Shown here: in pieces, positions 1 to 64,000 of the stretch
Numbering within the stretch: the first letter of the stretch is position 1
Layout of the letters: the number at the start of each line of letters is the position of its first letter
Virus record (IMG/VR): IMGVR_UViG_3300045988_176357
Coordinates: 128,053 to 192,052 of that record
Reading direction: 5' to 3' (one strand)
From: a virus
Length of the DNA: 64,000 bases
Made by a program: the position numbers and the translations under genes
Notes under the pieces: generated by a model
What the model was told of the DNA's origin: nothing
Seen by the model: only the letters and a program-made list of their open reading frames with translations
Databases searched by the model: none

Positions 1-21
1 AAGCAGGCCTGAAGCAAAAGG

Positions 22-106
22 AAGCCCGTAGAGGGCCGCTAAAGGGGTCACCCCCTCTCGTTATGTAGGGTTACCCTCTAACAGAAGCCAGAGAGGTCTA
101 AGAATG
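22..106 (+). promoter_or_regulatory. ~85-bp direct repeat, copy 1, ending at an ATG; contains inverted repeat aggggt-N-acccct
   Basis: Near-identical copy at 703-788; both abut ORF starts (104 and 786). Confidence 0.4.
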
Positions 107-334
107 CAAGGAACGGTCTTGGAGGAGGATATCGGAGCATGTAGAAGACAGCAGTATGCTTGCCAGACACCACTGTCGATGGTTTCGGTACTGATTTTGA
201 CGAGATTGAGGATGCACTGGCTTAACAGTTACGACGTAACTGTTACTGACATGTCGCTATTTTCAAGACACCAGAGGCAGCAGAATATCATAATCCATGC
301 CGAAAGGCTGTTTCGTGGGTATCTTCCTCCTTAA
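104..334 (+). CDS. hypothetical small protein
   Basis: ORF directly downstream of the repeated upstream element; no recognisable motif. Confidence 0.25.
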   Translation: MQGTVLEEDIGACRRQQYACQTPLSMVSVLILTRLRMHWLNSYDVTVTDMSLFSRHQRQQNIIIHAERLFRGYLPP

Positions 335-339
335 TGGTC

Positions 340-415
340 CTCCTTCTCCTCCCCTTAAGGTTCCCTGCACCTTCCTAATCCCCTCTATAGTCTCCCCTTA
401 ATGCTCCATCTGCCA
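340..415. repeat. polypyrimidine (CT-rich) tract
   Basis: Uninterrupted C/T-rich run on the + strand. Confidence 0.4.
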
Positions 416-417
416 TA

Positions 418-486
418 AGGTACTTTTTTTATTAGTTTACCTAGTGTACCTTGAAGAAGTACCGTAAGGTACTCTGAAAGGTACAC
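418..486. repeat. cluster of five GGTAC/GTACC motifs at short spacing
   Basis: ggtac...gtacc...gtacc..ggtac...ggtac seen in sequence; iteron-like. Confidence 0.35.
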
Positions 487-520
487 AAGATGGACCTGTA
501 TATTAGGTATTATTTATTAT

Positions 521-540
521 GATACCCCTAAAGGGGTATC
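521..540. promoter_or_regulatory. perfect 20-bp palindrome gataccccTAAAggggtatc
   Basis: Seen directly; followed by a second palindrome cgcgcat-a-atgcgcg near 565-580. Confidence 0.5.
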
Positions 541-702
541 GTAATAATATAATACTGCGCACGCGCATAATGCGCGACGCATATACACGTATACGCAACA
601 CATGCTGCGTCCGGGCTGCGCCCTGTCTGGCATGTGGAGCAAGGATTTTGATTTTCCTTTGTGTGGCACCATATGTTGCCAGAATCCCATCAAACCTAAA
701 AG

Positions 703-788
703 AAAGCCCGTAGAGGGCTCCCAAAGGGGTTACCCCCTCTCGTTGTGTAGGGTTACCCTCTAACAGAAGCCAGAGAGGCCTTAGAATG
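703..788 (+). promoter_or_regulatory. ~85-bp direct repeat, copy 2, immediately upstream of the Mre11-like gene
   Basis: ~93% identical to 22-106. Confidence 0.4.
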
Positions 789-1871
789 AAACGAAAGATA
801 TATCTTGTCAGTGACTGCCATGTGAAGTCACGATTATGGACCAACTTTGCTGCTGTGCAGGGCGACGCCTACATGGCAATGCGCAAGATGGCATCCGAAA
901 CCGACCCGTCAAGTGTGCTGATCTCCTGTGGAGATTTGCTCGACTCGAACAGACCCTCCAATGTCGACCTTGCCGAGACAGCCGAATTCCTGAACCACTT
1001 TCACAGGGTGCTGTACATAGCTGGCAACCATGACGACTGTCAGCCGTCTATCGTGCCTGTGATGTGTCCTTATGCGTTGCATCTGACACCTGATGATGTC
1101 GTTCGTGAAGGCAATCTCGTCATCTGCGGCATTGACTGGCAGCGCAGCAGGGAAGCATTCCTTGAGTGCCTTGCTCAGGCTGCACAAACACTCAGTGACG
1201 AGACCAAAGATGGCGGTCAACCCGTATTGATCATGCACCAGGCTGTGCACGATTTCCTGTCCATCGACGGCGCCAGCATGTGCACAGCAAAGGAAATCCT
1301 GGATACCGTAGGACAGGACGTCCTTGTGTACTCAGGCGACATCCATGTTGTGCAGCATGTCGCTTCCAGCCTTGGCAAAGGCAGAGTACAGTCTCCAGGT
1401 CCGCTCGTCCCTCAGGACACTTTGCAGGCCCGTAGACAGCAGGTTTACTGGGAACTCGACAGTGACACCGGGGTACCCACCCGGCACCCCGTCAGCGTGC
1501 GTTCTTTTGCGTTTCTTGACAGTGCCGCTCCCGACTTCGACCTTGCAGCGTCTCTGGATGCTCTTGACAGAAGCCTTGAGCTGCCGCCTGTTGCGATACT
1601 GCAGGTGCACGGTGACTATGTGCCGCCTAAAAGTCAGCTCAACAGAGAGGACTGCATTGTAGTTGTCCGTACGGAACGGACTTCGACAGAAGTAAGAACT
1701 GCAGATGAGTCCAGTGTAACTACACTGGAGGAAGCCATAGCTCAGGAAATTGAAGCTACCGAACCGCTGCTTGCTGACGTGTTGAAGCCGTTGGTGGACA
1801 GGCTGACAACTGCGGATAAACCTGACGAGCTTCTATCGACATTGCTTACGAATTGGGAGGTGACCACATGA
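786..1871 (+). CDS. Mre11/SbcD-like nuclease (calcineurin-like phosphoesterase)
   Basis: Motifs LVSDCH, GDLLD, GNHDD; sits upstream of a Rad50-like gene as in T4 gp47-gp46. Confidence 0.75.
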   Translation: MKRKIYLVSDCHVKSRLWTNFAAVQGDAYMAMRKMASETDPSSVLISCGDLLDSNRPSNVDLAETAEFLNHFHRVLYIAGNHDDCQPSIVPVMCPYALHLTPDDVVREGNLVICGIDWQRSREAFLECLAQAAQTLSDETKDGGQPVLIMHQAVHDFLSIDGASMCTAKEILDTVGQDVLVYSGDIHVVQHVASSLGKGRVQSPGPLVPQDTLQARRQQVYWELDSDTGVPTRHPVSVRSFAFLDSAAPDFDLAASLDALDRSLELPPVAILQVHGDYVPPKSQLNREDCIVVVRTERTSTEVRTADESSVTTLEEAIAQEIEATEPLLADVLKPLVDRLTTADKPDELLSTLLTNWEVTT

Positions 1872-2116
1872 TACAAGTCAAACACATGGATCTGTTTCAT
1901 TTCTGCCGGTTCGACAAGCTGTCGCTTGATGTACAGCCAGGTCTAACCAGAATAGCAGGTCCCAATGGCTCAGGTAAGACGACGGTCTTCAGAGCCCTGA
2001 TCTACGGTCTGACCGGTTGGTGTGATCCGACATGGGGCACACAAAGCGACCTGCAGCAGGACGATGAAAGCGTTCCAGGCTATGTCGAACTGACACTGTC
2101 GGTAGACGGCGAGGCT
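1853..2116 (+). CDS. Rad50/SbcC-like ATPase, exon 1 (Walker A GPNGSGKTT)
   Basis: N-terminal P-loop; ORF runs into the IStron 5' end (gct|taacaacc). Confidence 0.7.
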
Positions 2117-2605
2117 TAACAACCTCCATTGAGGAGTGATCCTCATTGCAAAGAAAGTGAATTGCTAATAGATCCCAAGAGCCTCACGATGCCTGTAACA
2201 AGGATCGAAAGAGAAAACAAAGAAGTGAGGATACCGCAAGGCGACAGTAAGCCTAAACGGGAGTGACAACGGACGTTTAGCAGCCGAGCCTTGTATCGAG
2301 AGATACCCGGTACAAGGAAGGTTCATCGACTAGGACATCGTGTCCGTACCCGAGCAGCCGTGTGCGTGATAACGCACGAAAGCAAGGGGAAGTACTCTGG
2401 CTCAGGAATGAGTCAATGAAATAGTCAGTGCTTCATGGAAACATGAAGAGTGGTCAGGAGTGACAACCTGAAACCTGCTACTGGGCGGCAACCGGTAGTG
2501 AACAGAACCATGGACTTCAATTGTATTGTTATTTCGTCAAGTTTTATTTACCGTTTTGATCTTTACAGAACGGAGTTATAATACTCTCAGTAACTGGAGA
2601 ACACT
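2117..2605 (+). ncRNA. group-I-like ribozyme portion of IStron A
   Basis: ~490 nt conserved across copies at 10680, 41443, 44361 and 51944, and the transposase-less copies at 31726 and 63703. Confidence 0.5.
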
Positions 2606-3739
2606 TTGGAACCAAGAGCACACATAATCAGATTGTACCCGACAAGGGCACAGGAGAAGCAGCTGAAGAATACCATCGGCTGCGCTCGTTATGCGTACAA
2701 TTGGGCTCTCGAGAAGTGGCGGGAGATGTATGCCGCACATGATAAGGACAAGGCTTCTCCAAAGCCAAGTGCCTTGAAGCTGACCAAGTTATGGACTCAG
2801 GAGAAGCCTGACTGGGCACATGAGACAGCTTATTGCAGCCAGCAAAGAGCGATACATAACGTAGGCGTCGCTTATCAGCGCCTTTAGAGGGGCTTATCGG
2901 CGAAGCCGAAGTTCCATAAGAAGGGCGGCAAGGAGACGTTTTACGTTGATAATGCGAAGGTCGCATGGTACGGCAATAGAATCCAGTTGCCCGACATCGG
3001 ACGTGTCCGCGTAGCGGAGCAGATCCGTTTCGAGGGCAAGGTAATGGGCTACACAGTGTCCCATTATGCCGGACAGTGGCATCTCATAGCTCAGGTCAAC
3101 GCCGAAGGCGACGTGAAACCTTACTGCGCCGATCCCGAGTCCGTCGTCGGTATCGACGTAGGACTTCTGAATCCGGCTGTAGCCTCCGATGGAACCGTCT
3201 TGCAGCTCCCCATAGAGAAGCTCCAAAAGCTTGACGCCAAGCTCAGGCGGCAGCAGAAGGCACTCTCCAGAAGTCAGCGCAACTCCAGAAACCACGCGAA
3301 GCTTCTCGTAAAGAAGCAGCGTACGCAGAATAAGATCAACAACATCCGAAAGGATGCAGTACATAAGTTCACGACCACCATTGCCAAGAGCCACGGCAAG
3401 GTAGTCATCGAAGATCTGGACATCCAAGGAATGAAGGATAAAGCTCCTTCAAGAGCCGTCAGAAGGGCGCATAACAGTTCCCTCATGGGCGCCATCCATC
3501 GGCAGCTCTCCTACAAAGTCCAGCACCTGATCAAGGTGAATCGCTTCTTCCCGTCTTCCAAGACCTGCAGCAACTGCGGGCACATAAGGAGCGCCCTTGA
3601 TTTAAGTGAACGTACATATCATTGCGACCACTGCGGAGCGGTCATCGACCGCGACCTCAATGCCGCAATCAACTTGATGAAATCAGGGCTGGTCAAGCCC
3701 GAAGCGTCTGTGGAGCAAGTCGGTACCGACTTGCGTTGA
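2606..3739 (+). CDS. tnpB: TnpB (IS605 OrfB family, RuvC-like + zinc finger CxxC..CxxC) with in-frame TAG at 2885-2887
   Basis: Same frame either side of the TAG; homologous to the intact copy at 11173-12288; C-terminal CSNCGH...CDHCG. Confidence 0.75.
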
Positions 3740-3779
3740 AGCAGAAAGTACAAACGGACGCAACGTCCGTAAGTTCATG

Positions 3780-5462
3780 ACAGAATACGTCCTGAAGAGG
3801 TTTGCAGGGACTGGTACGAAGCTGGTCGACACATTATGTAAAGACGATGCAATAATTGTTAAGAATCGTCAAAAAATAAATGCATGGTTAGAGCAGTTCA
3901 CAGGCATCTCTATGCCGGTAATGGCACAGTTGATGTGGTTGCGACAGGAAAACTCATCTTGGCTGCTGACGGCTACAGCTGCTCAGATCAACCAGTTCCT
4001 CGGTCTCATTTTCGACACCAAAAAGCTTGAGACCTACAGACAGCATCTGAAGAATGCCTGTGACAGCATACCGAAGCTGCGCGATGACTTTGACACAAGA
4101 AGGAAGCAAGCTGCAGAGACATTGCACCAGCAGTCCTCGCAGAAGGAGCTGCTGTCACAACAGCTGCAGGAACAGCAGGCACTTGTACAGGCTACACGGG
4201 AAACGCTGCAGGCATTTGGTAACAGCATGTCTGTAGCCGACCGTGACAAGATGCTGCGTCTGTGCGAACAGGAACTGGCAGTCTACAACAGAGACCTCGA
4301 CAAGTATAGGGATCTGCAGGAAGCTCCTGTCGTGGATATTGAAACCGAGACAGCAGCTGAGACTGCATTGGTCTCCAAAATATCTGCACAGCGGCTTGAA
4401 AAGTCAACTTGTGAGCGGATGCTGAACAGTGCCCGTGCCGATAGAGACAACAGCAAGTGGAGGCTTGATCAGCTGCGTCATATACATACGCCTGACACCT
4501 GTGAACTATGTGGTTGCAACCTCAGTACCAGTCCGGAAACGTACCGTAACAACAAAGTAAAACTGTTACTGCAGCAGTCTTTAAGCTACGAAGAGGCCAT
4601 CAGAACCTTTTCTGAGACCTACGAAACCAGTGCACATAAATGCATTGAACTGGAAAAGCGTATGGCCCTGCTTGAACATGCTATTGCTTCAGATAATAAA
4701 GTGCTGGAATCAATCGGACAGAAACGTGCTGAAAGACTCCGGTACATGGAACAGCTGCAGCATAAAACAGAGCTTCAACACAAGATTGAACAGGTGACTG
4801 CTGAAATCGAAAAGCTCAAGGCAACACCTGTGTACGATGCGTCTATATCGAAGCAGCAGATTGAAAGCATGCTTCGCAGTGCCGAAGCCAGAGAGACGGA
4901 ACTGAAATCCGCATATGAGACCTGTATTGCTTCTATTGCGTCTGCACAACAGATAATACATGATGCAGAAGAAGATGCTGTCAGGTATAAACGTAACGAA
5001 CGTGTGCGCCAGGTTCTGTCGACTTTGCGTGATGTTTTGTCACAAAGCAGAGCACAGGCAAGATACCTTAACAGCAAGATATCTGCCTTGAATGGCAATA
5101 TAGCTCACTATCTGCAACTGTCCGAGATGCCTTTCACAGTCTTCCTCGACCCTGCAGAGCATGTTTTCAAGTACAGGATGGATGATTGTGATGTGCAGCA
5201 TCAGGCAGGCATGCTGTCTGGTGCACAAAAGGCTGCCGCCGCAATTGCAATACAGATGTCGCTCGTTGTTACGGCAGTGCCGGATCTGACATTGCTTCTG
5301 CTGGATGAAGCGGATGCTTCGTTGTCACCGGAGAACAAAGTAATTGCTACCAAGCTTTACAGGGTCCTTGCAGAGACGCTCAGTGGAAGCGATGGCAGCA
5401 CATTCGTCATAAGTCAGTCAGACACTGTTGCTGCAGAATGTGACAGAGAAATAACACTATAA
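3780..5462 (+). CDS. Rad50/SbcC-like ATPase, exon 2 (coiled coil, CxxC zinc hook, signature motif and Walker B LLLDEAD)
   Basis: CELCGC hook in a coiled-coil region; C-terminal MLSGAQK...LLLDEADASLS. Confidence 0.7.
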   Translation, partial: TEYVLKRFAGTGTKLVDTLCKDDAIIVKNRQKINAWLEQFTGISMPVMAQLMWLRQENSSWLLTATAAQINQFLGLIFDTKKLETYRQHLKNACDSIPKLRDDFDTRRKQAAETLHQQSSQKELLSQQLQEQQALVQATRETLQAFGNSMSVADRDKMLRLCEQELAVYNRDLDKYRDLQEAPVVDIETETAAETALVSKISAQRLEKSTCERMLNSARADRDNSKWRLDQLRHIHTPDTCELCGCNLSTSPETYRNNKVKLLLQQSLSYEEAIRTFSETYETSAHKCIELEKRMALLEHAIASDNKVLESIGQKRAERLRYMEQLQHKTELQHKIEQVTAEIEKLKATPVYDASISKQQIESMLRSAEARETELKSAYETCIASIASAQQIIHDAEEDAVRYKRNERVRQVLSTLRDVLSQSRAQARYLNSKISALNGNIAHYLQLSEMPFTVFLDPAEHVFKYRMDDCDVQHQAGMLSGAQKAAAAIAIQMSLVVTAVPDLTLLLLDEADASLSPENKVIATKLYRVLAETLSGSDGSTFVISQSDTVAAECDREITL

Positions 5463-5472
5463 GGAGAACAGG

Positions 5473-6513
5473 ATGAAGTACAAGAAAGGTGAGTTCGGTT
5501 ACTGGTGGACAGTAATTAAGGGTAATAAGGATATAGAAGGCAAAGTGTATGTAGGTATTATATCTTGTCGTCGCTCTAGCTTGGTATCTCTTAAAGGCGC
5601 ACCAAAAGAGGTTGGCGGTAGTTTTTATTGCTCTGGCAACGCTCTGACATCACTTGAAGGCGCACCAAAAAAAGTTGGCGGTAATTTTGACTGTTCATAT
5701 AACAAGTTGACATCTCTTAAAGGCGCGCCAAAAGAGGTTGGCGGTGGTTTTGACTGTTCGTGCAACAAATTGACATCTCTTAAAGGCGCACCAAAAGAGG
5801 TTGGCGATGGTTTTGACTGTTCATACAACAAGTTGACATCTCTTAAAGGCGCACCGAAAAAAGTTAGTGGTTATTTTTATTGCTACAACAACGCTCTGAC
5901 AACACTTGAAGGCGCACCAAAAGAGATTGGCGATGGTTTTGACTGTTCATACAACAAGTTGACAACACTTAAAGGCGCACCAAAAGAGGTTGGTAGTTGT
6001 TTTTATTGTTCCGGCAATCCACAACTCAAAGAGCTCCTAGATAAGATGCCTACACAAGCTATATGTGGAGACGTGTATAAGTGGTGTGGAAAGATCTGGA
6101 GCTTCTTCGACGGCGTGCAGAAAGAGGTAGCAACGATACGCAAATCCGGCAGCATTACGGTGTACAAGATGAAAGACGGCACCTATGCTATGCACGACGG
6201 AGAGGCGTACGCGCATGGCAAAACACTCAAGGAAGCCAAAGCGGATCTCATCTATAAGCGCACATCAAGGGATCTCAGTGAATACAAGAAGTTCACCATG
6301 GATTCCAAGCTGCCGCTTGAGGAGTGCATCAAGATGTACCGCTCGATAACAGGAGCGTGTTCTCTGGGCACAAAGGAGTTCTGCTCGAAGAGGAAGCTCA
6401 AGAAGGCGTACACTGTTGGGGAAGTCATTGAGATCACAGATGGTGCGTATGGGAATGACAAACTTAAGGAGTTCTTTAAAGAAGGCAAATGTCTACAACA
6501 GATGAAACCGTGA
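5473..6513 (+). CDS. BspA-like leucine-rich repeat protein (22-aa repeats L.SL.GAPK.VGG.F.C..N.LTSL)
   Basis: Eight or more tandem repeats; N-terminus MKYKKGEFGYWW is shared with the gene at 9594. Confidence 0.6.
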   Translation: MKYKKGEFGYWWTVIKGNKDIEGKVYVGIISCRRSSLVSLKGAPKEVGGSFYCSGNALTSLEGAPKKVGGNFDCSYNKLTSLKGAPKEVGGGFDCSCNKLTSLKGAPKEVGDGFDCSYNKLTSLKGAPKKVSGYFYCYNNALTTLEGAPKEIGDGFDCSYNKLTTLKGAPKEVGSCFYCSGNPQLKELLDKMPTQAICGDVYKWCGKIWSFFDGVQKEVATIRKSGSITVYKMKDGTYAMHDGEAYAHGKTLKEAKADLIYKRTSRDLSEYKKFTMDSKLPLEECIKMYRSITGACSLGTKEFCSKRKLKKAYTVGEVIEITDGAYGNDKLKEFFKEGKCLQQMKP

Positions 6514-6621
6514 AAGCGATGAAAGAAGCTCTGGAAGGTGACCCTAAAGAACTGTTCAGTGCTCTGGCACACATTATGGTGCAATTCTTCAACAGAGAAC
6601 TGGTAAACTAAGGAGAACGGA

Positions 6622-7371
6622 ATGAAAGTGACAGAACTTGAAAGAAAAGAAGTTTGTACGCAAGTAAAGTATGCGTGGAATAAGAAGGTATTTGAGCTTG
6701 ACGACTGCCCTGACTGGGCTCAGTACGCAGCTGTTGACAAGGATGGAACCGCATTCTGGTGCAGTAACGAGCCAGATCTGTGTTCCTTCGGCTGGCTAAC
6801 CTCTCTGAAAGACAAATATAAGTCCATATGTGACGCTGATAAGCGTCCGCTTCTGTTCAAGACAGATGGCTGGGTCTACAGTCTGATAAAGAGACCAAAG
6901 TCTGCACACAAGAACGTATCGGCACACTTGTGCAGAGACAGCAAAGGCAGGTTTGTCAGCAGGGTCAAAGACGCCACACCCGATCTGCCTCAAACCCAGT
7001 ATCAGACAACAGAAGGCCACTATGCCTATGGCAGATGCAAATTGCTCGAATTCTCCGCACGTGAGCTCAGCGATGAGTATGGTAATGCAATGCTGCAACT
7101 GAAACTGCTGCTGAAGAACAAAAAGGGCGTTGTAGAGCTGGTCATAGATGTGCGTCCTGTCAGTAAGGAAAAAGGCGCACTGCGTTATTTTGTAGTGCAA
7201 TCAGGGCTTGAGCATGCACTCTTCAGTGCTTTGTTGCATAAAGACAAAGAGATCGACGCGGACTTATCTGCGATATGTCCTGTACTTTATATATACAGTA
7301 ATACTGACATACGTGAAATCAGGTTTCCAGCAGCATCATGCTGGAGAATCGAGCGTGAAATTGCACTGTAA
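6622..7371 (+). CDS. member of the 'CPDWAQYAAVD' small-domain paralog family (long form)
   Basis: FELDDCPDWAQYAAVDKDG...W motif. Confidence 0.5.
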   Translation: MKVTELERKEVCTQVKYAWNKKVFELDDCPDWAQYAAVDKDGTAFWCSNEPDLCSFGWLTSLKDKYKSICDADKRPLLFKTDGWVYSLIKRPKSAHKNVSAHLCRDSKGRFVSRVKDATPDLPQTQYQTTEGHYAYGRCKLLEFSARELSDEYGNAMLQLKLLLKNKKGVVELVIDVRPVSKEKGALRYFVVQSGLEHALFSALLHKDKEIDADLSAICPVLYIYSNTDIREIRFPAASCWRIEREIAL

Positions 7372-7382
7372 CAGAAAGGAGC

Positions 7383-8087
7383 GTGAAAATGAAAGTAACA
7401 GATCTCGATACAAAAGACGTCATAGTAACACGTACAGAAAAACGGTACGTACTTAATGAGAAAGTGTTCGAACTTGATGACTGTCCTGACTGGGCTCAGT
7501 ACGCAGCTGTTGATGAGTGTGGGACTGCGTACTGGCACGAGAACAAGCCATGTCATATGTTGCACCAATGGTTTCACAGATCAGATAGCAGGTATAAGGC
7601 TATTGCTGATTACAGCTTTGATACCACCGACTGGCAGCACAGTCTTATCGAGCGACCCAAGAAGGTACTCGAGGTCACTATGGCTGACCTGGAGAAGAAA
7701 TATGGGTGCAAAGTCAAGCTTGTAAAGGGCTACGATACGCAAGAAAAGATAGATGTTACATCTGACGCTGTAGCTGAGACCAGCAGTAACTTAAGTACAG
7801 ATGTTTACAAGTTGGATACGCAAGTGTTCCTGCTTAACCAGTGTCCGTCTTGGGCTAAGTGGGCTGCTGTGGATCATGACGGTATTGCAAGCTGGTACAA
7901 CACTAAGCCAGTTCTCAGCTCAGACAAAAGATGGCAATTGCCGAAAGGCGTTTTAGGGTGCTGTATGCCAATTGAACGTGTCGGTACTGGACAATACATG
8001 CGCTTCGATGCATCGTCTTACTATGATAGTGTAGTGGAAAAGAAAGCGTGTTTGAGTCCATACAAAGCACGTAAATCCAATGCCTGA
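7383..8087 (+). CDS. 'CPDWAQYAAVD' family protein with two tandem domain copies
   Basis: Two CP(D/S)WA.(Y/W)AAVD motifs; central ...EVTMADLEKKYGCKVKLVK. Confidence 0.5.
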   Translation: MKMKVTDLDTKDVIVTRTEKRYVLNEKVFELDDCPDWAQYAAVDECGTAYWHENKPCHMLHQWFHRSDSRYKAIADYSFDTTDWQHSLIERPKKVLEVTMADLEKKYGCKVKLVKGYDTQEKIDVTSDAVAETSSNLSTDVYKLDTQVFLLNQCPSWAKWAAVDHDGIASWYNTKPVLSSDKRWQLPKGVLGCCMPIERVGTGQYMRFDASSYYDSVVEKKACLSPYKARKSNA

Positions 8088-9597
8088 CAGCCTGACTATA
8101 AAGCTCAGCTATACTGTATGCTCGTGTACCCCGTGGCCTGTGAGCTTGCGGGATACAGCTCGTTTCACAATGCGTGAGCCAAAGACGCCGGAAGAACTTC
8201 GAGCAGAACGAGACGCCATTAAGCGTGCAGGCAGCACAGGCAAACCGAAGCCCTACAAGTTTACAAGTCACAGCTGCGTTGAAACAAGGAGTGGCTCAGG
8301 CTACTTCCTTATAGGCTTTTGGCCGCACCTCAAAGCAGAACTCGAAAAGCGCAATATACCTTACAGTGTAGACGACCAGCGAGATCGTTCACTCAGACCT
8401 GATCCTGATTATAGCTGCCTGTCGGGTATACAGTTCCGAGAAGGACAGGCAGAAGCATTGGCAAGTATCATATCAAGTGATGGCGGTCTGTTGTGCTCCA
8501 ATGTTTCGTTCGGTAAAAGCTTCCTTATTAAGGTGCTCTGTCAATTATATCCTACATTGAACATACTTGTCGTATGCAATGCGGGCGAAGTCGTACGGGA
8601 GCTGTACAGAGCCATCTCTGAGGTGCTTCCCGGTCAGGTTGGCCTGCTGGATATGAAACACAGCGAGATCAATGGCAAACGCATCATCGTTACCACAACG
8701 AAGTCCATGACGAAAGTCAAACCGGAACAGGTACAGCTGATGCTCGTGGATGAATGTCATTGCGCTGGGTACAACGAGACAGGATTCCAAATCCAGCAGT
8801 TCTGCTTCTGCAGACGATTCGGATTCACAGCAACCCCGATCAGAAACCAAGGCGATCATCTGTACTTTGAATCGTTATTTGGGCCTGTGCTGCAGCAGCA
8901 GACATTTGAGCAGTCTGTAGCGGCAGGTTCGGTAACTCCGATTGAGTACACTATGGTACCGATTGAGAAAAAGCTGACATATCTTGACGACATAAAGCAG
9001 CTGCCGAATGCAATTCAGTACCGACTGATGTATACCAACAACCCTGTAAGGAACAGACTTATTGCAGGTGTGTTCAACGATATCAGACAGGCGAATCCTG
9101 ATGCACAGATACTTATCATGACTCAGACTATCGAGCACTTGATACGCCTATGTGAACTTATTCCGGGTTTGCATTTCGCACACGGTGAAAGAGGCGATCT
9201 CAGTTCATATAAGCGCAAGAAGGGGCTCGAGAATGTCGACATGTTCAAGTACAGACAGTCAGCTGAGCAACTGTCGTACGTGAAAAAACAGGCCGAGCTT
9301 GGTGAGTATAAGTCGCTTATAGCTACAGGCGTCTGGTCAAAGGGCATCAACCTGCACCACTTATCCGTACTTATAAGAGCGGATGGTGCTGTATCCGGGA
9401 TACCGTCTGTGCAGATACCTGGACGACTTGCGCGGCTTGACGATGGAAAGGAAATTGCGTTTCTTGTGGACTTTTCGGACGAGTTCTGTGAGTCTGCAGG
9501 TAACAGAGCAGTAGCCAGAACCAGGCATTACAACAAGGAAGGATATGCGTGCGTATCTTATATAGATATGCTGCAGGAAATAAGAAGGACAAAATGA
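8080..9597 (+). CDS. superfamily-2 DEAD/DEAH-type helicase (true start possibly near 8170)
   Basis: Motif I-like GKSF, motif II VDECH, motif III FTATP. Confidence 0.6.
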   Translation: MPDSLTIKLSYTVCSCTPWPVSLRDTARFTMREPKTPEELRAERDAIKRAGSTGKPKPYKFTSHSCVETRSGSGYFLIGFWPHLKAELEKRNIPYSVDDQRDRSLRPDPDYSCLSGIQFREGQAEALASIISSDGGLLCSNVSFGKSFLIKVLCQLYPTLNILVVCNAGEVVRELYRAISEVLPGQVGLLDMKHSEINGKRIIVTTTKSMTKVKPEQVQLMLVDECHCAGYNETGFQIQQFCFCRRFGFTATPIRNQGDHLYFESLFGPVLQQQTFEQSVAAGSVTPIEYTMVPIEKKLTYLDDIKQLPNAIQYRLMYTNNPVRNRLIAGVFNDIRQANPDAQILIMTQTIEHLIRLCELIPGLHFAHGERGDLSSYKRKKGLENVDMFKYRQSAEQLSYVKKQAELGEYKSLIATGVWSKGINLHHLSVLIRADGAVSGIPSVQIPGRLARLDDGKEIAFLVDFSDEFCESAGNRAVARTRHYNKEGYACVSYIDMLQEIRRTK

Positions 9598-10679
9598 AGT
9601 ACAAGAAAGGTGAATTCGGTTACTGGTGGACCAGGAAAAATGAGGATATTGAAGGCGGAGAGTATGAGGGCTCCATATGTTGTCCTGAAAATCTTACGTC
9701 TTTAAGAGGAGCACCACGAATAGTGACAGGTGAATTCTTTTGTCACCGTTGCCGTATCACAACACTGAGAGGAGCGCCTGAGAAAGTAGGCGGAAATTTT
9801 AGCTGTGTTGAAACGAAGCTGACAGATCTGAAAGGAGCTCCTAAAGAAGTCGGCGGTAACTTCTACTGTGACATGTGCGGGCTGATATCTCTGGAAGGAG
9901 GTCCTCGCAGGATAGGAGGAAGCTTTTACTGCGATAACAACAAGCTCACTTCGTTAGAGGGCGGTCCCACTGAGATTTTCGGTGACTACAGATGCAGCTA
10001 TAACGAGCTTAAAAATTTGTTAGGCGCACCAGAAGTTATTCCTGGCGATTTCATCTGCAGTGAAACCACTCTTAATTCACTGGAGGGCTGTCCAAAAGTA
10101 GTGAAGGGCTCATTGATCCTGGACTATAATTCGCTCATATCCTTGGAGCATTGCGCTAAAAGTGTAGGAGGGGACTTCAATGTAAACTTCAATGGGCTTA
10201 AGTCGTTGTTAGGCGGGCCCGTATCTGTAGGAGGATCCTATAAGTGCGTGAACAATGATCTGCGTACTCTTTTTGGTTGTCCGTCAGTCATAAACGGAGA
10301 CTTTGAGTGCGCAGGCAATGCACTGAATGATCTTGCCTCCTGTCCAAGTAAAGTAACAGGTAATTTTGATTGCTGTAGTAATCATCTGGTTACCTTGGAA
10401 GGAGGTCCCACAGAGGTAGGCGGCGACTATGACTGCTCCGTCAATAATCTACAGACGCTTAAAGGAGCTCCATCGTGTGCTAACGGTGATTTTGATTGCA
10501 GCTTCAATGAATTGACAAGTCTTGAAGGCTCTCCTGATGTGGTGGCTGGAGAATTCGTCTGTCATAATAACAAATTGGAGTCTTTGGTCGGAGGACCTAG
10601 CGTAGTGTCCGCTCACTATTGCTGTTCGTACAATAACTTGAAGTCCCTGAGAGGGATTGCTCATAAAATCGGTGGAGCT
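9594..10679 (+). CDS. second BspA-like LRR protein, exon 1
   Basis: Same N-terminus and repeat pattern as 5473; ORF runs into the IStron B 5' end (gct|taacaact). Confidence 0.55.
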
Positions 10680-11172
10680 TAACAACTCCCTTTAACCAGT
10701 GATGGTTATTGAACAAGAAAGTGAATTGCTAATAGATCCCAAGAGCCTCACGACGCCAATAAAATGGATCGAAAGAGAAAACAAAGAAGTGAGGATACCG
10801 CAAGGCGACAATAAGCCTAAACGGGAGTGACAACGGACGTTTAGCAGCCGAGCCATGCGTTCGACAGAACGCCAGCGCATGGAAGGTTCATCGACTAGGA
10901 CATTGTGTCCGTACCCGAGCAGCCATGTGCGTGATAACGCACGAAAGCAAGGGGAAGTACTCTTGGTTGGGAACAACCAAATGAAATAGTCAGTGCTTCA
11001 TGGAAACATGAAGAGCGGTTAGGAGTGACAACCTGAAACCTGCTACTGGGTGGCAACCGGTAGTGAACAGAACCATGGACTTCAATTGTACTTTAATTTC
11101 ATCAAGAACATTTAACGTTTTGATCTTTACAGATACGGTGTATAATACACCTAAACTGAAGGTGTAAATTTC
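10680..11172 (+). ncRNA. group-I-like ribozyme portion of IStron B
   Basis: Conserved with the other copies. Confidence 0.5.
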
Positions 11173-12288
11173 ATGATCAGAACAAACGTCATAAGATTGT
11201 ACCCGACAAGGGCACAGGAAGCGCAGCTGAATAACACAGCTGGCGCTTGTCGTTTCGCATGGAATAAAGCCCTCAGTTACTGGGATGAGCAATATGAAGC
11301 TCATCTTAAGGATAAATCCATTCCGTTACCGATTTCTTCCAAAGTAGCAAGCTGGTATAAAGACAACCGCGAAGAATGGGCGTCCGAAACATCTTCTGTC
11401 TGTCAGCGCCAGGAAATACTTCACCTTGGCAAAGCCTTCCACAGCTACTTTAGACGTCCGGACCATTTCGCACATTCGAAGTTCCACAAGAAGGGAATTA
11501 AGGACTCATTCGAGGTTCCGAATGACAAGGCGAAAATCAAAGACGGCAGACTTTCATTGCCGAAGATAGGCGAAGTCAAAATGGCTGAGCCGCTTCGCTA
11601 CCAAGGCAAGATATGCAGCTACACAGTAAAGAAGTCAGGCGGCAACTGGTATGTTCACATACCTGTGGAAACAGGTAAGGACGAGAGAGTTCGTTGCATC
11701 AATCCAGAGTCCGTCGTCGGTATCGACGTAGGACTTCTGAATCCGGCTGTAGCCAGCGACGGCACCAAGCTGGAGCTCCCAAAGGAAACCTTGGACAAGC
11801 TCGACGCCAAACTCAGGCGACAGCAAAAGGCACTCTCCCGTTCACAAAGGAACTCCAGAAACCATGCCAAGCTTCTTCTCAAGAAGCAGCGTACTCAAAA
11901 TAAGATCAACAACATCCGAAAGGATGCAGTACACAAGTTCACGACCGCCATTGCCAAGAGCCACGGCAAGGTAGTCATTGAGGATCTGGATATAAAAGAG
12001 ATGAAGGCCAAGGCCCCCGCACGTTCAGTGCGTCGCGCCTACAACAGCTCCCTCATGGGCGCCATTCGCTGGCAGCTCTCTTACAAAGTCCAGCACCTGA
12101 TCAAGGTGAATCGTTTCTTCCCGTCTTCCAAGACCTGCAGCAACTGCGGGCACATAAAGGGCGACCTCACCGTAGGTGAACGTACATATCATTGCGACCA
12201 CTGCGGAGCGGTCATCGACCGCGACCTCAACGCCGCAATCAACTTGATGAAAGCAGGGCTGGTCAAGCCCGAAGTGTCTGTGGAGTAA
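11173..12288 (+). CDS. tnpB: TnpB, intact, 371 aa
   Basis: IS605 OrfB N-terminus MIRTNVIRLYPT; C-terminal zinc finger; Shine-Dalgarno site upstream. Confidence 0.85.
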   Translation: MIRTNVIRLYPTRAQEAQLNNTAGACRFAWNKALSYWDEQYEAHLKDKSIPLPISSKVASWYKDNREEWASETSSVCQRQEILHLGKAFHSYFRRPDHFAHSKFHKKGIKDSFEVPNDKAKIKDGRLSLPKIGEVKMAEPLRYQGKICSYTVKKSGGNWYVHIPVETGKDERVRCINPESVVGIDVGLLNPAVASDGTKLELPKETLDKLDAKLRRQQKALSRSQRNSRNHAKLLLKKQRTQNKINNIRKDAVHKFTTAIAKSHGKVVIEDLDIKEMKAKAPARSVRRAYNSSLMGAIRWQLSYKVQHLIKVNRFFPSSKTCSNCGHIKGDLTVGERTYHCDHCGAVIDRDLNAAINLMKAGLVKPEVSVE

Positions 12289-12349
12289 GCTGGTACCAGC
12301 TTACGTTGAATCAGAAAGTACAGACGGACGCAATGTCCGTAAGTTCATG

Positions 12350-12590
12350 ACAGACATATATTGCGCCGATAATGAGCTGCCTGTTGCTGACAGCAAAAGA
12401 GCAAGATACGCTTTCGAAGCCAAGGATAATCTGCTGGAGGTATGTGGTGGCTTATAACAAGAACGTCGAGTATTTGTACTCCGTCGTATTTCCTTCGTTT
12501 AGTTCCAGCAAGGCGGTGCATGATGAGCTGGTGCACAGACACAGGAAAGAGACGGAAAAGGTGGGATATGTCCGAAGCAAGTTTGACTGA
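12350..12590 (+). other. 3' exon of LRR gene 2, with an apparent frame discontinuity
   Basis: Frame starting at 12350 continues the LRR pattern (IGGATDIYCADNELP) but stops at ~12457; a different frame (12372-12590) matches the LRR C-terminal domain (AVHDELVH vs AMHDGEAYAH). Confidence 0.35.
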
Positions 12591-13014
12591 GTTCACGATG
12601 TTCGGCAATGAATACGAGGCTGTCGACAGCAACATATGCGATGGCTGCGTCTTTTTCAGTAAAGAGGGGCGTAGGTGTCACAGATACGAGATTGTACGGT
12701 CAGCTTCCGTTCACGGCGATCTTTCTTGTAGCAGCGTCGAAAGGACTGACGGCAGGGATGTTATTTTCGTAAAGAAGAGCAGCAAACCCTATAAGACTGA
12801 CTGCGGTTCAGTTACCAATGGCGACCTGCTCAGGCGTATGAACAACAGGGAGCTGGCAGATGTCATAGGGTTCTTTGCCCGCTGGATGCAGAGGGCCGAC
12901 ATAGGCGAGGACAACTACAGTGAATATATGCTGCGCTGGCTGAGCTCGTTGGGAACACCTGGAGATGCTGACGCAAAATCAAGGGGTTTTTATGAGAATC
13001 AAAAAGGTAACTGA
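12442..13014 (+). CDS. hypothetical protein
   Basis: ORF only. Confidence 0.35.
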   Translation: MWWLITRTSSICTPSYFLRLVPARRCMMSWCTDTGKRRKRWDMSEASLTEFTMFGNEYEAVDSNICDGCVFFSKEGRRCHRYEIVRSASVHGDLSCSSVERTDGRDVIFVKKSSKPYKTDCGSVTNGDLLRRMNNRELADVIGFFARWMQRADIGEDNYSEYMLRWLSSLGTPGDADAKSRGFYENQKGN

Positions 13015-13300
13015 CGACTATATAGAGTTCGACACAGGTGATACGTTGCGTTCGTATCACATGCCTGCATGCTGTGAAGACAACTACGCTGCATTTAAGG
13101 AGGTCGATGATCTTGCTCTTGAGGCCGACTTCGATCAGCCTCTGATGTTTGAGGCTGTATTTGGCGGGTTTCGTTTCGGCAACGAAGGCAAGATGTTCTT
13201 TGTTCCTTGCTATTCAGAGCAGAACGGATACTACACAAACGAGGTCGATATCGAGCTCAATGGGAGTCGGGTGCTCAGCTGCGAAGGTACGCTTATCTGA
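12965..13300 (+). CDS. hypothetical protein
   Basis: ORF only. Confidence 0.3.
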   Translation: MLTQNQGVFMRIKKVTDDYIEFDTGDTLRSYHMPACCEDNYAAFKEVDDLALEADFDQPLMFEAVFGGFRFGNEGKMFFVPCYSEQNGYYTNEVDIELNGSRVLSCEGTLI

Positions 13301-13415
13301 TGTCAGATGTGAAACATGTAAAAGTAAACAAGGACAGAAAGAGGGGACTTAAGATGCCTAAGAAAGCGGCAGGCTTACATAGTCAACAATAAGGAGCACA
13401 AGAAAGGAGAACAAA

Positions 13416-13766
13416 ATGAAAATAACAGACCTCGACACAAAAAATGTACAGGTAACACGTACAGAAAAACGGTACATATTGAACGATAAGGTCTTCCAGC
13501 TTGACTGCTGCCCTGACTGGGCTCAGTATGCAGCTGTGGATGAGGATGGACATGCTTACTGGTACGAGTATAAACCGAACCAATATTCTGCCAGTTGGAG
13601 AAATACGGCACCTCGTTTAGTGTCGCACATACATACTGACACACTTTTCGATGCCACCGACTGGTGGAATAGCCTTATCAGGCGCCCACAGAAGGTACTT
13701 GAGGTTACTATGGCAGACCTGGAGAAGAAGTTTGGATGTAAAGTGAAAATTGTAAAGGATATTTGA
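13416..13766 (+). CDS. 'CPDWAQYAAVD' family small protein
   Basis: MKITDLDTKNV...CCPDWAQYAAVDEDG...EVTMADLEKKFGCKVKIVKD. Confidence 0.5.
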   Translation: MKITDLDTKNVQVTRTEKRYILNDKVFQLDCCPDWAQYAAVDEDGHAYWYEYKPNQYSASWRNTAPRLVSHIHTDTLFDATDWWNSLIRRPQKVLEVTMADLEKKFGCKVKIVKDI

Positions 13767-13767
13767 T

Positions 13768-14157
13768 ATGCTGACTGCAGATGATGTCTTGTGGCGTCTG
13801 GAACGTAACGCATATGAATGTGATGCAATCATACTGGACGGTCAGCTGGAGACTGTAAAGATCAGCTGCGAATCACGTGACTATATCTTATTAGACATCT
13901 CCATAGATGTTAAGCAGAAAACCCAGCGCCTTTTGGTTAGGCTGTATTACAGTGAATTGTTCAAGCGTAAACTCTCACAGAAAGATATCAAAGACACTGT
14001 GTCAAACCTTGTATGCAGGTTGCTTGAATATCCGAATTCATATATTACTGTAAGCAGTATAGACACTGATGGAGTGGTTATCACTGATGGTAACAACAGT
14101 AATATCTGGTTACCTTCTGGTGATTGGCAGCTGCTGCCTCCTGTGAAGGAAGCATAA
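13768..14157 (+). CDS. hypothetical protein
   Basis: ORF only. Confidence 0.4.
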   Translation: MLTADDVLWRLERNAYECDAIILDGQLETVKISCESRDYILLDISIDVKQKTQRLLVRLYYSELFKRKLSQKDIKDTVSNLVCRLLEYPNSYITVSSIDTDGVVITDGNNSNIWLPSGDWQLLPPVKEA

Positions 14158-14256
14158 GCCGTGATCTTCTTGAACGGCAACAGTAAATTAACTTACAGTG
14201 ATCTTTTCAAGCATGAATGCCTGTTGCAACTTGGACAAGATCAGAAAAATAAACTC

Positions 14257-14284
14257 TTGACAAACGTCAATTTTGTGCTATATT
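14257..14284 (+). promoter_or_regulatory. sigma70-like promoter: -35 TTGACA, 16-bp spacer, extended -10 TGcTATATT
   Basis: Seen directly; followed by Shine-Dalgarno aaaggag and an ATG at 14308. Confidence 0.5.
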
Positions 14285-14307
14285 ACCTCACATAGAAAGG
14301 AGACGAT

Positions 14308-14493
14308 ATGGAAGATACAACCTACAGCGCTACAGTCAATACACCTGTGGAAGACATCAGCGATGTCAAAACGGTCAGTGCGGATCAGTTCGACGCAGGA
14401 GCATCAGTCAGTGTTAAGGCATCTTGTGCAGGAGATATCACTGTGGATGACTTCAAGGCTACCAGAGAAACAGCAACAATTACAGTAAAGTAA
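14308..14493 (+). CDS. hypothetical small protein
   Basis: ORF with promoter and Shine-Dalgarno site. Confidence 0.4.
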   Translation: MEDTTYSATVNTPVEDISDVKTVSADQFDAGASVSVKASCAGDITVDDFKATRETATITVK

Positions 14494-14505
14494 GAAAGGA
14501 ACAGT

Positions 14506-14883
14506 ATGCAGAAGAGAGACAGTAAAGGAAGATTCATGAAAGCTGATAAGGCATATGGCAGAGGCTGCAAGCGCAATCACGACACTTGTAAGTGCAACAA
14601 GCCCGCTGACAGTGTCAAGGACGAAGGTCCGCAGCTCCCTGTCGACTGCTCAAATATGAGTGATGACGAGCTTGAACAATTCATCAAATCGCTTGTAGCA
14701 GAACTCGCCAATGCAGTCTATATCCCAGGCAAAACCATGACCATCGATGTTACCATCGAGGATAACGACGAAGCTGCTTGTACAGGTGACGATGCTGACG
14801 CAGATGACGACAAAGGTCACAGTGATAACTTCATGGATTCCTTCAGAGCCTTCTTGAAGGAGCGTGGAGTGGCACTTGATTAA
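14506..14883 (+). CDS. hypothetical acidic protein
   Basis: ORF with Shine-Dalgarno site. Confidence 0.4.
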   Translation: MQKRDSKGRFMKADKAYGRGCKRNHDTCKCNKPADSVKDEGPQLPVDCSNMSDDELEQFIKSLVAELANAVYIPGKTMTIDVTIEDNDEAACTGDDADADDDKGHSDNFMDSFRAFLKERGVALD

Positions 14884-15400
14884 GGCGGCAGCTGCCGGTT
14901 TCCTGATAAGCATTGGTTGCAAAGTGGCCGTTATGGAAGGATCGTTCTTAGGGGCGATCCTTTTTTCTTTGGCCCTGTTGTGTATCATTCACTACAAGTT
15001 GCCTTTGTTTACAGGAAAGGTCGGTTACAGGACGCCTGTGACGATACTCGTGGTCGTACTTGTGTTCAACATGATTGGCGCATTCTCCGGCAGCCTGTTG
15101 TTCGATGCCCAGCTGTCTGCTGTAAATCTGTATCAGAGATGCAACGCGCCCTGGTACAAGGTATTGTGCAACGGTATAGGTTGCGGAGTGCTCATGTTCA
15201 TCGCAGTGGATTACGGTAAGCGCAACCCGTTGATTGTTATCATGGCGATCACCACGTTTATACTGTGCGGTTTTGAGCACTGTATTGCAGACATGTCTTA
15301 CATAGCTACGAAAGTCGATACATATTGGGCATTCTTGTTGCTTGTTATTGCAGGCAACGCAATAGGCGGCAAGCTTGCGTACTATTTAACAGGAGCACAT
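14864..15400 (+). CDS. formate/nitrite transporter (FNT) family channel-like protein, short form
   Basis: LFTG, GFEHCIADM (compare FocA GFEHSIANMF) and GNAIGG motifs; the frame stays open to 15679 but the tail is low-complexity and overlaps the next gene. Confidence 0.5.
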
Positions 15401-15401
15401 A

Positions 15402-15878
15402 ATGACAGAACGAGAATTGCGGCTCCGACTGAAGCGTCTCCTGGGTACGGACAGGGGACTGCCGGTCGAGAAGCTCGCTGCAGAACTGACGACACACAAG
15501 GTGGACATTTTTCCGTACATGACATGGCTGTGGAAAACGCAGGGACAGAAGTTTCGAGTGCTGCTGACAAAGAAAGTGGCGGACTACGCAAAAGCAGCGG
15601 AAAAGGAAAAACAGAGCCTTCCGCAGCTGATCGTAAATGCTGGCACAATTTTCTTGCATCTCTCAGAAGGCTCGCTTGAATCCGACAGGACAATTGAGAT
15701 ACTAGGCGACATGTGTGAACCTTATGCACTGTACTTCTTGTTTGCAGGCGTAGGATTGCCTTGCGACAAGTACCGTGCAGCTGCCAAGGAATACGCAGCC
15801 ATGTTTCCGGATGCAGTACGTGCTCTGCCTGAACCATATAAGAAACTTGGAGAGGCACTGACACATGATACCACTTGA
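15402..15878 (+). CDS. hypothetical protein
   Basis: ORF with balanced composition. Confidence 0.45.
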   Translation: MTERELRLRLKRLLGTDRGLPVEKLAAELTTHKVDIFPYMTWLWKTQGQKFRVLLTKKVADYAKAAEKEKQSLPQLIVNAGTIFLHLSEGSLESDRTIEILGDMCEPYALYFLFAGVGLPCDKYRAAAKEYAAMFPDAVRALPEPYKKLGEALTHDTT

Positions 15879-18363
15879 CAAGCATGACTTGACTATGCTG
15901 CATGTGCTAAGTTCCGAGAAACTGATGCTGAAGTCACTGAAGGCGGCTAAGGCAGGACAGGAACTGTTCCCTCCGAGACGTGTGCCTCATCTTGATCTGT
16001 TGTGGCGGCACTTCATACGTTTCGCCATACAGTCCAAGAAAGAAGGACACTGGCTGCAGTGGGACAGACAGGCATATGTAGCCGATTGTCTTGAAGAGCT
16101 GAAGCAGCGTGACGACATCAGCGACGAATGCAAGGCGCGATTCCAGGCAATATGCGTGCAGTATATCGGCGCTGAGCCGTTGGATGCAGCGGCAGGTGAT
16201 AAGCTGCTGATGGATGCTGTAAACGAGGCAATCAGAACACAGATCAGCAGAGCTGTGTACAACTCCGAGGCCTTTGACGGTATCAGACAGCTGGTCAATA
16301 AAGGCGTCGAGCTGAAGGAATCTCTTGAGACAGCGGATGAGAAGCAGAAATTGTTTGTGAATCCGTTGCTTGACGTCGAGACTTACCTGCATGTACTGCC
16401 TAAGATGCCAACAGGTGTACGCTATTTCGACAGGGTGACTAACGGTGGTATGTCTGAAGGTGAGGTAGCGTTGATTGCTGGCTTGATGGGCGGTGGAAAG
16501 TGCCTTGGGAAAGACACACCCGTTCTCATGTACGACGGAACTGTAAAGAAAGTTCAGGATGTACGTGTAGGTGATCAGCTCATTGGTATGGACTCTACAC
16601 CAAGGACAGTATTGTCTTTAGGTAGAGGCCGTAGTGAGATGTATAAAGTCACACCAGTAAAAGGTGACTCATTTACAGTTAACAGGTATCATATTTTGAC
16701 GATGATATGCAGCGGTCCTGTGTTGTGGAAAGGAGTTAGATATAAACCAGGCGAGCTTATTGATATCTGTGTTGAAGATTTGTACGCGCAGTCCGACAGC
16801 TTTAAATCACTCCTTAAGGTGGTCAGAACAGGTGTGGACTTTAAATCCAAGTCTGCGCCTGAGTTAGACCCTTACTTTGTAGGTCTGTATTTGGGTGATG
16901 GCACAAAGGGAAAGGCACAGATCACAACTGCCGACACGGAAGTTGTTGGCTACTGTGTTAAGTATATGCAAGGTCTAGGGTTTAATTGCAACATACATAA
17001 AGATCCCAGACACAATTGCATTTATGTAAATATAAGTAAAGTCAGCAACAAAACCGAAGGGGCGTTAACTATAATCCGTAGGAATACGTTTATAGATGGT
17101 GAGAAGCGAATTCTGGATGTGTATAAGACTGGAAGCAGAGAGGTTCGCATGAAAATACTTGCGGGTCTAATTGACTCCGATGGATACACGCACCATGGTT
17201 TCCATGAGATAGTTACGAAGTATAGCAGTCTAGCAGATGATATATGTTTCGTAGCGAGATCATTAGGGTATGCAGCATATGTTAAAAAGTGTGAGAAAAC
17301 ATGCTATAATACAGGTGCTGCAGGCACGTACTATAAGGTCAGTATATCTGGAGATTTCTCAGACTTACCTGTTTTGTTACCTAGACATAAGTTGTCAAAA
17401 CGTAAGCAAGTTAAATCTGTGCTGAGGACAGGGTATACTATAACCAAATTACCCGAGGATGAGTATTATGGGTTTACCATAGATGGTGATCACAGATTTC
17501 TTCTGGGTGACTTTACAATTACACATAACACAGCAACAGCAATCCAACTTGTCGGCAGTCAGTTGCTTGTAGGCAATCCAGTAGCATGGTTCACCTTTGA
17601 GCAGCCATTCGATCAGGACCTGATGCAGCGTATGGTATCCTTCATCACAGGCTACAGCCTGGACATCATACGTGGCCGAGAGTTTAAGGATCTGCCAGAG
17701 GATATCCGAACAAAGTTCCTTGCACTCAGCAACCAGATGTCGGACAAGCTGATAGCAGCAGACTTCTCGAACAACAACATGCTTGACAAGAACGATCCTG
17801 AAGACGATGGCTCTGTGTACAGTCTGTGCAAGCGACTTGACATATGGGCGGACCAAGGTAAAGTGCCAAGTTACATCATGTTCGACTGGGTAGGCGCGGC
17901 AGTAAAGAGACTGGCTGCTGTACGCAGCATAGACATTGGGCAGATCACCAATTACATCGCGCTTGCCAATGAGATCATCGATGGTCTTGTGCAGCTTGCC
18001 AAGCAGTACCATACGCGTGTGATCTTCTTTCATCAGCTGGACCCGGCGATCAAGAAGTCGCCTCCGTCCAGAAAGCCCACAACTGTAGAGCTTCAAATGA
18101 TGAAGACCATGTCGAACTACACGCAGTATGCAATGGCAATCGGCAAGCGCGACGAAAACCAGCGCTGTTGGTTCATCTGCGACAAGTGTCGTAACAGTTA
18201 TCCATCGGAATGCGTGATCGAACTTGATGGCGCACATGCCAAGTTCAATCTGCTGGAAGGCTATGCACCGGGTCGCAATGGTCAGTTCATCAACATCAAC
18301 GAGCTGCAGGAAGAGCTCAGTGAGAACAGCGACACGGAAAACAGCTACCAGCCTATAATCTGA
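15865..18363 (+). CDS. DnaB-like replicative helicase interrupted by an intein
   Basis: P-loop GLMGGGK|C...HN|TATAIQL; downstream RecA-fold motifs. Confidence 0.75.
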   Translation: MIPLDKHDLTMLHVLSSEKLMLKSLKAAKAGQELFPPRRVPHLDLLWRHFIRFAIQSKKEGHWLQWDRQAYVADCLEELKQRDDISDECKARFQAICVQYIGAEPLDAAAGDKLLMDAVNEAIRTQISRAVYNSEAFDGIRQLVNKGVELKESLETADEKQKLFVNPLLDVETYLHVLPKMPTGVRYFDRVTNGGMSEGEVALIAGLMGGGKCLGKDTPVLMYDGTVKKVQDVRVGDQLIGMDSTPRTVLSLGRGRSEMYKVTPVKGDSFTVNRYHILTMICSGPVLWKGVRYKPGELIDICVEDLYAQSDSFKSLLKVVRTGVDFKSKSAPELDPYFVGLYLGDGTKGKAQITTADTEVVGYCVKYMQGLGFNCNIHKDPRHNCIYVNISKVSNKTEGALTIIRRNTFIDGEKRILDVYKTGSREVRMKILAGLIDSDGYTHHGFHEIVTKYSSLADDICFVARSLGYAAYVKKCEKTCYNTGAAGTYYKVSISGDFSDLPVLLPRHKLSKRKQVKSVLRTGYTITKLPEDEYYGFTIDGDHRFLLGDFTITHNTATAIQLVGSQLLVGNPVAWFTFEQPFDQDLMQRMVSFITGYSLDIIRGREFKDLPEDIRTKFLALSNQMSDKLIAADFSNNNMLDKNDPEDDGSVYSLCKRLDIWADQGKVPSYIMFDWVGAAVKRLAAVRSIDIGQITNYIALANEIIDGLVQLAKQYHTRVIFFHQLDPAIKKSPPSRKPTTVELQMMKTMSNYTQYAMAIGKRDENQRCWFICDKCRNSYPSECVIELDGAHAKFNLLEGYAPGRNGQFININELQEELSENSDTENSYQPII
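16501..17529 (+). other. intein (343 aa) with LAGLIDADG homing endonuclease domain
   Basis: Starts with Cys, block A CLGKDTPV, LAGLIDSDGY, ends FTITHN followed by Thr; inserted in the Walker A motif. Confidence 0.75.
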
Positions 18364-18364
18364 C

Positions 18365-18392
18365 TTGCATTTTGTTGAATCTGTGCTATATT
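18365..18392 (+). promoter_or_regulatory. sigma70-like promoter: -35 TTGCAT, extended -10 TGcTATATT
   Basis: Shares the tgtgctatattac box with the promoter at 14257. Confidence 0.5.
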
Positions 18393-18416
18393 ACTATCCC
18401 TAAAAAGGAGACAGAT

Positions 18417-18920
18417 ATGGACAGATTCAGCACGATATTGCAGACAGCCAAGGCAAACTACAGCACAACACATGGCGTTATTCTGAACCTGAGGAGCTCG
18501 AATAAACGCATACCGATCACGTTATGCGTATCCACAAGGCGCAACAGAAGCAAGATTGTACCTACAGACTGCATTGTCTGGAGTAAGGATCGCATACTGT
18601 ATCAGGGAACGTTGAATGGCAAGCGACTCAGGAACCTTATAGAGAAGTCTGACTTGTGCTGCATAGAGGTGACAAATGCTGTGGACATGGATTATGGTCC
18701 TGGCAAGTATATATGTCTTAATGATAAGAATACCTGTCAGTGTACATCATGTTTGTGCCACAAGCAGGAGGACATAAGCTCAGTTCAGTGTTCAGATGCT
18801 GTATCATACAGAACAAATGTACTGGATGAACTGTGGCGGCAAGGAATAAAAGAATCACGAAAAACACTAAAAGCAAAAAGAAAGGAAGCATTGCGTTATG
18901 CAACTGCTTTTTCTGGCTGA
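18417..18920 (+). CDS. hypothetical protein (Cys-rich)
   Basis: ORF with Shine-Dalgarno aaaaggag. Confidence 0.4.
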   Translation: MDRFSTILQTAKANYSTTHGVILNLRSSNKRIPITLCVSTRRNRSKIVPTDCIVWSKDRILYQGTLNGKRLRNLIEKSDLCCIEVTNAVDMDYGPGKYICLNDKNTCQCTSCLCHKQEDISSVQCSDAVSYRTNVLDELWRQGIKESRKTLKAKRKEALRYATAFSG

Positions 18921-19197
18921 TGCCGGATCAACAATACACGCCTTTAAGAGCCCTGAAGCATGCGTTAATCATGTCTTCAGGGTTTTTGCTGATGCCGGTA
19001 AAGGGCCGCATATAGAGAAACAATTGTTCAGCAACTCAGACGGACTCCACATGGTAACAGTGAAGTCGTTCGACAAGAAGAAGGTGACAGACTTCATCAA
19101 ACAGATGCACCTGCACGCCTCATTCATTGTCGTACTGAGAAACAGAGAGCTGGATACAGAGGAACGGTACACCATCCGTAAGTCGTACTTAATGTGA
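18898..19197 (+). CDS. hypothetical protein
   Basis: ORF only. Confidence 0.3.
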   Translation: MQLLFLADAGSTIHAFKSPEACVNHVFRVFADAGKGPHIEKQLFSNSDGLHMVTVKSFDKKKVTDFIKQMHLHASFIVVLRNRELDTEERYTIRKSYLM

Positions 19198-20594
19198 ACA
19201 AAATAAGGAGCACTATGCAGAAAGACATTACAAGATCAACACAGACAACATCTTACATAAGAACCAGCATTGTAGACAACGAAGCTGCCGGAACTGATTT
19301 CCAGCAGGTTTTCCCATATCAGAAGAAGCTGTTCGGCCGCATTCTGTGGCCCAGCAAGGACAGCATATTGCGTATTGTGCCAGGCAATGACGGTACGCAT
19401 ACATTCCCGCAGGTTATCAACGCAGACACCTGGACCACAGACGGTGACCAGACAAATTACCTGTCTGACACCTTCTACATGACATATACCCTTAGTGGTT
19501 TCGGTGACAGCAAGTGCGATATCTGCAGCAACTTGAAACCCGGCAGCGATGAAGCTGCCATGTACCCAGAATCTCCGCTAAATTACTTCTGCAACAAGAT
19601 ACATCGTACCATGAGGTATGTCTTGCAGGGCAAGGGCACCAAAGTCAGGTACAATGACAAGTGGCGCATGTGGACAGGGCTGCAAGGTACATTGCCGTTC
19701 CCGAGACCTACACTCATGTTCCAGGCTATCTGTGTACATCTGTGCGGAAGGGACTGTCTCAAAGAAGGGGAAGGAACCGATCCGGCACCTTTGTATGGTG
19801 TTATAGGCATCAACAACAAGACATCCATTGGCGAACTTGTCAAAGCGCTTGTCGCACCTATGGACAGACGTAGACCGATCGGGACAAACAACAATACATA
19901 TGGTGCACTTGCTGAGGCGTCAGGGAATGTGCTGTATCTGAACAGTGTACTGGATACGCAAGGTCATAAGTATCTTCAGCCCAGTATCCAGAGTTCGTCC
20001 GCACCGGCAAACAGCTGGGAACCTCAGCAGTACGACCTGACAGAGGATCTGTGCAAGCAGCTGTGGGTTCCATGGGACAAGGTGCTGAAATATTACACAG
20101 TAAAGGAACAGCTCGAACTGATAGCATCTGAGTTTGGCGCCGATACTGTTAATTATGTGTTCTCTCTGTCCCCGCAATGGGAAGGGCTGCAGATTCCTGA
20201 GCGTATTGCCGCTGTAGGTATGGGGCAGTATGCAGAGAATGCTCAGAGAGCCCCTTCATACAGTGCTTTCGGACAGAACATGCAGAAACAGGCATTTGGC
20301 AGTACTCAAAGACAGGCAGCGCCAGCTTCAGTATCAAGCGCTGTTCCTGGCTTCGGCAGGGCTGCCCAGCCGTCTTTTGCACCGCCGAACACGACACCGT
20401 CAGCCGGTGCTTCAGCAAGTCCTGCTGTAAGCATGGACAGCATCAAAGCAGAGCTGGCAAAGATCAGAGCGGCCGCCAACACTGTACCTAGTGGTGCGGG
20501 AGCATTGGCAAGCGCTATGCTGAACGATCTCGAACTGCCGCCTGATGATGACGTATACGAAGCTACAGGTGAGGAGAGCTTGGGAATCGAATAA
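19194..20594 (+). CDS. possible ssDNA-binding protein (gp32-like architecture: Cys/His cluster, Q/A/S-rich linker, acidic C-terminus DDDVYE)
   Basis: Architecture only; weak. Confidence 0.3.
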   Translation: MNKIRSTMQKDITRSTQTTSYIRTSIVDNEAAGTDFQQVFPYQKKLFGRILWPSKDSILRIVPGNDGTHTFPQVINADTWTTDGDQTNYLSDTFYMTYTLSGFGDSKCDICSNLKPGSDEAAMYPESPLNYFCNKIHRTMRYVLQGKGTKVRYNDKWRMWTGLQGTLPFPRPTLMFQAICVHLCGRDCLKEGEGTDPAPLYGVIGINNKTSIGELVKALVAPMDRRRPIGTNNNTYGALAEASGNVLYLNSVLDTQGHKYLQPSIQSSSAPANSWEPQQYDLTEDLCKQLWVPWDKVLKYYTVKEQLELIASEFGADTVNYVFSLSPQWEGLQIPERIAAVGMGQYAENAQRAPSYSAFGQNMQKQAFGSTQRQAAPASVSSAVPGFGRAAQPSFAPPNTTPSAGASASPAVSMDSIKAELAKIRAAANTVPSGAGALASAMLNDLELPPDDDVYEATGEESLGIE

Positions 20595-20643
20595 CTAAAA
20601 CATTCAGCCGGGTACTTATGTGCCCGGCATAAGGACAAACGAA

Positions 20644-21891
20644 ATGAAAACAGAAAAAGTGCTGAAGAAGAACGCAATCAAGGCCTATAAAGCCTTTAAC
20701 AGTGACCTTACCTGCAAAGGCTTCCAATATGAAGTCGGGAAGGAATACCACCATATAGGCGAGATTACAGTATGTTGGGCAGGCTTCCATGCTTGTGAAA
20801 GTTTGGCTGACTGCTTCCGCTTTTACCCGTTCAGTGAAACTAAAACCAGAGTGGCCGAGGTGCTCGCCTGGGGTAAAGTCAAGTACGAAGATACAGGTGT
20901 AAAACTCTGCGCCTCAAATATCAAGGTAGTCAGAGAACTCACATGGAGCGAGGTGTTGTCTCTGTGTAACAGCGGCGACAATAATACCGGCGACTGTAAT
21001 AGCGGCAACCATAACACCGGTGACTGGAACAGTGGCAGCCGTAACAGTGGCAATTGGAATACAGGCAACTGGAACAGCGGCAACAATAACACCGGTGACT
21101 GGAATAGCGGCGACTATAACACCGGCAACTATAACAGCGGCTACTGGAATTCCGGCAACAGTAACAGTGGCGAAGATAATAGCGGCAACAGTAACACCGG
21201 CAAGCGGAATAGCGGTGACAATAATAGCGGCAACAGTAACACCGGCAACTATAATACAGGCAACGGTAACAGCGGCAACCAGAACACCGGCTGCGGTAAC
21301 AGCGGCGACTGTAACAGCGGCGACTGTAACAGCGGCGACTGTAACAGCGGCAACCATAACAGAGGCTGCGGTAACAGCGGCGACTGGAATAGCGGCAACT
21401 GGAACATTGGCAACTGGAACATTGGCGACCGGAACAGCGGATACTTAAATACTTCGGCACAGAAATATTGCTTTATCTTTAACAAACAAGTTGAAAAGTC
21501 AGTCTTGGCTCAGATTGAGTTTCCGGAGTTCATGTGCTTCACTTTGATAGAGTGGATACCTGACTACAAAATGTCACAGCAGGAGAAAGAGCGGCACCCT
21601 GAATACGTCACAACAGGAGGATACCTAAAGGAGTACACATATAAGGAAGCCTTCAGGAAGTCCTTCGAGAAGGCCAGACGCAAATCTGACTGGCCCAAGC
21701 AGCGTCAGAAGCTGCTGGATCTGCCCAACTTCGATGCCAAGGTATTCGAGGAGATATCAGGCATCACATCTGAGGAACTTGGTGTCAGCGCTAAGGAGCT
21801 GGCAGACAAGCCAAAGACAGCCATGGAAGTCACAATGGCGGACATAGAGAAGGTATTCGGTTGTAAAATCAAGATTGTAAAGGATAGGTGA
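20644..21891 (+). CDS. NxGxx pentapeptide-like repeat protein, paralog 1 (~30 repeats); C-terminus carries the EVTMADIEKVFGCKIKIVKD motif
   Basis: Conserved N-terminal domain KAYKAFNSDLTCKGFQYEVGK..FHAC; conserved C-terminal domain HPEYVTTGGYLK..KEAFRKSFE. Confidence 0.6.
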   Translation: MKTEKVLKKNAIKAYKAFNSDLTCKGFQYEVGKEYHHIGEITVCWAGFHACESLADCFRFYPFSETKTRVAEVLAWGKVKYEDTGVKLCASNIKVVRELTWSEVLSLCNSGDNNTGDCNSGNHNTGDWNSGSRNSGNWNTGNWNSGNNNTGDWNSGDYNTGNYNSGYWNSGNSNSGEDNSGNSNTGKRNSGDNNSGNSNTGNYNTGNGNSGNQNTGCGNSGDCNSGDCNSGDCNSGNHNRGCGNSGDWNSGNWNIGNWNIGDRNSGYLNTSAQKYCFIFNKQVEKSVLAQIEFPEFMCFTLIEWIPDYKMSQQEKERHPEYVTTGGYLKEYTYKEAFRKSFEKARRKSDWPKQRQKLLDLPNFDAKVFEEISGITSEELGVSAKELADKPKTAMEVTMADIEKVFGCKIKIVKDR

Positions 21892-21892
21892 T

Positions 21893-22291
21893 ATGTCCGT
21901 AAATTCTTTCTATCCACATACAGAAAGGGAGCAGCTAGCTCCTTTTGCAAACAAACGTGTGTTGGTAACTGGAAAAGTGCAGCATATTGCGGCTTGGATG
22001 TCGGGTAAAAGGTGGGGGTTGCGAGCTAACCTGGTTCAGTGCAAAGTAAAGCATGGTAATATTCAAGTAAGTGTCGACCATTTTACAGTCAATGTCGGGA
22101 AACAATTTATCGCTGTTCGAGCCAAAAGGAACACAACAGTATCTTTCTATGCCACAGTCAAGGCATATCAGCCTGACAAACAACTGAAATATGTACCTGA
22201 TGACGTCAAGATCGCTCTCGGTCTTACACCAAGAGTACCATCATATGGCATCAAGTGGCCTACAAGGGTCGAGGTGGTCAGTAGATGTTAG
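21893..22291 (+). CDS. hypothetical protein (one of only two ORFs here ending in TAG)
   Basis: ORF; its stop overlaps the next start (ATGTTAG). Confidence 0.4.
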   Translation: MSVNSFYPHTEREQLAPFANKRVLVTGKVQHIAAWMSGKRWGLRANLVQCKVKHGNIQVSVDHFTVNVGKQFIAVRAKRNTTVSFYATVKAYQPDKQLKYVPDDVKIALGLTPRVPSYGIKWPTRVEVVSRC

Positions 22292-22773
22292 TACGTGTAA
22301 TTCCAAGGTACCTTATGGTACAGCTGTATAACAAGCATGTAGAAACTGGAGATACTGATGCCTTTCTTGACGGAAACCACTTTATTTCCGTTTACAGCAC
22401 CAGAGACACGTCACCTTTGCCGGACCATCCACATGTACTTAAATTGATGTGTGATGACCTGACACTTGCTGATATGCGTACATTTACAGAGGATGGCTGG
22501 AATCATGTTACACTGTTTGACGAGGACATGGCAGACAAGACCGCAGCTTTCATAAAGAGTATTCCCAGTACATGCAATTCACTTATAGTACACTGCGACG
22601 CAGGTGTCTCAAGATCTGGGGCCATAGGCATACTTGCCAACAGATATTTTAACGAAGAAGGCAGTGCTGACGATGAAAAGTTTCAACATGACTCAATGCC
22701 CTGGCTGTCGCCAAATCCGCACATATTGATGCTTCTCAGACCAAAGTTACAGAGAAAGGAAAACAATGTCTAA
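22285..22773 (+). CDS. protein-tyrosine/dual-specificity phosphatase-like
   Basis: CX5R motif VHCDAGVSRSGA. Confidence 0.6.
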   Translation: MLVRVIPRYLMVQLYNKHVETGDTDAFLDGNHFISVYSTRDTSPLPDHPHVLKLMCDDLTLADMRTFTEDGWNHVTLFDEDMADKTAAFIKSIPSTCNSLIVHCDAGVSRSGAIGILANRYFNEEGSADDEKFQHDSMPWLSPNPHILMLLRPKLQRKENNV

Positions 22774-23719
22774 CTTAATCAAAATCGGACGCAACAACGA
22801 ACTTAAGAGAGCCACACTGGAACTGCCTAAGTACGGTGAGCTCACGGACGAGCGTGTAGTACAGGAAATGCGTGGTGTGTTTGACGGTTTCGAGTACGAC
22901 CCAGACACGCAGGTCGAGACTGTGTTCAAGACAGTCGAACAGATCGAGACTTATGCCGCCGAAGTCAGTAAAGAGCTTGAACAGGCTGACAACGACTTCA
23001 AGATGGCCGCAATCACCAATGCAGGGGCCATTGCAGCTAAACGCTGGCACTTTGGCTTTATGATCAGCAAGTGCCTCAAGGCTTCCAAGTACGGTGAAGG
23101 CGTCGCCAATAAGATCGCAGCCGCAGCCAATATTTCGCTGCCGTACCTTTATCAGTACAGAGCAGTCGGAGACAATCTCAGCATCAGAGACGCCTATATC
23201 CTTGGTATGTACGGCGCTGGCTGGGACTGCATTCGTCAGGTTGCCGCAGTAAACGATCCCGATACAAGACAGAACCTCATTCAGTACTTTGTCCAGTCTA
23301 TCACCGACTGGAACAACAGTGTCGCCAAAGAGCAGGCGAAAGAGGCACTCAAGTCGGCATTGTCCATGCTGAAGCACGGTCCTGCCGAACTTGATGTTTC
23401 CAGTCCGGCCAAGATCGAGACAGCGGTCAACTTCGAATCCGAAGCGCCTGAATTCATGGAAGCCAAGAAGCAGCTGCAGAAGCTGATGACAGCATGCAGA
23501 GGGATTGTCAAAGATAACAAGTTGTCTCCGATGCTGAAGTCCTTTGGCGATTGTTACCTTGCGGATAATGTCCCTGATGCCGAGGCGCACCTCGATACAC
23601 TGCACGAAGATGCGACATCAGCATTGGAGCTTCTGCAGCAGGTCGAGAGCGTGCTGCCGCAACTCAAGGAAGAAGTCACAAGCTTGCAAAATATGGGGCT
23701 CAGTCATGCAGACAGTTAA
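22766..23719 (+). CDS. hypothetical protein
   Basis: ORF. Confidence 0.45.
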   Translation: MSNLIKIGRNNELKRATLELPKYGELTDERVVQEMRGVFDGFEYDPDTQVETVFKTVEQIETYAAEVSKELEQADNDFKMAAITNAGAIAAKRWHFGFMISKCLKASKYGEGVANKIAAAANISLPYLYQYRAVGDNLSIRDAYILGMYGAGWDCIRQVAAVNDPDTRQNLIQYFVQSITDWNNSVAKEQAKEALKSALSMLKHGPAELDVSSPAKIETAVNFESEAPEFMEAKKQLQKLMTACRGIVKDNKLSPMLKSFGDCYLADNVPDAEAHLDTLHEDATSALELLQQVESVLPQLKEEVTSLQNMGLSHADS

Positions 23720-23945
23720 GGTGGAAGTCGATGTGTCGGCCCTTATGTGTCCTCATTGCGGTTCTGTCGACAGTGTCAAGTTGATCGACCTTGGACCGGA
23801 AAGAGATGCAGAAGGTGAATACGGTAACTTTAGGTGCACCTGTTTCGAGTGCGGCTGGTCGACATGTGACATGGATACCGCAGAGGATGCAGTGTACGCT
23901 TTTATCACGGGTCTCGACTGTGATGTCAGGCATGACATAATATGA
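23706..23945 (+). CDS. small zinc-ribbon protein
   Basis: CPHCG...C.C..CG. Confidence 0.35.
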   Translation: MQTVKVEVDVSALMCPHCGSVDSVKLIDLGPERDAEGEYGNFRCTCFECGWSTCDMDTAEDAVYAFITGLDCDVRHDII

Positions 23946-24661
23946 AACCAATAGGCTACGGGAAGCTCATTAAGCTCCTCAAAGCCACAGCACCAATATC
24001 AAAGCAGTTCGAAAATGAAGTTCTGCGGGATCAGCGTCTCGCAGAACTTTTTTCTTGTGTAGCCGAGGTCGTGCTGCCGAAAGCTACAGAACCGCAGAGA
24101 TGGGCGTTGTGGCAGTGTTTCAAGGGTCTGAACGGCGTGCGTGTAACACAGCGACATATAGTGTCCTGTGTGTGCAGAGCAGCAGCAAATATGCACTACA
24201 TCCACGAGGGTATCGCACCCTTCTATTGGGATGGCAACAGCACAGCTGCTGTAATGAATTGCTTAGGTATAGAACAAGATGTAGCAGCTAAAGGAAAGCG
24301 CAGATTGATAGTGCATTTGATGTGTCTTCTTGGCGAACCTGCTGGACTAATATTCAAGGTGTCTCTAAGTTGTAACATGCTTGAGTATCTACTGGGTAAG
24401 CAGTTTGGCGTCTCTTTTCGCAAGTACAATGCAGCAGCCGAAGAGATCGCCGGTTGTGTCTTCAAGTGTACATTAAGTGAAGACACAGCAGGAGCCTATC
24501 TAGCGGATTTCAGCGCAACGCAAGCTATGAAAGACCATAACAGAAAGCTGGCAGAGATGCGCGTAAATCCAAGAAAATGCAAAACACCTGCAATGCCATG
24601 CGCGTCCTGTACCAAAACAAGGGCTCAGTGCATTTTGGCATGCAGAGTTGAGGACAAATGA
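23942..24661 (+). CDS. hypothetical protein
   Basis: ORF. Confidence 0.45.
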   Translation: MKPIGYGKLIKLLKATAPISKQFENEVLRDQRLAELFSCVAEVVLPKATEPQRWALWQCFKGLNGVRVTQRHIVSCVCRAAANMHYIHEGIAPFYWDGNSTAAVMNCLGIEQDVAAKGKRRLIVHLMCLLGEPAGLIFKVSLSCNMLEYLLGKQFGVSFRKYNAAAEEIAGCVFKCTLSEDTAGAYLADFSATQAMKDHNRKLAEMRVNPRKCKTPAMPCASCTKTRAQCILACRVEDK

Positions 24662-24662
24662 A

Positions 24663-25625
24663 ATGAAAACAGAAAGAGTACTGAAGAAGAACGCAATCAA
24701 GGCTTACAAAGCCTTTAACAGTGACCTGACTTGCAAAGGCTTCCAATATGAAGTCGGCAAGACCTACAGGCATAATGCTGTCTTGAAACTGTGCGAGTCA
24801 GGCTTCCATGCTTGCGAAAGGCTGGTTGACTGCTTCAGTTATTATGAGCCAAACCGAGCAAAAACTCGAATTTGCGAGATTCTGGCTTGGGGCGATATCC
24901 AGAGAAATACCGAAGACACCAAGTTATGTGCATCCAGAATCCACATTGTAAAGGAGTTGTCCTGGGATAACGTATGCTGTCTATGCAATAATATCGGCAT
25001 CGGAAATCAAGGATTGGGTAACTCTGGAAATTACAACAGTGGAAACTCAAATTCCGGTAACTGGAATACAGGTAATAACAACGAAGGTAAGTACAATTCA
25101 GGCAATTGTAACGCTGGCTTAGGGAATGTAGGCACAGGCAATATAGGCAATAATAACTGTGGCCACTATAATTACGGTCATAGGAATTCCGGAAACAATA
25201 ACATAGGATGTCGCAATGTAGGAAACCACAATACGGGCTACTATAATGTCGGTAACTGGAACAAAGGGTCGTTTAATATCGGCTGCTTCAATACAACAGA
25301 TGCCACTGTACATATGTTTAACAAGCCTGTTATCGGAATCAGGCCATTTGATATTTTAGTCCCAGGTTTCTGCATCTTCGATACGACAGAATGGGTATCG
25401 GCCAGATGTATGACAGCTGAAGAAAAGAGGTGGCATCCCGAGTACGTTACAACAGGAGGGTACCAAAAACAATACGACTACAAGGAAGCCTTCAGAAAGT
25501 CCTTCGAGGAGGCAAAGCGCCTTCCGGACTGGCCCGAACAGCTTAAGAGGCTGAAGGCGCTGCCCAACTTCGATGCCAAGGTATTCGAGGAGATATCAGG
25601 CATCAAGGAAGAGGAACTTGTTTAA
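24663..25625 (+). CDS. NxGxx repeat protein, paralog 2
   Basis: Same N- and C-terminal domains as 20644. Confidence 0.6.
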   Translation: MKTERVLKKNAIKAYKAFNSDLTCKGFQYEVGKTYRHNAVLKLCESGFHACERLVDCFSYYEPNRAKTRICEILAWGDIQRNTEDTKLCASRIHIVKELSWDNVCCLCNNIGIGNQGLGNSGNYNSGNSNSGNWNTGNNNEGKYNSGNCNAGLGNVGTGNIGNNNCGHYNYGHRNSGNNNIGCRNVGNHNTGYYNVGNWNKGSFNIGCFNTTDATVHMFNKPVIGIRPFDILVPGFCIFDTTEWVSARCMTAEEKRWHPEYVTTGGYQKQYDYKEAFRKSFEEAKRLPDWPEQLKRLKALPNFDAKVFEEISGIKEEELV

Positions 25626-25640
25626 AGAAAGGAGGACAAA

Positions 25641-25985
25641 ATGAAAGTAACAGATCTCGACACAAAAGAAGTAACAGTAACAGTAACACGCTACATACTG
25701 AATGAGAAGGTCTTTGACCTTGAAGAGTGCCCCGACTGGGCTCAGTATGCAGCTGTGGATGCTGATGGGAAAGCGCATTGGTTTGGTTCTCAGCCGTGTA
25801 TTCGAGCAAAGTGGTGGAGACGCCAACCATGTAGTAGCTCAAGTCATGTATGCTTTGGTTGGCTTTTCGACGCTACCGACTGGCAGCACAGCCTTATCGA
25901 GCGGCCAAAGAAGGTGCTCGAGGTCACCATGTCGGATATCGAGAAGAAATATGGATGCAAAGTCAAGCTTGTACGGGAGGAGTGA
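25641..25985 (+). CDS. 'CPDWAQYAAVD' family small protein
   Basis: Motif present; follows a repeat-protein paralog. Confidence 0.5.
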   Translation: MKVTDLDTKEVTVTVTRYILNEKVFDLEECPDWAQYAAVDADGKAHWFGSQPCIRAKWWRRQPCSSSSHVCFGWLFDATDWQHSLIERPKKVLEVTMSDIEKKYGCKVKLVREE

Positions 25986-25987
25986 AA

Positions 25988-26524
25988 ATGACTACAAAAG
26001 AATTTGTTACAAAATATGGGACTCAGATTAGCGGTGATTTGGTCGATGAGCTGTCGCATCATTCAGATGTACGCAGTTTCGTTTACTGGTTGCTGTATGC
26101 GTGCGGTTATCTTGAATCTCTGAAACTGGAGTGGCTGGTCCAGTTGCTTAGAACCAGAGATGCAGACAGCTTGAGACCTTATGTTGCCGAAGCTGTACTC
26201 AAATCCTGGCAGCAGCCAGTGTCCATCGGTATTCCGTCATCACTGTCGACTGAAGCTGAAGCATTGCTTACGACAATGATAAATGACCATGAACATACGC
26301 AAGATGTATATGCACATGCAGTGAGCATGAAAGAGCTCTCTGTGCAGAATGTACAGGTGGCCTATTGCGCCTCACCAGATATCAAGCGGTTGCTGTGGCA
26401 AATCCTGCATGGTATTGTTGTCTGGAAATCTCTTGATTATCGGTTATCAGAAGCTTATGTAACAAATCAGGTGCTTAAGTACATGCAACCAGTTGTATCT
26501 TTGTTCGAGGAGAACCTGGAATGA
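25988..26524 (+). CDS. hypothetical protein
   Basis: ORF. Confidence 0.4.
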   Translation: MTTKEFVTKYGTQISGDLVDELSHHSDVRSFVYWLLYACGYLESLKLEWLVQLLRTRDADSLRPYVAEAVLKSWQQPVSIGIPSSLSTEAEALLTTMINDHEHTQDVYAHAVSMKELSVQNVQVAYCASPDIKRLLWQILHGIVVWKSLDYRLSEAYVTNQVLKYMQPVVSLFEENLE

Positions 26525-27162
26525 CTGTAGACGATTTGGTTATGTTCGATAACAAGAAGCTCCTTGATTTCTTTAAGCTCGATCAGTGCCCTGACTGGGC
26601 AGAGTGGGTCGCTGTAGATAAGGATGGAACAGTCTGTTATTATTCTGGCGAACCTATTATATTTACTTGTGCGGGTGAATGGACACGTAACTCACCGAGC
26701 CATACATTGCAAGCTGTCAAGATAAACGGCATTAATATCAAAATTACTGTCGATGACTGGACAAAAGCGAAAGTCAAGAGGCCTCCTACAGGCAATGAAA
26801 TGTTTCTTGGTAAGTGCAGAAACATCCATGTTCTCATGAAAGACTCTAAGTATGTAGTTTCTTTCGAGTGCCGTACAGAGGACACCCACGACAACGATAG
26901 CTATTATTTGGAACTGACAGTCGAACATAGATTGGCAGCAGAGATACTCGAGAGAGACTTAGGGCATATCATTGCTGAGTGGCTGGGTAAGGATGTGTCT
27001 GTAGAAACCATAGGTTCATATATTCGCAGTGCTCTTCAGTCCAGTATACCTGAAGCTTTCTTAGCCGCAGTCACTGATGTTCGTCTGTTTCAGGGCCAGG
27101 CACGAAAGGTCTGTGAAAACTATGAAAACACTCAAAGATTTGATAATGTACAGCAACGATGA
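26521..27162 (+). CDS. 'CPDW' family divergent member (KLDQCPDWAEWVAVDKDG)
   Basis: Motif present. Confidence 0.45.
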   Translation: MTVDDLVMFDNKKLLDFFKLDQCPDWAEWVAVDKDGTVCYYSGEPIIFTCAGEWTRNSPSHTLQAVKINGINIKITVDDWTKAKVKRPPTGNEMFLGKCRNIHVLMKDSKYVVSFECRTEDTHDNDSYYLELTVEHRLAAEILERDLGHIIAEWLGKDVSVETIGSYIRSALQSSIPEAFLAAVTDVRLFQGQARKVCENYENTQRFDNVQQR

Positions 27163-27424
27163 GCTCCTGGCGTTTTTCGAGCTGAACATATGTCCGACAT
27201 GGGCGACTTGGCTAGCAGTCGATATTGATGGGTTGGTGACATTTTTCGACGCTGAACCGGAGATGCACTGTGGTTATTGGCAGCCAGCACAAGGGCGTGG
27301 TAAATTTTATACGTTGAAACTTAATGACGTGTATGTACGTATTTATGTCGCTGACTTTAATTTGGCAAAGGTCAGTCGACAGTTGCAACGTACAATAGAA
27401 AATAACAGAGAGGAGAATACATGA
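27122..27424 (+). CDS. 'CPDW' family divergent member (ELNICPTWATWLAVDIDG)
   Basis: Motif present. Confidence 0.4.
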   Translation: MKTLKDLIMYSNDELLAFFELNICPTWATWLAVDIDGLVTFFDAEPEMHCGYWQPAQGRGKFYTLKLNDVYVRIYVADFNLAKVSRQLQRTIENNREENT

Positions 27425-28761
27425 AAAAAGGACTCGGAAACCTGCTGGATGCACTTAGCAAGGCAGATGGCGGCGTCAGTATGTCCATCACAGAATTCAA
27501 AGAAGCCCAGTATGGTATTCCACTTAAGCATTACTGTCTGCAGTATCTTTTCGGCAGCACTGGGCTCAGGTACGGCGGTTTCTATCTGCTTGCAGGTAAG
27601 CCGAAGTCGTGCAAGTCGCCGTTTGCTTTCTTTCTCGCACATCTCAGCTGTGAGAATGATGGCATTGCATATGTGTACGAACTTGAAGGCAAAGCGTCAC
27701 CGACGTTGCTCAACAGCATGTTTGCAGACAAGCCCGAATGGCGAGAGGATGGCGGCCCTTTCAAGCTCATCAGAGGATTGACCTTGGATGGTGCAGAGAA
27801 GCACCTTACAAAGTCCGTGCTTAAATTATTCAAGCAGTATGAAGTCTACGACACTCCGCTGCTGATCGACTGGGACTCCATCTCAGGGGCTGCGATGTCA
27901 GATGTCGTGTCCAAGATCGAGAAGGAAGGTGTAGCCAGTAAAGGCTACTACGAGAAAGCACACATCATGAAGCATCTGACAGAGAGCTGGGTGGCACTTA
28001 CCAATAACCTGCCTGTCGTATTCGTCGGCGTCCTGCAGGAAAAAGAAAAGGCTGCAGAAGGATGGGCACCTGCAGGCGGACCGCAGAAGTCATATGGCGG
28101 CGGCGATTCGCAGCTGTTCAAGGCAGGTACATTGCTGTCATTCTCTCACAGCACGCTGCAGAACGGCGCAGGCAAACTTGTGCGTATCAAAACTGCACTG
28201 AATGGGTTCGCAGACAGCAGAGGCATTGAAGTCAAGTTTGTCTGGGACCAGTTCGGAGATCTTGAAACTGATTCACAGGGACATAAGTGGCTCTTCGCAG
28301 AGGCGACGGCAAAGTGTCTCGCACAGCCGAAGATCGTCGGCGAACTCAGAGACATCATTGATGTGAAGATCAACGACTCCGGCGACAGAGTGACATGCAA
28401 GACGTTCGGTCTTGACAAGGTTACAGCAACAGAGTTCGAGGAGGCCTTGTTCGCACCTGAGAACGCCAAGGTGCTGGAAGACCTCTACAGGTATCAGAAA
28501 ATCGAGAAGATCAAGCTGCCCTCAGAGTACGCAGCTTACGCCGAGAAAGCAGGTGACAAAGAGGCTGCGTACAAAGAGGCGCAGAAACAGGCACAGCTCG
28601 AAGAGCGTGAGGCCAAGGCGGCTGAAGCTGCAGCAAAGGAAGCAGCCAAGCAGGCAAAACGAGAGGCGAAAGCCAAGAAGTCAGCTGCGGCATCCAACCC
28701 GTTAGCTGCCTTGGCAGATATGGCTAAGAAAGCGGAGGCATCCGATGCAAAAGCTGAATAA
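27421..28761 (+). CDS. UvsX/RecA-family recombinase
   Basis: LLAGKPKSCKSPFAFF versus T4 UvsX ILAGPSKSFKSNFGL; Lys/Ala/Glu-rich C-terminal tail. Confidence 0.7.
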   Translation: MKKGLGNLLDALSKADGGVSMSITEFKEAQYGIPLKHYCLQYLFGSTGLRYGGFYLLAGKPKSCKSPFAFFLAHLSCENDGIAYVYELEGKASPTLLNSMFADKPEWREDGGPFKLIRGLTLDGAEKHLTKSVLKLFKQYEVYDTPLLIDWDSISGAAMSDVVSKIEKEGVASKGYYEKAHIMKHLTESWVALTNNLPVVFVGVLQEKEKAAEGWAPAGGPQKSYGGGDSQLFKAGTLLSFSHSTLQNGAGKLVRIKTALNGFADSRGIEVKFVWDQFGDLETDSQGHKWLFAEATAKCLAQPKIVGELRDIIDVKINDSGDRVTCKTFGLDKVTATEFEEALFAPENAKVLEDLYRYQKIEKIKLPSEYAAYAEKAGDKEAAYKEAQKQAQLEEREAKAAEAAAKEAAKQAKREAKAKKSAAASNPLAALADMAKKAEASDAKAE

Positions 28762-29086
28762 CAAGCGCGTGTTCTGTACACCTTACGACGATCAGCGTAT
28801 CGTGACAGCAAAAATCAAGAACGAAAAGCACTATGTACTGAAAGCATGTCCGTTCTGCGGCCGCAAGCCTGTAATCGAGACAGTAGAACCGATATTCCAT
28901 GCCGATAAAGTCCAGTACTTTGTATCATGTGCGCACCACGGCTGCGACTGCTACACAAGAACCTATCGCAGTCCGGGTGAGGCAATCGCGAAATGGAACA
29001 GACGCATCAGTCCACTTGACCGTATTGTAGCTTCTGACTTGAAACGCAGTCTTAAAGCAGCACAGAAAGAGGCGACAAATGAGTGA
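28745..29086 (+). CDS. Lar-like zinc-finger protein (possible restriction alleviation)
   Basis: CPFCG...C.HHGC motif. Confidence 0.35.
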   Translation: MQKLNNKRVFCTPYDDQRIVTAKIKNEKHYVLKACPFCGRKPVIETVEPIFHADKVQYFVSCAHHGCDCYTRTYRSPGEAIAKWNRRISPLDRIVASDLKRSLKAAQKEATNE

Positions 29087-29780
29087 CACACCAGAGTGGC
29101 CCACGACAGCACAGGCTGTCAAGGAAATGATGACCGAAGTCTGCGACAAGAATTTGTTCGACTCCGGCGGAGCTTACGGCTACGCTTATGAACGCAGAGC
29201 CAATTGTGACAAGGAACCTGAATTCAAGGTACATTACGAGCTCCTTGATACTGGGAAATTGTGTATCGAAGTCACAAAGAGCATGTACTGGCATCTTGTG
29301 AACACCTGCCAGTACAGACACGACCTCACTGTTATGCTGGACGCATATGCAGATCTCAAAGACGAGCGCTACGGAGCATGGCTTGGCGAGGATTTCTTCA
29401 CCTCGTTTGGTCTCAAGTCAGGATCCGACAATACATGCAACACTGAAACGATGCTAGACGGTACGTTTCTGTTCACACAGGCGTACACCAGCGATGAATC
29501 GACAGACCTGTTCGTGATCAGCACACACAATGGCTGCGATGTGCGCTCTGGTTACAGCAGCGCCAAAGTCTTTGAGAGTCCGGACGCTGAAGTTCTGTAT
29601 GGCTTGGACAGTGCAAGTCTTATGTGTCACGGTTGTGATAGACAGTTCTATCTGTCAGCCAGCGGCACTCTGACACTCGATCCTGACCAGTTCAGCCTCG
29701 AGCAGAACGACGACTTGCCGTACTTTGTTGACGGCAAGCTTTACTGTCCGAAGTGCCATGAGCCGCTGGAGGTGTACTGA
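29079..29780 (+). CDS. hypothetical protein
   Basis: ORF. Confidence 0.45.
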   Translation: MSDTPEWPTTAQAVKEMMTEVCDKNLFDSGGAYGYAYERRANCDKEPEFKVHYELLDTGKLCIEVTKSMYWHLVNTCQYRHDLTVMLDAYADLKDERYGAWLGEDFFTSFGLKSGSDNTCNTETMLDGTFLFTQAYTSDESTDLFVISTHNGCDVRSGYSSAKVFESPDAEVLYGLDSASLMCHGCDRQFYLSASGTLTLDPDQFSLEQNDDLPYFVDGKLYCPKCHEPLEVY

Positions 29781-30256
29781 TGCCGAATGCACAACTCATG
29801 GCTGCGCTGCATGCGAGTACTAAAGCGTTGCGAGAAATGGCACGTGACGACGCTACGTACGACTTCGTATACGCGCACAGGAACATGTTCGTCAGCAACA
29901 GAGAGTCCTTCAAGGCTGCTGTATCTGCATGCCAGGAGCGCTCAGGCAGAGAGCTGTTGGACAGATTGGATCTGCAGGAGATCTGCATCGAGAAAGTAAC
30001 CGAAGCGGAGCTGCTGCACAGCTGCTACTACTTTGTCGACAGTCCACTGTACAAGCGTTTCATTCAGCTCGTCAGCAAGCACGGCGGCATAGGTACGGCA
30101 ATCTTCGTCGTCAACAAGCGAGGCATCGTCGTTACCAATAAGTACAGTCTGGACGCCTATGTGCGGGTCAAGCATGTACTCGGCAGCACAGGTAAATTGC
30201 CAGACATCATGTGGGCGCCCATAGAAGACCTTAAAGGCTTCACGTTTTACAACTAA
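29780..30256 (+). CDS. hypothetical protein
   Basis: ORF. Confidence 0.45.
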   Translation: MPNAQLMAALHASTKALREMARDDATYDFVYAHRNMFVSNRESFKAAVSACQERSGRELLDRLDLQEICIEKVTEAELLHSCYYFVDSPLYKRFIQLVSKHGGIGTAIFVVNKRGIVVTNKYSLDAYVRVKHVLGSTGKLPDIMWAPIEDLKGFTFYN

Positions 30257-30265
30257 GGAGGTTGA

Positions 30266-31725
30266 ATGCTGGAAACAAAAGTCATGTTCAATGCTACAGA
30301 GATCACGATCAAAGTGTCTGTGTGGGCGCGGGGTGATCCGTTCCCTGCTATTGGACATGCTGTAGGTATAGACACAGAAACCGAACTGATTACAGACGCC
30401 GAGCTTACGCCTCCGTTGGTTGTACTCGGCGTTTTTAATCCTGCTGACATGACCTGCTACCAGATATCCTGGACCGACGCGCAGTACTTCATGCAGGAAC
30501 TGCTTAAGCGTGACTGCAAGCTGTACTTCGCCAATGCAGGATTTGATTACTTCGAGCTTGAAAGCGATGAACTTCGAGATGCGGTCAGCAATGACCGTCT
30601 CGTAGACTTGCTCATCAGGGCTCCGCTGAAAGAGATCGCTACGATAGGTTACATCAGAACGCACAGCCTGAAGGATGCCTGCCAGTGGCATCTCAATTAC
30701 GAGATGGACAAGCACGAGGATGAAGGCGACCAGGCAGCTCGTGTCACGTTCCGAAGGAACAAGGACATTACAGATGAGCAGCGCATTTACCTGACAATCG
30801 ACTGTGCGTCCACCTATTATGCATGCGAGGCGATCGGGCCTCAGGCGACAGAGTGCACGCATACACGTGGGCAGATCGTCCTGTATCATATCAGCAAGAA
30901 CGGCTTTCCGTATGATCCGTACATGTTTGATTACTGCGAGAAGCTGTTACAGCAGCATATGGACCAGTACCGTGCAGAGCTCATCACGTACGGGTATCCT
31001 GATCCATACAAGAAGGACATGCCGACAGATATCAAGCAGCTGCAGGACGGCTGGCCGATGTTCAGGGACGCCTGGTTCGCCGCTCATATCAAAGAGAAGT
31101 ACCAGTTCGAGGACTCGCTGCCAGGCAAGAGCACTGTAAAGCGCATATTGCTGTACGGCACTGCGTATATGCAGCACGGTACCGATAAAGGCACTCTGGC
31201 ACGAGTGTTCGCAGCATTGCTGCTGCAGGACAAGAACCTGTCCAAGAAGGAACAGGCTGCATATGACCAATTGGTGGAGGAGCACGACTTTCTGGATGCC
31301 TGCAACGGTGTTGGCAAGAAGGAGGTTTGGCCGACGCTGCTGGTTGCGTGGATGCGTGCCGAGCTGGATGGCAAGGACATTGCTGGCATCTGGCAGGCAG
31401 TGGACGATGCGGTGCAGGACCACCCGCAGTGGTTCTGTACTGAGGAGCCTGTCAAGCCCAAGGCGTTCATGCAGGACCATCTGCGGGAACTGCAGGAAAA
31501 GTACCCTGGACTGGAGTTCGACAAGACGCTCAAGTCAGGTGAACTGAAGTGCTCCAAGAAGGACGCGTGGAAGTTGGCGGATGCGGGAGTGAACGATCCG
31601 CTGCTGACCGCGTACGTAAACTTTGGCCATGTGCAAAAGTATAAGTCGTCGTTTACCAATAGGGAATACCTGAGGAGCGACGGCAGAGTGCGGTGCCGCT
31701 TTGGCATCGTGGAGAGCGGTCGGTT
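30266..31725 (+). CDS. family-A DNA polymerase, exon 1 (3'-5' exonuclease domain plus N-terminal polymerase domain)
   Basis: Exo I GIDTETE, Exo II FANAGFDYFEL; ORF then reads into intron 1. Confidence 0.75.
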
Positions 31726-32051
31726 TGGCCGCTTCACACCGCGAGGTGTGTCGAACAAGAAAGTGAATTGCTGGGACACCTTAACGGGTAACGCCGAAGG
31801 CAATCAGCAGCCGAGCCATGCGTTCGACAGAACGCCAGCGCATGGAAGGTTCATCGACTATCCCGTACGTAATGGGAGTACCCGAGTAGCCATGTGCGTG
31901 ATAACGCACGAAAGCAAGGGGAAGCACTCTGGCTCAGGAATGAGTCAATGATATAGTCAGTGCGCTTATGGAAACATAAGGAGTGGTCAGGAGTGACAAC
32001 CTGAAACCTGCTACTGGGCGGCAACCGGTAGTGAACAAGATCCTTGGTGTG
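31726..32051 (+). ncRNA. polA intron 1: transposase-less IStron-type group-I-like intron
   Basis: Hairpin cacacc-gcga-ggtgtg plus the conserved core; ends ...ccttggtgtg; junction restores ..SGRFT|ISSLRTSASKPNLQQYP (PolA TGRLSS..PNLQNIP region). Confidence 0.55.
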
Positions 32052-32183
32052 TACAATATCAAGCCTGCGTACATCGGCATCTAAGCCGAATCTCCAACAA
32101 TATCCGTCACACGATCCGGTGTTTGCCTTGAAAAACATGTACAAGCCACCGGATGGAACCATTTTTGTCAGCGTAGACTATAG
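32052..32183 (+). CDS. polA exon 2 (through motif A ..VSVDYS)
   Basis: PNLQQYP and VSVDYS motifs. Confidence 0.6.
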
Positions 32184-33227
32184 CTTCGAAGCGGAGCCTT
32201 CACACCGCGAGGTGTGTCGAACAAGAAAGTGAATTGCTGGGAGTGCATAATGCCTGCGAGGCTACAGCGTAACCGCAAGGTAAGCGCGACAGCTGCGAAA
32301 GCAGAAAGAACACGCAGGATGGCATAAGGTGACAGTAAGCCTAAGTGCTGTGACAATTGCTGATCAGCAGCCGATCAAGGGATCTCCTAAGGCGAAAGCT
32401 ATGGAGCCCGGAAAGGGTTCAGAGACTAAGCGCTCCTTCTCTGGAAACGGAGAAGATGATATAGTCCGATTGTATTTAAATATTATTGCTGTATAATTAG
32501 AATATATAAGGCATTAACCACACAGAATTAACATGGACACAAAACCCGTTGGTTTCATTTACAGAATATATTGTACGTTGTAGTACTGTAGCAAAAGCTA
32601 TATAGGGCAGACACGACACAGCATATAGAAAAGGTTCGCTCAGCACTGTTGTCCTGGAGCGAAGCGAAAGACTTACATAGACAGAGCTATCGCATATCTA
32701 GGTAAATAGCATTTTTGTATCGAGTAGCTTGCAGAAGCACAAACGCTTCAGTAGTTAAATAAGCTGTAGATCTAGTATATAGAGAAGTACGGTAGTTTGT
32801 TTCCGGGTGGATTTAATATATCTAAAGGAGGTACAGTACCGTAGTTTACTTACTCTGGTAAGCCTGTAGTGCATTACTAGACCGGTATTGTATATAGAAA
32901 CAGTCAGTAGGCTGCATAGGCTACAGGTTGTAATGCTTCAGATATTCGTAGTATAGCCAACAAACGTATAAAGTCTACAAAAGGGAATCACTTTTATTGG
33001 TAGTTTACAGCTTTATAGGCTTATTTGGACTTTTGGAATACTCCGGATAAGAATGGTCCGAAGCGTATTATCAATGTCAGTACTGGATAGGTGTTTTAGT
33101 CACAGATAGCTGTATGCAGAAAATACAACCTAACTAAGTCACAGGTATCCAGAATGTGCCTAGGCAAAACAGCTAGTCTGAAGTCGTGTCCTTATGTATT
33201 TGAGTTTTACCAGCAATAAGCAGTTAG
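32184..33227 (+). ncRNA. polA intron 2: second type of group-I-like core (32186-32468, sharing the 5' module) plus a GIY-YIG HEG
   Basis: Core has a close homolog at 34910-35194; ends with G at 33227; junction restores DYS|AELVALAES (compare DYSQIELRILAHLS). Confidence 0.55.
32533..33219 (+). CDS. GIY-YIG homing endonuclease with NUMOD1 DNA-binding module; 15 in-frame TAG codons, no TAA/TGA
   Basis: With TAG read as a sense codon: MDTKPVGFIYRIYCTL.YCSKSYIGQTRHSI.KRFAQH ... STG.VF.SQIAVCRKYNLTKSQVSRMCLGKTASLKSCPYVFEF; stops with TAA 9 nt before the 3' splice site. Confidence 0.7.
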
Positions 33228-33465
33228 CGCAGAGTTGGTCGCGCTGGCAGAATCGTGCATAACAAAGTACGGCGAGTCCGTATTAGGCACTATTATCAAC
33301 GCGGATGTATGTCCGCATTACTTCTTCGCCGGTGTCATGATGGGTCTCATAGACGCCGACGTCAGCTTTTGCAGGGATCCCCAGGAAGTGGATCGTGTCA
33401 AGAAGTTCCTTAAAGAGCACGTAAGCAAGGAAGAAAGACAGAGAGCAAAAGCAGTTAATTTCGGT
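33228..33465 (+). CDS. polA exon 3 (O-helix / motif B up to ..RQRAKAVNFG)
   Basis: Motif B RRxAKxxNFG. Confidence 0.65.
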
Positions 33466-34498
33466 TAAATAATGTAAAGGAATGTAAAATGTAGTATAGA
33501 TGTTTGGAGTGTGGGTGTCTGTTCTAGGCTAAGCAACCGGCTAAATACTGCTCGCAAGCACATAAACAAAGGAAACAGAACCACAAAAGATAGGTGTATA
33601 TCTGTTTAAATTGCGGTTGTAAATTTTAGAGAGCAAAGCGTTCTGATTATGTTTTTTGCGGGCATAAATGCCGGTGTGCATATAGATAGAGTCATCCTTA
33701 GTTCGACTAGAGATAGTTCGTAGTTAGTAGAATGCAAGCGGATAACACACTGAAGTTCAGTAATAGATAGGCAAAAGCTAAAGCTAATGACATATATTGT
33801 GGTAAAACCCGGTTACGGTGGTCATAGGAAGCTTTAGATGCTTAGCTGTAGAGACGTGGTATATCAGTAACAGATTTTGGTCATAGGTGCTACAATAAAA
33901 CTTTAGCCCAATCGCCCTACGCATAGGTAATTGCGTCTAAATAGAAAACTTTAGATAAGCGTAGACGTATATATGCAAAGAAGAAAGCACTCGGCCTTAT
34001 TGTTACTGAAAAGTCTACTAACCAGAAGGTAAGATAGGCTATAATTAAATAGAGATATGGAATATGCTAGTGCTGTGGTTACTGTCAAAATGTCGATGCT
34101 TTGCAGTTACATCATGCAGATATGGATAGAAGCCACAATAATAAAGCTAATCTAGTTCTCTTATGCGCTAATTGTCATCAGATACTGCATACACGTATAA
34201 AGCGCAATTGGCATATGTATACGTAGCCTAAAGTCACATGTATATTACAATAGTTGCAAAGTATGTAGGCCGAAGTAAAAGAGCGGAATAAAGCGGGAAC
34301 TGCCGACAGGCAAACCCGAACCGAAGGCACGCAGGAATGCGTGTCAGGGGCAACGCGTAGCAGTACGTCCAGCTCGGATATGAACTGCCAAGAGGCCGCT
34401 CCTCTGCAGCCTATGCTGCAAAAATGTACGCTGAACACCGGTGTATGGACAGAAAGACCGGGAGCTATGGGATAAAAAGCCCGTAGGATAACAAATTG
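33466..34498 (+). ncRNA. polA intron 3 carrying an HNH HEG
   Basis: 5' splice site after ggT, 3' splice site after ttG; junction restores NFG|LPGGMKGKRLYQHL (compare NFGLIYGMSAFGLARQL). Confidence 0.55.
33489..34475 (+). CDS. HNH homing endonuclease with N-terminal CxxC zinc-ribbon repeats; 20 in-frame TAG codons, no TAA/TGA
   Basis: With TAG as sense: ..YRCLECGCLF..YCS..YICLNCGCKF... CQCCGYCQNVDALQLHHADMDRSHNNKANLVLLCANCHQILH; ends with TAA ~25 nt before the 3' splice site. Confidence 0.65.
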
Positions 34499-34909
34499 CT
34501 GCCAGGTGGCATGAAAGGCAAACGCCTATATCAGCACCTGAGAGAATGCGGCATCAAGGCTACGTTGCAGGAAGCCTTTCAGCTCAGGGAAACCTGGCTG
34601 CGAACCTTTAAGGAAATGAACCTGCACTTCGCCAGAACGCCGCTAAGACAAGACCCAAGGGAAAGGTACGCCTGGATACCTGCAAGTGACGACGACACAA
34701 GTACAGAGGACGCTGACCCGAAGGCAGATAAGCGCAAGGGTCGTCAGCTGTATGAAGTCACAACAATTACAGGCTTCAGACGTAACCGTACCGTAATCAA
34801 CAGCTGCCTGAACACAGAGTTTCAGAACCCAGTTGCACATCTTGCAAAGGAGGCTCTATGGAACTTCGAGAGGGCAGGACTCGGTAATCGTCTGCTGAAT
34901 TTTGTCCAT
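34499..34909 (+). CDS. polA exon 4 (to ..LLNFVH of motif C)
   Basis: Ends with the H of the VHDE motif. Confidence 0.65.
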
Positions 34910-35194
34910 GGCATCGTGGACGTTAAAGAAAGTGAATTGCTGGGAGTGCATAATGCCCGACTGCCTGATACAGGAGCGAAAGCAGAAACAAGTGTCGGGA
35001 TGCCTCAAGCTGAAACAAGTACCCGTGAGGGGCGCTAAAAGGTGGTGCAATTGCTAATCAGCAGCCGATCAAGGGATCTCCTAAGGCGAAAGCTATGGAG
35101 CCCGGAAAGGGTTCAGAGACTATCCCGCAAGGGAGTAGGGCGAAAGTCCGAAGCACTCCTTCTCTGGAAACGGAGAAGATGATATAGTCCGAAG
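34910..35194 (+). ncRNA. polA intron 4: compact group-I-like intron (same core type as 32186-32468)
   Basis: 5' splice site after caT, terminal G at 35194; splicing restores motif C FVH|DEADYW. Confidence 0.65.
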
Positions 35195-35440
35195 GATGAA
35201 GCAGACTACTGGGCCTACCCAAAAGAGGTCAGGCAGCTAGCTCCGATAGTGGAGCGATTGTGGCTGGAGCCTGGTCGCCGTGTGTTCCCTCATGTCATGC
35301 TCAAGTGCGAGACATCACTGAGCCTGTACTGGGACAAAGGCGGCGTCGAATTTCCAGATGTCAAGTGGAACGATAACGGGGAGCCGATACTGGAACTCCC
35401 GCCGTTCGTTCAACAGGCGTATGCCGCAAAAAGTACATAA
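35195..35440 (+). CDS. polA exon 5 (C-terminus)
   Basis: In frame from DEADYW to the TAA stop. Confidence 0.65.
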   Translation, partial: DEADYWAYPKEVRQLAPIVERLWLEPGRRVFPHVMLKCETSLSLYWDKGGVEFPDVKWNDNGEPILELPPFVQQAYAAKST

Positions 35441-35447
35441 ACATGGT

Positions 35448-35482
35448 CCCCCTGTGAGGTAACTCTTGCAGGGGGCTTTTCT
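35448..35482 (+). terminator. rho-independent terminator after polA
   Basis: cccccTG-loop-CAggggg followed by cttttct. Confidence 0.55.
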
Positions 35483-35497
35483 ATTGAGGAAACGAGC

Positions 35498-35746
35498 ATG
35501 AAAACAATTACAAAATGTACGTTGCTTGCAGCAGCTGCAGCTTGTACCATGTTAACTGGCTGCGATAGCGAAGAGGATTTGCAGAGATATAAATGCGAGG
35601 AGATTACGCGTCTATGCGAAGACCTGAAGGTGATTGAGTACGACGGATGTGAGTACTTGCTTTTTGGTCCGTACTCCTATGCTGGACTTCTAACACATAA
35701 AGGTAACTGCAAGTACTGTGAACAGCGAAGGAACAAAACGAAATGA
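35498..35746 (+). CDS. small Cys-rich putative lipoprotein
   Basis: Signal peptide with lipobox LTGC. Confidence 0.45.
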   Translation: MKTITKCTLLAAAAACTMLTGCDSEEDLQRYKCEEITRLCEDLKVIEYDGCEYLLFGPYSYAGLLTHKGNCKYCEQRRNKTK

Positions 35747-36831
35747 GAACAAAAAGAGTACTGAAGAAAAATGCAATCAAGGCCTATAAAGCCTTTAACA
35801 GTGACATGACTTGCAAAGGCTTCCAATATGAAGTCGGCAAGACCTACAGGCATAATGCTGTCTTGAAACTGTGCGAGGCAGGCTTCCATGCTTGCGAAAG
35901 GCTGGCTGACTGTTTCAGTTTTTACCCGTTCAGGGAAGCTGAAACCAGAGTGGCCGAGGTGCTAGTCTGGGGTAAAGTCGAGTATGCAGATACAGGTGTA
36001 AAACTCTGCGCCTCAAATATCAAGATAGTCAGAGAACTTGCATGGAGCGAGGTGTTATCTCTGTGTAACACTGGCTACGATAACAGCGGCCACAGTAACA
36101 GCGGCAACCATAATAGCGGCAGCTGGAACAGTGGCAGCTTTAATAGCAGCAACTGGAACAGCGGCGACTGGAACAGTGGCGGCTTTAATAGCGGCAGCTG
36201 TAATAGCGGCAGCTGTAATAGCGGCAACTGGAACAGTGGCAGCCGTAACAGCGGCGACTATAATATAGGCAACTATAATATAGGCTACGGTAACAGCGGC
36301 AACCAGAACAGCGGCGACTATAATACAGGCGACTGTAACAGCGGCAACAATAACACCGGTGACTGGAATAGCGGCGACTATAACACCGGCAACTATAATA
36401 TAGGCAACTGGAATGCAGGTATATTCAATACAGGGGCTTGTGAATATGCTTTTGCGTTCAATCAGCTTGTCAAGAAACAAGACTTAGAATGTCTTCCAAG
36501 TATACCATTCCTACGTTTTAAGCTTGTCGAATGGATACCGGAAAAGCATATGTTGCCGGAAGAGAAAGAGCAGCACCCTAAGTATGCGACAGCCGGAGGT
36601 TATCTCAAGAAGTACGACTACAAGGAAGCCTTCAGAAAGTCCTTCGAGGAGGCAAAGCGCCTTCCGGATTGGCCCGAACAGCTTAAGAGGCTGAAGGCGC
36701 TGCCCAACTTCAACTTCAAAATCTTTGAAGAGATATCGGGTATCACTGCCGAGGAGTTAACAGGCAGCACTGTCGAGAAGTTGACTACGAAACCGAAACG
36801 CAAACGGGAAAAGAGCACTAAGGGTGCTTAA
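35743..36831 (+). CDS. NxGxx repeat protein, paralog 3
   Basis: Same family as 20644. Confidence 0.6.
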   Translation: MRTKRVLKKNAIKAYKAFNSDMTCKGFQYEVGKTYRHNAVLKLCEAGFHACERLADCFSFYPFREAETRVAEVLVWGKVEYADTGVKLCASNIKIVRELAWSEVLSLCNTGYDNSGHSNSGNHNSGSWNSGSFNSSNWNSGDWNSGGFNSGSCNSGSCNSGNWNSGSRNSGDYNIGNYNIGYGNSGNQNSGDYNTGDCNSGNNNTGDWNSGDYNTGNYNIGNWNAGIFNTGACEYAFAFNQLVKKQDLECLPSIPFLRFKLVEWIPEKHMLPEEKEQHPKYATAGGYLKKYDYKEAFRKSFEEAKRLPDWPEQLKRLKALPNFNFKIFEEISGITAEELTGSTVEKLTTKPKRKREKSTKGA

Positions 36832-36848
36832 CTTAGAAGGATATTCAT

Positions 36849-37733
36849 ATGTATGTAAAACGTAAAGACGCAATCATAGCGTTCAAAGTGTTTTCTGATG
36901 CGGAACTGAATATGCATCATATTGTTCCAGGTACAATTCTTGACACTAAGTCCATGACCTCAGATGATAAAAGAATGTTCACTGTGTTCAAACATGCTGA
37001 GGATGCAATATCGTTGGCAGTGCATATGTGTATGCAGACTGTTTGCAGAGTGCGCGTATCAGGTAACGTACGAGAGCTGGAAGGTGGAAGGCTGTTAGTG
37101 CAGCATATGCAAGTAGACTGCGATGGACTGATACCGCTCAGAAAGCTGCTTGTTACAGTGAATAAAGGTTCTGCCAACTACGGTATATACAATGAAGGAA
37201 CTCGGAATGATGGTAACCACAATGTTGGCTGCAATAATGTCGGTAACTGGAACTTCGGCTCATACAATCTGGGCTCCTTTAATTTTGGCACTGGTAATAT
37301 CGGCAATCATAATAGTGGCGACTATAACTATGGTGACTTAAACGAAGCCGGATATTGCAATGTGGCTAAACGCACACGCTCGTGCGTCTTTACCACAGTA
37401 AATAACACCGGATATTTGAGCTTTAATAAGCCTTATACAGTTAATCTCTATACTTGTCAAATTCCTGATTTCTGCAGAGTAAAAGTCATTGAATGGATTC
37501 CTGTTTCCAGCCTGGCTACAGTTAAGGATACAAAAGAGAAATGCATGTATGCATGCTGCGGAGGTCGATTGAAAATCACCAGTTATCGGGAAGCCTTCAG
37601 GATCTCTTTTGAGGTAGCCAGACGCAAACCGGATTGGCCCAAGCAGCGGCAAATGCTGCTGGATCTGCCCAACTTCGATGCCGAGGTATTCGAGGAGATA
37701 TCAGGTATCACACCAAATGAACTTGGATTGTAA
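36849..37733 (+). CDS. NxGxx repeat protein with a divergent N-terminal domain
   Basis: NxGxx repeats plus the conserved C-terminal domain. Confidence 0.5.
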   Translation: MYVKRKDAIIAFKVFSDAELNMHHIVPGTILDTKSMTSDDKRMFTVFKHAEDAISLAVHMCMQTVCRVRVSGNVRELEGGRLLVQHMQVDCDGLIPLRKLLVTVNKGSANYGIYNEGTRNDGNHNVGCNNVGNWNFGSYNLGSFNFGTGNIGNHNSGDYNYGDLNEAGYCNVAKRTRSCVFTTVNNTGYLSFNKPYTVNLYTCQIPDFCRVKVIEWIPVSSLATVKDTKEKCMYACCGGRLKITSYREAFRISFEVARRKPDWPKQRQMLLDLPNFDAEVFEEISGITPNELGL

Positions 37734-37749
37734 CAGAAAGGAGAACGAA

Positions 37750-38112
37750 ATGAAAGCAGCAGATCTTGACACAAAAGACGTCACAGTAATACGTACAGAA
37801 AAGCGGTGCGTGCTGAATGAGAAGGTATTCGACCTTGACAACTGCCCTGACTGGGCGGAATGGGCGGCTGTGGATGAGGATGGTACGGCGTCTTGGTATG
37901 GAGCTAAGCCGGAGACCGTTGGAAGCGTTTGGATTAACGATGGTAGTAGCGGTTTAATCGGGGATGAGGATAGGATTGTAGCAATCATTTTCGATGCTGC
38001 CGACTGGAAGCGCAGCCTTATCGAGCGACCCAAGAAGGTGCTTGAGGTTACCATGTCGGATATTGAGAAGCAGTTTGGTTGTAAAGTGAAAATTGTAAAG
38101 GAGGCAGAATGA
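37750..38112 (+). CDS. 'CPDW' family small protein
   Basis: DNCPDWAEWAAVDEDG. Confidence 0.5.
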   Translation: MKAADLDTKDVTVIRTEKRCVLNEKVFDLDNCPDWAEWAAVDEDGTASWYGAKPETVGSVWINDGSSGLIGDEDRIVAIIFDAADWKRSLIERPKKVLEVTMSDIEKQFGCKVKIVKEAE

Positions 38113-38315
38113 AGCATCAGGAAACTATTATGTGGTGTCTCACAGGACATACTTGCAGTATATCGTACAATGCAGGGAAAGACAGGTACGATTGGGATAT
38201 CAGGAAAGGCGAAGAGTTGCAGGCAAAGGGATCAGCGGTGACTCTGTCGGAAGCGCGCAGTACAGCCATGTCCGCATATCAGATTGTCCGTGACGGCGCA
38301 GCATTGTCGAGGTGA
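38109..38315 (+). CDS. hypothetical small protein
   Basis: ORF. Confidence 0.3.
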   Translation: MKHQETIMWCLTGHTCSISYNAGKDRYDWDIRKGEELQAKGSAVTLSEARSTAMSAYQIVRDGAALSR

Positions 38316-38318
38316 CTT

Positions 38319-38648
38319 ATGATTGCAAAATTTAAGTATCCCGATATGTATGTTGGTTACGGCGTATGGCGCATTGTCGGTAATGCTGTGCGTAAAGATA
38401 AAATCACATTTGCGAACTTTCTATATGGTCCTGACGGAATCGAAATTACAACACTGTACTTCGACAAAGAGTGTACTGATTTTGAGCGTCCTGAAGATCT
38501 CTATATGACCAAAGCGGAAGCTGTCAATGTTTTGCGTAAACGCACCGAACGTGCATATGAGATAAGCAAAAAAGAGCTGTCAGAAGCAGAGCAGGATATG
38601 AAATTTGTTTCCAGCTACTGCAGCAAAAAGTATCCGAAAGATGCGTAA
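38319..38648 (+). CDS. hypothetical protein
   Basis: ORF. Confidence 0.35.
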   Translation: MIAKFKYPDMYVGYGVWRIVGNAVRKDKITFANFLYGPDGIEITTLYFDKECTDFERPEDLYMTKAEAVNVLRKRTERAYEISKKELSEAEQDMKFVSSYCSKKYPKDA

Positions 38649-38842
38649 GTGCAACTGCCGTGTGTGTAAGAGATCTCGGAAGCTCGAAGCTGTGCTGAGC
38701 AGGTACAACATGAAGCCAAAGGATGTAAATTTCCTGCACGCCATACTGACCAGCCTGATGACAGCAGAACTGGACAGAGACTGGGCACTGGTCGAGCTGA
38801 AGGAGGTGGCGTAGAAAATGACACAAGAAAAAGGAAAGCAAA

Positions 38843-39721
38843 ATGAGAGTACTGAAAAGTAGACCGATGACAGGATTCAAGGCAGTACAGTCCGATATGG
38901 CTGTCGACAATCCAAGAAGAATGGACGTCGGAACTGTGTACTCAACGAAATCTATGGCGTTGGCAGATCACAGTATGTTCTGTTTCGATGAGGAACTTGA
39001 AGACGCTGTGCGTGCATGCCTGTACAGTACGGCATTTAAGGTGTACAGATGCAAAGTCTGGGGCACAGTGCTGGATGTTGAAGGTCGCAAAATCGCACAG
39101 CACATACAGCTGGAATGCGAGTTGTCTATGCGCAAGCTTCTTAAATTGTGCAACAAGGGCGCAAGCAATTTAGGTCTCCATAACAGCGGCAGCTTCAATT
39201 TCGGAGACTGTAATGATGGCAACCAGAATTACGGGGACCACAATTTCGGCAGTAACAATGTAGGAAGCTACAACGATGGAAGCGGCAACTGCGGCAGTCA
39301 TAATTCCGGTAACTACAATTTAGGCAGCTACAATGCGGGCGGTGGATGGAATGCTGCCTGTCACACAGAGAGTTGCTTCTTTACAACAAAGAGTCATGTT
39401 GCGTTCAGGTTCTTCAATAAGCCGTACAGGGATGCCAGCATTACTGTACACACGCCTGATTTTCTTAACATCAGACCTGCTGTGTGGATTCCAGGTAAGT
39501 ATATGACTGACAAACTCAAAAGGCTTATGCCAAGAGGCGCGGATGTAGGCGGCTGCACTGTGTACTTTGACTACAAGACAGCCTTCATGAAGTCCTTCGC
39601 GGACGCCAGACGCAAACCTGACTGGCCCAAGCAACGCCAGATGCTGCTGGATCTGCCAAATTTCGACGCAAAGATATTCGAGGAGATATCAGGCATCAAG
39701 GAGGAGGAACTTGGATTGTAA
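38843..39721 (+). CDS. NxGxx repeat protein with a divergent N-terminal domain
   Basis: Repeats plus the conserved C-terminus. Confidence 0.5.
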   Translation: MRVLKSRPMTGFKAVQSDMAVDNPRRMDVGTVYSTKSMALADHSMFCFDEELEDAVRACLYSTAFKVYRCKVWGTVLDVEGRKIAQHIQLECELSMRKLLKLCNKGASNLGLHNSGSFNFGDCNDGNQNYGDHNFGSNNVGSYNDGSGNCGSHNSGNYNLGSYNAGGGWNAACHTESCFFTTKSHVAFRFFNKPYRDASITVHTPDFLNIRPAVWIPGKYMTDKLKRLMPRGADVGGCTVYFDYKTAFMKSFADARRKPDWPKQRQMLLDLPNFDAKIFEEISGIKEEELGL

Positions 39722-39737
39722 CAGAAAGGAGAACAAA

Positions 39738-40082
39738 ATGAAAGCAGCAGATCTCGACACAAAAGAAGTAACAGTAACAGTAACACTGTATATCTTGAAC
39801 GAAAAGGTCTTCGAACTGGACGGGTGCCCGGACTGGGCTCAATGGGCTGCTGTAGATAAGGATGGCAGTGCATACTGGTACGAGGATGAGCCGGAAACAG
39901 ACTGCGTCTACTGGACATCTGCGTATGAATGTAGCCGCTCCAAGTGTATTGTCGACATATCCTTTGATGCTACCAATTGGCAGCACAGCCTTATCAAGCG
40001 ACCTGAGAAGGTACTTGAGGTTACCACAGCGGACATTGAGAAGAAGTTTGGTTGCAAAGTGAAAATTGTAAAGGAGAAGTGA
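39738..40082 (+). CDS. 'CPDW' family small protein
   Basis: DGCPDWAQWAAVDKDG. Confidence 0.5.
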   Translation: MKAADLDTKEVTVTVTLYILNEKVFELDGCPDWAQWAAVDKDGSAYWYEDEPETDCVYWTSAYECSRSKCIVDISFDATNWQHSLIKRPEKVLEVTTADIEKKFGCKVKIVKEK

Positions 40083-40083
40083 A

Positions 40084-40815
40084 ATGACAGAAAGTAAATC
40101 AGAATTGCATTTCGTACGTATCAGAGAGAAAGACTCCAAAGAGCCGTTCTGTGATCCGTATGCGGACATCAAGTTTGTTGTTACGTCTTTCTTTAAGGAG
40201 CTGCCTCAGTTGTATGGAATCAAACTGCAGCCTGCCGAGGACAAGATAGACTACTTGAAGGCATGTCTTAAAGTGTTTCTCACCAGGTTGGAAGAGGATC
40301 CGCAGCCGGTCAAGGCACAGCTGGAAGCCTTTATTGCAGCAATGCAGAAGGCGTTTACTCCTGCCGAGATTCTGTTCTTCGGAGAGGAGTTCCTGTCCTA
40401 TGTGTTCTGCACCTTTGTGCTCCATTACAGACGCGACGCAAAGGTGGATAAACCGACCACTATGCGGCTCGCAAGCCTGCTGCTCACGCTGTCGGGATCC
40501 GTACCTGCTGATGTGTGGGCACGCATGATGAACGGTACACAGGAAGAGCTTAAAGCCAAATTGGAGTGTGCGGCCTCACATCTGGAAGAGGTGCGTGCAG
40601 AGTGTGTAGAAGACGCCTCGAAGACCATTCCTGACATCAAGGATCTGGCAGCTCAGGCAATGGGCGCTACAGGAAGCCAGAAATGGGAAGATGTTGCGGC
40701 AGCATGCGACAAGTATGTACAGGAAGCTGCAGAAGATGACGACAAGGTTATTGCAGCTGCACTCGCGTATCCTGACTATCCTACGCCGTACTTTGAGGTC
40801 ACAAAAGATGCTTGA
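40084..40815 (+). CDS. hypothetical protein
   Basis: ORF. Confidence 0.45.
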   Translation: MTESKSELHFVRIREKDSKEPFCDPYADIKFVVTSFFKELPQLYGIKLQPAEDKIDYLKACLKVFLTRLEEDPQPVKAQLEAFIAAMQKAFTPAEILFFGEEFLSYVFCTFVLHYRRDAKVDKPTTMRLASLLLTLSGSVPADVWARMMNGTQEELKAKLECAASHLEEVRAECVEDASKTIPDIKDLAAQAMGATGSQKWEDVAAACDKYVQEAAEDDDKVIAAALAYPDYPTPYFEVTKDA

Positions 40816-41431
40816 GATGTTGTTGCAGAAACTGAAGATCGCGCGCGAAAGCAGTTCGCGTGTTGTCTTCTGCTATAAGTATGTCTGGTCCCGAATCGAC
40901 GACTATGTGTCACTGACCAATCTGAGACTGGAAGCAATACAGGTCCGCGACGGCAAGGTCTTCCATACACAGGCCGCTCCAGTGCTTGATGTGAACCATG
41001 GTAAGCCCAGAGTCGCATTCGCAGATTCCGGTATCGTGCAGGTCACCTCAGGACCCCGATCGAACATTGTCTTGAGAGAACGTCTGCTGCACGCCAACGA
41101 GACAGCAGCTCCGGTTCCCTTTTGTGGAACCAGGGAAATTACAGAAAGCAGCGATGAGAAGGATCTTCAGGTAGTCTATGACTTCCTGACATCCGCAGCC
41201 TTTCCTGGCGTGGATATGCGCATGCCGCAGTTGTTCCGGATCACGAAGAACCCTGAAAGGCTGCGCCTGAACATCACACCTGACTTGCTGCAGGCTCTTG
41301 ATCTGGATCCCGGAACACCCAGTAAGGAGATACAGGATGCGTTCCTGAACAAACTGCCTTCCATTTCAGCGCAGACATCCGAAGGATACGTGTTGCCGTT
41401 CAACGTGTGCCGCATGTGTTTCACATGCTGA
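40803..41431 (+). CDS. hypothetical protein
   Basis: ORF. Confidence 0.4.
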
Positions 41432-41442
41432 CCAGCACACAA

Positions 41443-43010
41443 AGGACTCCTTGGCGCGTGAGCGCCATTGAACAAGAAAGTGAATTGCTGGAACACCTTA
41501 ACGGGTCATGCCGAAGGCAATCAGCAGCCGAGCTTATGGATGCCCAGACCGGGCGCCGTGAGAAGGTTCATCGACTATCCCGGAAGGGAGTACCCGAGCA
41601 GCCATGTGACCGGCAGGTCACGAAAGCAAGGGGAAGCACTCTGGCTCAGGAATGAGTCAATGATATAGTCAGTGCGCTTATGGAAACATAAGGAGTGGTC
41701 AGGAGTGACAACCTGAAACCTGCTACTGGGCGGCAACCGGTAGTGAACAGAACCATGGTCTCAAAATAGCAACATTATTTTGACGTTTTGATTTTCATAA
41801 AGGTGATGTATATTATCTGTATACAATAAGGAGCGCCATGTACAGAGCCCATAAGATACGCATAGATTGCACAAAAGAGCAGCACAGTCTGTTAATGCAG
41901 ACTGCAGGCTGCGCTCGTTATGCGTACAACTGGGGACTCGAGAAGTGGGGCAAGCAGTACGAAGCCTGGAAGGCTGATAGCAGCTTGGAGGAACCCAACT
42001 GGGTTAACATATCCAGACAGTGGACACAAGAGAAACCTGAATGGGCAAACAAGACAGCACGCAGTGCTGTTACCTGCTCACTGCGTAATCTCGGCACCGC
42101 CTTCAAGAACTTCTCAAGGCGCAAAGCAAAGTACCCGAAGAGGCATAAGAGGTCTCAAGGAATCTCCTTCCAGCTTGGAAACGATACCTGCAGTATCGAA
42201 GGCAACCGCATCAGGCTGCCTATCATAGACTACGTAAAGCTCCGTGAGACTCCACGATTCCAAGGCAAGATAACAGGCTACACAGTGCAGCTCATCGCTT
42301 CCCACTGGTACGTGACAGTCGCCTTCGACTGTCCAGACGTCCCCAAAGAAGCTCCAGAGTCCGTCGTCGGTATCGACGTAGGACTCCAGCACCCGGCTGT
42401 AGCCTCCGATGGAACAGTACTCCAGCTCCCTCTTGAGAAACTACAGAAGCTCGAAGCCAAACGGCGCAGAGCTCAGCGAGCCCTTTCAAGGAGCAAACGC
42501 AATTCCAATGCGCGAGAGCGCAAGCGTGATAGACTCCAACGTATACAGCAGAGGATCACCAACATCCGACAGGATGCAGTTCACAAGTTTACGACTGCAG
42601 TGTGCAAAAACCACGCCACTGTAGTCACCGAAGATCTGGACATAAACGAGCTCAAAGACAAGGCCCCCGCACGTTCAGTGCGCAGAGCCTACAACAGCTC
42701 CCTTATGGGACTCATTTTGTTCCAGATCTCGTACAAGGCGGTGCACCACGTAAAGGCACCCAAGTTCTTCCCGAGCACCAAGAGATGCTCAACTTGTGGA
42801 CACATTAAGGAGGCCATGCCTCCGCAAATCAGAACATACCATTGCGACCACTGCGGAGCCCATCTCGACAGAGATGAGAACGCAGCTCGCAACTTGATGT
42901 TGCAACCGTGGGTCACACGGTAAGAGGCGCGGTGATGGTACAGGCAGCGTCAGCTGCAGGTACCAGATGATCCGCGAAGACAGTCCGGTGCAACGCCGGA
43001 TGAGATCATG
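41443..43010 (+). mobile_element. IStron copy 4 (subfamily 2), apparently intergenic
   Basis: Hairpin ggcgc-gtga-gcgcc then the core; right-end hairpin atccgg-tgcaacg-ccggat + gagatcatg. Confidence 0.65.
41838..42923 (+). CDS. tnpB: TnpB, intact, 361 aa
   Basis: OrfB N-terminus; zinc finger. Confidence 0.85.
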   Translation: MYRAHKIRIDCTKEQHSLLMQTAGCARYAYNWGLEKWGKQYEAWKADSSLEEPNWVNISRQWTQEKPEWANKTARSAVTCSLRNLGTAFKNFSRRKAKYPKRHKRSQGISFQLGNDTCSIEGNRIRLPIIDYVKLRETPRFQGKITGYTVQLIASHWYVTVAFDCPDVPKEAPESVVGIDVGLQHPAVASDGTVLQLPLEKLQKLEAKRRRAQRALSRSKRNSNARERKRDRLQRIQQRITNIRQDAVHKFTTAVCKNHATVVTEDLDINELKDKAPARSVRRAYNSSLMGLILFQISYKAVHHVKAPKFFPSTKRCSTCGHIKEAMPPQIRTYHCDHCGAHLDRDENAARNLMLQPWVTR

Positions 43011-43119
43011 ACAGTGACTGGGTATATGCAGGCGGCATGATCGCTGCAAGTATAACAGGCATCGGCAAGCATAAGCCTAAGGTACTGTACACCAGAGGTA
43101 TGGACTTCTTCCGTAACTG

Positions 43120-43761
43120 GTGCGCCGCAAAACAGTGGAGTATCCAATGCTGCTGACAGAGTTGTTCGATACATGGGGAACCAAGCCTCTGCTGATGACG
43201 ACTGCGACCAACGGCTTGACACCCGGCAAAGACAAGCTGCTTGGGGTCTGTGTCAAGGACCCTGAGTTCAGCTCAGGTGACAGGCTGCTGCTCAACTACA
43301 CAACAGGCGTAGAACTTCAGCAGTCGTCGAAGTTTCATGGCATCAGTCAGCAGGACATGCAGAGCGCAGGCTTGCAGGAAGCCCAGTTCAAAGACGAGTT
43401 GGACAAGCTGCTATCAGAGAACAGCGTCGCGGTACTCACTTATAATGTACCTTTCCAGAGCAGCTTCTTAGGCGAATGTCTTCCGGAACTGGAAAGCTTG
43501 CCCCTCTATGACCTGACGATCATCGAGAAGGCAATCAGAAACGCCTATGCCTTCGACACTGAAGAGCTGGCGACGTTCAGCTCTTTCTACGCTGCCTGCT
43601 GCCACGCGGCTATGCCTGTACCTCTGGCTACACTGTGCAGGAATCTGAAGATGACTCGACAGCCTCCGCCAGGACAGCTTCCAATGGAACGGATGCTGGA
43701 CGTTTTGCAAGCGCTTTACAACGTAGCTTGCCTTGAAGATATTTCTGTGCTTCCGAGTTGA
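43120..43761 (+). CDS. DnaQ-like (DEDD) exonuclease-fold protein with substituted catalytic residues
   Basis: MTTATNGL in place of FDTETTGL; YN in place of HN; Exo III YDL retained. Confidence 0.35.
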   Translation: MRRKTVEYPMLLTELFDTWGTKPLLMTTATNGLTPGKDKLLGVCVKDPEFSSGDRLLLNYTTGVELQQSSKFHGISQQDMQSAGLQEAQFKDELDKLLSENSVAVLTYNVPFQSSFLGECLPELESLPLYDLTIIEKAIRNAYAFDTEELATFSSFYAACCHAAMPVPLATLCRNLKMTRQPPPGQLPMERMLDVLQALYNVACLEDISVLPS

Positions 43762-44260
43762 AGCTGGGAGTGACGAATCCTGTACCCAAAGCAGTCATCT
43801 ATATCTGCACCTGGGTACAGGGCTTAATGACAGGTGTGCAGGTCTAATCGATTTGCAGCATGCTGTCCTGTTTGTCAAAATTAACCCACAGGAATGTCTA
43901 TCCCACCGGACAATACAGAAGTACGAATCCCTAGCAGGCATCAAGCAACAGTGATTTGTCCGTGGCCTGATCAGCCGGTTTGACAAATTTGGTTTGAACC
44001 TACACGATGCAGCCGGACTTGGAAACTGTGCAGTTAGTCTGTGGTGCAGGTGTCACATAGTTGACCGATAACTGTACCATAGTCTAAGAGACAGAGGATA
44101 CCTGCTATTCGGGATACAGAGGGTATGAAGCTATCATCCCTTTAGTCGTTACTTCCTGCTTCTGTACGTGCGCAGCCTTATACTTGCTCAAGTCTATGCC
44201 GGATGAGACTGCGCCATCTTTAATTGAATACAATTTATGATACTACATAGGAGCTCCTAT
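43762..44260 (+). ncRNA. candidate retron msr/msd-type structured region (speculative)
   Basis: ORF-free ~500 nt directly upstream of the RT 5' exon; 10-bp inverted repeat cctgtaccca/tgggtacagg (43779-43821) and others. Confidence 0.2.
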
Positions 44261-44261
44261 T

Positions 44262-44360
44262 GTGTTGGATACATCTATCAGACCTCCGGATAAATGGAGG
44301 GCAGCAGCAATACCAAAGAAAGACGGATCGTTCAAAATATACTACATATTAGGTATACGT
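44262..44360 (+). CDS. retron-type reverse transcriptase, 5' exon (..AIPKKDGSF..)
   Basis: IPKKDGSF finger motif in a frame open from 44241; start codon uncertain (GTG or TTG). Confidence 0.45.
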
Positions 44361-45928
44361 AAAGGACGCCTTGGCGCGTGAGCGCCATTGAACAAGAAAG
44401 TGAATTGCTGGGACACCTTAACGGGTAATGCCGAAGGCAATCAGCAGCCGAGCTTATGGATGCCCAGACCGGGCGCCATGAGAAGGTTCATCGACTATCC
44501 CATATGGGAGTACCCGAGCAGCCTGGCTGCGACAGCAGCGAAAGCAAGGGGAAGCACTCTGGCTCAGGAATGAGTCAATGATATAGTCAGTGCGCTTATG
44601 GAAACATAAGGAGTGGTCAGGAGTGACAACCTGAAACCTGCTACTGGGCGGCAACCGGTAGTGAACAGAACCATGGTCTCAAAATAGCAACATTATTTTG
44701 ACGTTTTGATTTTCATAAAGGTGATGTATATTATCTGTATACAATAAGGAGCGCCATGTACAGAGCCCATAAGATACGCATAGATTGCACAAAAGAGCAG
44801 CACAGTCTGTTAATGCAGACTGCAGGCTGCGCTCGTTATGCGTACAATTGGGGTCTCGAGAGGTGGGGCAAGATGTACGAAGCCTGGAAGGCTGACAACA
44901 GCTTGGAGAAACCCAACTGGAAAAACATATCCAGACAGTGGACACAAGAGAAACCTGAATGGGCGAACAAGACGACACGCAGTGCTGTCACTTGCTCACT
45001 AAGCAATCTCGGTACTGCCTTCAAGAACTTCATAAGGCGCAAAGCAAAGTACCCGAAGAAGCACAAGAGGTCCCAAGGAATCTCATTCCAGCTTGGAAAC
45101 GATACCTGCAGTATCGAAGGCAACCGCATCAGGCTGCCTATCATAGACTACGTAAAGCTCAGAGAGCTTCCGCGCTTCCAAGGCAAAATCACAGGCTACA
45201 CAGTTCAGTACATAGCTTCCCACTGGTACGTGATAGTCGCCTTCGACTGTCCAGACGTCCCCAAAGAAGCGCCAGAGTCCGTCGTCGGTATCGACGTAGG
45301 ACTCCAGCAACCAGCTGTAGCCTCAGATGGAACCAAGCTAGAGCTACCCATAGAGAAGCTCCAGAAGCTCGAAGCCAAACGACGCAGAGCTCAGCGAGCC
45401 CTTAGCAGGAGCAAGAGGAATTCCAATGCGCGAGAGCGCAAACGGGCCAAGCTTCAACGTATACAACAGAAGATCATCAACATCCGTCAGGATGCAGTTC
45501 ACAAGTTTACGACTGCAGTGTGCAAAAACCACGCAACTGTAGTCACCGAAGATCTGAACATAAACGAGCTCAAAGACAAGGCCCCCGCACGTTCAGTGCG
45601 CAGAGCCTACAACAGCTCCCTTATGGGACTCATTTTGTTCCAGATCTCGTACAAGGCGGTGCACCACGTAAAGGCACCCAAGTTCTTCCCGAGCACCAAG
45701 AGATGCTCAACTTGTGGACACATTAAGGAGGCCATGCCTCCGCAAATCAGAACATACCATTGCGACCACTGCGGAGCCCATCTCGACAGAGATGAGAACG
45801 CAGCTCGCAACTTAATGTTGCAACCGTGGGTCACACGGTAAGATGCGCGGTGATGGTGCTTGTGACATTCGTCACGAGCTCCAGACGATCCGCGAAGACA
45901 ATCCGGTGCAACGCCGGATGAGATCATG
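44361..45928 (+). mobile_element. IStron copy 5 (subfamily 2) inside the RT gene
   Basis: ~93% identical to copy 4; same ends. Confidence 0.65.
44756..45841 (+). CDS. tnpB: TnpB, intact, 361 aa
   Basis: Near-identical to 41838. Confidence 0.85.
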   Translation: MYRAHKIRIDCTKEQHSLLMQTAGCARYAYNWGLERWGKMYEAWKADNSLEKPNWKNISRQWTQEKPEWANKTTRSAVTCSLSNLGTAFKNFIRRKAKYPKKHKRSQGISFQLGNDTCSIEGNRIRLPIIDYVKLRELPRFQGKITGYTVQYIASHWYVIVAFDCPDVPKEAPESVVGIDVGLQQPAVASDGTKLELPIEKLQKLEAKRRRAQRALSRSKRNSNARERKRAKLQRIQQKIINIRQDAVHKFTTAVCKNHATVVTEDLNINELKDKAPARSVRRAYNSSLMGLILFQISYKAVHHVKAPKFFPSTKRCSTCGHIKEAMPPQIRTYHCDHCGAHLDRDENAARNLMLQPWVTR

Positions 45929-46791
45929 ACAGAAGGTACCTGTTGATACCTAACGACGAACTGAAACAAAGACAAAGAGAAATCCTCGACTACCTGTACA
46001 AGGCGCATCTGAGAGTGCACGAGGCTGCTGTCGGCTTCATGCCGAACAAGTGTACTCTCAACGGCTGCTTGCAGCATGCTGCCGATGCACAGGTAATTAT
46101 CAACCTTGATGTACATGATTTCTTCCCCAGCTTTCCTGTAGATAAAGTCAGGTCAGTGTTGACAGCCCAGCTAGGCGCGGCAGTTGCAGACTACATTGTC
46201 GATATAGCAACTTTTAAAGGTAAGCATAGACAGCAGTTGCCTCAAGGTGCGCCGACTAGCCCGTATCTTACCAACATTGCACTTTACAAGTTCGATTGCA
46301 ATATGGCGGCAAATGCGAAACGCAGAGGATTCACGTATACGCGATATGCGGATGACATCACATTGGCGAGCAGCAGCGAGATGCGTGTCAACTACATCAA
46401 GACTCTGATTCACGGAACTGAAAGAAGGTTGCGTGCGCTCGGTCTTACGCTGTCCAGGAAGAAAACAAATGTCATATTCAGGAACAGTCCGCGTGTTCCG
46501 AGACGCATAACAGGGGTAACTGTTCGTAAGGATGGATTCGGATTCAATGCACCTATCGGCTTGCGCAAGCAGGCTCGGGCAATGATACACAACCTGTACA
46601 CAGCACTTAAGAGCGGTGTGCCTGCACAGGAACTTGTACCTGAATATCGCAGTGCAATGGGTACTGTGCAGTATTGCGACTTTATTCGCAGTGCCAGTAT
46701 TGTTCCTGAATGTGCAACAGCCGACCCGGCTATAAAAACACATGAACTCGAATATGTAAAGGGGGTCTTCCGTGCCTATAGACATTATTGA
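45929..46791 (+). CDS. retron-type reverse transcriptase, 3' exon
   Basis: Aligns with Ec86 RT: NLDVHDFFPS, QLPQGAPTSPYLTN, RYADDITL, ITGVTV. Confidence 0.75.
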
Positions 46792-47692
46792 TGGCAATAC
46801 ATCACAATCAGAAATACGCGTTGGCGAAATCTTCAAAGAGTATGGCAATGTAGCTATAAACTTTAATGTCAGCGGCTACCGGACTATGTCGCTTGACGAG
46901 TTCAGGAAGGACGTGCTGCCGTCTTTACAGCCAGCAAAGTGCAGCCAGGCTATGTCGTATTATGTAATACGCGACTTGTCGCACAAAACCTGCTATTGTC
47001 TTCTTCCTGACTGTGTCGAAGAATTCCGTGTCTCATCCTGGTATGAGATCACAACAGACAAGGTGAGAGAAAAGCTCCTGCAGGAAGCCGGACCAAGTGC
47101 AGAGACGGAAATTGTCTTTGACTTGCCTGTGCCTTTGCTCAAGTATCGGTACAATGAGACCTCATGGACCGCGATCGTAAAGATCCCGCATACTAAATTC
47201 ATGTACAGGTCGACATTGCTGGCAGAATGCATTGGCGACGGCATTCTCATCAACTTGCCTCCGTGTATCTTCAAAGTCAAAGCCAACAACAATGACGTAG
47301 TCCAGCAAGTCGCAGTATATGTCATTAAAGCAGACAGTGTTGTTTTTGACAACATCAAACTGGCACATTTGCCTTTACCGAACATATACAACGATGGCAG
47401 CGTGTGCATGGGCAGCACACGCATTGAGGATCAGGCTAGCATTAAGTCAAAGGGGCAGTTGGTGATGGCTGTATGGGATTTGTTCATCAACTCTAACTGG
47501 AACTTGGATCTGCTGACATCAAGTATATTGCCGGACAACTTGATCGACGTGTATGAGTCATTGCCAGTACATGCAGTAGATACAGGGTGCAGCGCCGGAC
47601 GTGTTTTGTCCTTGCTGCAGTTGCTGGATTGTCTGCACGACGATACCGCTTACCTTAATTTGAACTGGGCAGGTCTATATGTTCACGTCTGA
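46772..47692 (+). CDS. E2-like ubiquitin-conjugating enzyme homolog (C-terminal UBC-like domain)
   Basis: LPLPNIYNDGSVCMG matches HPN-x3-4-G-x-[IV]-C; start overlaps the RT stop by 20 nt. Confidence 0.5.
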   Translation: MPIDIIDGNTSQSEIRVGEIFKEYGNVAINFNVSGYRTMSLDEFRKDVLPSLQPAKCSQAMSYYVIRDLSHKTCYCLLPDCVEEFRVSSWYEITTDKVREKLLQEAGPSAETEIVFDLPVPLLKYRYNETSWTAIVKIPHTKFMYRSTLLAECIGDGILINLPPCIFKVKANNNDVVQQVAVYVIKADSVVFDNIKLAHLPLPNIYNDGSVCMGSTRIEDQASIKSKGQLVMAVWDLFINSNWNLDLLTSSILPDNLIDVYESLPVHAVDTGCSAGRVLSLLQLLDCLHDDTAYLNLNWAGLYVHV

Positions 47693-47933
47693 TCTGTTTG
47701 CACGCGCTCCCGAAGCTGCGTTTAGGCAAAGGGCAATGAAGCCGATCAGACAGCGCCCACTTAAGTACATCATCCTGTCCGGTACAGAGATTGATGGAAC
47801 CATGAGCGGTACCTTGATACGTAGCTTAGTCGTGCTCCAATTACGCTCGAAAAGATCAAAGGACGTTATGCGTGCTGTGCTGGAAGTACCAGTCAACGAT
47901 GACGGCCTTAACATTAAAACACTTGAAAACTGA
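47679..47933 (+). CDS. hypothetical small protein
   Basis: ORF within the cassette. Confidence 0.25.
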   Translation: MFTSDLFARAPEAAFRQRAMKPIRQRPLKYIILSGTEIDGTMSGTLIRSLVVLQLRSKRSKDVMRAVLEVPVNDDGLNIKTLEN

Positions 47934-47944
47934 AAGGAAAAACG

Positions 47945-48361
47945 ATGGTAAAAATCTACACTAAAGGGCACGATACTGTGCATCATCCTTCGCATTATGC
48001 AACACAGGCACTCCCATGTCACATAGAGTGTCAGGATATCAGGCGGCATTTACCGCAGGCGGTTGCGGACGCTTTCAAGTATGTATGGCGTTCCGGCTCA
48101 AAGGGCACACCTAAAGATGCAGAGACAGACATCAGGAAAGCCGTCTGGTATCTTGACGATTTCTTTGAGCACTTTACAGTCAGTCAGTTCGACTTCACAA
48201 CAGCAAAAGCTGTATTCGATCTGGTTGCCCTGGTATCACAGGAGACATGGCGAGCAGAGGCATTGACATACCTTGTACATGGCAAAGTCAATGAGGCACG
48301 TGAAGTTCTTGTGAAATATCTTGATGAGAAGGAGAAAGTTTATGCGCAGCAAAGTGTTTGA
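47945..48361 (+). CDS. hypothetical protein
   Basis: ORF within the cassette. Confidence 0.35.
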   Translation: MVKIYTKGHDTVHHPSHYATQALPCHIECQDIRRHLPQAVADAFKYVWRSGSKGTPKDAETDIRKAVWYLDDFFEHFTVSQFDFTTAKAVFDLVALVSQETWRAEALTYLVHGKVNEAREVLVKYLDEKEKVYAQQSV

Positions 48362-49262
48362 AACCGGCGGGTACATTTACATCGACAGCCCCAACGCAAA
48401 GGGCTGGCATCAATGCGAACCGGAAGAGTTCTTTGCCAACCAGCGTCCATACGATACAGAGCTCAACAAGGATCTGCTGAAGTGGACAGGCGCCAAAGTC
48501 GGAAAGGATCTGCTGCTGCAGGTAGCGGCACTGGCAAACTGTTTTCCCAGAATGGAAATCATGGTCTGCCTGTATTACAGCAGCGCAGAACAGAAGTGGC
48601 TGGCGAATGTACCTAAGCAGAAGGGTTCCGGTGCGCACGTCAAGTACGATGATGAGGATTTTGCGCCGCCGAAAGGCTACGAGTTCCTCGGCACCATACA
48701 CACTCATCCTGAAATGTCGGCTTTCTGGTCATGTGTCGATCGCAATGATCAGAACCGTAAGAACGGGTTGCATCTTGTACTCGGTCTGAGAAACGGAAAG
48801 ATCAACGAGGTCCTGTGCAGCCTGTTCTACAACGGTAAGCAGTACGATCAGCCTGATGCGTATGAGCTGCCTGCAGCGGATGACCCGCTGCCTGAAGTCA
48901 ATGAGGACTGGAAAGCGAAAGTGACCATACAGGAGCTTGCAGAACCTAAACTGAATATCATAAAGGACACTGACGCATTTCTCGAACCCAGATGGTTGCC
49001 TGATGCAGATGGCAGGTATAAGTTCAGTTACGACAGTGACAGCATCAGTCCATGCCTGTCAGACACAGCCAGTTACTTCGATGTTCTGCACGCTGCAGTC
49101 AAGCTCAATGAGCAACAGATGTATGATCTTTGTGGCCAACTGCTCGAGATACTTGGTCAACAAGAACTGGCCGACGAAGTTGATGTAGCAGCCTTTGATG
49201 CAGCTCTTGGAGATGAAGATGATACATGTTGTGAGGCACGGTATGATCAGGAATCCACTTAA
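48342..49262 (+). CDS. JAB/MPN (JAMM) metalloprotease-like
   Basis: HTHPEMSAFWSCVD matches HxHx7Sx2D. Confidence 0.65.
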   Translation: MRSKVFETGGYIYIDSPNAKGWHQCEPEEFFANQRPYDTELNKDLLKWTGAKVGKDLLLQVAALANCFPRMEIMVCLYYSSAEQKWLANVPKQKGSGAHVKYDDEDFAPPKGYEFLGTIHTHPEMSAFWSCVDRNDQNRKNGLHLVLGLRNGKINEVLCSLFYNGKQYDQPDAYELPAADDPLPEVNEDWKAKVTIQELAEPKLNIIKDTDAFLEPRWLPDADGRYKFSYDSDSISPCLSDTASYFDVLHAAVKLNEQQMYDLCGQLLEILGQQELADEVDVAAFDAALGDEDDTCCEARYDQEST

Positions 49263-50148
49263 TGTCGTAGTGATTGGGTGCGGAGGTATCGGCGGCTATC
49301 TTTGTCGACTGCTTCCACAGACAATGGCATGCCTGTATGTCGATTCCCTGGGTGCCGACCAGGCTCAGCAGCTCATGCAGTCGGAAGGGATGTCTGATGA
49401 CGTGCGAGCTTCAGGCGCAGTCTTCAGCTCCCTTACCCTTATAGATGGCGACACGTTCTCAGGACATAACGCACTTAGGCAGGAAGGAACGGCTGGCAGC
49501 AAGCTGGCAACTGTCATGTCTATGATACGCAGCACAGACGCCTTCAGTACCTGGCTCAACGCCACGGAACTTGTCGGGTATAACAACTACATCACGCCCA
49601 GGAACATACATAAAATCTTAGATCCCTTGTATAACGTCGTCATATTCCTGTGTGTCGACAACCATAAAACAAGGTACGAAGTGACCAGATGGGCAGTGGA
49701 TCAGAAAACACAGAATATCCTGATCATTAACGGCGGCAATAAGAAAACAGCCGGGAATGTCACGGTATTCCAGAATAACGCAGGCAAGCTTCTCGATCCC
49801 CCTATCTACAAGCTGTATCCTGAAGTGACGGACAAGTTTGATCGTCGTCCCGACGAGATAGACTGCGGCTCAGTGTCGGTAACCAACGACCAGACAGCAG
49901 TGACCAACAATATGATAGCATCTATAATGCTCGCCATGTTCAGCAAGTATGTTCGCACAGGGGGCTTCGACCAGAAAACCAGACATAAAGATGCCAATGG
50001 AAACAACATTGTAGTCAGGAAAAATGAAGTCGTAGTCGACTTCGAAACCATGACTATGCAATCGTTCGCACATTCACCGGACACAGACAATACGCCTTTG
50101 CAGTCGGCACTCGAGGGAGTTCCGGAAGGCGAGACAGAAATCATATAA
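49195..50148 (+). CDS. E1-like (ThiF/MoeB family) adenylyltransferase
   Basis: VIGCGGIGG Rossmann motif; LIDGDTFSGHNALRQ compared with DxDxVExSNLNRQ. Confidence 0.6.
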   Translation: MMQLLEMKMIHVVRHGMIRNPLNVVVIGCGGIGGYLCRLLPQTMACLYVDSLGADQAQQLMQSEGMSDDVRASGAVFSSLTLIDGDTFSGHNALRQEGTAGSKLATVMSMIRSTDAFSTWLNATELVGYNNYITPRNIHKILDPLYNVVIFLCVDNHKTRYEVTRWAVDQKTQNILIINGGNKKTAGNVTVFQNNAGKLLDPPIYKLYPEVTDKFDRRPDEIDCGSVSVTNDQTAVTNNMIASIMLAMFSKYVRTGGFDQKTRHKDANGNNIVVRKNEVVVDFETMTMQSFAHSPDTDNTPLQSALEGVPEGETEII

Positions 50149-50162
50149 GAAAGGAAACACAA

Positions 50163-50483
50163 ATGCACAAACTCACAATCAACGGATCCACCTCCACCCA
50201 GATCAAACTCGGACGTTACACCACAGTGCTCAATCTCAGGAAGGCCCTGCAGGAAGTAGGGTACAACGTTAAAGGCAAGGCGTGCCTTATCAAGCAGACG
50301 CACAGCAGCATGCCCGCCAGAGCCAGAGACAATTACGTCATCCAGTACGGAGACGAGATCGAGTTTACCAACGTGCCGCCCAAGATCGGAGCCAGAAAAG
50401 AGCGTGGTTCAGGAACCACTGTCACTGTAGGACGCAACACATTCACGTTCAATGACGGCGTTCTCATCATCTGCAGCCTGTGA
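50163..50483 (+). CDS. small protein, possible ubiquitin-like beta-grasp
   Basis: Size and operon position only. Confidence 0.3.
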   Translation: MHKLTINGSTSTQIKLGRYTTVLNLRKALQEVGYNVKGKACLIKQTHSSMPARARDNYVIQYGDEIEFTNVPPKIGARKERGSGTTVTVGRNTFTFNDGVLIICSL

Positions 50484-50521
50484 TTACAACTAACAAACTA
50501 TAATACGAAAGGAAAACACAT

Positions 50522-51943
50522 ATGATCATCATTGCAACTGCTAACAACAACGAAAACCTCAACAACATCAGGATCAACCTTGACAACAGCATCTCTCTCG
50601 GTCAGCTTCTCGACAGAGATGATGTTCGTGCATTCTTCCACAATGCCAGCAAAGAGAGCATTCTGGCAAGCCTCGTTACCATTGACGGACTCGATGCCTA
50701 TGCCATTACGAATGCGAGCTCTCTGACTGTTGACAATACTATGGAATTGCAGTTCGACATCTACGGCAGAGCACCGGAGACCGCACATACAGCTGCTGCT
50801 TCCGCCGGGTTCGTCACAATTACTCAGGGCGGAGGTTTCAACAGCAAGCGTGTGCCTATTGTGTCAGATACGACAAGAGCAGGGGATGTGCTTACACAGG
50901 ATGTGGCCAATTTCTTCGCCACAACTGTGGATACTCTGCACAATATGCGTATTCTTATCAATGATGTCGAGGCGGAAACAACAGCTGTACTGCACGACGG
51001 CGACGCGATTACTCTCATGTCCAGAAAGTGCGGCGACAAGGGGGCATGTGTACCCATTCTTGCAATTACGCATACTGACGGATCTGTGACGAGACATGCA
51101 GTCCTTGCAGGTTCCAGGCTCAAGGAATGTCTCTCCAGGATTGTTCCCGGTGCGGTAGTGCTGTCTATCGACGGTACAGCGGTACCCATGAACTTCTATG
51201 ATGCTATTGTAGAAGGCAAGCTGGTTGACAAGGACATGCAAGTGACTGTCAACGATAACAAGAAGTGCACGGTGCATTGCTGCGCCAATGACGGCAGTGA
51301 TCCGGTCGACATGATCCTGGATGATGGCAGTTCTGTGATGGACCTGCTTACCAAAGTACAGGACAAGTTTGAAAACGCTGAGATCTATGTCTTTGACGTG
51401 GACGGCGATCTGGTACCGGAAGCTTTCGCCGATACCATCCTGACTAATACACTTGTCGTTGATGGTATGTATGTAACTTTCAGTTCGCTGCGTGAGATGC
51501 CTGTTGTACATGGCTATATGAACATGGAAGACGACAGCGAAGAAGATGAAGAAGATGAAGAAGATGGTGCTGAGTATGCAGATGACGAGCAGGTACTTGA
51601 AGGTCCTGCAGAAGATGCTGTAGGCGCCGTAACAGTCGTTCTTCCCGGGGGCTTCAGCACCTCTCAGGTCGCAATCAGGAACAATGTGACGAAGCTTCGT
51701 GATGTTGTTCTCAGCGCACGTATTCTGAATATGTCTGCGATGAACGAAAGCCAGGCGCAGACTCTCGTATACACAGTGAACGATGTCGAGAGCAATCTCG
51801 ATGATACTCTGAGCATCGGTGATGTGATCCGGATGTCTGCACGTAAAGCAGGCGACAAAGGAAGTGCATTGAAAGTTACTGTCAAGCTGATGGATGCCAC
51901 CGAATTCCGGTATGACGTGGAGCCGGGGACAAGGCTCGAGGCT
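50522..51943 (+). CDS. multi-domain ubiquitin-like protein, exon 1
   Basis: Repeated ~90-aa modules ending (I/M)S(R/A)K(C/A)GDKG; acidic linker; ORF runs into the IStron E 5' end. Confidence 0.45.
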
Positions 51944-53606
51944 TAACAACCTCCATTGAGGAGTGATCCTCAATGCAAAGAAAGTGAATTGCTAATAGAT
52001 CCCAAGAGTCTCACGACGCCTTTAACAAGGATCGAAAGAGAAAACAAAGAAGTGAGGATACCGCAAGGCGACAGTAAGCCTAAACGGGAGTGACAACGGA
52101 CGTTTAGCAGCCGAGCCTTGTATCGAGAGATACCCGGTACAAGGAAGGTTCATCGACTAGGACATCGTGTCCGTACCCGAGCAGCCGTGTGCGTGATAAC
52201 GCACGAAAGCAAGGGGAAGTACTCTGGCTCAGGAATGAGTCAATGAAATAGTCAGTGCTTCATGGAAACATGAAGAGTGGTCAGGAGTGACAACCTGAAA
52301 CCTGCTACTGGGCGGCAACCGGTAGTGAACAGAACCATGGACTTCAATTGTATTGTTATTTCGTCAAGTTTTATTTACCGTTTTGATCTTTACAGAACGG
52401 AGTTATAATACTCTCAGTAACTGGAGAACACTTTGGAACCAAGAGCACACATAATCAGATTGTACCCGACAAGGGCACAGGAGAAGCAGCTGAAGAATAC
52501 CATCGGCTGCGCTCGTTATGCGTACAATTGGGCTCTCGAGAAGTGGCGGGAGATGTATGCCGCACATGATAAGGACAAGGCTTCTCCAAAGCCAAGTGCC
52601 TTGAAGCTGACCAAGTTATGGACTCAGGAGAAGCCTGACTGGGCACATGAGACAGCTTATTGCAGCCAGCAAAGAGCGATACATAACGTAGGCGTCGCTT
52701 ATCAGCGCCTTTAGAGGGGCTTATCGGCGAAGCCGAAGTTCCATAAGAAGGGCGGCAAGGAGACGTTTTACGTTGATAATGCGAAGGTCGCATGGTACGG
52801 CAATAGAATCCAGTTGCCCGACATCGGACGTGTCCGCGTAGCGGAGCAGATCCGTTTCGAGGGCAAGGTAATGGGCTACACAGTGTCCCATTATGCCGGA
52901 CAGTGGCATCTCATAGCTCAGGTCAACGCCGAAGGTGATGTGAAACCTTATTGTGCCAATCCAGAGTCCGTCGTCGGTATCGACGTAGGACTTCTGAATC
53001 CTGCTGTAGCCTCCGATGGAACCGTCTTGGAGCTCCCTATTGAGAAGCTTCAGAAGCTCGACGCCAAACTCAGGCGACAGCAGAAGGCACTCTCCCGTTC
53101 ACAAAGAAACTCCAGAAACCACGCGAAGCTTCTCATAAAGAAGCAGCGTACACAGAATAAGATCAACAACATCCGTAAGGATGCAGTACATAAGTTCACG
53201 ACCACCATTGCCAAGAGCCACGGCAAGGTAGTCATCGAAGATCTGGACATCCAAGGAATGAAGGATAAAGCTCCTTCAAGAGCCGTCAGAAGGGCGCATA
53301 ACAGTTCCCTCATGGGCGCCATCCATCGGCAGCTCTCCTACAAAGTCCAGCACCTGATCAAGGTGAATCGCTTCTTCCCGTCTTCCAAGACCTGCAGCAA
53401 CTGCGGGCACATAAGGAGCGCCCTTGATTTAAGTGAACGTACATATCATTGCGACCACTGCGGAGCGGTCATCGACCGCGACCTCAATGCCGCAATCAAC
53501 TTGATGAAATCAGGGCTGGTCGAGCCCGAAGCGTCTGTGGAGCAAGTCGGTACCGACTTGCGTCGAAGCAGAAAGTACAAACGGATGCAATGTCCGTAAG
53601 TTCATG
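51944..53606 (+). mobile_element. IStron copy E (~98% identical to copy A) inside the multi-ubiquitin-like gene
   Basis: Same 5' end (gaggct|taacaacctccattgaggagtgatcctca) and right end; junction ...RLEA|TDFLMS is in frame. Confidence 0.7.
52433..53599 (+). CDS. tnpB: TnpB with in-frame TAG at 52712-52714
   Basis: Same TAG position as copy A. Confidence 0.75.
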
Positions 53607-54017
53607 ACAGATTTCCTTATGTCTAATTATCCGGACTCCATTGTACTTGGCATCAATGGTGTCAGGGTAGATCCTGAGTTCTATGTGCCTGTTCTTGATG
53701 GCTTCACCCTGAACAGAGATACTGTGCTGATTGTGAAGGCCAGCCCGAAGATGACAGTGCACTGTTACTCCGGACATGTCGAGCCAAGCCTCTACTGCAC
53801 ATCTTATAAGATGAATTACGACAGTACCGTACAGGACTTGCTTAAACTGGTACAGAAGGACTTCGGCAATGAAGACATACGCGTGACGCAGATTGATCTC
53901 AAGGACGTACCGGAAGACTTTATGCAGGTTATCCTGGCAGGCACGTTTATTACAGAGCAAATGGTTGTTACTTTCAATGAGCTCAATGGAGCGGGAAAGG
54001 CACGCAAGACACTGTAA
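53607..54017 (+). CDS. multi-ubiquitin-like protein, exon 2 (ends ..NGAGKARKTL)
   Basis: In-frame continuation after the IStron. Confidence 0.45.
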   Translation, partial: TDFLMSNYPDSIVLGINGVRVDPEFYVPVLDGFTLNRDTVLIVKASPKMTVHCYSGHVEPSLYCTSYKMNYDSTVQDLLKLVQKDFGNEDIRVTQIDLKDVPEDFMQVILAGTFITEQMVVTFNELNGAGKARKTL

Positions 54018-54058
54018 AGCAAGGAGATCAGGCGCCCTGAGATATGGGCGCCTTTACC

Positions 54059-54580
54059 ATGGAAACATATACGCCTAAAACATTCACATTTGATATTCCG
54101 ATAAGGGCAAAGGCAGTACAGAGCACACGCTTTGCCAGAGGCCACTCTTTTGTCGACGCAAAGACAAAGAAATGGAAAAAGGCTGTCGGAGACTGTATCA
54201 AGTTACACGCTCCAGATGTACCCAGCGAGCTTCCTTTTGAGGTCGTAGAGGCGGTATACACATTCAAGCTGCCTCAGGCACTGACAAAGAAAGCTCGTGC
54301 TCGCATTGAAGGTGCATGGGCCAGAGGAGAAGATGTCGCGTACATCAGCACACCGGACCTCGATTCCAACATAAACAAGGGTCTGTCTGACCTGCTCACC
54401 GACATGGGCGTGTGGGCAGATGACAGGCGCATGTGGCGTGTGGCAAAGGACGCTGTCATCAAGAAAGTGTACGGAAAGGTGGACAGCATCCGCATCACAG
54501 TAAGAGAGACGCCATTTGTTCTTCTGAGCAACGGCAAGACAGCCTTGGAACACTTCTATGGACATCCTGGAACTGCGTAA
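54059..54580 (+). CDS. rusA: RusA-like Holliday junction resolvase
   Basis: PDLDSNINKGLSDLLTDMGVWADDRRM. Confidence 0.6.
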   Translation: METYTPKTFTFDIPIRAKAVQSTRFARGHSFVDAKTKKWKKAVGDCIKLHAPDVPSELPFEVVEAVYTFKLPQALTKKARARIEGAWARGEDVAYISTPDLDSNINKGLSDLLTDMGVWADDRRMWRVAKDAVIKKVYGKVDSIRITVRETPFVLLSNGKTALEHFYGHPGTA

Positions 54581-54908
54581 ACGGCTGCACGAAATGCTCG
54601 ACCCGTTGTGGCAGACAGGTCAGTACAGACGCGATGATCTGTATCAGGAGCTCAGCAGCCTGCTGAAAAAGGATGCACATGTGTCCAAGATGACTGAGCA
54701 GGAGATATCAAAGTGTGCGGAATATCTTGCTGCCAGAACAGCTGTAGCGTATCCATGCTACAGATGCGTCCACCATATAACAGACATCAATAACATACCA
54801 GTGTGCGCTAAGCACATAGAAAGGGGGAATCGTTGTGAGCGTTTCTGCGCTTCAGAAAATTTTCGATCAGGCACTTACAACAGCAACCGAAGCACAGTAT
54901 TGGGTTGA
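54558..54908 (+). CDS. hypothetical protein
   Basis: ORF. Confidence 0.3.
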   Translation: MDILELRKRLHEMLDPLWQTGQYRRDDLYQELSSLLKKDAHVSKMTEQEISKCAEYLAARTAVAYPCYRCVHHITDINNIPVCAKHIERGNRCERFCASENFRSGTYNSNRSTVLG

Positions 54909-56052
54909 CAGCGGCCAGAAGTGGCAGTACTGCAAGACGTGTATCTATGCAGTGCCCACGCAGACAAATGACAGCAGGCCCACAGCTTTTGCGAACAAGA
55001 AAATGAATGCCAACCTGGCAGCCAATCCTACGCTGTGTTATCCTGAGAACATGGTAACGCAGGTATGTGAACTGACAGGAGAATACACAGACTTTATTTT
55101 CGGAGGCGGCTTTGTTGTTGCTGCAGGCAAGGGCAGCATAAGGCACGAGCTCTTGAATGACCTTCCCATAAGGCATTACAAGTTCACACAGCCACGTGCA
55201 TTTTCATATATGCAGGAACATGGCGGCATGCTGTGTGTTGTAAAAACCACAGGTTTTCCAATCGTAAGGCTGATGGAAGGCGACGAGATGCTGTTCGTAC
55301 TGCCTGCATATGAGAAAGAAATCGAAGATATCACATTCGAACATGAAGGTCGACAATACAAGTGCATAGGCTGGATCGATGACACAAGAAGCTATGCAAG
55401 AATAGAGGAGGTAACAGTGGCAGATTTCTCAAATCTTATCGGGCTTGGCAACAAGCAGGTAGCCGAGGTTCTCGGGGAAACACAGGAAACTTTGCAGGAG
55501 CAGGGCGTCATCCCGTCTGATTCCGGCAGCAGTGAAATGTCCTTCGCAAAGGATAAGGATGCGATGCTGAAAGTACTCAACAGCATTCCGACAGGCGCAA
55601 ACAGAGCTCGCAAGAAACCTGTACAGGAACCAGAGCAACCCAAACAGACAGAGAAAGAAGATCCTGTCAAGGACTTCAAGCAGGTTGAAGCAGGCAAGGT
55701 GACAGGCACGATTGTCACTTCAGTGCCTTCCGACTCTGCAACACCTGCCGAACAGGCAGAAGCACCTAAAGCAGAGCCTAAGGCTGAACCTGTGCAGGAA
55801 GAAACAAAGAAGAGCACACGCAGGAAGACACCTAAGGGAAAGTGCACGGATCTTACAGACATCATTGAACAGGTTGCACAGGATGTTCCTGAAGATATGC
55901 CTGTCGAAGATGTGCTTAAGGAAATCAGACAGCTCAGAGACCTGATGATCGCGGCTTCAAGGCGCTCGGCGAATCTTGCTCTGAAGTATCTCGACAAAGC
56001 GTCTGACGCTGAGATCAAGATCACGCAGCTCAAGGAATTGCTTAAATGCTGA
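54835..56052 (+). CDS. hypothetical protein
   Basis: ORF. Confidence 0.45.
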   Translation: MSVSALQKIFDQALTTATEAQYWVDSGQKWQYCKTCIYAVPTQTNDSRPTAFANKKMNANLAANPTLCYPENMVTQVCELTGEYTDFIFGGGFVVAAGKGSIRHELLNDLPIRHYKFTQPRAFSYMQEHGGMLCVVKTTGFPIVRLMEGDEMLFVLPAYEKEIEDITFEHEGRQYKCIGWIDDTRSYARIEEVTVADFSNLIGLGNKQVAEVLGETQETLQEQGVIPSDSGSSEMSFAKDKDAMLKVLNSIPTGANRARKKPVQEPEQPKQTEKEDPVKDFKQVEAGKVTGTIVTSVPSDSATPAEQAEAPKAEPKAEPVQEETKKSTRRKTPKGKCTDLTDIIEQVAQDVPEDMPVEDVLKEIRQLRDLMIAASRRSANLALKYLDKASDAEIKITQLKELLKC

Positions 56053-56684
56053 TATCCGATCTGCAAAGGGCGGTGACGCGCAGTGCCTTACAGCGTAACG
56101 ACTATATGCTGCAAGACATATCTATGCTACCTGAGGTTAACAGTGAAGTCATTGCACCGCGTTCAACAGCGGTACGCTATATGACCAGATATGAGCACAT
56201 AGATTTTAGTTCTGCCGACGATGGTCCAGGGTGCGTCATGATCCCGCATGAACAATATCTTCGCATAGGTGAAAATGGGCAGTTCACATTGCTTGATCAG
56301 CACATACCAGAGAGGCGCTACATTGAGTTCGGCGACAACTGCTTTTTCAGTATGTACAGTGTAACTGAGCATGCCAAGAATGTTGTCATTACCGGTAAAA
56401 ATGACTGCAGTGTCATAATCAAAGACCGCTTGTGCGATGATTTTCGGCTGGAAGGCGACAGTTATGTATGCAAGATCCTGAGGGAAGATTTAACAATAAT
56501 AGTAGTGTTGAAAGGAACTCTGACAATGACTATAGATGGGGAATCCTTGATTTTCCCCGAGCATACGAGACACACGTTTTATCCTGGTTTTATAGATACT
56601 GGTAAACTTGATGCGGTTAAAGTCCGCATAAATACTGATCTCGGCATGCAGAGAGCTGAAAATAACAGGTTCCGCTATGCCTAA
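56046..56684 (+). CDS. hypothetical protein
   Basis: ORF. Confidence 0.4.
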   Translation: MLISDLQRAVTRSALQRNDYMLQDISMLPEVNSEVIAPRSTAVRYMTRYEHIDFSSADDGPGCVMIPHEQYLRIGENGQFTLLDQHIPERRYIEFGDNCFFSMYSVTEHAKNVVITGKNDCSVIIKDRLCDDFRLEGDSYVCKILREDLTIIVVLKGTLTMTIDGESLIFPEHTRHTFYPGFIDTGKLDAVKVRINTDLGMQRAENNRFRYA

Positions 56685-57264
56685 TGCTGAACACGAATCA
56701 GATCGGCACAGCAGCAACCGGCAATCCGAGATGCCCATAGAGCTGTATGATCCAGACTATCCAGAAGGTGATCCTGAAGAGGCGGCCAAGGCCAGAATAA
56801 AGAACGAGGATCTGGTGCGACAGCTTACAGCAGCCAGGTCAGAGTTCTGCGGCATAGGTACGAACAAGGTCAAGAGACGCCTCAATCGGATTGCTGTCAG
56901 AGATCCCGATGCTATGTACGTCAGAAAGCTCCTCGAAATAGAGGACACGAATATACGTGCAAAGCAGTGCAGCAAGTATAAGTACAAGAACAAGATATAC
57001 GGCACTAAGGAATATCTGCTGAAGGAACTTGTGGCATTCTGCATAGAGCACAATTATGTGCACGGCATGCAGGAAACAGATAACTTCAGTACATCCAAAG
57101 TGCTGTACTTTGAGCTGCCCGACGGCACTCAAGTGTCTTTCCACTGCAACGATGCCAGAGCCAGACCCTATAAAGGTACATGGGACGGTCTTGTGAACTC
57201 GACGCTGCCCAAGCTTGAAAAGTACATAAGGCAGCACTACGGAAAGGAACTCGATGTCCACTAA
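56677..57264 (+). CDS. hypothetical protein
   Basis: ORF. Confidence 0.4.
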   Translation: MPNAEHESDRHSSNRQSEMPIELYDPDYPEGDPEEAAKARIKNEDLVRQLTAARSEFCGIGTNKVKRRLNRIAVRDPDAMYVRKLLEIEDTNIRAKQCSKYKYKNKIYGTKEYLLKELVAFCIEHNYVHGMQETDNFSTSKVLYFELPDGTQVSFHCNDARARPYKGTWDGLVNSTLPKLEKYIRQHYGKELDVH

Positions 57265-57781
57265 CCTGGAAAAGGAAATAGCAAGACTCGATATCAGGCA
57301 GCAGCCTGTGGACGGCCTTGAAATTGCCCCTGGCTGTGTGCGCACTTCAGGCGGGTTCGTTATTCGAACACCAAAATCCAAGCTGAAGAAACAGACGATA
57401 AAACAGCAGACACAACCGGAGGCGCCGGTAACCAAGACTGCAACACGGTCTGTGCTGCCTGCACCTGAACCCGCAGCTCCTGTACATGTGCAGACCGAGA
57501 CGCGTCCTGTGTACAGAGAGCCTGAACAGCAGGTCACTTTTACTACTCCTGTAGGAAGCATATCCGGCAAGTACTGGCCGGTCATAGATGCAGGTGACTA
57601 TGTTGTTCTTGGGCTGACGGAGCAGTCGTTTGTTCCGTCCACGTACAAGGATGCGCCTGATATGAAGCTGCAGTTAAAGTCCGGCAAGATGGATGCTTGT
57701 GTTGTTTACACAGGCTGCAGGTTCACTGATCCTGATATTGAGAGAGAATACATTGTAATGCTGAAGGTAAACAATGCTTAA
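57254..57781 (+). CDS. hypothetical protein
   Basis: ORF. Confidence 0.4.
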   Translation: MSTNLEKEIARLDIRQQPVDGLEIAPGCVRTSGGFVIRTPKSKLKKQTIKQQTQPEAPVTKTATRSVLPAPEPAAPVHVQTETRPVYREPEQQVTFTTPVGSISGKYWPVIDAGDYVVLGLTEQSFVPSTYKDAPDMKLQLKSGKMDACVVYTGCRFTDPDIEREYIVMLKVNNA

Positions 57782-57937
57782 CAAACAAAGTAACAAAGGA
57801 ATTCCCTGCACATATTGTGACGAGAAGGCGCTGCCGGATACGCAGCCGCCAGTGTGTGCAAAACACAAGGGAATCAAGAAAAAGGCTTCCGGAGCGGTAA
57901 CGCTTAAGGAACTCGAAAACAAACCCGCAGGTCAATA

Positions 57938-58492
57938 ATGTTGGCATACCTGACGGTCGTAGGCACTCTGCTTATCATATGGATACTCGCAGCACCTCTG
58001 TATTATTGGATCGCTGCAGGCATAGAGTGTAACGCAAAATACGCTTCCGCAAGGGAGCGCAGAGAAGCGGAATACGCATACATGAACGAACAGTTCAAGC
58101 TGTTTGAAAATGCTGTCCGCGATGAAGCTGATAAGCGACTGTCAGGTCTTGACCGGGAACAAGACAGCCGCCGCAATGCTTTAATACGTGCCAATAAGGC
58201 GCACAAAACACAGAGCAATAAGGTGTACCAAGGTAAACAGGATAAGGCGTACTCAGATAAGGCGCACAAACAGAAAAAGCATATGCGGCAGCTGCCCAAA
58301 CCACAGAAACAAGGAAAGGGCAACAATGCTGGTAAAAAGACCAAGTGCAGCAATAGTAAACGAACCGGACATCTTCCGGCAGATGGAATACGCGGGCAGG
58401 GTGTGCACAAACACTCTGCACAGAATGGACGAAAACAAGGCGCTCGACTTTGTAACAAAAAGGGCGCAGACAAGAGAGTTCAGCGTTCTTGA
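57938..58492 (+). CDS. hypothetical membrane protein (N-terminal TM helix; the 3' part overlaps thyX and may be spurious)
   Basis: Hydrophobic N-terminus. Confidence 0.3.
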   Translation: MLAYLTVVGTLLIIWILAAPLYYWIAAGIECNAKYASARERREAEYAYMNEQFKLFENAVRDEADKRLSGLDREQDSRRNALIRANKAHKTQSNKVYQGKQDKAYSDKAHKQKKHMRQLPKPQKQGKGNNAGKKTKCSNSKRTGHLPADGIRGQGVHKHSAQNGRKQGARLCNKKGADKRVQRS

Positions 58493-59129
58493 GCATGCAG
58501 GCATCGATGTCACAAATGAGATGCCGAAGCTTGACCTGCTCGACGAAGATTCGCCTGAATTCGGCCTTGTAATGTCCAGAGCGGTGCTGGGCGGTATCAG
58601 ATGCAGCGACCTTGCACAATACAGCTCACATCACAGAGATCCGTCCACATGGGCAGACCTGCCCAGAGACCGTACAATTCTGACATTCGATGTTACATGT
58701 TCAAGGGCTACAGCTCAACAGCTCGAAAGACATAGGAACCTGTCCTTCTGTGAGAGATCGCTGCGATATGTCAAGCTGTCGAAGGATACCTTCGAGATGT
58801 GCACGGCAGATCCGGAAAGCAACTCCAATAACAAGGCATTCATGAAGGCGGCGGAAACGGCGCTTGACTGTTATCTCGAGCTGCTTGATTCGGGGTACTC
58901 TGCAGACGATGCAAGAAAAGTGCTTCCTCTCGGAACAGCTACACGTGTCGTAGTCACTGCCCAATGGTCATGGTGGTTAGACGTGCTCAGCAAGCGCTAC
59001 CACAGACGTGCGTCCAGAGAGATGATCCTGCTGATGCAGGAACTGTACAAGCTGATGCCTGAGCAGATCAATCACGTCGTCGACAACAACTTGCAGAAGC
59101 AGTTCGACGAGGCCGACAGGTATGTTTGA
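58326..59129 (+). CDS. thyX: flavin-dependent thymidylate synthase ThyX
   Basis: ThyX signature RHRNLSFCERSLRY (RHR-x7-S). Confidence 0.7.
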   Translation: MLVKRPSAAIVNEPDIFRQMEYAGRVCTNTLHRMDENKALDFVTKRAQTREFSVLEHAGIDVTNEMPKLDLLDEDSPEFGLVMSRAVLGGIRCSDLAQYSSHHRDPSTWADLPRDRTILTFDVTCSRATAQQLERHRNLSFCERSLRYVKLSKDTFEMCTADPESNSNNKAFMKAAETALDCYLELLDSGYSADDARKVLPLGTATRVVVTAQWSWWLDVLSKRYHRRASREMILLMQELYKLMPEQINHVVDNNLQKQFDEADRYV

Positions 59130-59430
59130 CCGACATCGTGATTTTGCGGTAGTCGGCAAACCCGGAATGTCAGGTCGTGTGGTGGGCGAAAAGTCGGTGA
59201 AACAGGAAACGCAGCCAAGGTCGCAAGACGTGCTAAGTGACATCAAGGCTGCGATGTTATCTGTCCAACCGACTGATATAAGTGCAGGTATAAGCAACCT
59301 GCCATTCACATACATAAAGAAACTTGCGTATCTGCGTTCCGTTGAGACCTTCCTCAGCGCACAGCTCAACAGCGTGCGCAAAGAGATACAATCTATACAG
59401 GAAGACTCACTGCTGGATACAGACAATTAA
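59122..59430 (+). CDS. hypothetical protein
   Basis: ORF. Confidence 0.35.
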   Translation: MFDRHRDFAVVGKPGMSGRVVGEKSVKQETQPRSQDVLSDIKAAMLSVQPTDISAGISNLPFTYIKKLAYLRSVETFLSAQLNSVRKEIQSIQEDSLLDTDN

Positions 59431-59475
59431 AACATTCAGCCGGGTACTTATGTGCCCGGCATAAGGACAAACGAA

Positions 59476-60483
59476 ATGAAAACAGAAAAAGTGCTGAAGA
59501 AGAACGCAATCAAGGCCTATAAAGCCTTTAACAGTGACCTTACCTGCAAAGGCTTCCAATATGAAGTCGGGAAGGAATACCACCATATAGGCAAGCTTGA
59601 GCTGTGTGAGTCGGGTTTCCATGCCTGCCCAAAGCTGACCGACTGCTTCTACTTTTACCCATTCAACAAAACTAAAACCAGAGTAGCTGAGGTGCTGGTC
59701 TGGGGTAAAGTCGAGTACGAAGACAGAGGTAACAAGCTCTGCGCCTCAAACATCAAGGTAGTCAGAGAACTTGCATGGGGCGATGTGTTGTTTCTGTGCA
59801 ACAGCGGCTACGGTAACAGCGGTTACGGTAACACCGGCAACGATAACACCGGCAACTGGAATAGCGGTGACTGTAATAGCGGCAACCTTAACAACGGCAA
59901 CAATAACACCGGCAACCGTAACTCCGGCGACTGTAATAGCGGCAACTGGAATAGCGGCAACTATAACAGCGGCGCCTATAATACAGGCGACTGGAACAGC
60001 GGCAACCTTAACAACGGCAACAATAACAGCGGTTACCGTAACAGCGGCGCCTATAATACAGGCGACTGGAACAGCGGCAACCTTAACAACGGCAACAATA
60101 ACAGCGGCAACTGGAATAGCGGTGACTGGAACAGCGGACACTTAAACACTCCGGCACAGAAATATACATTTATCTTCAACAAACAAGTTAAAAAGTCAGT
60201 GTTGGAAAGTACTGAGTTTCCGTCATTCATGTTCTTTGTTCTGACAGAGTGGGTTCCTGCCCGCGACATGTCACAGGTGGAGAAAGAGCAGCATCCTGAG
60301 TATGCTATTACAGGCGGTTACCTAAAGAGGTACGACTACAAGGAAGCCTTCAGGAAGTCCTTCGAGGAGGCAAAGCGACTCCCGGATTGGCCTGAACAAC
60401 TTAAGAGACTGAAGGCGCTGCCGAATTTCGATGCCAAGATATTCGAGGAAATATCAGGCATCAAGGAAGAGGAACTTGTTTAA
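59476..60483 (+). CDS. NxGxx repeat protein, paralog 6
   Basis: Upstream ~60 nt and N-terminus identical to 20594-20700. Confidence 0.6.
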   Translation: MKTEKVLKKNAIKAYKAFNSDLTCKGFQYEVGKEYHHIGKLELCESGFHACPKLTDCFYFYPFNKTKTRVAEVLVWGKVEYEDRGNKLCASNIKVVRELAWGDVLFLCNSGYGNSGYGNTGNDNTGNWNSGDCNSGNLNNGNNNTGNRNSGDCNSGNWNSGNYNSGAYNTGDWNSGNLNNGNNNSGYRNSGAYNTGDWNSGNLNNGNNNSGNWNSGDWNSGHLNTPAQKYTFIFNKQVKKSVLESTEFPSFMFFVLTEWVPARDMSQVEKEQHPEYAITGGYLKRYDYKEAFRKSFEEAKRLPDWPEQLKRLKALPNFDAKIFEEISGIKEEELV

Positions 60484-60498
60484 AGAAAGGAGGACAAA

Positions 60499-60957
60499 AT
60501 GATAACAGCAAGTGAACTTTATTGGATTTTCAGATGCGACAGCATACATGACATGCTGACAGCAAGTCTTATCGTGCTTGGTATCGCATCAGCAATAGGT
60601 TGTATCATTATCTTAGCTATGTGCTTTAGCAGCCCCTGGGATGATGACGTAAGGTCGTGGTTCGAACCTGACAGTGATACAAGTACCGAGCGTAAACAGA
60701 TACTTACAGCTGTTAAGTGCGTTGCATGTCTGCTTGGTATTGTATGTATGCTGGCTGTCGGCAAGATTATGCTGCCTACAACGAAAGAGCTTGTGCTGAT
60801 AAAGGTACTGCCTGAAGTGGTAAACAGCAAGTTTGTCCAGGAAGATCTGCCCAGTGATATCCGTAAATTGTACACAGCAGCGGTACAGTCAACTTTGAAT
60901 ACATTGACAGACTCACAACAAAACACAAAGAAAGGAAAAGAATATGCTGACCATTGA
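60499..60957 (+). CDS. hypothetical membrane protein
   Basis: Two hydrophobic segments. Confidence 0.4.
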   Translation: MITASELYWIFRCDSIHDMLTASLIVLGIASAIGCIIILAMCFSSPWDDDVRSWFEPDSDTSTERKQILTAVKCVACLLGIVCMLAVGKIMLPTTKELVLIKVLPEVVNSKFVQEDLPSDIRKLYTAAVQSTLNTLTDSQQNTKKGKEYADH

Positions 60958-61219
60958 CGACTATTTCGATAACTGCGAGAATCCCGACTACACATATAGC
61001 TGTCCCGAATGTGGAAGCACCGTTGAGCGCGATGACATTGAATGTCCCGAGTGCGGCTATCGGTTTGAAGACCCTGCAGATGTGTCAGAAATAGACGGCA
61101 TGATATCTGACTCTGTCTCAGGTCAGCTGCTTGTAGACAGCGCATACAGTATGCCTGACAGTGAGGATCTTGATGATATCATGGATGACATTATGAAAGA
61201 GGCCCGAAATGAAGCATAA
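60944..61219 (+). CDS. small acidic zinc-ribbon protein
   Basis: CPECG..x..CPECGY. Confidence 0.35.
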   Translation: MLTIDDYFDNCENPDYTYSCPECGSTVERDDIECPECGYRFEDPADVSEIDGMISDSVSGQLLVDSAYSMPDSEDLDDIMDDIMKEARNEA

Positions 61220-61589
61220 AGTCGGCGTACCGGTAGTGGCTCAGGTGCGTAGGTTTCTTGCACTCTCAATCAAGGAACATACAGACATCAAGCGTGACTA
61301 TAGAACTCGCGATTCCAAGTGTGACGAGCATGCAGAAAGCTGTACGAAGTACCAACGACGCCTATATGCTTCAGTATACTATGACAGCTGCAAGTTTATT
61401 TGCGCAATGAATGGGCTGCAGAGAGCAATCAATTACAGGCTCAGACATAAAGATATGAGCGGGTATGTCGACAAGATCACCCAGGATAAGTGGTACGCCG
61501 AGTTGACACGAATTCTTCTCCGATCACTCTTGGCCGAAGACACAATAGAACAGTTCATCAACTACATGGAGGGAAAGAGCACAAAATAA
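61209..61589 (+). CDS. hypothetical protein
   Basis: ORF. Confidence 0.35.
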   Translation: MKHKVGVPVVAQVRRFLALSIKEHTDIKRDYRTRDSKCDEHAESCTKYQRRLYASVYYDSCKFICAMNGLQRAINYRLRHKDMSGYVDKITQDKWYAELTRILLRSLLAEDTIEQFINYMEGKSTK

Positions 61590-61601
61590 AGGACACAGCC
61601 T

Positions 61602-62342
61602 ATGTTGCAGGCAATCAAACGACTCATCAAACGTATCACAATCAACCTAATCAGAGCAGTAAGGAAACTATTCACAACAAACACAACGGCAAGCGTTGCC
61701 ACTAAAACAAAGAAAGAAGAAAGAATGAAAAACACGAAAACAACCGCAATCACTCTCGCATCCGCAACCTCCTACAACCTCCAGTTCTTCCGTAAGGATG
61801 GACAGCGCTGGTTCGCCCAGAGAGACGTCACGTGCGTCTACGGGGCCAACTACTATCCCGGTGCTAACATTGGCCGCCCTGTGATAGTGTCCAAGACAGA
61901 TTTCGAGTACTTCGCCAACAACAAGAGAGCCTACAGAGGCCGTGTGTACCTTCCTGAGAAGGAACTTGTACAGTACATCAAGGACAGAACCGAAGTCGCT
62001 CTGGACGCACGCAAGATGCACATGAAAGGCAACCACACAGCAGGCTGGTCGACTTTCGCAGCTGACGCAATCGAGCAGCTGTTTGGTATGAAGGTACCTG
62101 TCAGTGCTGTGGCAACCAAAGCACTCAGCCCGTCCACTAACCCGGAGAGAAGGAGAGTGGAGGAGGCGCTCGCCAACGACAGCAACGCACGCAGAGCATA
62201 TGTCTCCGGTCGTCGCGCACGCGCGTACGCGAGAGCGATCACGTTCAACATGGACAAACAGGAGTCGCTGCTGTACAGCGTCTTCGGAAAGGAAAGTAAT
62301 GACAGTAATAGAAATCGCAATCGGCAGACCAAAGGAAAATGA
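61602..62342 (+). CDS. Bro-N-like domain protein (phage antirepressor family)
   Basis: LQFFRKDGQRWFAQRDVTCVYG resembles Bro-N. Confidence 0.4.
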   Translation: MLQAIKRLIKRITINLIRAVRKLFTTNTTASVATKTKKEERMKNTKTTAITLASATSYNLQFFRKDGQRWFAQRDVTCVYGANYYPGANIGRPVIVSKTDFEYFANNKRAYRGRVYLPEKELVQYIKDRTEVALDARKMHMKGNHTAGWSTFAADAIEQLFGMKVPVSAVATKALSPSTNPERRRVEEALANDSNARRAYVSGRRARAYARAITFNMDKQESLLYSVFGKESNDSNRNRNRQTKGK

Positions 62343-62607
62343 AGCTTCCGAGACTGTATTCGTCAGTGATACCTATGTAGCTGCAAATTGGCTGCTGGCA
62401 AAGGCTGCGCGTACATTGGAATCAGGCAGCTTCAAGAAACTGGAGGGCAGACGGCGCTTCAATGTCGAGCTGACTCAGCAGTATCTTGACAAGCAACTGG
62501 AAGAGGACAGTGTGTATCTTGAATTCGGGAAGCAGAACGACATTCTGTTCTGGGTCAATCTGAATGTTGTCGAAGTGATCGACACAGCAGAAGTCGCCGA
62601 AGCTTAA
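62299..62607 (+). CDS. hypothetical small protein
   Basis: ORF. Confidence 0.3.
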   Translation: MTVIEIAIGRPKENEASETVFVSDTYVAANWLLAKAARTLESGSFKKLEGRRRFNVELTQQYLDKQLEEDSVYLEFGKQNDILFWVNLNVVEVIDTAEVAEA

Positions 62608-62754
62608 CAGCACCAGTCGTAGAGATTCACTGTGCACACGTATAAGTGCACAATTCCTGCAGGGGCATCGGATACAAGTCCGGTGTCCCTGCTCTTTAGT
62701 ACGCTACAGCATTTGTTACCGGCCAATAAGACCGGCAGCAACAAAAGAGGTATT

Positions 62755-63700
62755 ATGACAAAGACTATTGTCAAAAGAGACGGACGCACAGAAGCGTTCG
62801 ATGCCGCCAAAATCAAAGCAGCAATCGAAGCAGCAATGGTAGCTGTGCACAAAGGGCTGACAGGTGACCTCGCACAGAAAGCTGTGCAGCTGTCAGAGCA
62901 GATCGCACAGAGCACAGAAGACGGTGCCAGCATAGAAAGCATCCAGGACAGGGTCGAGAAGGGTCTGATGGATGCAGATCTGATAGAGGAAGCCAAAGCC
63001 TACATCAAGTACAGAGCGGCGCGTACGGATATACGTGAGGCCCGCACGCACCTGATGAAGATCATCGACAGCTTCTTCACAGAGAAGCAGGACGACGGCA
63101 GCTCGCACAAAGAAAATGCGAACATCAATGCGTCCTCAGTATCTGGAGCCTTCTACAGAATCGGCTCGGAGGCAAGCAAGGACTATTATACCAGGTGTCT
63201 GATTCCGTCTGAATTCGTAGAAGCGCATACGAACGGATATTTGCATTATCACGATGCAGACTATTATGGTCTCAGTCTCAACTGTATGCAGCATGACCTC
63301 GGTAAGATGTTTAAGAAAGGTTTCTCCACAGGCAACGCCTATATAGGGGAGCCTCAGAGCATCACATCAGCAATGGCGCTGACTTGTGTTATTCTGCAGA
63401 GCGGGCAGACGGACCTGTTCGGCGGCGAGAGCATTCCGGCATGGGACTTCTACATGGAACCCTATGTTGAGAAGAGCTTTAAGAAGGCGCTGAAGAAGCA
63501 TCTCGAGAACATGGCCTTTGCGCCTGCGAACATGCAGGAGCTGTGGGTCAAGGAAAACGGGTACCAGGAACACACACCTGTGTTCGAGAACGACGACTTA
63601 TACAAGGCCTACAAGTGGGCCAAGCGTGACGTCGAAGCTGAGACGTACCAGGCTGCACAAGCCATGGTGTATAACTTGAATTCCTTAGCCAGCAGGGCCT
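62755..63700 (+). CDS. nrdD: anaerobic ribonucleotide reductase NrdD (class III), 5' exon with ATP cone
   Basis: NGYLHYHDADYYG...GNAYIGEPQSI aligns with T4 NrdD; ORF ends at a TGA that straddles the intron 5' end. Confidence 0.75.
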
Positions 63701-63702
63701 GA

Positions 63703-64000
63703 TTGGCCCCTTCACACCGCGAGGTGTGTCGAACAAGAAAGTGAATTGCTGGGACACCTTAACGGGTCATGCCGAAGGCAATCAGCAGCCGAGCCTTGTA
63801 TCGAGAGCTACCCGGTACAAGAAAGGTTCATCGACTATCCCATAAGGAATGGGAGTACCCGACAAGTGAAGGGGAAGCACTCTTGGTTGGGAACAACCAA
63901 ATGATATAGTCAGTGCTTCATGGAAACATGAAGAGTGGTCTCGAAAGAGAAACCTGGCGGTACGTAACGAGTACCGTTGAACAGAACCTTGGTGTGTACA
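63703..64000 (+). ncRNA. transposase-less IStron-type group-I-like intron in nrdD (runs to the window edge)
   Basis: ttggccccttcacaccgcgaggtgtgtcgaacaagaaagtgaattgctggg...; same type as polA intron 1; window ends at ...ccttggtgtgtaca. Confidence 0.5.

What the first reader, a model, noticed from the sequence alone, without database searches (positions are those of the whole stretch)
30266..35440. DNA polymerase A gene fragmented into five exons by four introns of three kinds
Exon junctions can be reconstructed from conserved PolA motifs:

- TGRLSS/PNLQNIP region: ..SGR(FT)|ISSLRTSASKPNLQQYP
- Motif A: VSVDYS|AELVALAES
- Motif B: RQRAKAVNFG|LPGGMKGKRL
- Motif C: FVH|DEADYW

Intron 1 is an IStron-derived ribozyme without tnpB. 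Introns 2 and 4 share a different ~280-nt core, but their first ~40 nt (hairpin + aagaaagtgaattgct) are the IStron 5' module. Intron 2 additionally carries the GIY-YIG HEG. Intron 3 carries the HNH HEG. Intron 4 obeys the 5'-U / 3'-G rule exactly (caT|...|aaG).
Basis: partly seen in the sequence, partly recalled or inferred. Interest (0 to 1): 0.75.

Follow-up and report, generated by a model that had tools for sequence, protein, structure and literature searches.

The report
Phage DNA polymerase gene with four introns
An uncultivated phage's DNA polymerase gene is cut at four conserved polymerase motifs, including the three catalytic ones, by self-splicing group I introns; that is a known kind of arrangement, but the two endonuclease genes inside the introns use the stop codon TAG as a sense codon that fits glutamate, not the glutamine reported for phages so far.

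Summary
Window 30266-35440 (+) encodes one family A DNA polymerase of 822 aa in five exons. Uninterrupted homologues (65% and 62% identical) fix all four junctions. Every intron follows a U that can pair with a G in P1, and every intron ends in G.

- **Introns 1, 2 and 4** are group I ribozymes of the IStron/IA2-like family (Rfam E 3.5e-8 to 8e-4, below gathering).
- **Intron 3** is a different group I class that Rfam misses. It is abundant in phages, and covariation supports its fold (93.8% paired across 94 sequences). Its HNH gene sits in the P1 loop.
- **Intron 1** has no tnpB, right end or guide-RNA remnant, so "IStron-derived" is not shown.
- **A ~95% identical phage (L008)** has a gene-free intron 3, an extra intron and a 9-nt micro-exon. 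Sequence around intron 2 is 99-100% identical, which fits recent homing.

The unexpected part is the coding. The GIY-YIG and HNH genes contain 15 and 20 in-frame TAGs, with no TAA or TGA. These TAGs align with glutamate, including the catalytic Glu, not glutamine.

The parts
30266..31720 (+). polA exon 1 (485 codons, ends ...GAG AGC GGU = ESG): 3'-5' exonuclease-like N-terminal part and the start of the fingers
   Evidence: Aligns to the uninterrupted homologues P0001 and P0002. Standard ORF calling reads through into intron 1 to give a false 561-aa product, the same as P0003.
31721..32067 (+). Intron 1, 347 nt, ORF-less group I ribozyme of the IStron/IA2-like type with P7.1, P7.2 and an extended P9. 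It splits the TGR / PNLQ motif (SG|R).
   Evidence: Rfam Intron_gpI 40.9 bits, E 3.5e-8, at 31711-31981. P1 is CGGU|C paired with GGCCG, with U31720.G; the last base is G32067. 88% identical over positions 33-328 to 41470-41759 and 44390-44677, which precede tnpB.
32068..32186 (+). polA exon 2 (119 nt): RTSASKPNLQQYP...VSVDYS + TT
   Evidence: Alignment A1. A Pfam DNA_pol_A fragment hit.
32187..33227 (+). Intron 2, 1041 nt. Group I ribozyme core at about 32187-32490, then the GIY-YIG gene, then the 8-nt tail GCAGTTAG. It splits motif A (DYSF, TT|C).
   Evidence: Rfam Intron_gpI 37 bits, E 5e-7, at 32177-32485. P1 is GCUU|C paired with GGAGC, with U32186.G; the last base is G33227. An ORF-less version of the same intron type lies at L008 4922-5216.
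32533..33219 (+). GIY-YIG homing endonuclease gene, 228 codons, with 15 in-frame TAG, no in-frame TGA and a single terminal TAA; GC about 0.39
   Evidence: Pfam GIY-YIG scores 24.6 bits with TAG=Q and 34.1 with TAG=E. PHROG 314 scores 68.2 (E) against 51.6 (Q). TAG columns fit Glu at +25.5 bits against Gln at +3.9.
33228..33465 (+). polA exon 3 (238 nt): C + AELVALAES...RQRAKAVNFG
   Evidence: Alignment A1.
33466..34498 (+). Intron 3, 1033 nt, a group I intron of a second class. The 5' strand of P1 is exon UUUCGGU (33459-33465). The P1 loop of about 800 nt holds the HNH gene. The internal guide GCCGAAG lies at 34269-34275 and the ribozyme core at 34268-34498. It splits motif B (NFG|LPG).
   Evidence: The gene-free allele in L008 reads T|TCACAGGCCGAAG. 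The family alignment A2 (94 sequences) supports P3-P9.1 plus the P7 pseudoknot: 93.8% paired against 32-41% for slid controls. The Rfam group I model finds nothing here or in the gene-free L008 copy.
33489..34475 (+). HNH homing endonuclease gene, 328 codons if TAG is sense (20 in-frame TAG). The HNH motif ends at about 34223. The frame then continues through the ribozyme core to TAA 34473-34475.
   Evidence: PHROG HNH families reach E 1e-13; Pfam HNH gives 17 bits, below its cut-off. The same in-frame extension into the ribozyme occurs in L001, P0190 and P0191.
34499..34909 (+). polA exon 4 (411 nt): LPGGMKGKRL...LLNFVH
   Evidence: Alignment A1.
34910..35194 (+). Intron 4, 285 nt, ORF-less group I ribozyme related to intron 2 (82%). 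It has no P2 and almost no P9. It splits motif C (VH|DE).
   Evidence: Rfam Intron_gpI 26.3 bits, E 8e-4, at 34884-35212. P1 is GUCCAU paired with GUGGAC, with U34909.G; the last base is G35194. Intron similarity matrix.
35195..35440 (+). polA exon 5 (246 nt including the TAA stop): DEADYWAYP...AAKST*
   Evidence: Alignment A1.

Best explanation
The region is a single gene for a family A DNA polymerase of an uncultivated phage. It lies in the phage's replication module, next to SbcCD, helicases, a UvsX-like recombinase and NrdD. Four group I introns interrupt it, one at each of four conserved polymerase motifs: TGR/PNLQ, motif A, motif B and motif C.

**Splicing (inferred).** After transcription, each intron folds and pairs the last exon bases with an internal guide sequence, forming P1 with a U.G wobble at the cut site. 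It binds guanosine in P7, cuts after the U, and joins the exons after its terminal G. Four such splices give an mRNA for an intact 822-aa polymerase. No RNA data were available, so splicing rests on the sequence features and the exact restoration of the protein.

**Intron families (shown).** Introns 1, 2 and 4 belong to one mosaic ribozyme family. At least six further copies lie in the 64-kb window, five of them carrying TnpB (IStrons). Intron 3 belongs to a separate class that is very common in phages.

**Mobility (inferred).** Introns 2 and 3 each carry a homing endonuclease gene, GIY-YIG near the 3' end of intron 2 and HNH inside the P1 loop of intron 3. These enzymes presumably cut intron-less polA alleles during co-infection and copy the intron in by repair. 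That mechanism would explain why conserved motifs are hit. It would also explain why a 95%-identical relative is 99-100% identical around intron 2, and why it differs in presence or absence of the HNH gene and of one extra intron.

**Coding (inferred).** Both endonuclease genes are written with TAG as a frequent sense codon, while the polymerase and its neighbours avoid TAG. The endonucleases can therefore be made only when TAG is being decoded, presumably late in infection. The alignments say the TAGs stand for glutamate.
For: **Junctions and protein**
- Homologue alignment A1 and the Pfam and PDB alignments cross all four junctions.

**Ribozymes**
- Rfam group I hits for introns 1, 2 and 4: E 3.5e-8, 5e-7 and 8e-4 in a 4.2-kb search.
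- The U.G pair in P1 and the terminal G were read directly for all four introns.
- Intron 3 class: 52 pairs in 9 helices, 93.8% of cells paired. 38 pairs change on both sides, and 0 of 500 shuffles reach the observed values. Slid controls give 32-41% paired.
- Its P7 is 100% paired, with a bulge next to an invariant G-C pair.

**Polymorphism and mobility**
- L008 has a gene-free intron 3 and an extra intron that lies exactly between GCAGTT and AATTTCGGT.
- L001, L002 and L003 carry other introns at or within three codons of the motif B site.
- Identity to L008 by segment: exon 1 94.4%, exon 2 99.2%, intron 2 99.4-99.9%, exon 3 97.8%, exon 5 91.1%.

**Endonuclease genes**
- Pfam and PHROG assignments.

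**TAG usage**
- 15 and 20 in-frame TAG in the two endonuclease genes, none in polA.
- TAG ends only 3 of 66 ORFs, and two of those three are internal to TnpB genes.

**TAG as glutamate**
- In three GIY-YIG genes at most 52% identical to each other, TAG columns score E +25.5, +26.7 and +11.5 bits. Q scores +3.9, -1.0 and below -1.3. Controls recover the true Q, E, K, D, N, R and S.
- TAG sits at the invariant catalytic Glu (142-143 of 144-146 homologues) in the window gene. It also does so in P0050.
- GAR codons are nearly absent, 4 and 3 (the latter within the 247-codon HNH-domain part), while CAR codons are normal, 9 and 10.
- In the HNH gene, distant homologues have E at 6 of 20 TAG positions and Q at 0-1.

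**Precedent for the timing idea**
- A TGA-recoded group I intron endonuclease in an early gene of Agate phages (10.1101/2021.08.26.457843).
Against: - There is no transcript or splicing evidence.
- The three Rfam hits are below the curated gathering score of 50 bits, and intron 3 is not recognised by Rfam at all.
- Intron 4 has only about 5 nt between P7 and the 3' splice site. Intron 2 must find a 3' splice site about 740 nt beyond its core. Either may need help to splice.
- No tRNA with anticodon CUA was found in the window or in about 60 related loci, so the decoding agent is unknown.
- The "late expression" timing is an analogy, not a result.
- In a third TAG-bearing gene (minus strand, 43577-44347), the residues facing TAG in orthologues are mixed: about 9 E and 6 Q.
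- The HNH profile scores do not separate E from Q: PHROG 1271 gives 51.4 against 51.7.
Confidence: 0.85

Rival explanations
1. TAG in the endonuclease genes is read as glutamine (ordinary phage code 15), as the source pipelines assumed. The fit to glutamate would then reflect Glu-to-Gln tolerance or inactive enzymes.
For: Glutamine is the amino acid assigned to TAG in the phage papers read here. The collection's predicted proteins P0038 and P0188 carry Q at the TAG positions. The HNH profile scores are equal for Q and E. In the minus-strand gene, about 6 TAG partners are Q.
Against: The log-odds favour E by 17-27 bits in three independent GIY-YIG genes, and controls recover true Q codons as Q. 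The catalytic Glu is a TAG in two lineages. With TAG=Q the proteins would be 10-11% Gln and 1-2% Glu. Pfam and PHROG scores rise by 9.5 and 16.6 bits with E.
Confidence: 0.2
2. The polymerase gene is a decaying pseudogene, or is expressed as separate fragments. The intervening sequences are insertions that are not removed.
For: Gene callers report only fragments: P0003 and P0005-P0012 end at intron sites. No splicing data exist.
Against: All five pieces stay in frame with no internal stops, and they restore every catalytic motif exactly. Exons 2 and 3 (119 and 238 nt) do not begin with a start codon. The inserts have conserved ribozyme cores, a U.G pair at each 5' site and a terminal G. Relatives with other intron sets keep the same exons.
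Confidence: 0.03
3. The inserts are introns, but one or more, especially intron 4 or the gene-bearing introns 2 and 3, are not autonomous ribozymes. They would need a protein (a maturase-like endonuclease or a host factor) to splice, or they splice poorly and so limit polymerase output.
For: Intron 4 lacks P2 and P9 and scores only 26.3 bits. Intron 3 must close P1 across about 800 nt. Intron 2 must reach a 3' site about 740 nt away. In IStrons, the 3' guide RNA and TnpB repress splicing (PMC10690162).
Against: The cores are conserved at 99% between window and L008. Compact gene-free versions of the intron 2 and intron 3 types exist. Group I introns with ORFs in loops are known to self-splice; this last point is general knowledge and was not tested here.
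Confidence: 0.12

Closest known systems
Group I introns with homing endonucleases in phage DNA polymerase genes (Bacillus phages SPO1/SP82 with the HNH enzymes I-HmuI/II; T7-like phages). Recalled from memory, not tested here.
   Same: [quoted passage not shown]
   Different: Here there are four introns in one polA (five in the relative L008), one at each of four conserved polymerase motifs (TGR/PNLQ, A, B, C). They come from two ribozyme classes, and the endonuclease genes use TAG as a sense codon.
Staphylococcus phage Twort: many group I introns, including one gene with three introns (Landthaler and Shub 1999, as cited in PMC10690162)
   Same: An intron-dense phage genome, several IA2-type introns in one gene, and short exons.
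   Different: This window holds at least 10 group I elements in 64 kb, five of them with TnpB. The relative L008 has a 9-nt micro-exon.
IStrons (CdISt1, BcISt1, CboIStron): a group I intron fused to an IS200/605 or IS607 element (PMC4227781, PMC10690162)
   Same: Introns 1, 2 and 4 share the IStron-type IA2-like ribozyme. True TnpB-bearing IStrons of the same ribozyme lie in the same window. That literature already notes that this ribozyme clade swaps between TnpA/TnpB and homing endonucleases.
   Different: The polA introns have no tnpA or tnpB, no transposon right end and no guide RNA. Intron 2 carries a GIY-YIG gene at the place where IStrons carry the IS.
Recoded intron endonuclease in Agate phages (Borges et al., preprint 10.1101/2021.08.26.457843)
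   Same: A group I intron endonuclease lies inside an early, standard-code gene and is itself rich in a reassigned stop codon. That paper proposed this delays endonuclease production until late in infection.
   Different: There the codon is TGA read as Trp. Here it is TAG, and it fits Glu rather than the Gln assumed for TAG-recoded phages.
Genetic code 15 phages (TAG read as Gln: crAss-like, Lak, phAss-1; PMC9523058, PMC8346664, PMC10607447)
   Same: TAG is used as a sense codon in a subset of genes of a phage whose replication genes are in standard code, and TAG is rare as a stop.
   Different: The amino acid inferred here is glutamate. No suppressor tRNA was found in the sequence available.

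Membership tests
Group I intron (introns 1, 2, 4) | Conserved catalytic core (P3-P8, J3/4, J6/7, J8/7, P7) recognised by a covariance model | tested here: inconclusive
   RF00028 gives full-length matches at 40.9, 37 and 26.3 bits with E 3.5e-8, 5e-7 and 8e-4. These are significant but below the curated gathering score of 50.
Group I intron (all four) | 5' splice site after a U that pairs with G in P1, and a terminal G at the 3' end | tested here: met
   Read from the sequence at the junctions fixed by homologues: U31720/G32067, U32186/G33227, U33465/G34498, U34909/G35194. The P1 pairings are listed under parts.
Group I intron (all four) | Removal restores an uninterrupted conserved reading frame | tested here: met
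   The 822-aa product aligns to uninterrupted homologues and to PolA profiles across every junction.
Group I intron (intron 3 class) | Group I helix order with the P3/P7 pseudoknot and a guanosine-binding P7 (a bulge next to a G-C pair), supported by covariation | tested here: met
   In A2 (94 sequences), 93.8% of cells are paired against 32-41% for slid controls. P3 is 99.5% and P7 100% paired. The closing P7 pair covaries (AU 58, GC 36) and sits beside an invariant G-C. RF00028 itself gives no match.
Group I intron (all four) | Guanosine-dependent self-splicing | not testable with these tools
   Needs in vitro transcription and splicing, or RNA from infected cells.
IStron (claimed origin of intron 1) | Group I ribozyme of the IStron type at the 5' end | tested here: met
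   88% identity over 296 nt to the ribozymes that precede tnpB at 41838 and 44756.
IStron (claimed origin of intron 1) | An IS200/605 or IS607 module (tnpA and/or tnpB, right end, guide RNA) between the ribozyme and the 3' splice site | tested here: not met
   Intron 1 has only 19 nt after the point where similarity to the IStrons ends. It has no ORF and no match to the IStron 3' ends ...GAGATCATGACAG.
Family A DNA polymerase | Motifs A (DYS), B (RxxAKxxNFG) and C (HDE), with a profile match above threshold | tested here: met
   Pfam PF00476 gives 70.6 bits against a cut-off of 34.3. PDB 8jrb_A and Klenow/Taq also match.
GIY-YIG homing endonuclease | GIY...YIG motifs, conserved Arg and catalytic Glu, and a profile match | tested here: met
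   PF01541 scores 24.6 bits (TAG=Q) or 34.1 (TAG=E) against a cut-off of 22.6. PHROG 314 reaches E 1e-18. The catalytic Glu position is a TAG codon.
HNH homing endonuclease | HNH motif and a profile match | tested here: inconclusive
   Pfam PF01844 gives 17 bits, below its 21.4 cut-off. Fourteen or more PHROG HNH families match, the best at E 1.7e-13. The motif LHHADMDRSHNNKANLVLLCANCHQILH is visible in the translation.
Genetic code 15 (TAG = Gln) | TAG codons align with glutamine in homologues | tested here: not met
   Glu is preferred over Gln by 17-27 bits in three GIY-YIG genes, and controls behave correctly. GAR codons are depleted while CAR codons are normal.

The most novel reading that the evidence does not exclude
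A lineage of phage homing endonuclease genes, and so presumably the phages that carry them, reads TAG as glutamate. I did not find this assignment in the phage recoding papers I searched; the papers read assign TAG to Gln, and one preprint states it saw only TAG-to-Gln and TGA-to-Trp in phages whose code differs from the host's. Current pipelines silently translate these genes with Gln. One possible route is a tRNA(CUA) charged by a host glutamyl-tRNA synthetase, for example the non-discriminating enzyme of hosts that make Gln-tRNA by amidation, which then escapes amidation. The dense use of TAG (about 80% of Glu positions) in intron-borne endonucleases inside standard-code early genes would then be a switch. 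It would keep the nucleases silent until the phage turns on TAG decoding.
Probability: 0.65. Interest if true: 0.85.

Novelty: new variant of a known kind. Interest (0 to 1): 0.6.

Why it matters
**Annotation.** This polymerase is reported in public protein sets only as fragments. Yet the Rfam group I model does not see it, so such split genes are missed systematically.

**Intron biology.** One gene shows three things side by side. Related ribozymes carry nothing, a homing endonuclease or, elsewhere in the same genome, TnpB. A close relative shows gain or loss of an endonuclease gene inside a P1 loop. That relative also has a 9-nt exon squeezed between two introns.

**Genetic code.** If TAG really means glutamate here, the set of natural phage codes is wider than thought. 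Proteins translated with code 15 would then carry wrong residues, including at a catalytic site. The idea that recoding times gene expression would also gain a clean test case, because the recoded genes sit inside an unrecoded early gene.

Tried and rejected
- **Rfam at gathering threshold:** no hit anywhere in the window. The E-value mode was needed.
- **Intron 3 as a group II intron.** I considered this because of a hairpin near its 3' end that looks like domain V. I rejected it: there is no GUGYG start or AY end, no reverse transcriptase, and the covariation fits a group I topology.
- **Inteins:** rejected. The inserts are out of frame and full of stops.
- **INPHARED phage search with exon 1 protein:** no match. 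Blastn with the intron 3 core gave only weak Staphylococcus phage hits. The family consensus found 68 phage records, mostly unannotated.
- **Minus-strand ORF 43577-44440.** I first dismissed it as antisense noise, then suspected a shadow of a + strand gene (TAG = CTA). Codon-position mismatches of 100/74/136 show that the minus frame is the coding one. It has no family match.
- **The single TAG in the two TnpB genes:** it falls at a variable position (F/S/I in paralogues), so it says nothing about its meaning.
- **Suppressor tRNA hunt:** nothing with anticodon CUA in the window or in about 60 related loci.
- **Word-index protein searches with the two endonucleases:** these returned mostly near-identical recoded copies translated with Q. 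The exhaustive HMMER search was needed for the test.
- **Literature searches for TAG-to-Glu in phages:** no report found. The Lak paper mentions some TAG aligned with E but still assigns Q.

Full report
**What is in the sequence**

Between 30266 and 35440 the + strand carries five open pieces that bear family A polymerase motifs, separated by four stretches full of stops. A search with a provisional joined protein found 37 relatives. These include uninterrupted full-length proteins: P0001 (832 aa, 65% identical), P0002 (823 aa, 62%), and P0004, P0013, P0014 and P0016.

Their alignment (A1) fixes the exon borders:
- ...GIVESG|RTSASKPNLQQYP
- VSVDYSF|AELVALAES, with the Phe codon split TT|C
- RQRAKAVNFG|LPGGMKGKRL
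- LLNFVH|DEADYW

The exons are 30266-31720, 32068-32186, 33228-33465, 34499-34909 and 35195-35440. Joined, they give 822 codons plus TAA, with no in-frame TAG or TGA.

The product scores 70.6 bits on Pfam DNA_pol_A (cut-off 34.3). It aligns to the solved PolA 8jrb_A across every junction: TGRMSSLKPNVQNVP, DFSQIEL, ERQLAKAINFGL and LVNLVHDE. At junctions 1, 2 and 4, one or two bases repeat at both ends, so the sequence alone allows two or three registers. The U/G rule selects the borders given here, and the protein is the same in every register.

**Introns 1, 2 and 4**

At its curated thresholds Rfam reports nothing in the window. In E-value mode over 4.2 kb, the group I model gives full-length matches:

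| Rfam match | Intron | Bits | E-value |
|---|---|---|---|
| 31711-31981 | 1 | 40.9 | 3.5e-8 |
| 32177-32485 | 2 | 37 | 5e-7 |
| 34884-35212 | 4 | 26.3 | 8e-4 |

The usual J3/4-P4 (GAAUUGCUGG), J6/7-P7 (GUUCA.AGACUA) and J8/7-P7' (GAUAUAGUC) elements are present.

At each junction the last exon base is a U that can pair with a G of an internal guide:
- Intron 1: CGGU|C with GGCCG
- Intron 2: GCUU|C with GGAGC
- Intron 4: GUCCAU with GUGGAC

In introns 1 and 2 the guide sits at the same distance from the conserved CUUCACACC. Each intron ends in G.

The three are mosaic relatives:
- Intron 1 is 88% identical over positions 33-328 to the ribozymes at 41470-41759 and 44390-44677. Those are followed by TnpB genes (Pfam OrfB_IS605). 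Its P1-P2 and 3' tail, however, match the ORF-less intron in nrdD at 63703.
- Introns 2 and 4 are 82% alike. They share a long P5 extension and have almost no P9.
- Intron 2 shares 45 identical nt (P2 through P4) with intron 1.
- Intron 4 lacks P2.

The published IStron ribozymes are IA2, Twort-like, and are known to associate with either TnpA/TnpB or homing endonucleases (PMC10690162, PMC4227781). Intron 1 has no tnpB, no right-end sequence and no guide-RNA remnant. It is therefore a member of the ribozyme family, not an IStron, and which form came first is open.

**Intron 3**

No Rfam model touches 33466-34498. Relatives explain it.

- L001 has a homologous HNH-bearing insert at the same NFG| site.
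- L003 has a 195-nt IStron-type intron three codons upstream (AKGV|NFG).
- L002 has both kinds, flanking a masked stretch.
- L008, from a 95-kb IMG/VR contig, is about 95% identical to window 28535-41092. It carries the intron 3 core without any gene...AATTTCGGT|TCACAGGCCGAAGUAAAAGAGCGG....

So the exon end UUUCGGU pairs with GCCGAAG (window 34269-34275), again with a U.G pair at the cut site. In the window, the roughly 800-nt HNH region is an insertion in the P1 loop.

A pattern drawn from the core (GGAATNAAGCGGG...GTCAGGGGCA) hit at least 120 viral and at least 120 metagenome contigs. I aligned 94 diverse members (A2) and wrote a group I structure by hand: P3, P4, P5, P6, a P7 pseudoknot, P7.1, P8, P9 and P9.1.

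The counts on that structure:
- 93.8% of 4803 cells form standard pairs, against 32-41% when the partners are slid by 1-3 columns.
- 38 of 52 pairs change on both sides.
- No shuffle out of 500 reaches the observed values.
- P3 is 99.5% paired and P7 is 100% paired.
- P7 has a covarying closing pair (A-U 58, G-C 36), a bulged base, then an invariant G-C. This is the usual layout of the guanosine site.

The hairpin between P7 and P3' resembles the P7.1 of IA introns. RF00028 fails even on the compact L008 copy. The family consensus finds 68 annotated phage records, from Bacillus, Staphylococcus, Clostridium, Clostridioides, Listeria and Yersinia phiR1-37, mostly with no feature annotated there.

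**Signs of mobility**

L008 differs from the window in three ways:
- It lacks the HNH gene in intron 3.
- It has one more intron of the intron 2 type (L008 4922-5216), inserted exactly between GCAGTT and AATTTCGGT.
- This leaves a 9-nt exon (Asn-Phe-Gly) between two introns.

Identity between the two phages, by segment:

| Segment | Identity |
|---|---|
| Upstream genes | 92.2% |
| Exon 1 | 94.4% |
| Exon 2 | 99.2% |
| Intron 2 ribozyme | 99.4% |
| GIY-YIG gene | 99.9% (one synonymous change in 687 nt) |
| Exon 3 | 97.8% |
| Intron 3 core | 98.7% |
| Exon 4 | 95.9% |
| Intron 4 | 99.2% |
| Exon 5 | 91.1% |

This is the pattern expected from recent homing with co-conversion of flanking exon sequence. 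Many database relatives of the polymerase stop at intron 1's site or at the motif B site. Those positions are therefore hit repeatedly.

**The endonuclease genes and the TAG codon**

With only TAA and TGA as stops, two + strand frames in the window stand out for dense in-frame TAG:
- 32518-33219: 15 TAG, GC 0.39
- 33459-34475: 20 TAG, GC 0.41

From their ATG codons they encode a GIY-YIG protein (32533-33219) and an HNH protein (33489-34475).

Other genes with in-frame TAG are two TnpB genes, with one TAG each (2885, 52712), and a conserved minus-strand gene at 43577-44347. Of 66 + strand ORFs, 32 end in TGA, 31 in TAA and 3 in TAG, and two of those three are the internal TnpB TAGs. The window is a replication module: SbcC-like, helicases, primase-helicase, UvsX-like and NrdD.

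This is the layout described for recoded phages. Borges et al. already described a recoded (TGA) intron endonuclease in an early gene and proposed delayed expression.

What was not expected is the identity of the amino acid.

*Codon counts*

| Gene (part counted) | TAG | GAR (Glu) | CAR (Gln) |
|---|---|---|---|
| GIY-YIG (228 codons) | 15 | 4 | 9 |
| HNH domain part (33486-34226, 247 codons) | 18 | 3 | 10 |

*Profile scores for the GIY-YIG protein with each substitution at TAG*

| Profile | E | Q | K | D |
|---|---|---|---|---|
| Pfam GIY-YIG (bits) | 34.1 | 24.6 | 25.2 | 23.5 |
| PHROG 314 (bits) | 68.2 | 51.6 | 52.7 | 55.7 |

*Alignment test*

I ran an exhaustive HMMER search and aligned the X-masked protein to the 149 best representatives.
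- At the 15 TAG columns the homologues carry E in 35% of cells and Q in 6%. Background is 6.8% and 3.1%.
- This matches the profile at the protein's own GAR codons (E 36%).
- It differs from the profile at its own CAR codons (Q 20.5%, E 14.5%).
- Residue 79 is a TAG, and homologues have E there in 143 of 146 cases. That is the catalytic glutamate position.

A summed log-odds score gives E +25.5 bits against Q +3.9, after removing two relatives that are themselves recoded. The same score recovers Q, E, K, D, N, R and S correctly for the protein's ordinary codons.

Those two relatives, P0050/L254 and P0039/L255, are at most 52% identical to the window gene and have 19 TAG each. They give E +26.7 and +11.5, with Q at -1.0 and below -1.3. 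P0050 also has TAG at the catalytic position.

For the HNH gene the profile scores do not discriminate. But the distant homologues P0190 and P0191 have E at 6 of the 20 TAG positions each, and Q at 1 and 0.

The source pipelines translated these genes with TAG=Gln. The literature I could search reports TAG to Gln for phages. Borges et al. state that they observed only TAG-to-Gln and TGA-to-Trp in phages whose code differs from that of the host.

I therefore rate TAG=Glu as the more likely reading, at about two in three overall. It rests on computation from a few gene families. No tRNA(CUA) was found, and the minus-strand gene gives mixed E and Q partners.

**Other details**

If TAG is sense, the HNH frame continues through the ribozyme core (...KAEVKERNKAGTADRQTRTEG...) to TAA 34473. 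The same in-frame overlap occurs in L001, P0190 and P0191, so it is a conserved feature and not an accident of this copy.

**Verdict**

Junction 1, the "IStron-derived" claim and part of the "5' module" claim need correction, and the TAG coding of the two endonuclease genes was missed.

As an intron-laden phage polymerase gene this is a rich but recognisable example of a known kind. The probable TAG=Glu coding of its endonucleases is the part that would surprise a specialist.

Noticed in passing
window 32533-33219 and 33489-34475; also L254 76-768 and L255 225-1124: In-frame TAG codons in intron-borne GIY-YIG and HNH endonuclease genes align with glutamate, including the catalytic Glu, rather than glutamine. 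GAR codons are almost absent from these genes.
   Followed up: yes
window about 2116-3800, 10683-12400, 41430-43014, 44350-45932, 51947-53650, and 63703-64000: There are five IStrons in the window: an IStron-type group I ribozyme followed by a TnpB gene at 2606-3739, 11173-12288, 41838-42923, 44756-45841 and 52433-53599. One further ORF-less intron interrupts nrdD at the window end. With the four polA introns this makes at least 10 group I elements in 64 kb, all on the + strand.
   Followed up: partly
window 2885-2887 and 52712-52714: Two near-identical TnpB genes each contain one in-frame TAG (..AYQRL#RGLS..) at a position that is F, S or I in the other TnpB paralogues. This is either a tolerated sense TAG or a shared nonsense mutation.
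   Followed up: partly
window 43577-44347, minus strand: The only minus-strand gene candidate seen in this stretch has 11 in-frame TAG. It is conserved in L001 and L003, with codon-position mismatches of 100/74/136 that fit real coding. It has no Pfam or PHROG match. In the relatives it lies just left of a reverse-transcriptase (RVT_1) gene.
   Followed up: partly
whole window: TAG is almost never a stop codon. Of 66 + strand ORFs, 32 end in TGA, 31 in TAA and 3 in TAG, and two of those three TAGs are internal to TnpB genes.
   Followed up: yes
L008 4922-5462: A ~95% identical phage has five introns in polA. An extra intron of the intron 2 type lies after ...GCAGTT, then a 9-nt micro-exon AATTTCGGT (Asn-Phe-Gly), then a gene-free intron 3 whose P1 loop is 4-6 nt.
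   Followed up: yes
window 34268-34498; alignment A2: The intron 3 ribozyme class is very common in phage and metagenome contigs: at least 120 in each collection, with both scans capped. It also occurs in Bacillus, Staphylococcus, Clostridium, Listeria and Yersinia phage records. The Rfam group I model does not detect it, and it is mostly unannotated.
   Followed up: yes
window 34227-34475: The HNH reading frame continues in frame through P1', P3-P6 and beyond of its own ribozyme. The same overlap is kept in distant homologues (P0190, P0191, L001).
   Followed up: partly
window 20620-21891, 35743-36831, 36849-37733, 59452-60483: A family of paralogous proteins has long Asn/Ser/Gly-rich tandem repeats (NSGN...). 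Their antisense strands give spurious weak isrG hits in Rfam.
   Followed up: no
L001 7816-8843, L002 7875-8475, L003 7837-8041: The motif B region of this polymerase family is an intron hot spot. Different relatives carry an intron 3-type intron, an IStron-type intron three codons upstream, or both.
   Followed up: partly

What the first reader, a model, noticed from the sequence alone, without database searches (positions are those of the whole stretch)
31726..32051. Modular IStron family: a shared 5' module with variable GNRA-loop hairpins and at least two ribozyme cores; transposase-less minis in polA and nrdD
All ten elements carry ..(t)gaacaagaaagtgaattgct.. preceded by a short hairpin whose stem differs but whose loop is always GNRA-like (gagga-GTGA-tcctc; ttaacca-GTGA-tggtta; cacacc-GCGA-ggtgtg; ggcgc-GTGA-gcgcc). 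These are compensatory changes, which implies a structured RNA helix (a P1/P2-like helix or a transposase-recognition hairpin).

Downstream there are two different ribozyme cores. Elements at 31726-32051 and 63703-64000 lack tnpB altogether. This suggests the IStron 5' module is a portable unit and that IStrons decay into ordinary introns in this genome.
Basis: seen in the sequence. Interest (0 to 1): 0.6.

Follow-up and report, generated by a model that had tools for sequence, protein, structure and literature searches.

The report
Group I introns and IStrons in phage
The flagged stretch is a 347-base self-splicing group I intron in a gut phage DNA polymerase gene, one of nine related ribozymes in the window, five of which carry a TnpB nuclease gene (IStrons); the variable hairpin is the ordinary P2 stem of these ribozymes.

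Summary
Nine elements, not ten, all on the + strand, share the motif. Eight of the nine have a hairpin with a GNRA loop 12 nt upstream of it.

All nine match Rfam group I intron RF00028 just below its threshold. In that alignment the hairpin is P2 and the shared 20-mer is J2/3-P3-J3/4-P4 of the catalytic core, not a separate portable module. P2 covaries strongly across 46 sequences.

The focal element is polA intron 1 (31721-32067). polA has four introns, and the spliced protein aligns colinearly with a solved Pol I.

Five elements are TnpB-carrying IStrons. Contigs 92-97% identical to the window show precise empty sites and extra copies at other sites, which indicates recent mobility.

In type-1 IStrons the last four exon bases pair with the internal guide just upstream of P2. 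They covary at 31 distinct insertion sites, and the exon ends in G, as in the published IS607-type IStrons.

The "two cores" are three sequence types of one IA2-like fold, with helices exchanged between copies. Cargo-less derivatives that keep IS remnants exist in related contigs. The polA and nrdD minis keep no remnant, so their origin is unresolved.

Verdict: new members of a known kind.

The parts
31721..32067 (+). polA intron 1: 347-nt group I intron (type 2 ribozyme, no cargo). This is the focal element.
   Evidence: Rfam RF00028 40.9 bits, E 5e-7. The junction ESG|RTSASKPNLQ aligns with PDB 8jrb_A. The 5' exon ends in U (31720) and the intron ends in G (32067).
31716..31732 (+). P1. The exon strand GCGGU plus intron C (31716-31721) pairs with the internal guide GGCCGC (31727-31732). 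The U.G wobble falls at the splice site.
   Evidence: 6 of 6 pairs. The splice site agrees with the protein alignment.
31735..31750 (+).
   Evidence: Assigned to P2 in the Rfam alignment. Covariation in alignment A1.
31753..31772 (+). Shared 20-mer: J2/3, the P3 5' strand (AGA..GUG), J3/4 (AAU) and the P4 5' strand (UGCU..)
   Evidence: Rfam alignment. P3 and P4 partners found in all nine elements.
31856..31958 (+). P7 (GACUA 31856-31860 with UAGUC 31954-31958). It encloses P7.1, P7.2, P3' and P8.
32043..32067 (+). Terminal stem CUUGGU/AUCAAG with a 9-nt loop, followed by CCUG and the 3' splice site. It is homologous to the stem that encloses the tnpB cargo in the IStrons.
30266..35440 (+). 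polA gene. Exons: 30266-31720, 32068-32186, 33228-33465, 34499-34909, 35195-35440.
   Evidence: The spliced 822-aa protein is colinear with Pol I 8jrb_A across all four junctions.
32187..33227 (+). polA intron 2: type 3 ribozyme (core to about 32470) followed by about 750 nt of AT-rich sequence with no ORF
   Evidence: Rfam 37 bits, E 8e-6. Junction DYSF|AEL. Its P2 and core 5' strand are identical to intron 1 over 45 nt.
34910..35194 (+). polA intron 4: compact 285-nt type 3 ribozyme without P2. It ends 5 nt after P7'.
   Evidence: Rfam 26.3 bits. Junction VH|DE. Helices.
63701..64000 (+). nrdD intron (type 2 ribozyme), cut by the window end. The 5' splice site is at 63699/63700 or 63700/63701.
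   Evidence: Rfam 46.7 bits, E 1e-8. Its tail matches the polA mini. The NrdD alignment ends at ..NLNSLASR.
2115..3783 (+). Type 1 IStron in the sbcC/rad50-like gene. Target GAGG^; the intron ends ..UCAUGACAG.
   Evidence: Empty allele in L004. tnpB 2606-3739 has a TTG start and an in-frame TAG at 2885.
10678..12353 (+). Type 1 IStron (target GGAG^) with intact tnpB at 11173-12288
   Evidence: Pfam OrfB_IS605, HTH_OrfB_IS605 and Cas12f1-like_TNB..
51942..53610 (+). Type 1 IStron (target GAGG^), 98% identical to the copy at 2115-3783. It carries the same in-frame TAG, at 52712.
   Evidence: Empty allele in L009..
41401..43014 (+). Type 2 IStron (5' splice site CCGUU|C) with intact tnpB at 41838-42923
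   Evidence: B1-like copies that include the same P1 loop sit at other sites in L031/L081 and L055.
44333..45932 (+). Type 2 IStron in a reverse transcriptase gene, with intact tnpB at 44756-45841
   Evidence: Empty allele in L055. The spliced product keeps ..IPKKDGSLRYLLIP.. and the RVT_1 match spans the junction.

Best explanation
[quoted passage not shown] The hairpin with a variable stem and a GNRA loop is helix P2 of the ribozyme. The shared 20-mer is the 5' strand of the catalytic core (J2/3, P3, J3/4, P4).

**Proposed mechanism for the focal intron**
- The last bases of the upstream exon pair with an internal guide sequence that lies just 5' of P2. This forms P1.
- The core (P3-P8, with the P3/P7 pseudoknot) folds. 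P2 presents its GNRA loop, probably for a tertiary contact.
- Guanosine attacks at the splice site.
- The terminal G, four bases after a closing stem, marks the 3' splice site.
- The exons are joined and the polymerase reading frame is restored.

**The family**
- The same ribozyme scaffold occurs nine times in the window, in three sequence types.
- In five copies the loop of the closing stem holds about 1.25 kb of cargo. The cargo comprises a promoter-like sequence, tnpB, and an omegaRNA-like right end finishing in UCAUGACAG. These copies are IStrons.
- By analogy with studied IStrons, TnpB guided by RNA that reads into the 3' exon would cut empty alleles and drive copying of the element.

**Shown here:** the sequence anatomy, helix covariation, exon restoration, and empty/occupied site polymorphism among close relatives.

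**Inferred:** catalysis, TnpB activity, the TAM, and the route to new sites.
For: - **Rfam.** RF00028 matches all nine elements end to end at 21.6-46.7 bits. The best E-values are 1e-8.
- **Helices.** P1-P9.2 were located in each element, with compensatory variants in P1, P2, P4, P6a, P7.1, P7.2, P8, P9, P9.1 and P9.2.
- **P2 covariation.** All 6 pairs change on both sides. The score is 0.875 against 0.238 for shuffles, and 0 of 500 shuffles reach it.
- **polA.** The spliced gene aligns colinearly with Pol I 8jrb_A at four junctions, each inside a conserved motif.
- **TnpB.** Pfam domains are present in the tnpB ORFs. The RuvC motifs IDVG, (T/I)EDLD and DRD are readable.
- **Mobility.** Closely related contigs have precise empty alleles for three window IStrons. 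They also carry extra copies at six sites that are empty in the window.
- **Type 1 P1.** The exon 4-mer pairs with the internal guide in 124 of 124 cells over 31 distinct sites, and the two middle pairs covary.
- **Closing stem.** Five covarying variants of 8-10 bp enclose the cargo. The minis have the same stem with a 9-nt loop.
- **Published precedent.**
  - IStrons have IA2 ribozymes with P7.1/P7.2 and P9.0-9.2.
  - They have an inverted-repeat stem around the ORFs.
  - ORF-less derivatives are known.
  - The IS607-type group has a G-ending 5' exon (PMC4227781).
Against: - No element reaches Rfam's gathering score of 50 bits.
- No RNA data were available, so splicing is not shown.
- Type 1 IStrons lack the canonical U.G pair at the 5' splice site. 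The exon ends in G.
- The tertiary partner of the P2 loop was not identified. Loop type and P8 sequence do not covary within the window.
- Two of the five tnpB genes carry an in-frame TAG.
- No transposase gene was found, so how new sites are reached is unknown.
Confidence: 0.88

Rival explanations
1. The polA and nrdD minis are IStrons that lost their tnpB/omegaRNA cargo by deletion.
For: - The ribozyme cores are 86-88% identical to the IStron cores.
- The minis have the same closing stem and the same 4-nt spacing to the 3' splice site.
- Deletion intermediates exist in related contigs. L087 keeps a tnpB C-terminal remnant and the right end. L059 keeps the last 120 nt or so.
- About 18 nt of right end suffice for splicing in CboIStron (PMC13521648).
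- ORF-less BcISt1 is a published precedent.
Against: - The minis retain no recognisable IS sequence. The 9-nt loop and the tail CCUG do not match the IStron right end UCAUGACAG.
- Their P1 and P2 differ from those of the type 2 IStrons.
- They sit in classic phage intron sites, inside conserved polA and nrdD motifs, with canonical 5-6 bp P1 helices of their own.
- Mosaic exchange between copies can explain the similarity without descent by deletion.
Confidence: 0.35
2. The hairpin is a DNA-level recognition hairpin for a TnpA (Y1, IS200/IS605-type) transposase at the left end, rather than an RNA helix.
For: - It is subterminal, about 15-20 nt inside the left end.
- IS200/IS605 ends carry hairpins (PMC6006769 abstract).
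Against: - The same hairpin, at the same 12-nt spacing from P3, is present in tnpB-less introns of polA and nrdD and in many cargo-less phage introns.
- The loop is kept as GNRA while the stem varies freely. That is the signature of an RNA tetraloop.
- No matching hairpin was seen in the right ends read.
- No tnpA lies in the elements. The six-frame window contains no serine-recombinase motif.
- Type 1 targets end in G, as in the IS607 type. Those ends are described as lacking inverted repeats or palindromic ends.
Confidence: 0.04
3. The 5' strand of the hairpin is the internal guide sequence that pairs with the upstream exon. On this view the hairpin is an alternative to P1.
For: In type 1 copies with target GAGG, the P2 5' strand GAGGA repeats the exon 4-mer. 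The guide CCUC could therefore also pair with P2.
Against: - In all other variants P2 has no complementarity to the exon.
- The exon pairs with the 4-6 nt immediately upstream of P2 in every element and at 31 of 31 type 1 sites.
- P2 cassettes are shuffled independently of the guide.
Confidence: 0.03

Closest known systems
IS607-type ('group B') IStrons such as BcISt1, CsISt1 and CboIStron (Tourasse 2014, PMC4227781; Zedaveinyte 2023, 10.1101/2023.11.20.567912)
   Same: This applies to the type 1 elements.
- An IA2-like ribozyme at the 5' end, with tnpB and the right end at the 3' end.
- The 5' exon ends in G rather than U. Targets such as GAGG or ..AG are used.
- The intron ends in CAG, as in CsISt1.
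- A stem encloses the ORF region.
- Copies carrying ORF B only, and ORF-less copies, are known.
- IStrons have been reported in C. botulinum phages.
   Different: - No tnpA (serine recombinase) is present in any copy seen.
- The hosts are about 190-kb uncultured human-gut phage genomes, with several copies per genome.
- Four guide/target variants (GAGG, GAAG, GGAG, GGCG) occur within one closely related family.
- The closing stem is 8-10 bp and balanced in composition, not long and AU-rich.
IS200/IS605-type ('group A') IStrons such as CdISt1
   Same: This applies to the type 2 elements.
- A canonical U.G pair at the 5' splice site, with flanking pairs.
- A short closing stem of balanced composition.
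- An ending ..CAG, compared with TCAG in CdISt1.
   Different: - The target is ..(A/C)GUU^ rather than the T-rich pentanucleotide TTGAT.
- There is no tnpA.
- The tnpB is 50% identical to the type 1 tnpB, and the right-end terminus UCAUGACAG is shared with type 1.
- The two kinds coexist and recombine in one genome. Tourasse 2014 found no species with both groups.
Cargo-less or HEG-bearing group IA2 introns of phage DNA-metabolism genes (T4 td/nrdB/nrdD, SPO1 and Twort introns; review PMC3984707)
   Same: This applies to the focal polA intron 1, to polA introns 2 and 4, and to the nrdD intron.
- Insertion inside the most conserved motifs of polA and nrdD.
- P7.1/P7.2 present, except in polA intron 2.
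- A canonical U...G splice-site pair.
- Several introns in one gene.
   Different: - None of these four carries a homing endonuclease gene.
- Their cores are 86-88% identical to co-resident IStron ribozymes and exchange helices with them.

Membership tests
Group I intron (Rfam RF00028) | Match to the covariance model at or above the curated gathering score (50 bits) | tested here: not met
   The best scores are 46.7, 46.5, 43.2, 40.9 and 37 bits. E-values run from 1e-8 to 8e-6. All are full-length matches, model positions 1-253.
Group I intron (Rfam RF00028) | Core helices P3-P8 in canonical order, with the P3/P7 pseudoknot and the J6/7 and J8/7 consensus | tested here: met
   All nine elements have GGUUCA..GACUA and GA(U/A)AUAGUC, each once per element. 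P3, P4, P6, P7 and P8 pair in every element, with compensatory variants.
Group I intron (Rfam RF00028) | P1 formed by the exon end and an internal guide, with U.G at the 5' splice site and a terminal G | tested here: met
   - Met for polA introns 1, 2 and 4 and for the type 2 IStrons.
- The terminal G is present in all.
- Type 1 IStrons have G-C instead of U.G at the splice site. That exception is published for IS607-type IStrons.
Group I intron (Rfam RF00028) | Removal restores an intact host reading frame | tested here: met
   - polA: four junctions, colinear with 8jrb_A.
- The sbcC-like gene, the gene at 50522 and the RT gene: the joined exons equal the empty alleles of relatives.
Group I intron (Rfam RF00028) | Self-splicing activity | not testable with these tools
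   No RNA data or biochemistry were available.
Subgroup IA2 | P7.1 and P7.2 between P7 and P3', and an extended P9 (P9.0-P9.2) | tested here: met
   - Types 1 and 2 have P7.1, P7.2, P9, P9.1 and P9.2.
- polA intron 4 has P7.1/P7.2 but almost no P9.
- polA intron 2 lacks P7.1/P7.2.
IStron | A group I ribozyme and an IS605/IS607-type tnpB inside one pair of splice sites | tested here: met
   Met for five elements: 2115-3783, 10678-12353, 41401-43014, 44333-45932 and 51942-53610. The focal element 31721-32067 has no tnpB, so it is not itself an IStron.
IStron | The transposon right end coincides with the 3' splice site, and a stem encloses the ORF region | tested here: met
   All five end in UCAUGACAG|. 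The closing stem has five covarying variants.
IStron | DNA-level mobility to new sites | tested here: met
   Contigs 92-97% identical to the window lack three of the window copies precisely. They carry copies at six sites that are empty in the window. There are 31 distinct type 1 insertion sites.
IStron | A tnpA transposase (Y1 or serine) in at least some copies | tested here: not met
   Every complete cargo measured for the type 1 and type 2 families leaves room only for tnpB. Cargo is about 1.24-1.27 kb, and the distance from motif to end is 1.54-1.64 kb. The window's six frames contain no Y.RVS(S/T)..Q motif, which is a weak test.
IS200/IS605 left-end hairpin (TnpA-Y1 recognition) | Subterminal DNA hairpins at both ends, recognised by a Y1 transposase, with insertion 3' of a fixed tetra- or pentanucleotide | tested here: not met
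   - No hairpin like P2 is visible at the right end.
- P2 is present in cargo-less introns.
- No tnpA was found.

The most novel reading that the evidence does not exclude
In these phage IStrons, which lack tnpA, the choice of insertion site may be set by the ribozyme's 4-nt internal guide. One closely related family has switched among four guide/target pairs: GAGG/CCUC, GAAG/CUUC, GGAG/CUCC and GGCG/CGCC. All 31 distinct sites pair perfectly.

This reading requires one of two things. Either new sites are reached by reverse splicing at sites complementary to the guide, followed by copying into DNA (the phage encodes a reverse transcriptase). Or the TnpB TAM and the guide co-evolve in lockstep.

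Either way, G-type and U-type IStrons would share and swap parts inside one phage genome.
Probability: 0.2. Interest if true: 0.75.

Novelty: new member of a known kind. Interest (0 to 1): 0.45.

Why it matters
**Annotation.** Ordinary annotation would break polA, nrdD, sbcC and an RT gene into fragments. The splice map restores them.

**Natural data set.** The window and its relatives offer:
- dozens of insertion sites;
- matched empty and occupied alleles;
- intermediates that lost tnpB or lost the ribozyme;
- two splice-site styles in one genome.

**Questions this could address.** How IStrons choose targets, how ribozyme, guide RNA and nuclease co-evolve, and whether phage co-infection drives TnpB homing.

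**Limit.** None of this changes the known concept of an IStron.

Tried and rejected
- **Rfam at gathering threshold:** no hit. The permissive search was needed.
- **Megablast against INPHARED phages:** no match. tblastn with the spliced PolA found only relatives at 32% identity or less.
- **Fetching the rest of the nrdD intron:** the one related locus found in IMG/VR with the NrdD query is cut at the same place.
- **My first splice-site guesses for type 1.** I tried G|AGGCUU.. and GGCU|UAAC. Both were wrong. Empty alleles place the site at GAGG|CUUAAC.
- **The type 2 left end.** I first put it at the B1/B2 homology boundary (41441). That was rejected. Other B1-like copies include the 40-nt P1 loop, and the 3' junction in L081 fixes the intron as [CAACG..ACAG].
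- **A tetraloop-receptor partner for the P2 loop in P8:** there is no consistent loop/P8 pairing among the nine elements (read). I dropped it as a claim.
- **TnpB remnants in the ORF-less 750 nt of polA intron 2:** none at E<1e-3.
- **tRNA or suppressor in the window:** none.
- **Serine-recombinase motif:** none.
- **polA intron 3:** no Rfam family at E<=10.

Full report
**1. What is in the sequence**

The motif GAACAAGAAAGTGAATTGCT is strongly over-represented: 7 hits with up to 3 mismatches, against 0.02 expected. Its 11-nt core occurs nine times on the + strand, at 2155, 10719, 31761, 32227, 34930, 41478, 44398, 51982 and 63739. One more hit on the - strand has no other intron feature. Two further ribozyme motifs, GGUUCA..GACUA and GA(U/A)AUAGUC, occur exactly nine times at the same elements. 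There are nine elements, not ten.

They occur in eight elements. The element at 34930 has none.

**2. Identity**

Rfam finds nothing at its curated thresholds. The permissive search matches the group I intron model RF00028, end to end, at all nine elements. Scores run from 46.7 down to 21.6 bits, with best E-values of 1e-8.

In those alignments:
- the hairpin is P2;
- the shared 20-mer is J2/3, the 5' strand of P3, J3/4 and the 5' strand of P4;
- its GAAUUGC.GG part is the family-wide consensus.

A long insert between P7 and P3' forms P7.1 and P7.2, the hallmark of subgroup IA2.

I located P1 to P9.2 in each element and checked the pairing. Most helices exist in two to four compensatory versions. 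Examples:
- P6a: CCAUGCG/CGCAUGG, CCUUGUA/UACAAGG, CUUAUGG/CCGUGAG.
- P8: GGCUCA/UGAGUC, UGGUUG/CAACCA, UUCUCUG/CGGAGAA.

**3. The hairpin**

The GNRA loop always lies 12 nt upstream of AAGAAAGUG (11 nt in the GAGG-target type 1 copies). Sequences can therefore be aligned without reference to the stem.

A scan of viral contigs for the 16-mer returned 77 loci, about 40 of which are introns. In the resulting alignment of 46 sequences:
- all six P2 pairs show changes on both sides;
- 86% of cells pair, including the few introns that lack P2;
- the covariation score is 0.875, against 0.238 for shuffles (0 of 500 reach it) and 0.12-0.27 for slid registers.

P2 is a real RNA helix.

It lies inside the excised RNA. 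In polA intron 1 the splice site is at 31720|31721 and P2 is at 31735-31750.

It is not the internal guide. The guide is the strand immediately upstream of P2 (GGCCGC at 31727-31732).

**4. The host gene and splice map**

polA is split by four introns, not two. Joining 30266-31720, 32068-32186, 33228-33465, 34499-34909 and 35195-35440 gives an 822-aa protein. It aligns colinearly with the solved Pol I 8jrb_A through every junction:

| Junction | This protein | 8jrb_A |
|---|---|---|
| 1 | SG\|RTSASKPNLQ | TGRMSSLKPNVQ |
| 2 | DYSF\|AEL | DFSQIEL |
| 3 | AKAVNFG\|LPGGM | AKAINFGLIYGI |
| 4 | NFVH\|DE | NLVHDE |

Each intron follows a U and ends in G.

- Intron 1 is the focal element (347 nt).
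- Introns 2 and 4 carry a third ribozyme type.
- Intron 3 (33466-34498) has no Rfam match (see section 9).

**5. IStrons**

Five elements carry tnpB. Pfam finds OrfB_IS605, HTH_OrfB_IS605 and Cas12f1-like_TNB.

| Element | Type | Host gene | tnpB |
|---|---|---|---|
| 2115-3783 | 1 | sbcC/rad50-like | TTG start, in-frame TAG at 2885 |
| 10678-12353 | 1 | repeat protein | intact |
| 51942-53610 | 1 | unknown gene | same in-frame TAG, at 52712 |
| 41401-43014 | 2 | unknown gene | intact |
| 44333-45932 | 2 | reverse transcriptase | intact |

- The two TnpB types are about 50% identical in protein sequence.
- All five elements end in UCAUGACAG.
- The cargo sits in the loop of a stem that forms between the sequence just after P9.2 and the bases just before ACAG|.
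- That stem has five covarying versions of 8-10 bp across the family. It corresponds to the inverted-repeat stem described for IStrons (PMC4227781).
- In polA intron 1 the same stem (CUUGGU/AUCAAG) closes a 9-nt loop and is followed by CCUG|.
- The nrdD intron shares this mini-specific tail up to the last base of the window. It is very probably a mini that ends about 13 nt beyond the window.

**6. Mobility and exact ends**

Several IMG/VR contigs are 92-97% identical to the window.

Window IStrons that are precisely absent in relatives:
- 2115-3783, in L004 (..GGCGAGG^AATACG).
- 51942-53610, in L009.
- 44333-45932, in L055.

Sites that are empty in the window but occupied in relatives: about 14074, 20580, 22518, 55081, 56587 and 59112.

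These pairs fix the ends.
- **Type 1:** the inserted segment is [CUUAACAA...UCAUGACAG] and the exon ends in G.
- **Type 2:** the intron is [CAA...ACAG] after ..GUU, with a canonical U.G pair.
- The type 2 assignment is confirmed by the RT reading frame. The right junction recovered in L081 confirms it independently.

**7. Exon-guide pairing**

One scan of metagenome contigs returned 31 more type 1 loci, mostly from human-gut assemblies, on contigs of up to 191,643 bp. Over 31 distinct insertion sites, the four bases before the element pair with the four bases after the 8-nt loop in all 124 cells.

| Exon 4-mer / guide | Sites (tally) |
|---|---|
| GAGG / CCUC | 10 |
| GAAG / CUUC | 7 |
| GGAG / CUCC | 5 |
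| GGCG / CGCC | 5 |
| GGAG / CUUC (one G.U) | 2 |

- This tally covers the 29 sites whose 8-nt loop matches the strict consensus. The other two of the 31 sites are one more GGAG/CUCC and one more GGCG/CGCC.
- The two outer pairs are invariant G-C and the two inner pairs covary.
- The covariation score is 0.577, against 0.21 for shuffles (0 of 500 reach it).
- Empty alleles show that the 4-mer is host sequence for GAGG and GGAG.
- A G-ending exon, targets such as GAGG or ..AG, and a CAG end are the published traits of IS607-type IStrons. In that family the target motif, the TnpA target and the TnpB TAM coincide, as TGGG in CboIStron.

**8. Modularity and decay**

The "two cores" are three sequence types of one fold. 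Types 1 and 2 are 85-90% identical from P6/P7 to P9.2 and differ mainly in P1, P2 and the P5 extension.

Helix versions are combined freely:
- polA intron 1 shares its P6 with the IStron at 10678 and its P8 with the other four IStrons.
- The nrdD intron shares its P6 with the IStrons at 2115 and 51942, and its P8 with the one at 10678.
- A 45-46 nt stretch (P2 to P4) is identical in polA introns 1 and 2 and the nrdD intron.
- In metagenomes the type 2 P2 (GGCGC/GCGCC) occurs on type 1 backbones.
- L079 joins a type 1 5' part to a type 2-like tnpB and has lost P6-P9.

This pattern indicates recombination among homologous ribozymes, not a single portable 5' unit.

Loss of cargo is documented:
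- L087 keeps only a C-terminal remnant of tnpB plus the right end.
- L059 keeps the ribozyme and the last 120 nt or so.
- L034 keeps only the first 100 nt or so and the last 143 nt or so of an L064-type IStron.

The two window minis keep no such remnant, so whether they are decayed IStrons or ordinary introns is open. ORF-less IStrons, IStrons in phages and multiple origins are already published.

**9. Other observations**

- polA intron 3 has canonical ends and a P1-like pairing (UUCGGU|/GCCGAA) but no Rfam hit. In L042 its 800-nt loop, which holds an HNH remnant, is reduced to 6 nt. That leaves a structured 236-nt element.
- L042 also has a fifth polA intron, which leaves a 9-nt exon.
- ORF 15865-18363 holds a LAGLIDADG intein that is absent from L031.
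- No long + strand ORF ends in TAG.

**10. Verdict**

The elements are new members of the known IStron and IA2 intron kinds. They occur at unusually high density in an uncultured human-gut phage lineage of about 190 kb, with clear signs of recent movement and exchange of parts. Interest is moderate.

Noticed in passing
window 33466-34498 (and L042 5226-5461): polA intron 3 restores NFG|LPGGM. It has U...G ends and a P1-like pairing, UUCGGU|/GCCGAA (34268-34273). It matches no Rfam family even at E<=10. In the relative L042 the 800-nt loop with an HNH remnant (ORF 34101-34226) is only 6 nt long. That leaves a 236-nt structured element (fold z = -3.1). It is either a divergent group I ribozyme or something else.
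   Followed up: partly
L042 4925-5225: The related phage has a fifth polA intron: a type 3 ribozyme (Rfam 44.6 bits, E 4e-10) inserted at ..KAV|NFG... It leaves a 9-nt micro-exon, AATTTCGGT, between two introns. The window lacks this intron.
   Followed up: partly
window 15865-18363 (insert about 16500-17527): An 832-aa ATPase-like ORF carries an intein with a LAGLIDADG homing endonuclease (Pfam Hom_end_hint, Hom_end). The relative L031 lacks exactly these 1028 nt.
   Followed up: partly
window 2885-2887 and 52712-52714; whole window: The two 98%-identical type 1 IStrons share an in-frame TAG in tnpB. Among + strand frames, none of the 58 stop-to-stop open stretches of at least 150 aa ends in TAG (30 TGA, 28 TAA). 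No tRNA gene lies in the window. These are either pseudogenes or a hint that TAG is read through in this phage.
   Followed up: partly
window 44262-44332 + 45933-46791: The gene interrupted by the type 2 IStron at 44333 is a reverse transcriptase (RVT_1, YADD motif). In the empty allele of L055, 5 of the first 12 bases of the 3' exon differ, all synonymously, against about 7% divergence nearby. This is the region a TnpB guide would match.
   Followed up: partly
L079 2809-4177 (same locus in L080, NCBI GCA_019972955.1): A chimeric element. A type 1 5' part (P1 GGCG/CGCC, P2, P3-P5) is joined directly to a type 2-like tnpB (84% identity) and right end. P6-P9 of the ribozyme are deleted, so it probably cannot splice.
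   Followed up: partly
L087 about 845-1395; L059 980-1509; L034 1294-1529: ORF-less IStron derivatives. L087 and L059 keep the ribozyme and the omegaRNA/right-end region but have lost most or all of tnpB. L034 keeps only about 100 nt of the left end and 143 nt of the right end.
   Followed up: partly
window 20593-21781, 35736-36745, 59425-60478 and others: Several paralogous genes with internal tandem repeats (DUF7666 plus pentapeptide repeats). Repeated 350-500 nt modules also occur at 6604, 7356, 13400, 25476, 37589 and 39569 (self-BLAST).
   Followed up: no
window 32470-32500: Directly after the core of polA intron 2 lies a promoter-like sequence, TTGTAT-17 nt-TATAAT. About 750 nt of AT-rich sequence without an ORF follows. 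This is possibly a decayed endonuclease gene.
   Followed up: no

What the first reader, a model, noticed from the sequence alone, without database searches (positions are those of the whole stretch)
32533..34475. Two intron-encoded homing endonuclease genes are open only if TAG is a sense codon (stop-codon recoding)
Seen in sequence. The frame from 32533 to 33219 (229 codons) has 15 TAG and zero TAA/TGA, then ends with TAA 9 nt before the intron 3' end. The frame from 33489 to 34475 (329 codons) has 20 TAG and zero TAA/TGA, then ends with TAA ~25 nt before the 3' splice site. In these AT-rich stretches the other frames are littered with TAA and TGA.

Reading TAG as an amino acid (Gln under code 15 is the obvious candidate) gives coherent proteins. 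The first is a GIY-YIG nuclease (VGFIYRI...YIGQT...RF.QH...GGFNISKGG) with a textbook NUMOD1 module (STG.VF.SQIAVCRKYNLTKSQVSRMCLGKTASLKSCPYVFEF). The second is an HNH nuclease (CxxC...LHH...N...LLCANCHQILH) with N-terminal CxxCG zinc ribbons.

So these selfish nuclease genes can only be made when TAG is decoded, for example late in infection by a phage suppressor tRNA as in recoded crAss-like/Lak-type phages.
Basis: partly seen in the sequence, partly recalled or inferred. Interest (0 to 1): 0.9.

Follow-up and report, generated by a model that had tools for sequence, protein, structure and literature searches.

The report
Phage nucleases that read TAG as glutamate
Two selfish nuclease genes sit inside self-splicing introns of a phage DNA polymerase gene and can only be translated if the stop codon TAG is read as an amino acid, and the evidence says that amino acid is glutamate, not the glutamine assumed for every recoded phage so far.

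Summary
Frames 32533-33219 and 33489-34475 carry 15 and 20 in-frame TAG, no TAA or TGA, and end in TAA. They encode a GIY-YIG and an HNH homing endonuclease. Both lie in introns of a family-A DNA polymerase gene that is split into five exons.

About 66 other genes in the window contain no in-frame TAG, and only one ends in TAG. A 94%-identical contig carries a roughly 35-kb late-gene block upstream of the window start, with about 4% TAG codons, and a tRNA(CUA). The recoding reading is therefore supported.

The amino acid is wrong. TAG stands for glutamate, not glutamine:
- GAA/GAG fall from 6.4% to 1.7% in TAG-using genes, while CAA/CAG stay near 4%.
- Over 53 TAG columns in three protein families, Glu scores +49.5, Asp -19.5 and Gln -38.0.
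- One TAG is the invariant catalytic Glu of the GIY-YIG fold.
- 15 of 20 terminase TAGs are GAG/GAA in a lightly recoded relative.

Public databases translate these proteins with Gln. Recoded intron nucleases in early genes were already described for TGA-recoded phages. I found no report of TAG-to-Glu in any phage.

The parts
30266..31720 (+). DNA polymerase (family A) exon 1: 3'-5' exonuclease domain and N-terminal polymerase part. No in-frame TAG.
   Evidence: phrog_17 DNA polymerase. The splice junction 'GIVESG|RTSASKPNLQQYP' restores the Pol I motif and aligns to PDB 8jrb.
31721..32067 (+). Intron 1: group I intron, 347 nt, without an ORF.
   Evidence: Rfam RF00028 scores 40.9 bits, E = 4e-8, below the gathering score of 50. 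It starts after a T and ends in G.
32068..32186 (+). DNA polymerase exon 2, ending inside motif A (VDYSF|AEL).
   Evidence: It is 99.2% identical to the relative, against 94.4% for exon 1.
32187..33227 (+). Intron 2: group I intron, 1041 nt. The ribozyme core is at the 5' end (about 32187-32485) and the nuclease ORF fills the 3' part.
   Evidence: RF00028 scores 37 bits, E = 6e-7, at 32177-32485. Boundaries come from restoring 'DYSFAELVALAES'. It is 99.4-99.9% identical to the relative.
32533..33219 (+). GIY-YIG homing endonuclease gene: 228 codons plus TAA, 15 in-frame TAG (codons 17, 32, 59, 65, 74, 79, 81, 104, 116, 126, 129, 157, 162, 186, 189), only 4 GAA/GAG.
   Evidence: Pfam PF01541 scores 34.1 bits with TAG=E, 24.6 with Q and 21.1 with X. 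There are 4541 homologues. TAG79 falls in the invariant catalytic Glu column, which is E75 of I-TevI.
33228..33465 (+). DNA polymerase exon 3, ending at motif B (RQRAKAVNFG).
33466..34498 (+). Intron 3, 1033 nt: a compact structured intron of about 240 nt with the HNH cassette (about 33467-34261) inserted in its first hairpin loop (P1).
   Evidence: The junction 'NFG|LPGGMKGK' aligns to the Pol I sequence 'NFGLIYG'. The relative carries the ORF-less version, whose 5' exon end pairs with an internal guide sequence; fold z-score is -3.15. There is no Rfam match, so the intron class is inferred, not shown.
33489..34475 (+). HNH homing endonuclease gene: 328 codons plus TAA, 20 in-frame TAG including codon 2. 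Two N-terminal CxxC pairs and an HNH motif at codons 193-236.
   Evidence: PHROG HNH families reach 2e-13. Pfam HNH scores 15.8-16.4 bits, below its cut-off of 21.4. Full-length homologues are 35-39% identical. PDB matches fall on HNH domains.
34262..34498 (+). Ribozyme core of intron 3. It overlaps the last 71 codons and the TAA terminator of the HNH ORF and holds 6 of that ORF's 9 GAA/GAG codons and none of its TAG.
   Evidence: It is 100% identical over 232 nt to the ORF-less intron of the relative. The peptide AEVKxRNxAGxPDxxTRTEG is conserved in distant homologues.
34499..34909 (+). DNA polymerase exon 4, ending in motif C (NFVH|DE).
34910..35194 (+). Intron 4: group I intron, 285 nt, without an ORF.
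   Evidence: RF00028 scores 26.3 bits, E = 1e-3, in the window. The orthologous intron of the relative scores 33.1 bits, E = 7e-6.
35195..35440 (+). DNA polymerase exon 5 (DEADYW...), through the stop codon.
   Evidence: The spliced product is 822 aa with 0 TAG and 58 GAA/GAG.

Best explanation
The window is the early and replication part of a tailed phage genome that uses two coding modes.

Early genes, including the five-exon family-A DNA polymerase, are written so that they read the same under the standard code: TAG appears neither as a sense codon nor, with one exception, as a stop. Late genes (seen in a 94%-identical contig) and the selfish nuclease genes use TAG as their main glutamate codon.

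The two ORFs of the finding are homing endonuclease genes. The GIY-YIG enzyme sits in the 3' part of a group I intron that splits polymerase motif A. The HNH enzyme sits in the first hairpin loop of a compact intron placed right after motif B.

With host machinery alone, translation would stop at codon 17 (GIY-YIG) or codon 2 (HNH). Full-length, active enzyme needs a tRNA with a CUA anticodon that inserts Glu, and the near-identical relative encodes such a tRNA. One TAG is the catalytic Glu of the GIY-YIG fold, so misreading by another tRNA should give a dead enzyme.

Shown: the ORFs, their families, the exon-intron map, TAG as sense, TAG = Glu by comparative evidence, a phage tRNA(CUA) in the relative, and recent spread of the intron.

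Inferred:
- The tRNA is charged with Glu by a host glutamyl-tRNA synthetase. It stays as Glu because its G1-C72 first pair is not the U1-A72 pair that GlnRS and the amidotransferase rely on.
- Recoding delays nuclease synthesis until the tRNA is made. This would also keep ribosomes off the intron while the polymerase mRNA must splice.
For: ORF statistics.

Families:
- Pfam and PHROGs.
- 4541 GIY-YIG homologues and 27 HNH homologues.
- I-TevI, I-HmuI and HNH matches in the PDB.

Exon map: all four introns follow T and end in G. The spliced 822-aa protein aligns across all four junctions to Pol I structure 8jrb.

Two coding modes:
- 0 TAG in 10,149 codons of 27 window genes.
- Stops of plus-strand genes: 34 TGA, 31 TAA, 1 TAG.
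- The late block of the relative has 4.1% TAG.
- tRNA(CUA) scores 61 bits on the Rfam tRNA model.

TAG = Glu:
- GAA/GAG are 1.7% in recoded genes against 6.4% in TAG-free genes. CAA/CAG are 4.0% against 3.7%. Both nuclease genes show the same pattern.
- Residues in homologues at TAG columns: GIY-YIG E 34%, Q 6%; terminase E 38.5%, D 25%, Q 1.5%, with three columns E in all 82 homologues and a fourth E in 79 of 82; HNH, E first.
- Summed log-odds over 53 columns: E +49.5, D -19.5, Q -38.0. The controls GAR, CAR, GAY and AAR return E, Q, D and K correctly.
- Of 20 terminase TAG, 15 are GAG/GAA and 2 are CAG in a relative that is 66% identical.
- The GIY-YIG Pfam score rises by 9.5 bits with E over Q.
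- Close relatives in the public protein set, translated with Q, have 6-12% Gln and 1-5% Glu. Standard-code homologues have about 3-4% Gln and 4.6% or more Glu.

Activity: intron 2 with its ORF is 99.4-99.9% identical between two genomes whose flanking exons are 91-94% identical. The HNH cassette is present in one and absent in the other.

tRNA features against published identity sets.
Against: - There is no protein-level evidence; the amino acid is inferred only from comparison.
- The window itself contains no tRNA. The suppressor is seen only in the 94%-identical relative.
- The tRNA lacks several E. coli GluRS determinants (U2-A71, A46, absence of residue 47, U34, C36). Its closest annotated phage tRNAs are of mixed isotypes, so its charging cannot be read from its sequence.
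- No synthetase or release-factor gene was found in about 103 kb examined.
- The distant Pfam GpA_ATPase model does not discriminate: Q 36.5, E 35.1, D 34.8 bits over 4 TAG columns.
- The HNH signal is weaker, with E at 23% of cells.
- Expression timing was not tested.
- Intron 3 matches no Rfam model.
Confidence: 0.85

Rival explanations
1. One reading: TAG is read as glutamine (genetic code 15), as in crAss-like and Lak phages.
For: TAG-to-Gln is the only TAG reassignment reported for phages. CUA suppressors are readily charged by E. coli GlnRS: 28 of 29 phage tRNA(CUA) inserted Gln in E. coli extract. Public pipelines already translate these proteins with Gln. Pfam GpA_ATPase scores 1.4 bits higher with Q than with E.
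Against: Gln would reach 10.5-11% of both nucleases while Glu would be 1.7-2.7%. The catalytic Glu of the GIY-YIG fold and four (near-)invariant terminase Glu columns would all become Gln. Gln scores -38 against +49.5 for Glu over 53 columns. In a 66%-identical relative, TAG corresponds to GAG/GAA 15 times and to CAG twice. The tRNA lacks U1-A72, G2-C71, G3-C70 and U38 of the Gln identity set.
Confidence: 0.05
2. The two ORFs are dead passengers. On this view the introns arrived from some other TAG-recoded phage and the nuclease genes are never translated in this genome, so the TAG codons mean nothing here.
For: The window has no tRNA gene and no other TAG-containing gene with a recognised family. 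Homing endonuclease genes decay often, and the relative lacks the HNH cassette.
Against: Neither frame has acquired a single TAA or TGA over 228 and 328 codons. Their codon pattern (TAG high, GAA/GAG low) matches that of the resident late genes of the same lineage. The relative, with the same GIY-YIG gene, encodes a tRNA(CUA) and a further TAG-containing GIY-YIG gene beside it. The intron with its ORF is far more similar between the two genomes than the flanking exons, which indicates recent homing.
Confidence: 0.05
3. The host itself reads TAG as Glu and the phage simply follows its host's code, so there is no switch during infection.
For: Some recoded phages share their host's code, for example code 25 phages of Absconditabacteria. 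The host was not identified here.
Against: About 66 genes in 64 kb avoid TAG entirely as a sense codon, while neighbouring late genes use it at 4%. Such a split is not expected if TAG were an ordinary Glu codon in the cell. The phage carries its own tRNA(CUA). No TAG-to-Glu bacterium turned up in the literature searches.
Confidence: 0.05

Closest known systems
Recoded group I intron endonuclease in an early gene of TGA-recoded 'Agate' phages (Borges et al., bioRxiv 10.1101/2021.08.26.457843; read)
   Same: A homing endonuclease gene inside a self-splicing intron of an early gene is among the most strongly recoded genes of the phage. It was proposed that in-frame stops hold back its synthesis until late in infection.
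   Different: There the codon is TGA, read as Trp. Here it is TAG, read as Glu. Here two different nuclease families sit in two introns of one polymerase gene, and one TAG encodes a catalytic residue.
Genetic code 15 phages (TAG to Gln): crAss-like, Lak and phAss-1 (proteomic validation PMC9523058, listed)
   Same: Standard-compatible early genes, TAG-rich late genes, a phage-encoded tRNA(CUA), and TAG avoided as a terminator.
   Different: The amino acid differs: GAA/GAG, not CAA/CAG, are the codons replaced by TAG. This is a different phage lineage, with a gpA-type terminase.
Phage T4 intron endonucleases I-TevI, I-TevII and I-TevIII (from my own knowledge; I-TevI structures 1MK0, 1LN0 and 1I3J matched)
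   Same: GIY-YIG and HNH-type enzymes encoded in group I introns of phage replication or nucleotide-metabolism genes. The GIY-YIG enzyme pairs a catalytic domain with a modular DNA-binding tail. As far as I recall, expression is held back relative to the host gene.
   Different: As far as I recall, T4 achieves the delay with late promoters and an RNA hairpin over the ribosome-binding site. Here the block would be the genetic code itself.
Ciliate nuclear codes with UAG (and UAA) read as Glu: peritrich code 30 (my own knowledge) and phyllopharyngean ciliates (PMC11687900, listed)
   Same: UAG is decoded as glutamate by a tRNA with a matching anticodon.
   Different: Those are eukaryotic nuclear genomes and the change is genome-wide. 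Here it is a virus of bacteria, only part of the genome uses the codon, and TAA stays a stop.

Membership tests
Stop-codon-recoded phage, TAG as sense | Conserved genes are open only if TAG is read through. | tested here: met
   Both nuclease genes in the window. In the 94%-identical contig: terminase with 20 TAG, baseplate wedge and more than 20 late ORFs.
Stop-codon-recoded phage, TAG as sense | TAG is not used as a terminator. | tested here: met
   Plus-strand genes of the window end in TGA 34 times, TAA 31 times and TAG once.
Stop-codon-recoded phage, TAG as sense | The phage encodes a tRNA with a CUA anticodon. | tested here: met
   Found at L011 1328-1401, minus strand, in contig IMGVR_UViG_3300045988_177579; 61.4 bits on the Rfam tRNA model. 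It is not in the window itself.
Genetic code 15 (TAG = Gln) | TAG positions correspond to Gln in standard-code homologues, and TAG replaces CAA/CAG. | tested here: not met
   Glu is favoured in three families, +49.5 against -38.0 for Gln. GAA/GAG are depleted and CAA/CAG are not. TAG corresponds to GAG/GAA in 15 of 20 positions.
GIY-YIG homing endonuclease | GIY-YIG catalytic domain with the conserved Tyr, Arg, His, Glu and Asn residues. | tested here: met
   PF01541 scores 34.1 bits (cut-off 22.6) with TAG = E. Y23, G25, T27, R34, H38 and N95 are invariant in the family alignment, and the E79 column is encoded by TAG. The family profile matches I-TevI at 1.7e-10.
   No Pfam NUMOD hit at E up to 1. 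The family profile does match the DNA-binding domains of I-HmuI (5e-5) and I-TevI (9e-3).
GIY-YIG and HNH homing endonucleases | The enzyme cuts the intron-less allele and drives intron homing. | not testable with these tools
   Indirect evidence only: the intron with its ORF is 99.4-99.9% identical between genomes whose flanking exons are 91-94% identical, and the HNH cassette is present in one and absent in the other.
HNH homing endonuclease | HNH motif with zinc-binding cysteines. | tested here: met
   13 PHROG HNH families, the best at 2e-13. PDB HNH domains align over CxxC...HH...N...CxxCH. Pfam HNH itself is below its cut-off, 15.8-16.4 against 21.4 bits.
Group I intron | Match to the group I ribozyme model. 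| tested here: inconclusive
   RF00028 matches introns 1, 2 and 4 at 40.9, 37 and 26.3 bits. All are below the gathering score of 50 but have E from 4e-8 to 1e-3. Intron 3 has no match.
Group I intron | The 5' exon ends in U, the intron ends in G, and removal restores the host protein. | tested here: met
   All four introns obey the rule. The spliced protein restores Pol A motifs A, B and C and aligns across the junctions to 8jrb. Splicing itself was not tested.
tRNA-Glu by E. coli GluRS identity rules (review PMC9976931) | G1-C72, U2-A71, U11-A24, U13-G22:A46, no residue 47, U34, U35, C36, A37. | tested here: inconclusive
   Present: G1-C72, U11-A24, U13.G22, U35, A37. Absent: U2-A71, A46, the missing residue 47, U34, C36. 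None of the Gln-specific U1-A72, G2-C71, G3-C70 or U38 is present.

The most novel reading that the evidence does not exclude
A lineage of tailed phages uses a genetic code not recorded for any virus or prokaryote, with TAG read as glutamate. It applies this code only to late genes and to selfish intron nucleases. The code is decoded by a phage tRNA(CUA) that a host GluRS charges and that the Gln pathway ignores. The lineage is already present in public databases (at least 14 terminase clusters at 90% identity, plus nuclease clusters) but is mistranslated there as code 15, with catalytic glutamates written as glutamine.
Probability: 0.65. Interest if true: 0.9.

Novelty: new variant of a known kind. 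Interest (0 to 1): 0.85.

Why it matters
- Phage stop-codon recoding has been described as limited to TAG-to-Gln and TGA-to-Trp. That limit was explained by GlnRS and TrpRS being easy to co-opt. A TAG-to-Glu code breaks the rule and points to a different charging route. That route could matter in hosts that lack GlnRS and make Gln-tRNA indirectly.
- Gene callers and protein databases translate every TAG-recoded phage with Gln. For this lineage, 4-7% of residues in late proteins and nucleases are therefore wrong, including active-site residues. This costs homology signal: 9.5 bits on the GIY-YIG model.
- It extends the published idea that selfish intron nucleases can be gated by the code switch. 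It adds a second lock, because the catalytic Glu itself is a TAG.
- A natural Glu-inserting amber suppressor would interest genetic-code engineering.

Tried and rejected
- Megablast of 24 kb against 50,697 phage records gave no match.
- Rfam at gathering thresholds found nothing in the window. Introns appeared only with E-value thresholds.
- The word-indexed protein search with the GIY-YIG protein returned only itself. The exhaustive representative search was needed.
- tRNA isotype by similarity to annotated phage tRNAs gave mixed hits: Arg, Trp, Asn, Lys and 'TERM/Pyl'.
- Host identification through the TnpB transposase in 185,579 species genomes gave only two distant hits.
- I looked for synthetase, release-factor or amidotransferase genes in the window and at the start of the relative contig, and found none.
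- The Pfam GpA_ATPase score was tried as an independent E-versus-Q test and did not discriminate.
- A single-sequence PDB search with the GIY-YIG protein gave no useful hit. The family profile worked.
- A planned control with a published code-15 genome (BK025033) failed because the record is not in the collection. Internal controls (GAR, CAR, GAY and AAR columns) were used instead.
- The minus-strand frame 43577-44440 (11 TAG, no TAA/TGA) was tested as a third recoded gene. It has no PHROG match and stays unexplained.
- The Rfam isrG hit at 36090-36341 is an artefact of a repeat-rich coding region.
- Other contigs that share the tRNA anticodon arm are unrelated phages and gave too little sequence to type their codes.
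Full report
**1. The observation.** The frame from 32533 to 33219 has 15 TAG, no TGA, and one TAA, which is its terminator. The frame from 33489 to 34475 has 20 TAG, no TGA, and one terminal TAA. The other five frames of each stretch contain 4-13 and 10-24 TAA plus TGA. Using the off-frame densities on the same strand, the chance of such open frames is about 1e-3 and 3e-8 (my calculation). When only TAA and TGA count as stops, these are two of only three frames in the window of at least 150 codons with 10 or more TAG.

**2. What the ORFs are.**
- The first ORF matches Pfam GIY-YIG above its cut-off and PHROG homing-endonuclease families at 1e-13.
- An exhaustive search found 4541 homologues of the first ORF.
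- A profile of that family matches the I-TevI catalytic domain at 1.7e-10. It also matches the DNA-binding domains of I-HmuI and I-TevI.
- Pfam does not report NUMOD1 for the first ORF.
- The second ORF matches 13 PHROG HNH families, the best at 2e-13, and HNH domains in the PDB.
- The second ORF has full-length homologues at 35-39% identity.
- Its Pfam HNH score, 15.8-16.4 bits, is below the cut-off of 21.4.

**3. Where they sit.** The host gene is a family-A DNA polymerase.
- Rfam's group I model matches at 31711-31981, 32177-32485 and 34884-35212. All three matches are below the gathering score but have E-values from 4e-8 to 1e-3.
- From conserved Pol I motifs I placed the exons at 30266-31720, 32068-32186, 33228-33465, 34499-34909 and 35195-35440.
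- Every intron follows a T and ends in G.
- The spliced 822-residue protein has no TAG. It aligns to Pol I structure 8jrb across all four junctions: GR|TSASKPNLQ, DYSF|AEL, NFG|LPGG and FVH|DE.
- The GIY-YIG gene fills the 3' part of intron 2 and ends 8 nt before the splice site.
- The HNH gene lies in intron 3, which has no Rfam match.
- The 94%-identical relative carries an ORF-less intron 3 of about 240 nt. In it, the 5' exon end pairs with an internal guide in a first hairpin, and the fold z-score is -3.15.
- In the window the roughly 795-nt HNH cassette replaces the loop of that hairpin.
- The last 71 codons of the HNH ORF run into the structured core.

**4. Is TAG really a sense codon in this phage?**
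- In 27 window genes totalling 10,149 codons there is no in-frame TAG.
- Among plus-strand genes the stops are TGA 34, TAA 31 and TAG 1.
- IMG/VR contig IMGVR_UViG_3300045988_177579 (95 kb) is about 94% identical to the window.
- I walked that contig upstream of the window start and found a block of about 35 kb of late genes. It includes a gpA-type large terminase and a baseplate wedge protein.
- TAG makes up about 4% of codons in that block, and all its ORFs end in TAA or TGA.
- At contig position about 2.6 kb there is a tRNA with a CUA anticodon next to a tRNA-Met.
- The relative has the same GIY-YIG gene with all 15 TAG.
- The recoding reading is therefore supported.
- The crAss-like or Lak label is not supported.

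**5. The results point to Glu.

(a) Codon usage.
- TAG-using late genes have 1.7% GAA+GAG against 6.4% in TAG-free genes. CAA+CAG are unchanged, 4.0% against 3.7%.
- TAG plus GAR comes to 5.8%.
- The two nuclease genes show 1.7% and 2.7% GAR with 6.6% and 6.1% TAG.

(b) Aligned residues, with the query's TAG written as X.
- In 139 GIY-YIG homologues the TAG columns hold E 34% (5.3-fold enriched) and Q 6%. Codon 79 is E in 136 of 137.
- In 82 standard-code terminase homologues the TAG columns hold E 38.5% (8.6-fold), D 25% and Q 1.5%. Three columns are E in all 82 and a fourth in 79 of 82.
- In 21 HNH homologues E again ranks first, at 23%.

(c) Summed log-odds over 53 TAG columns give E +49.5, D -19.5 and Q -38.0. 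The same procedure returns E, Q, D and K for GAR, CAR, GAY and AAR columns.

(d) In a lightly recoded relative whose terminase is 66% identical, the 20 TAG positions are GAG 9, GAA 6 and CAG 2. CAG stays CAG.

(e) The GIY-YIG Pfam score is 34.1 bits with E, 24.6 with Q and 21.1 with X.

(f) Codon 79 corresponds to E75 of I-TevI. The two matched I-TevI structures differ at exactly that residue, Ala in 1MK0 and Glu in 1LN0.

One test did not discriminate. The distant Pfam GpA_ATPase model, which covers only 4 TAG columns, gives Q 36.5, E 35.1 and D 34.8 bits.

Homologue sets that contain mistranslated relatives would bias towards Gln, so the Glu signal is conservative.

**6. Public data.** The same proteins are already in the large public protein set, translated with Gln.
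- P0001 is the GIY-YIG enzyme with one further difference.
- Terminase clusters P0151-P0164 have 5-9% Gln and 0.7-4.8% Glu. Homologues at about 47% identity have about 3.4% Gln and 4.6% Glu.
- HNH clusters P0271-P0273 show the same pattern.

**7. The tRNA.**
- It has G1-C72, C2-G71, U3-A70, a D stem with U11-A24 and U13.G22, the anticodon loop CUCUAAA, and G73.
- Against the identity sets in review PMC9976931, it shares G1-C72, U11-A24, U13.G22, U35 and A37 with tRNA-Glu.
- It has none of U1-A72, G2-C71, G3-C70 or U38 of tRNA-Gln.
- U1-A72 is also the pair that the amidotransferase relies on to convert Glu-tRNA-Gln.
- This fits a tRNA that is charged with Glu and stays Glu, but it is not proof.
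- Several GluRS determinants are missing.
- Sequence similarity gives no isotype.
- No synthetase or release-factor gene was found.

**8. Are the nucleases active?**
- Intron 2 with its ORF is 99.4-99.9% identical between the window and the relative. Exon 1 is 94.4% identical and exon 5 is 91.1%.
- The short exons next to the intron are 99.2% and 97.4% identical. That pattern is expected from recent homing with co-conversion of flanking exon sequence.
- The core of intron 3 is 100% identical over 232 nt. The HNH cassette is present in one genome and absent in the other.

**9. Mechanism.**
- Under host decoding, the GIY-YIG frame stops at codon 17 and the HNH frame at codon 2.
- Once the tRNA(CUA) is available, both can be made.
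- I infer that this delays nuclease production and keeps ribosomes off the introns while the polymerase mRNA must splice.
- Because the catalytic Glu is itself a TAG, stray readthrough should yield inactive protein.
- Timing was not tested.

**10. Comparison with the literature.**
- Borges et al. describe a group I intron endonuclease in an early gene of TGA-recoded Agate phages as preferentially recoded. They propose that it is produced late. The concept is therefore not new.
- The same paper states that only TAG-to-Gln and TGA-to-Trp were seen in phages whose code differs from the host's.
- Later surveys and tools assume code 15.
- The Lak study noted some TAG aligned with E but concluded Q.
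- In E. coli extract, 28 of 29 phage tRNA(CUA) inserted Gln and one inserted Ala.
- Seven full-text searches found no phage or prokaryote with TAG-to-Glu. The only hits were ciliates.
- The library does not hold every paper, so priority cannot be excluded.

**11. Verdict.** The notable result is a glutamate-type amber code in a phage lineage. It is supported by several comparative tests and awaits proteomic or biochemical proof.

Noticed in passing
window 41390-43014 and 44333-45933: Two copies of a composite element: a group I intron core (RF00028 at 46.5 and 43.2 bits) followed by a 361-aa TnpB-type gene (phrog_506). This looks like an IStron. The first copy is precisely absent from the 94%-identical relative. 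Neither copy uses TAG.
   Followed up: partly
window 3044-3739, 11173-12288, 52871-53599: Further TnpB-type genes (OrfB_IS605 plus the Cas12f1-like TNB domain was scanned for the last two; 3044-3739 is included only because it overlaps the repeat). They share a repeat of about 500 bp at 3287-3784, 11857-12357 and 53114-53611, so the window holds at least five TnpB-family copies.
   Followed up: partly
window 43577-44440, minus strand: A frame of 287 codons with 11 TAG and no TAA/TGA. Its codon mix resembles recoded genes (GAR 2.4%, CAR 5.9%). It lies between a plus-strand gene and an IStron and has no PHROG match. It could be a real recoded gene or chance.
   Followed up: partly
L002 13181-13493 (relative contig), facing window 33459-33466: The relative has an extra group I intron (RF00028 at 44.6 bits) inserted 9 nt upstream of intron 3, between the V and N codons of motif B. 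Two introns there lie 9 nt apart. The window lacks this one.
   Followed up: partly
window 34262-34475: The C-terminal 71 codons of the HNH ORF overlap the structured intron core. The peptide AEVKxRNxAGxPDxxTRTEG is conserved in homologues that are otherwise only 35-39% identical, which suggests that RNA structure constrains it.
   Followed up: partly
L011 361-828, minus strand (relative contig about 1.7-2.1 kb): A third GIY-YIG homing endonuclease gene with 6 in-frame TAG lies about 0.5 kb from the tRNA(CUA)/tRNA-Met pair.
   Followed up: partly
L009 (Logan SRR32285420 contig): A relative whose terminase is 66% identical has only 2 TAG and 30 GAA/GAG in that gene. Some of its neighbouring late genes have up to 9 TAG and others none. 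It may be an intermediate stage of recoding. Only a tRNA-Arg(CCU) was found in the 21 kb held.
   Followed up: partly
window 46039-50148: A reverse transcriptase gene (RVT_1) is followed by genes with Prok-E2, JAB and ThiF domains, a ubiquitin-like conjugation set.
   Followed up: no
window 24663-25625, 35743-36831, 36849-37733, 38843-39721, 59476-60483: A multi-copy gene family. The two members I scanned against Pfam (24663-25625, 59476-60483) have an N-terminal DUF7666 domain and a central run of pentapeptide-type N-S-G repeats; the other three show similar repeats by eye. The repeats produced a spurious Rfam isrG hit at 36090-36341.
   Followed up: no
window 62755-63702: The anaerobic ribonucleotide reductase ORF covers the ATP-cone and only the first 152 of 562 NRDD model positions before a stop. 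The gene may be split by another intron near the window end.
   Followed up: no
window 21893-22291: The only called gene in the window that ends in TAG. Its stop overlaps the start of the next gene (22285). It has no family match.
   Followed up: no
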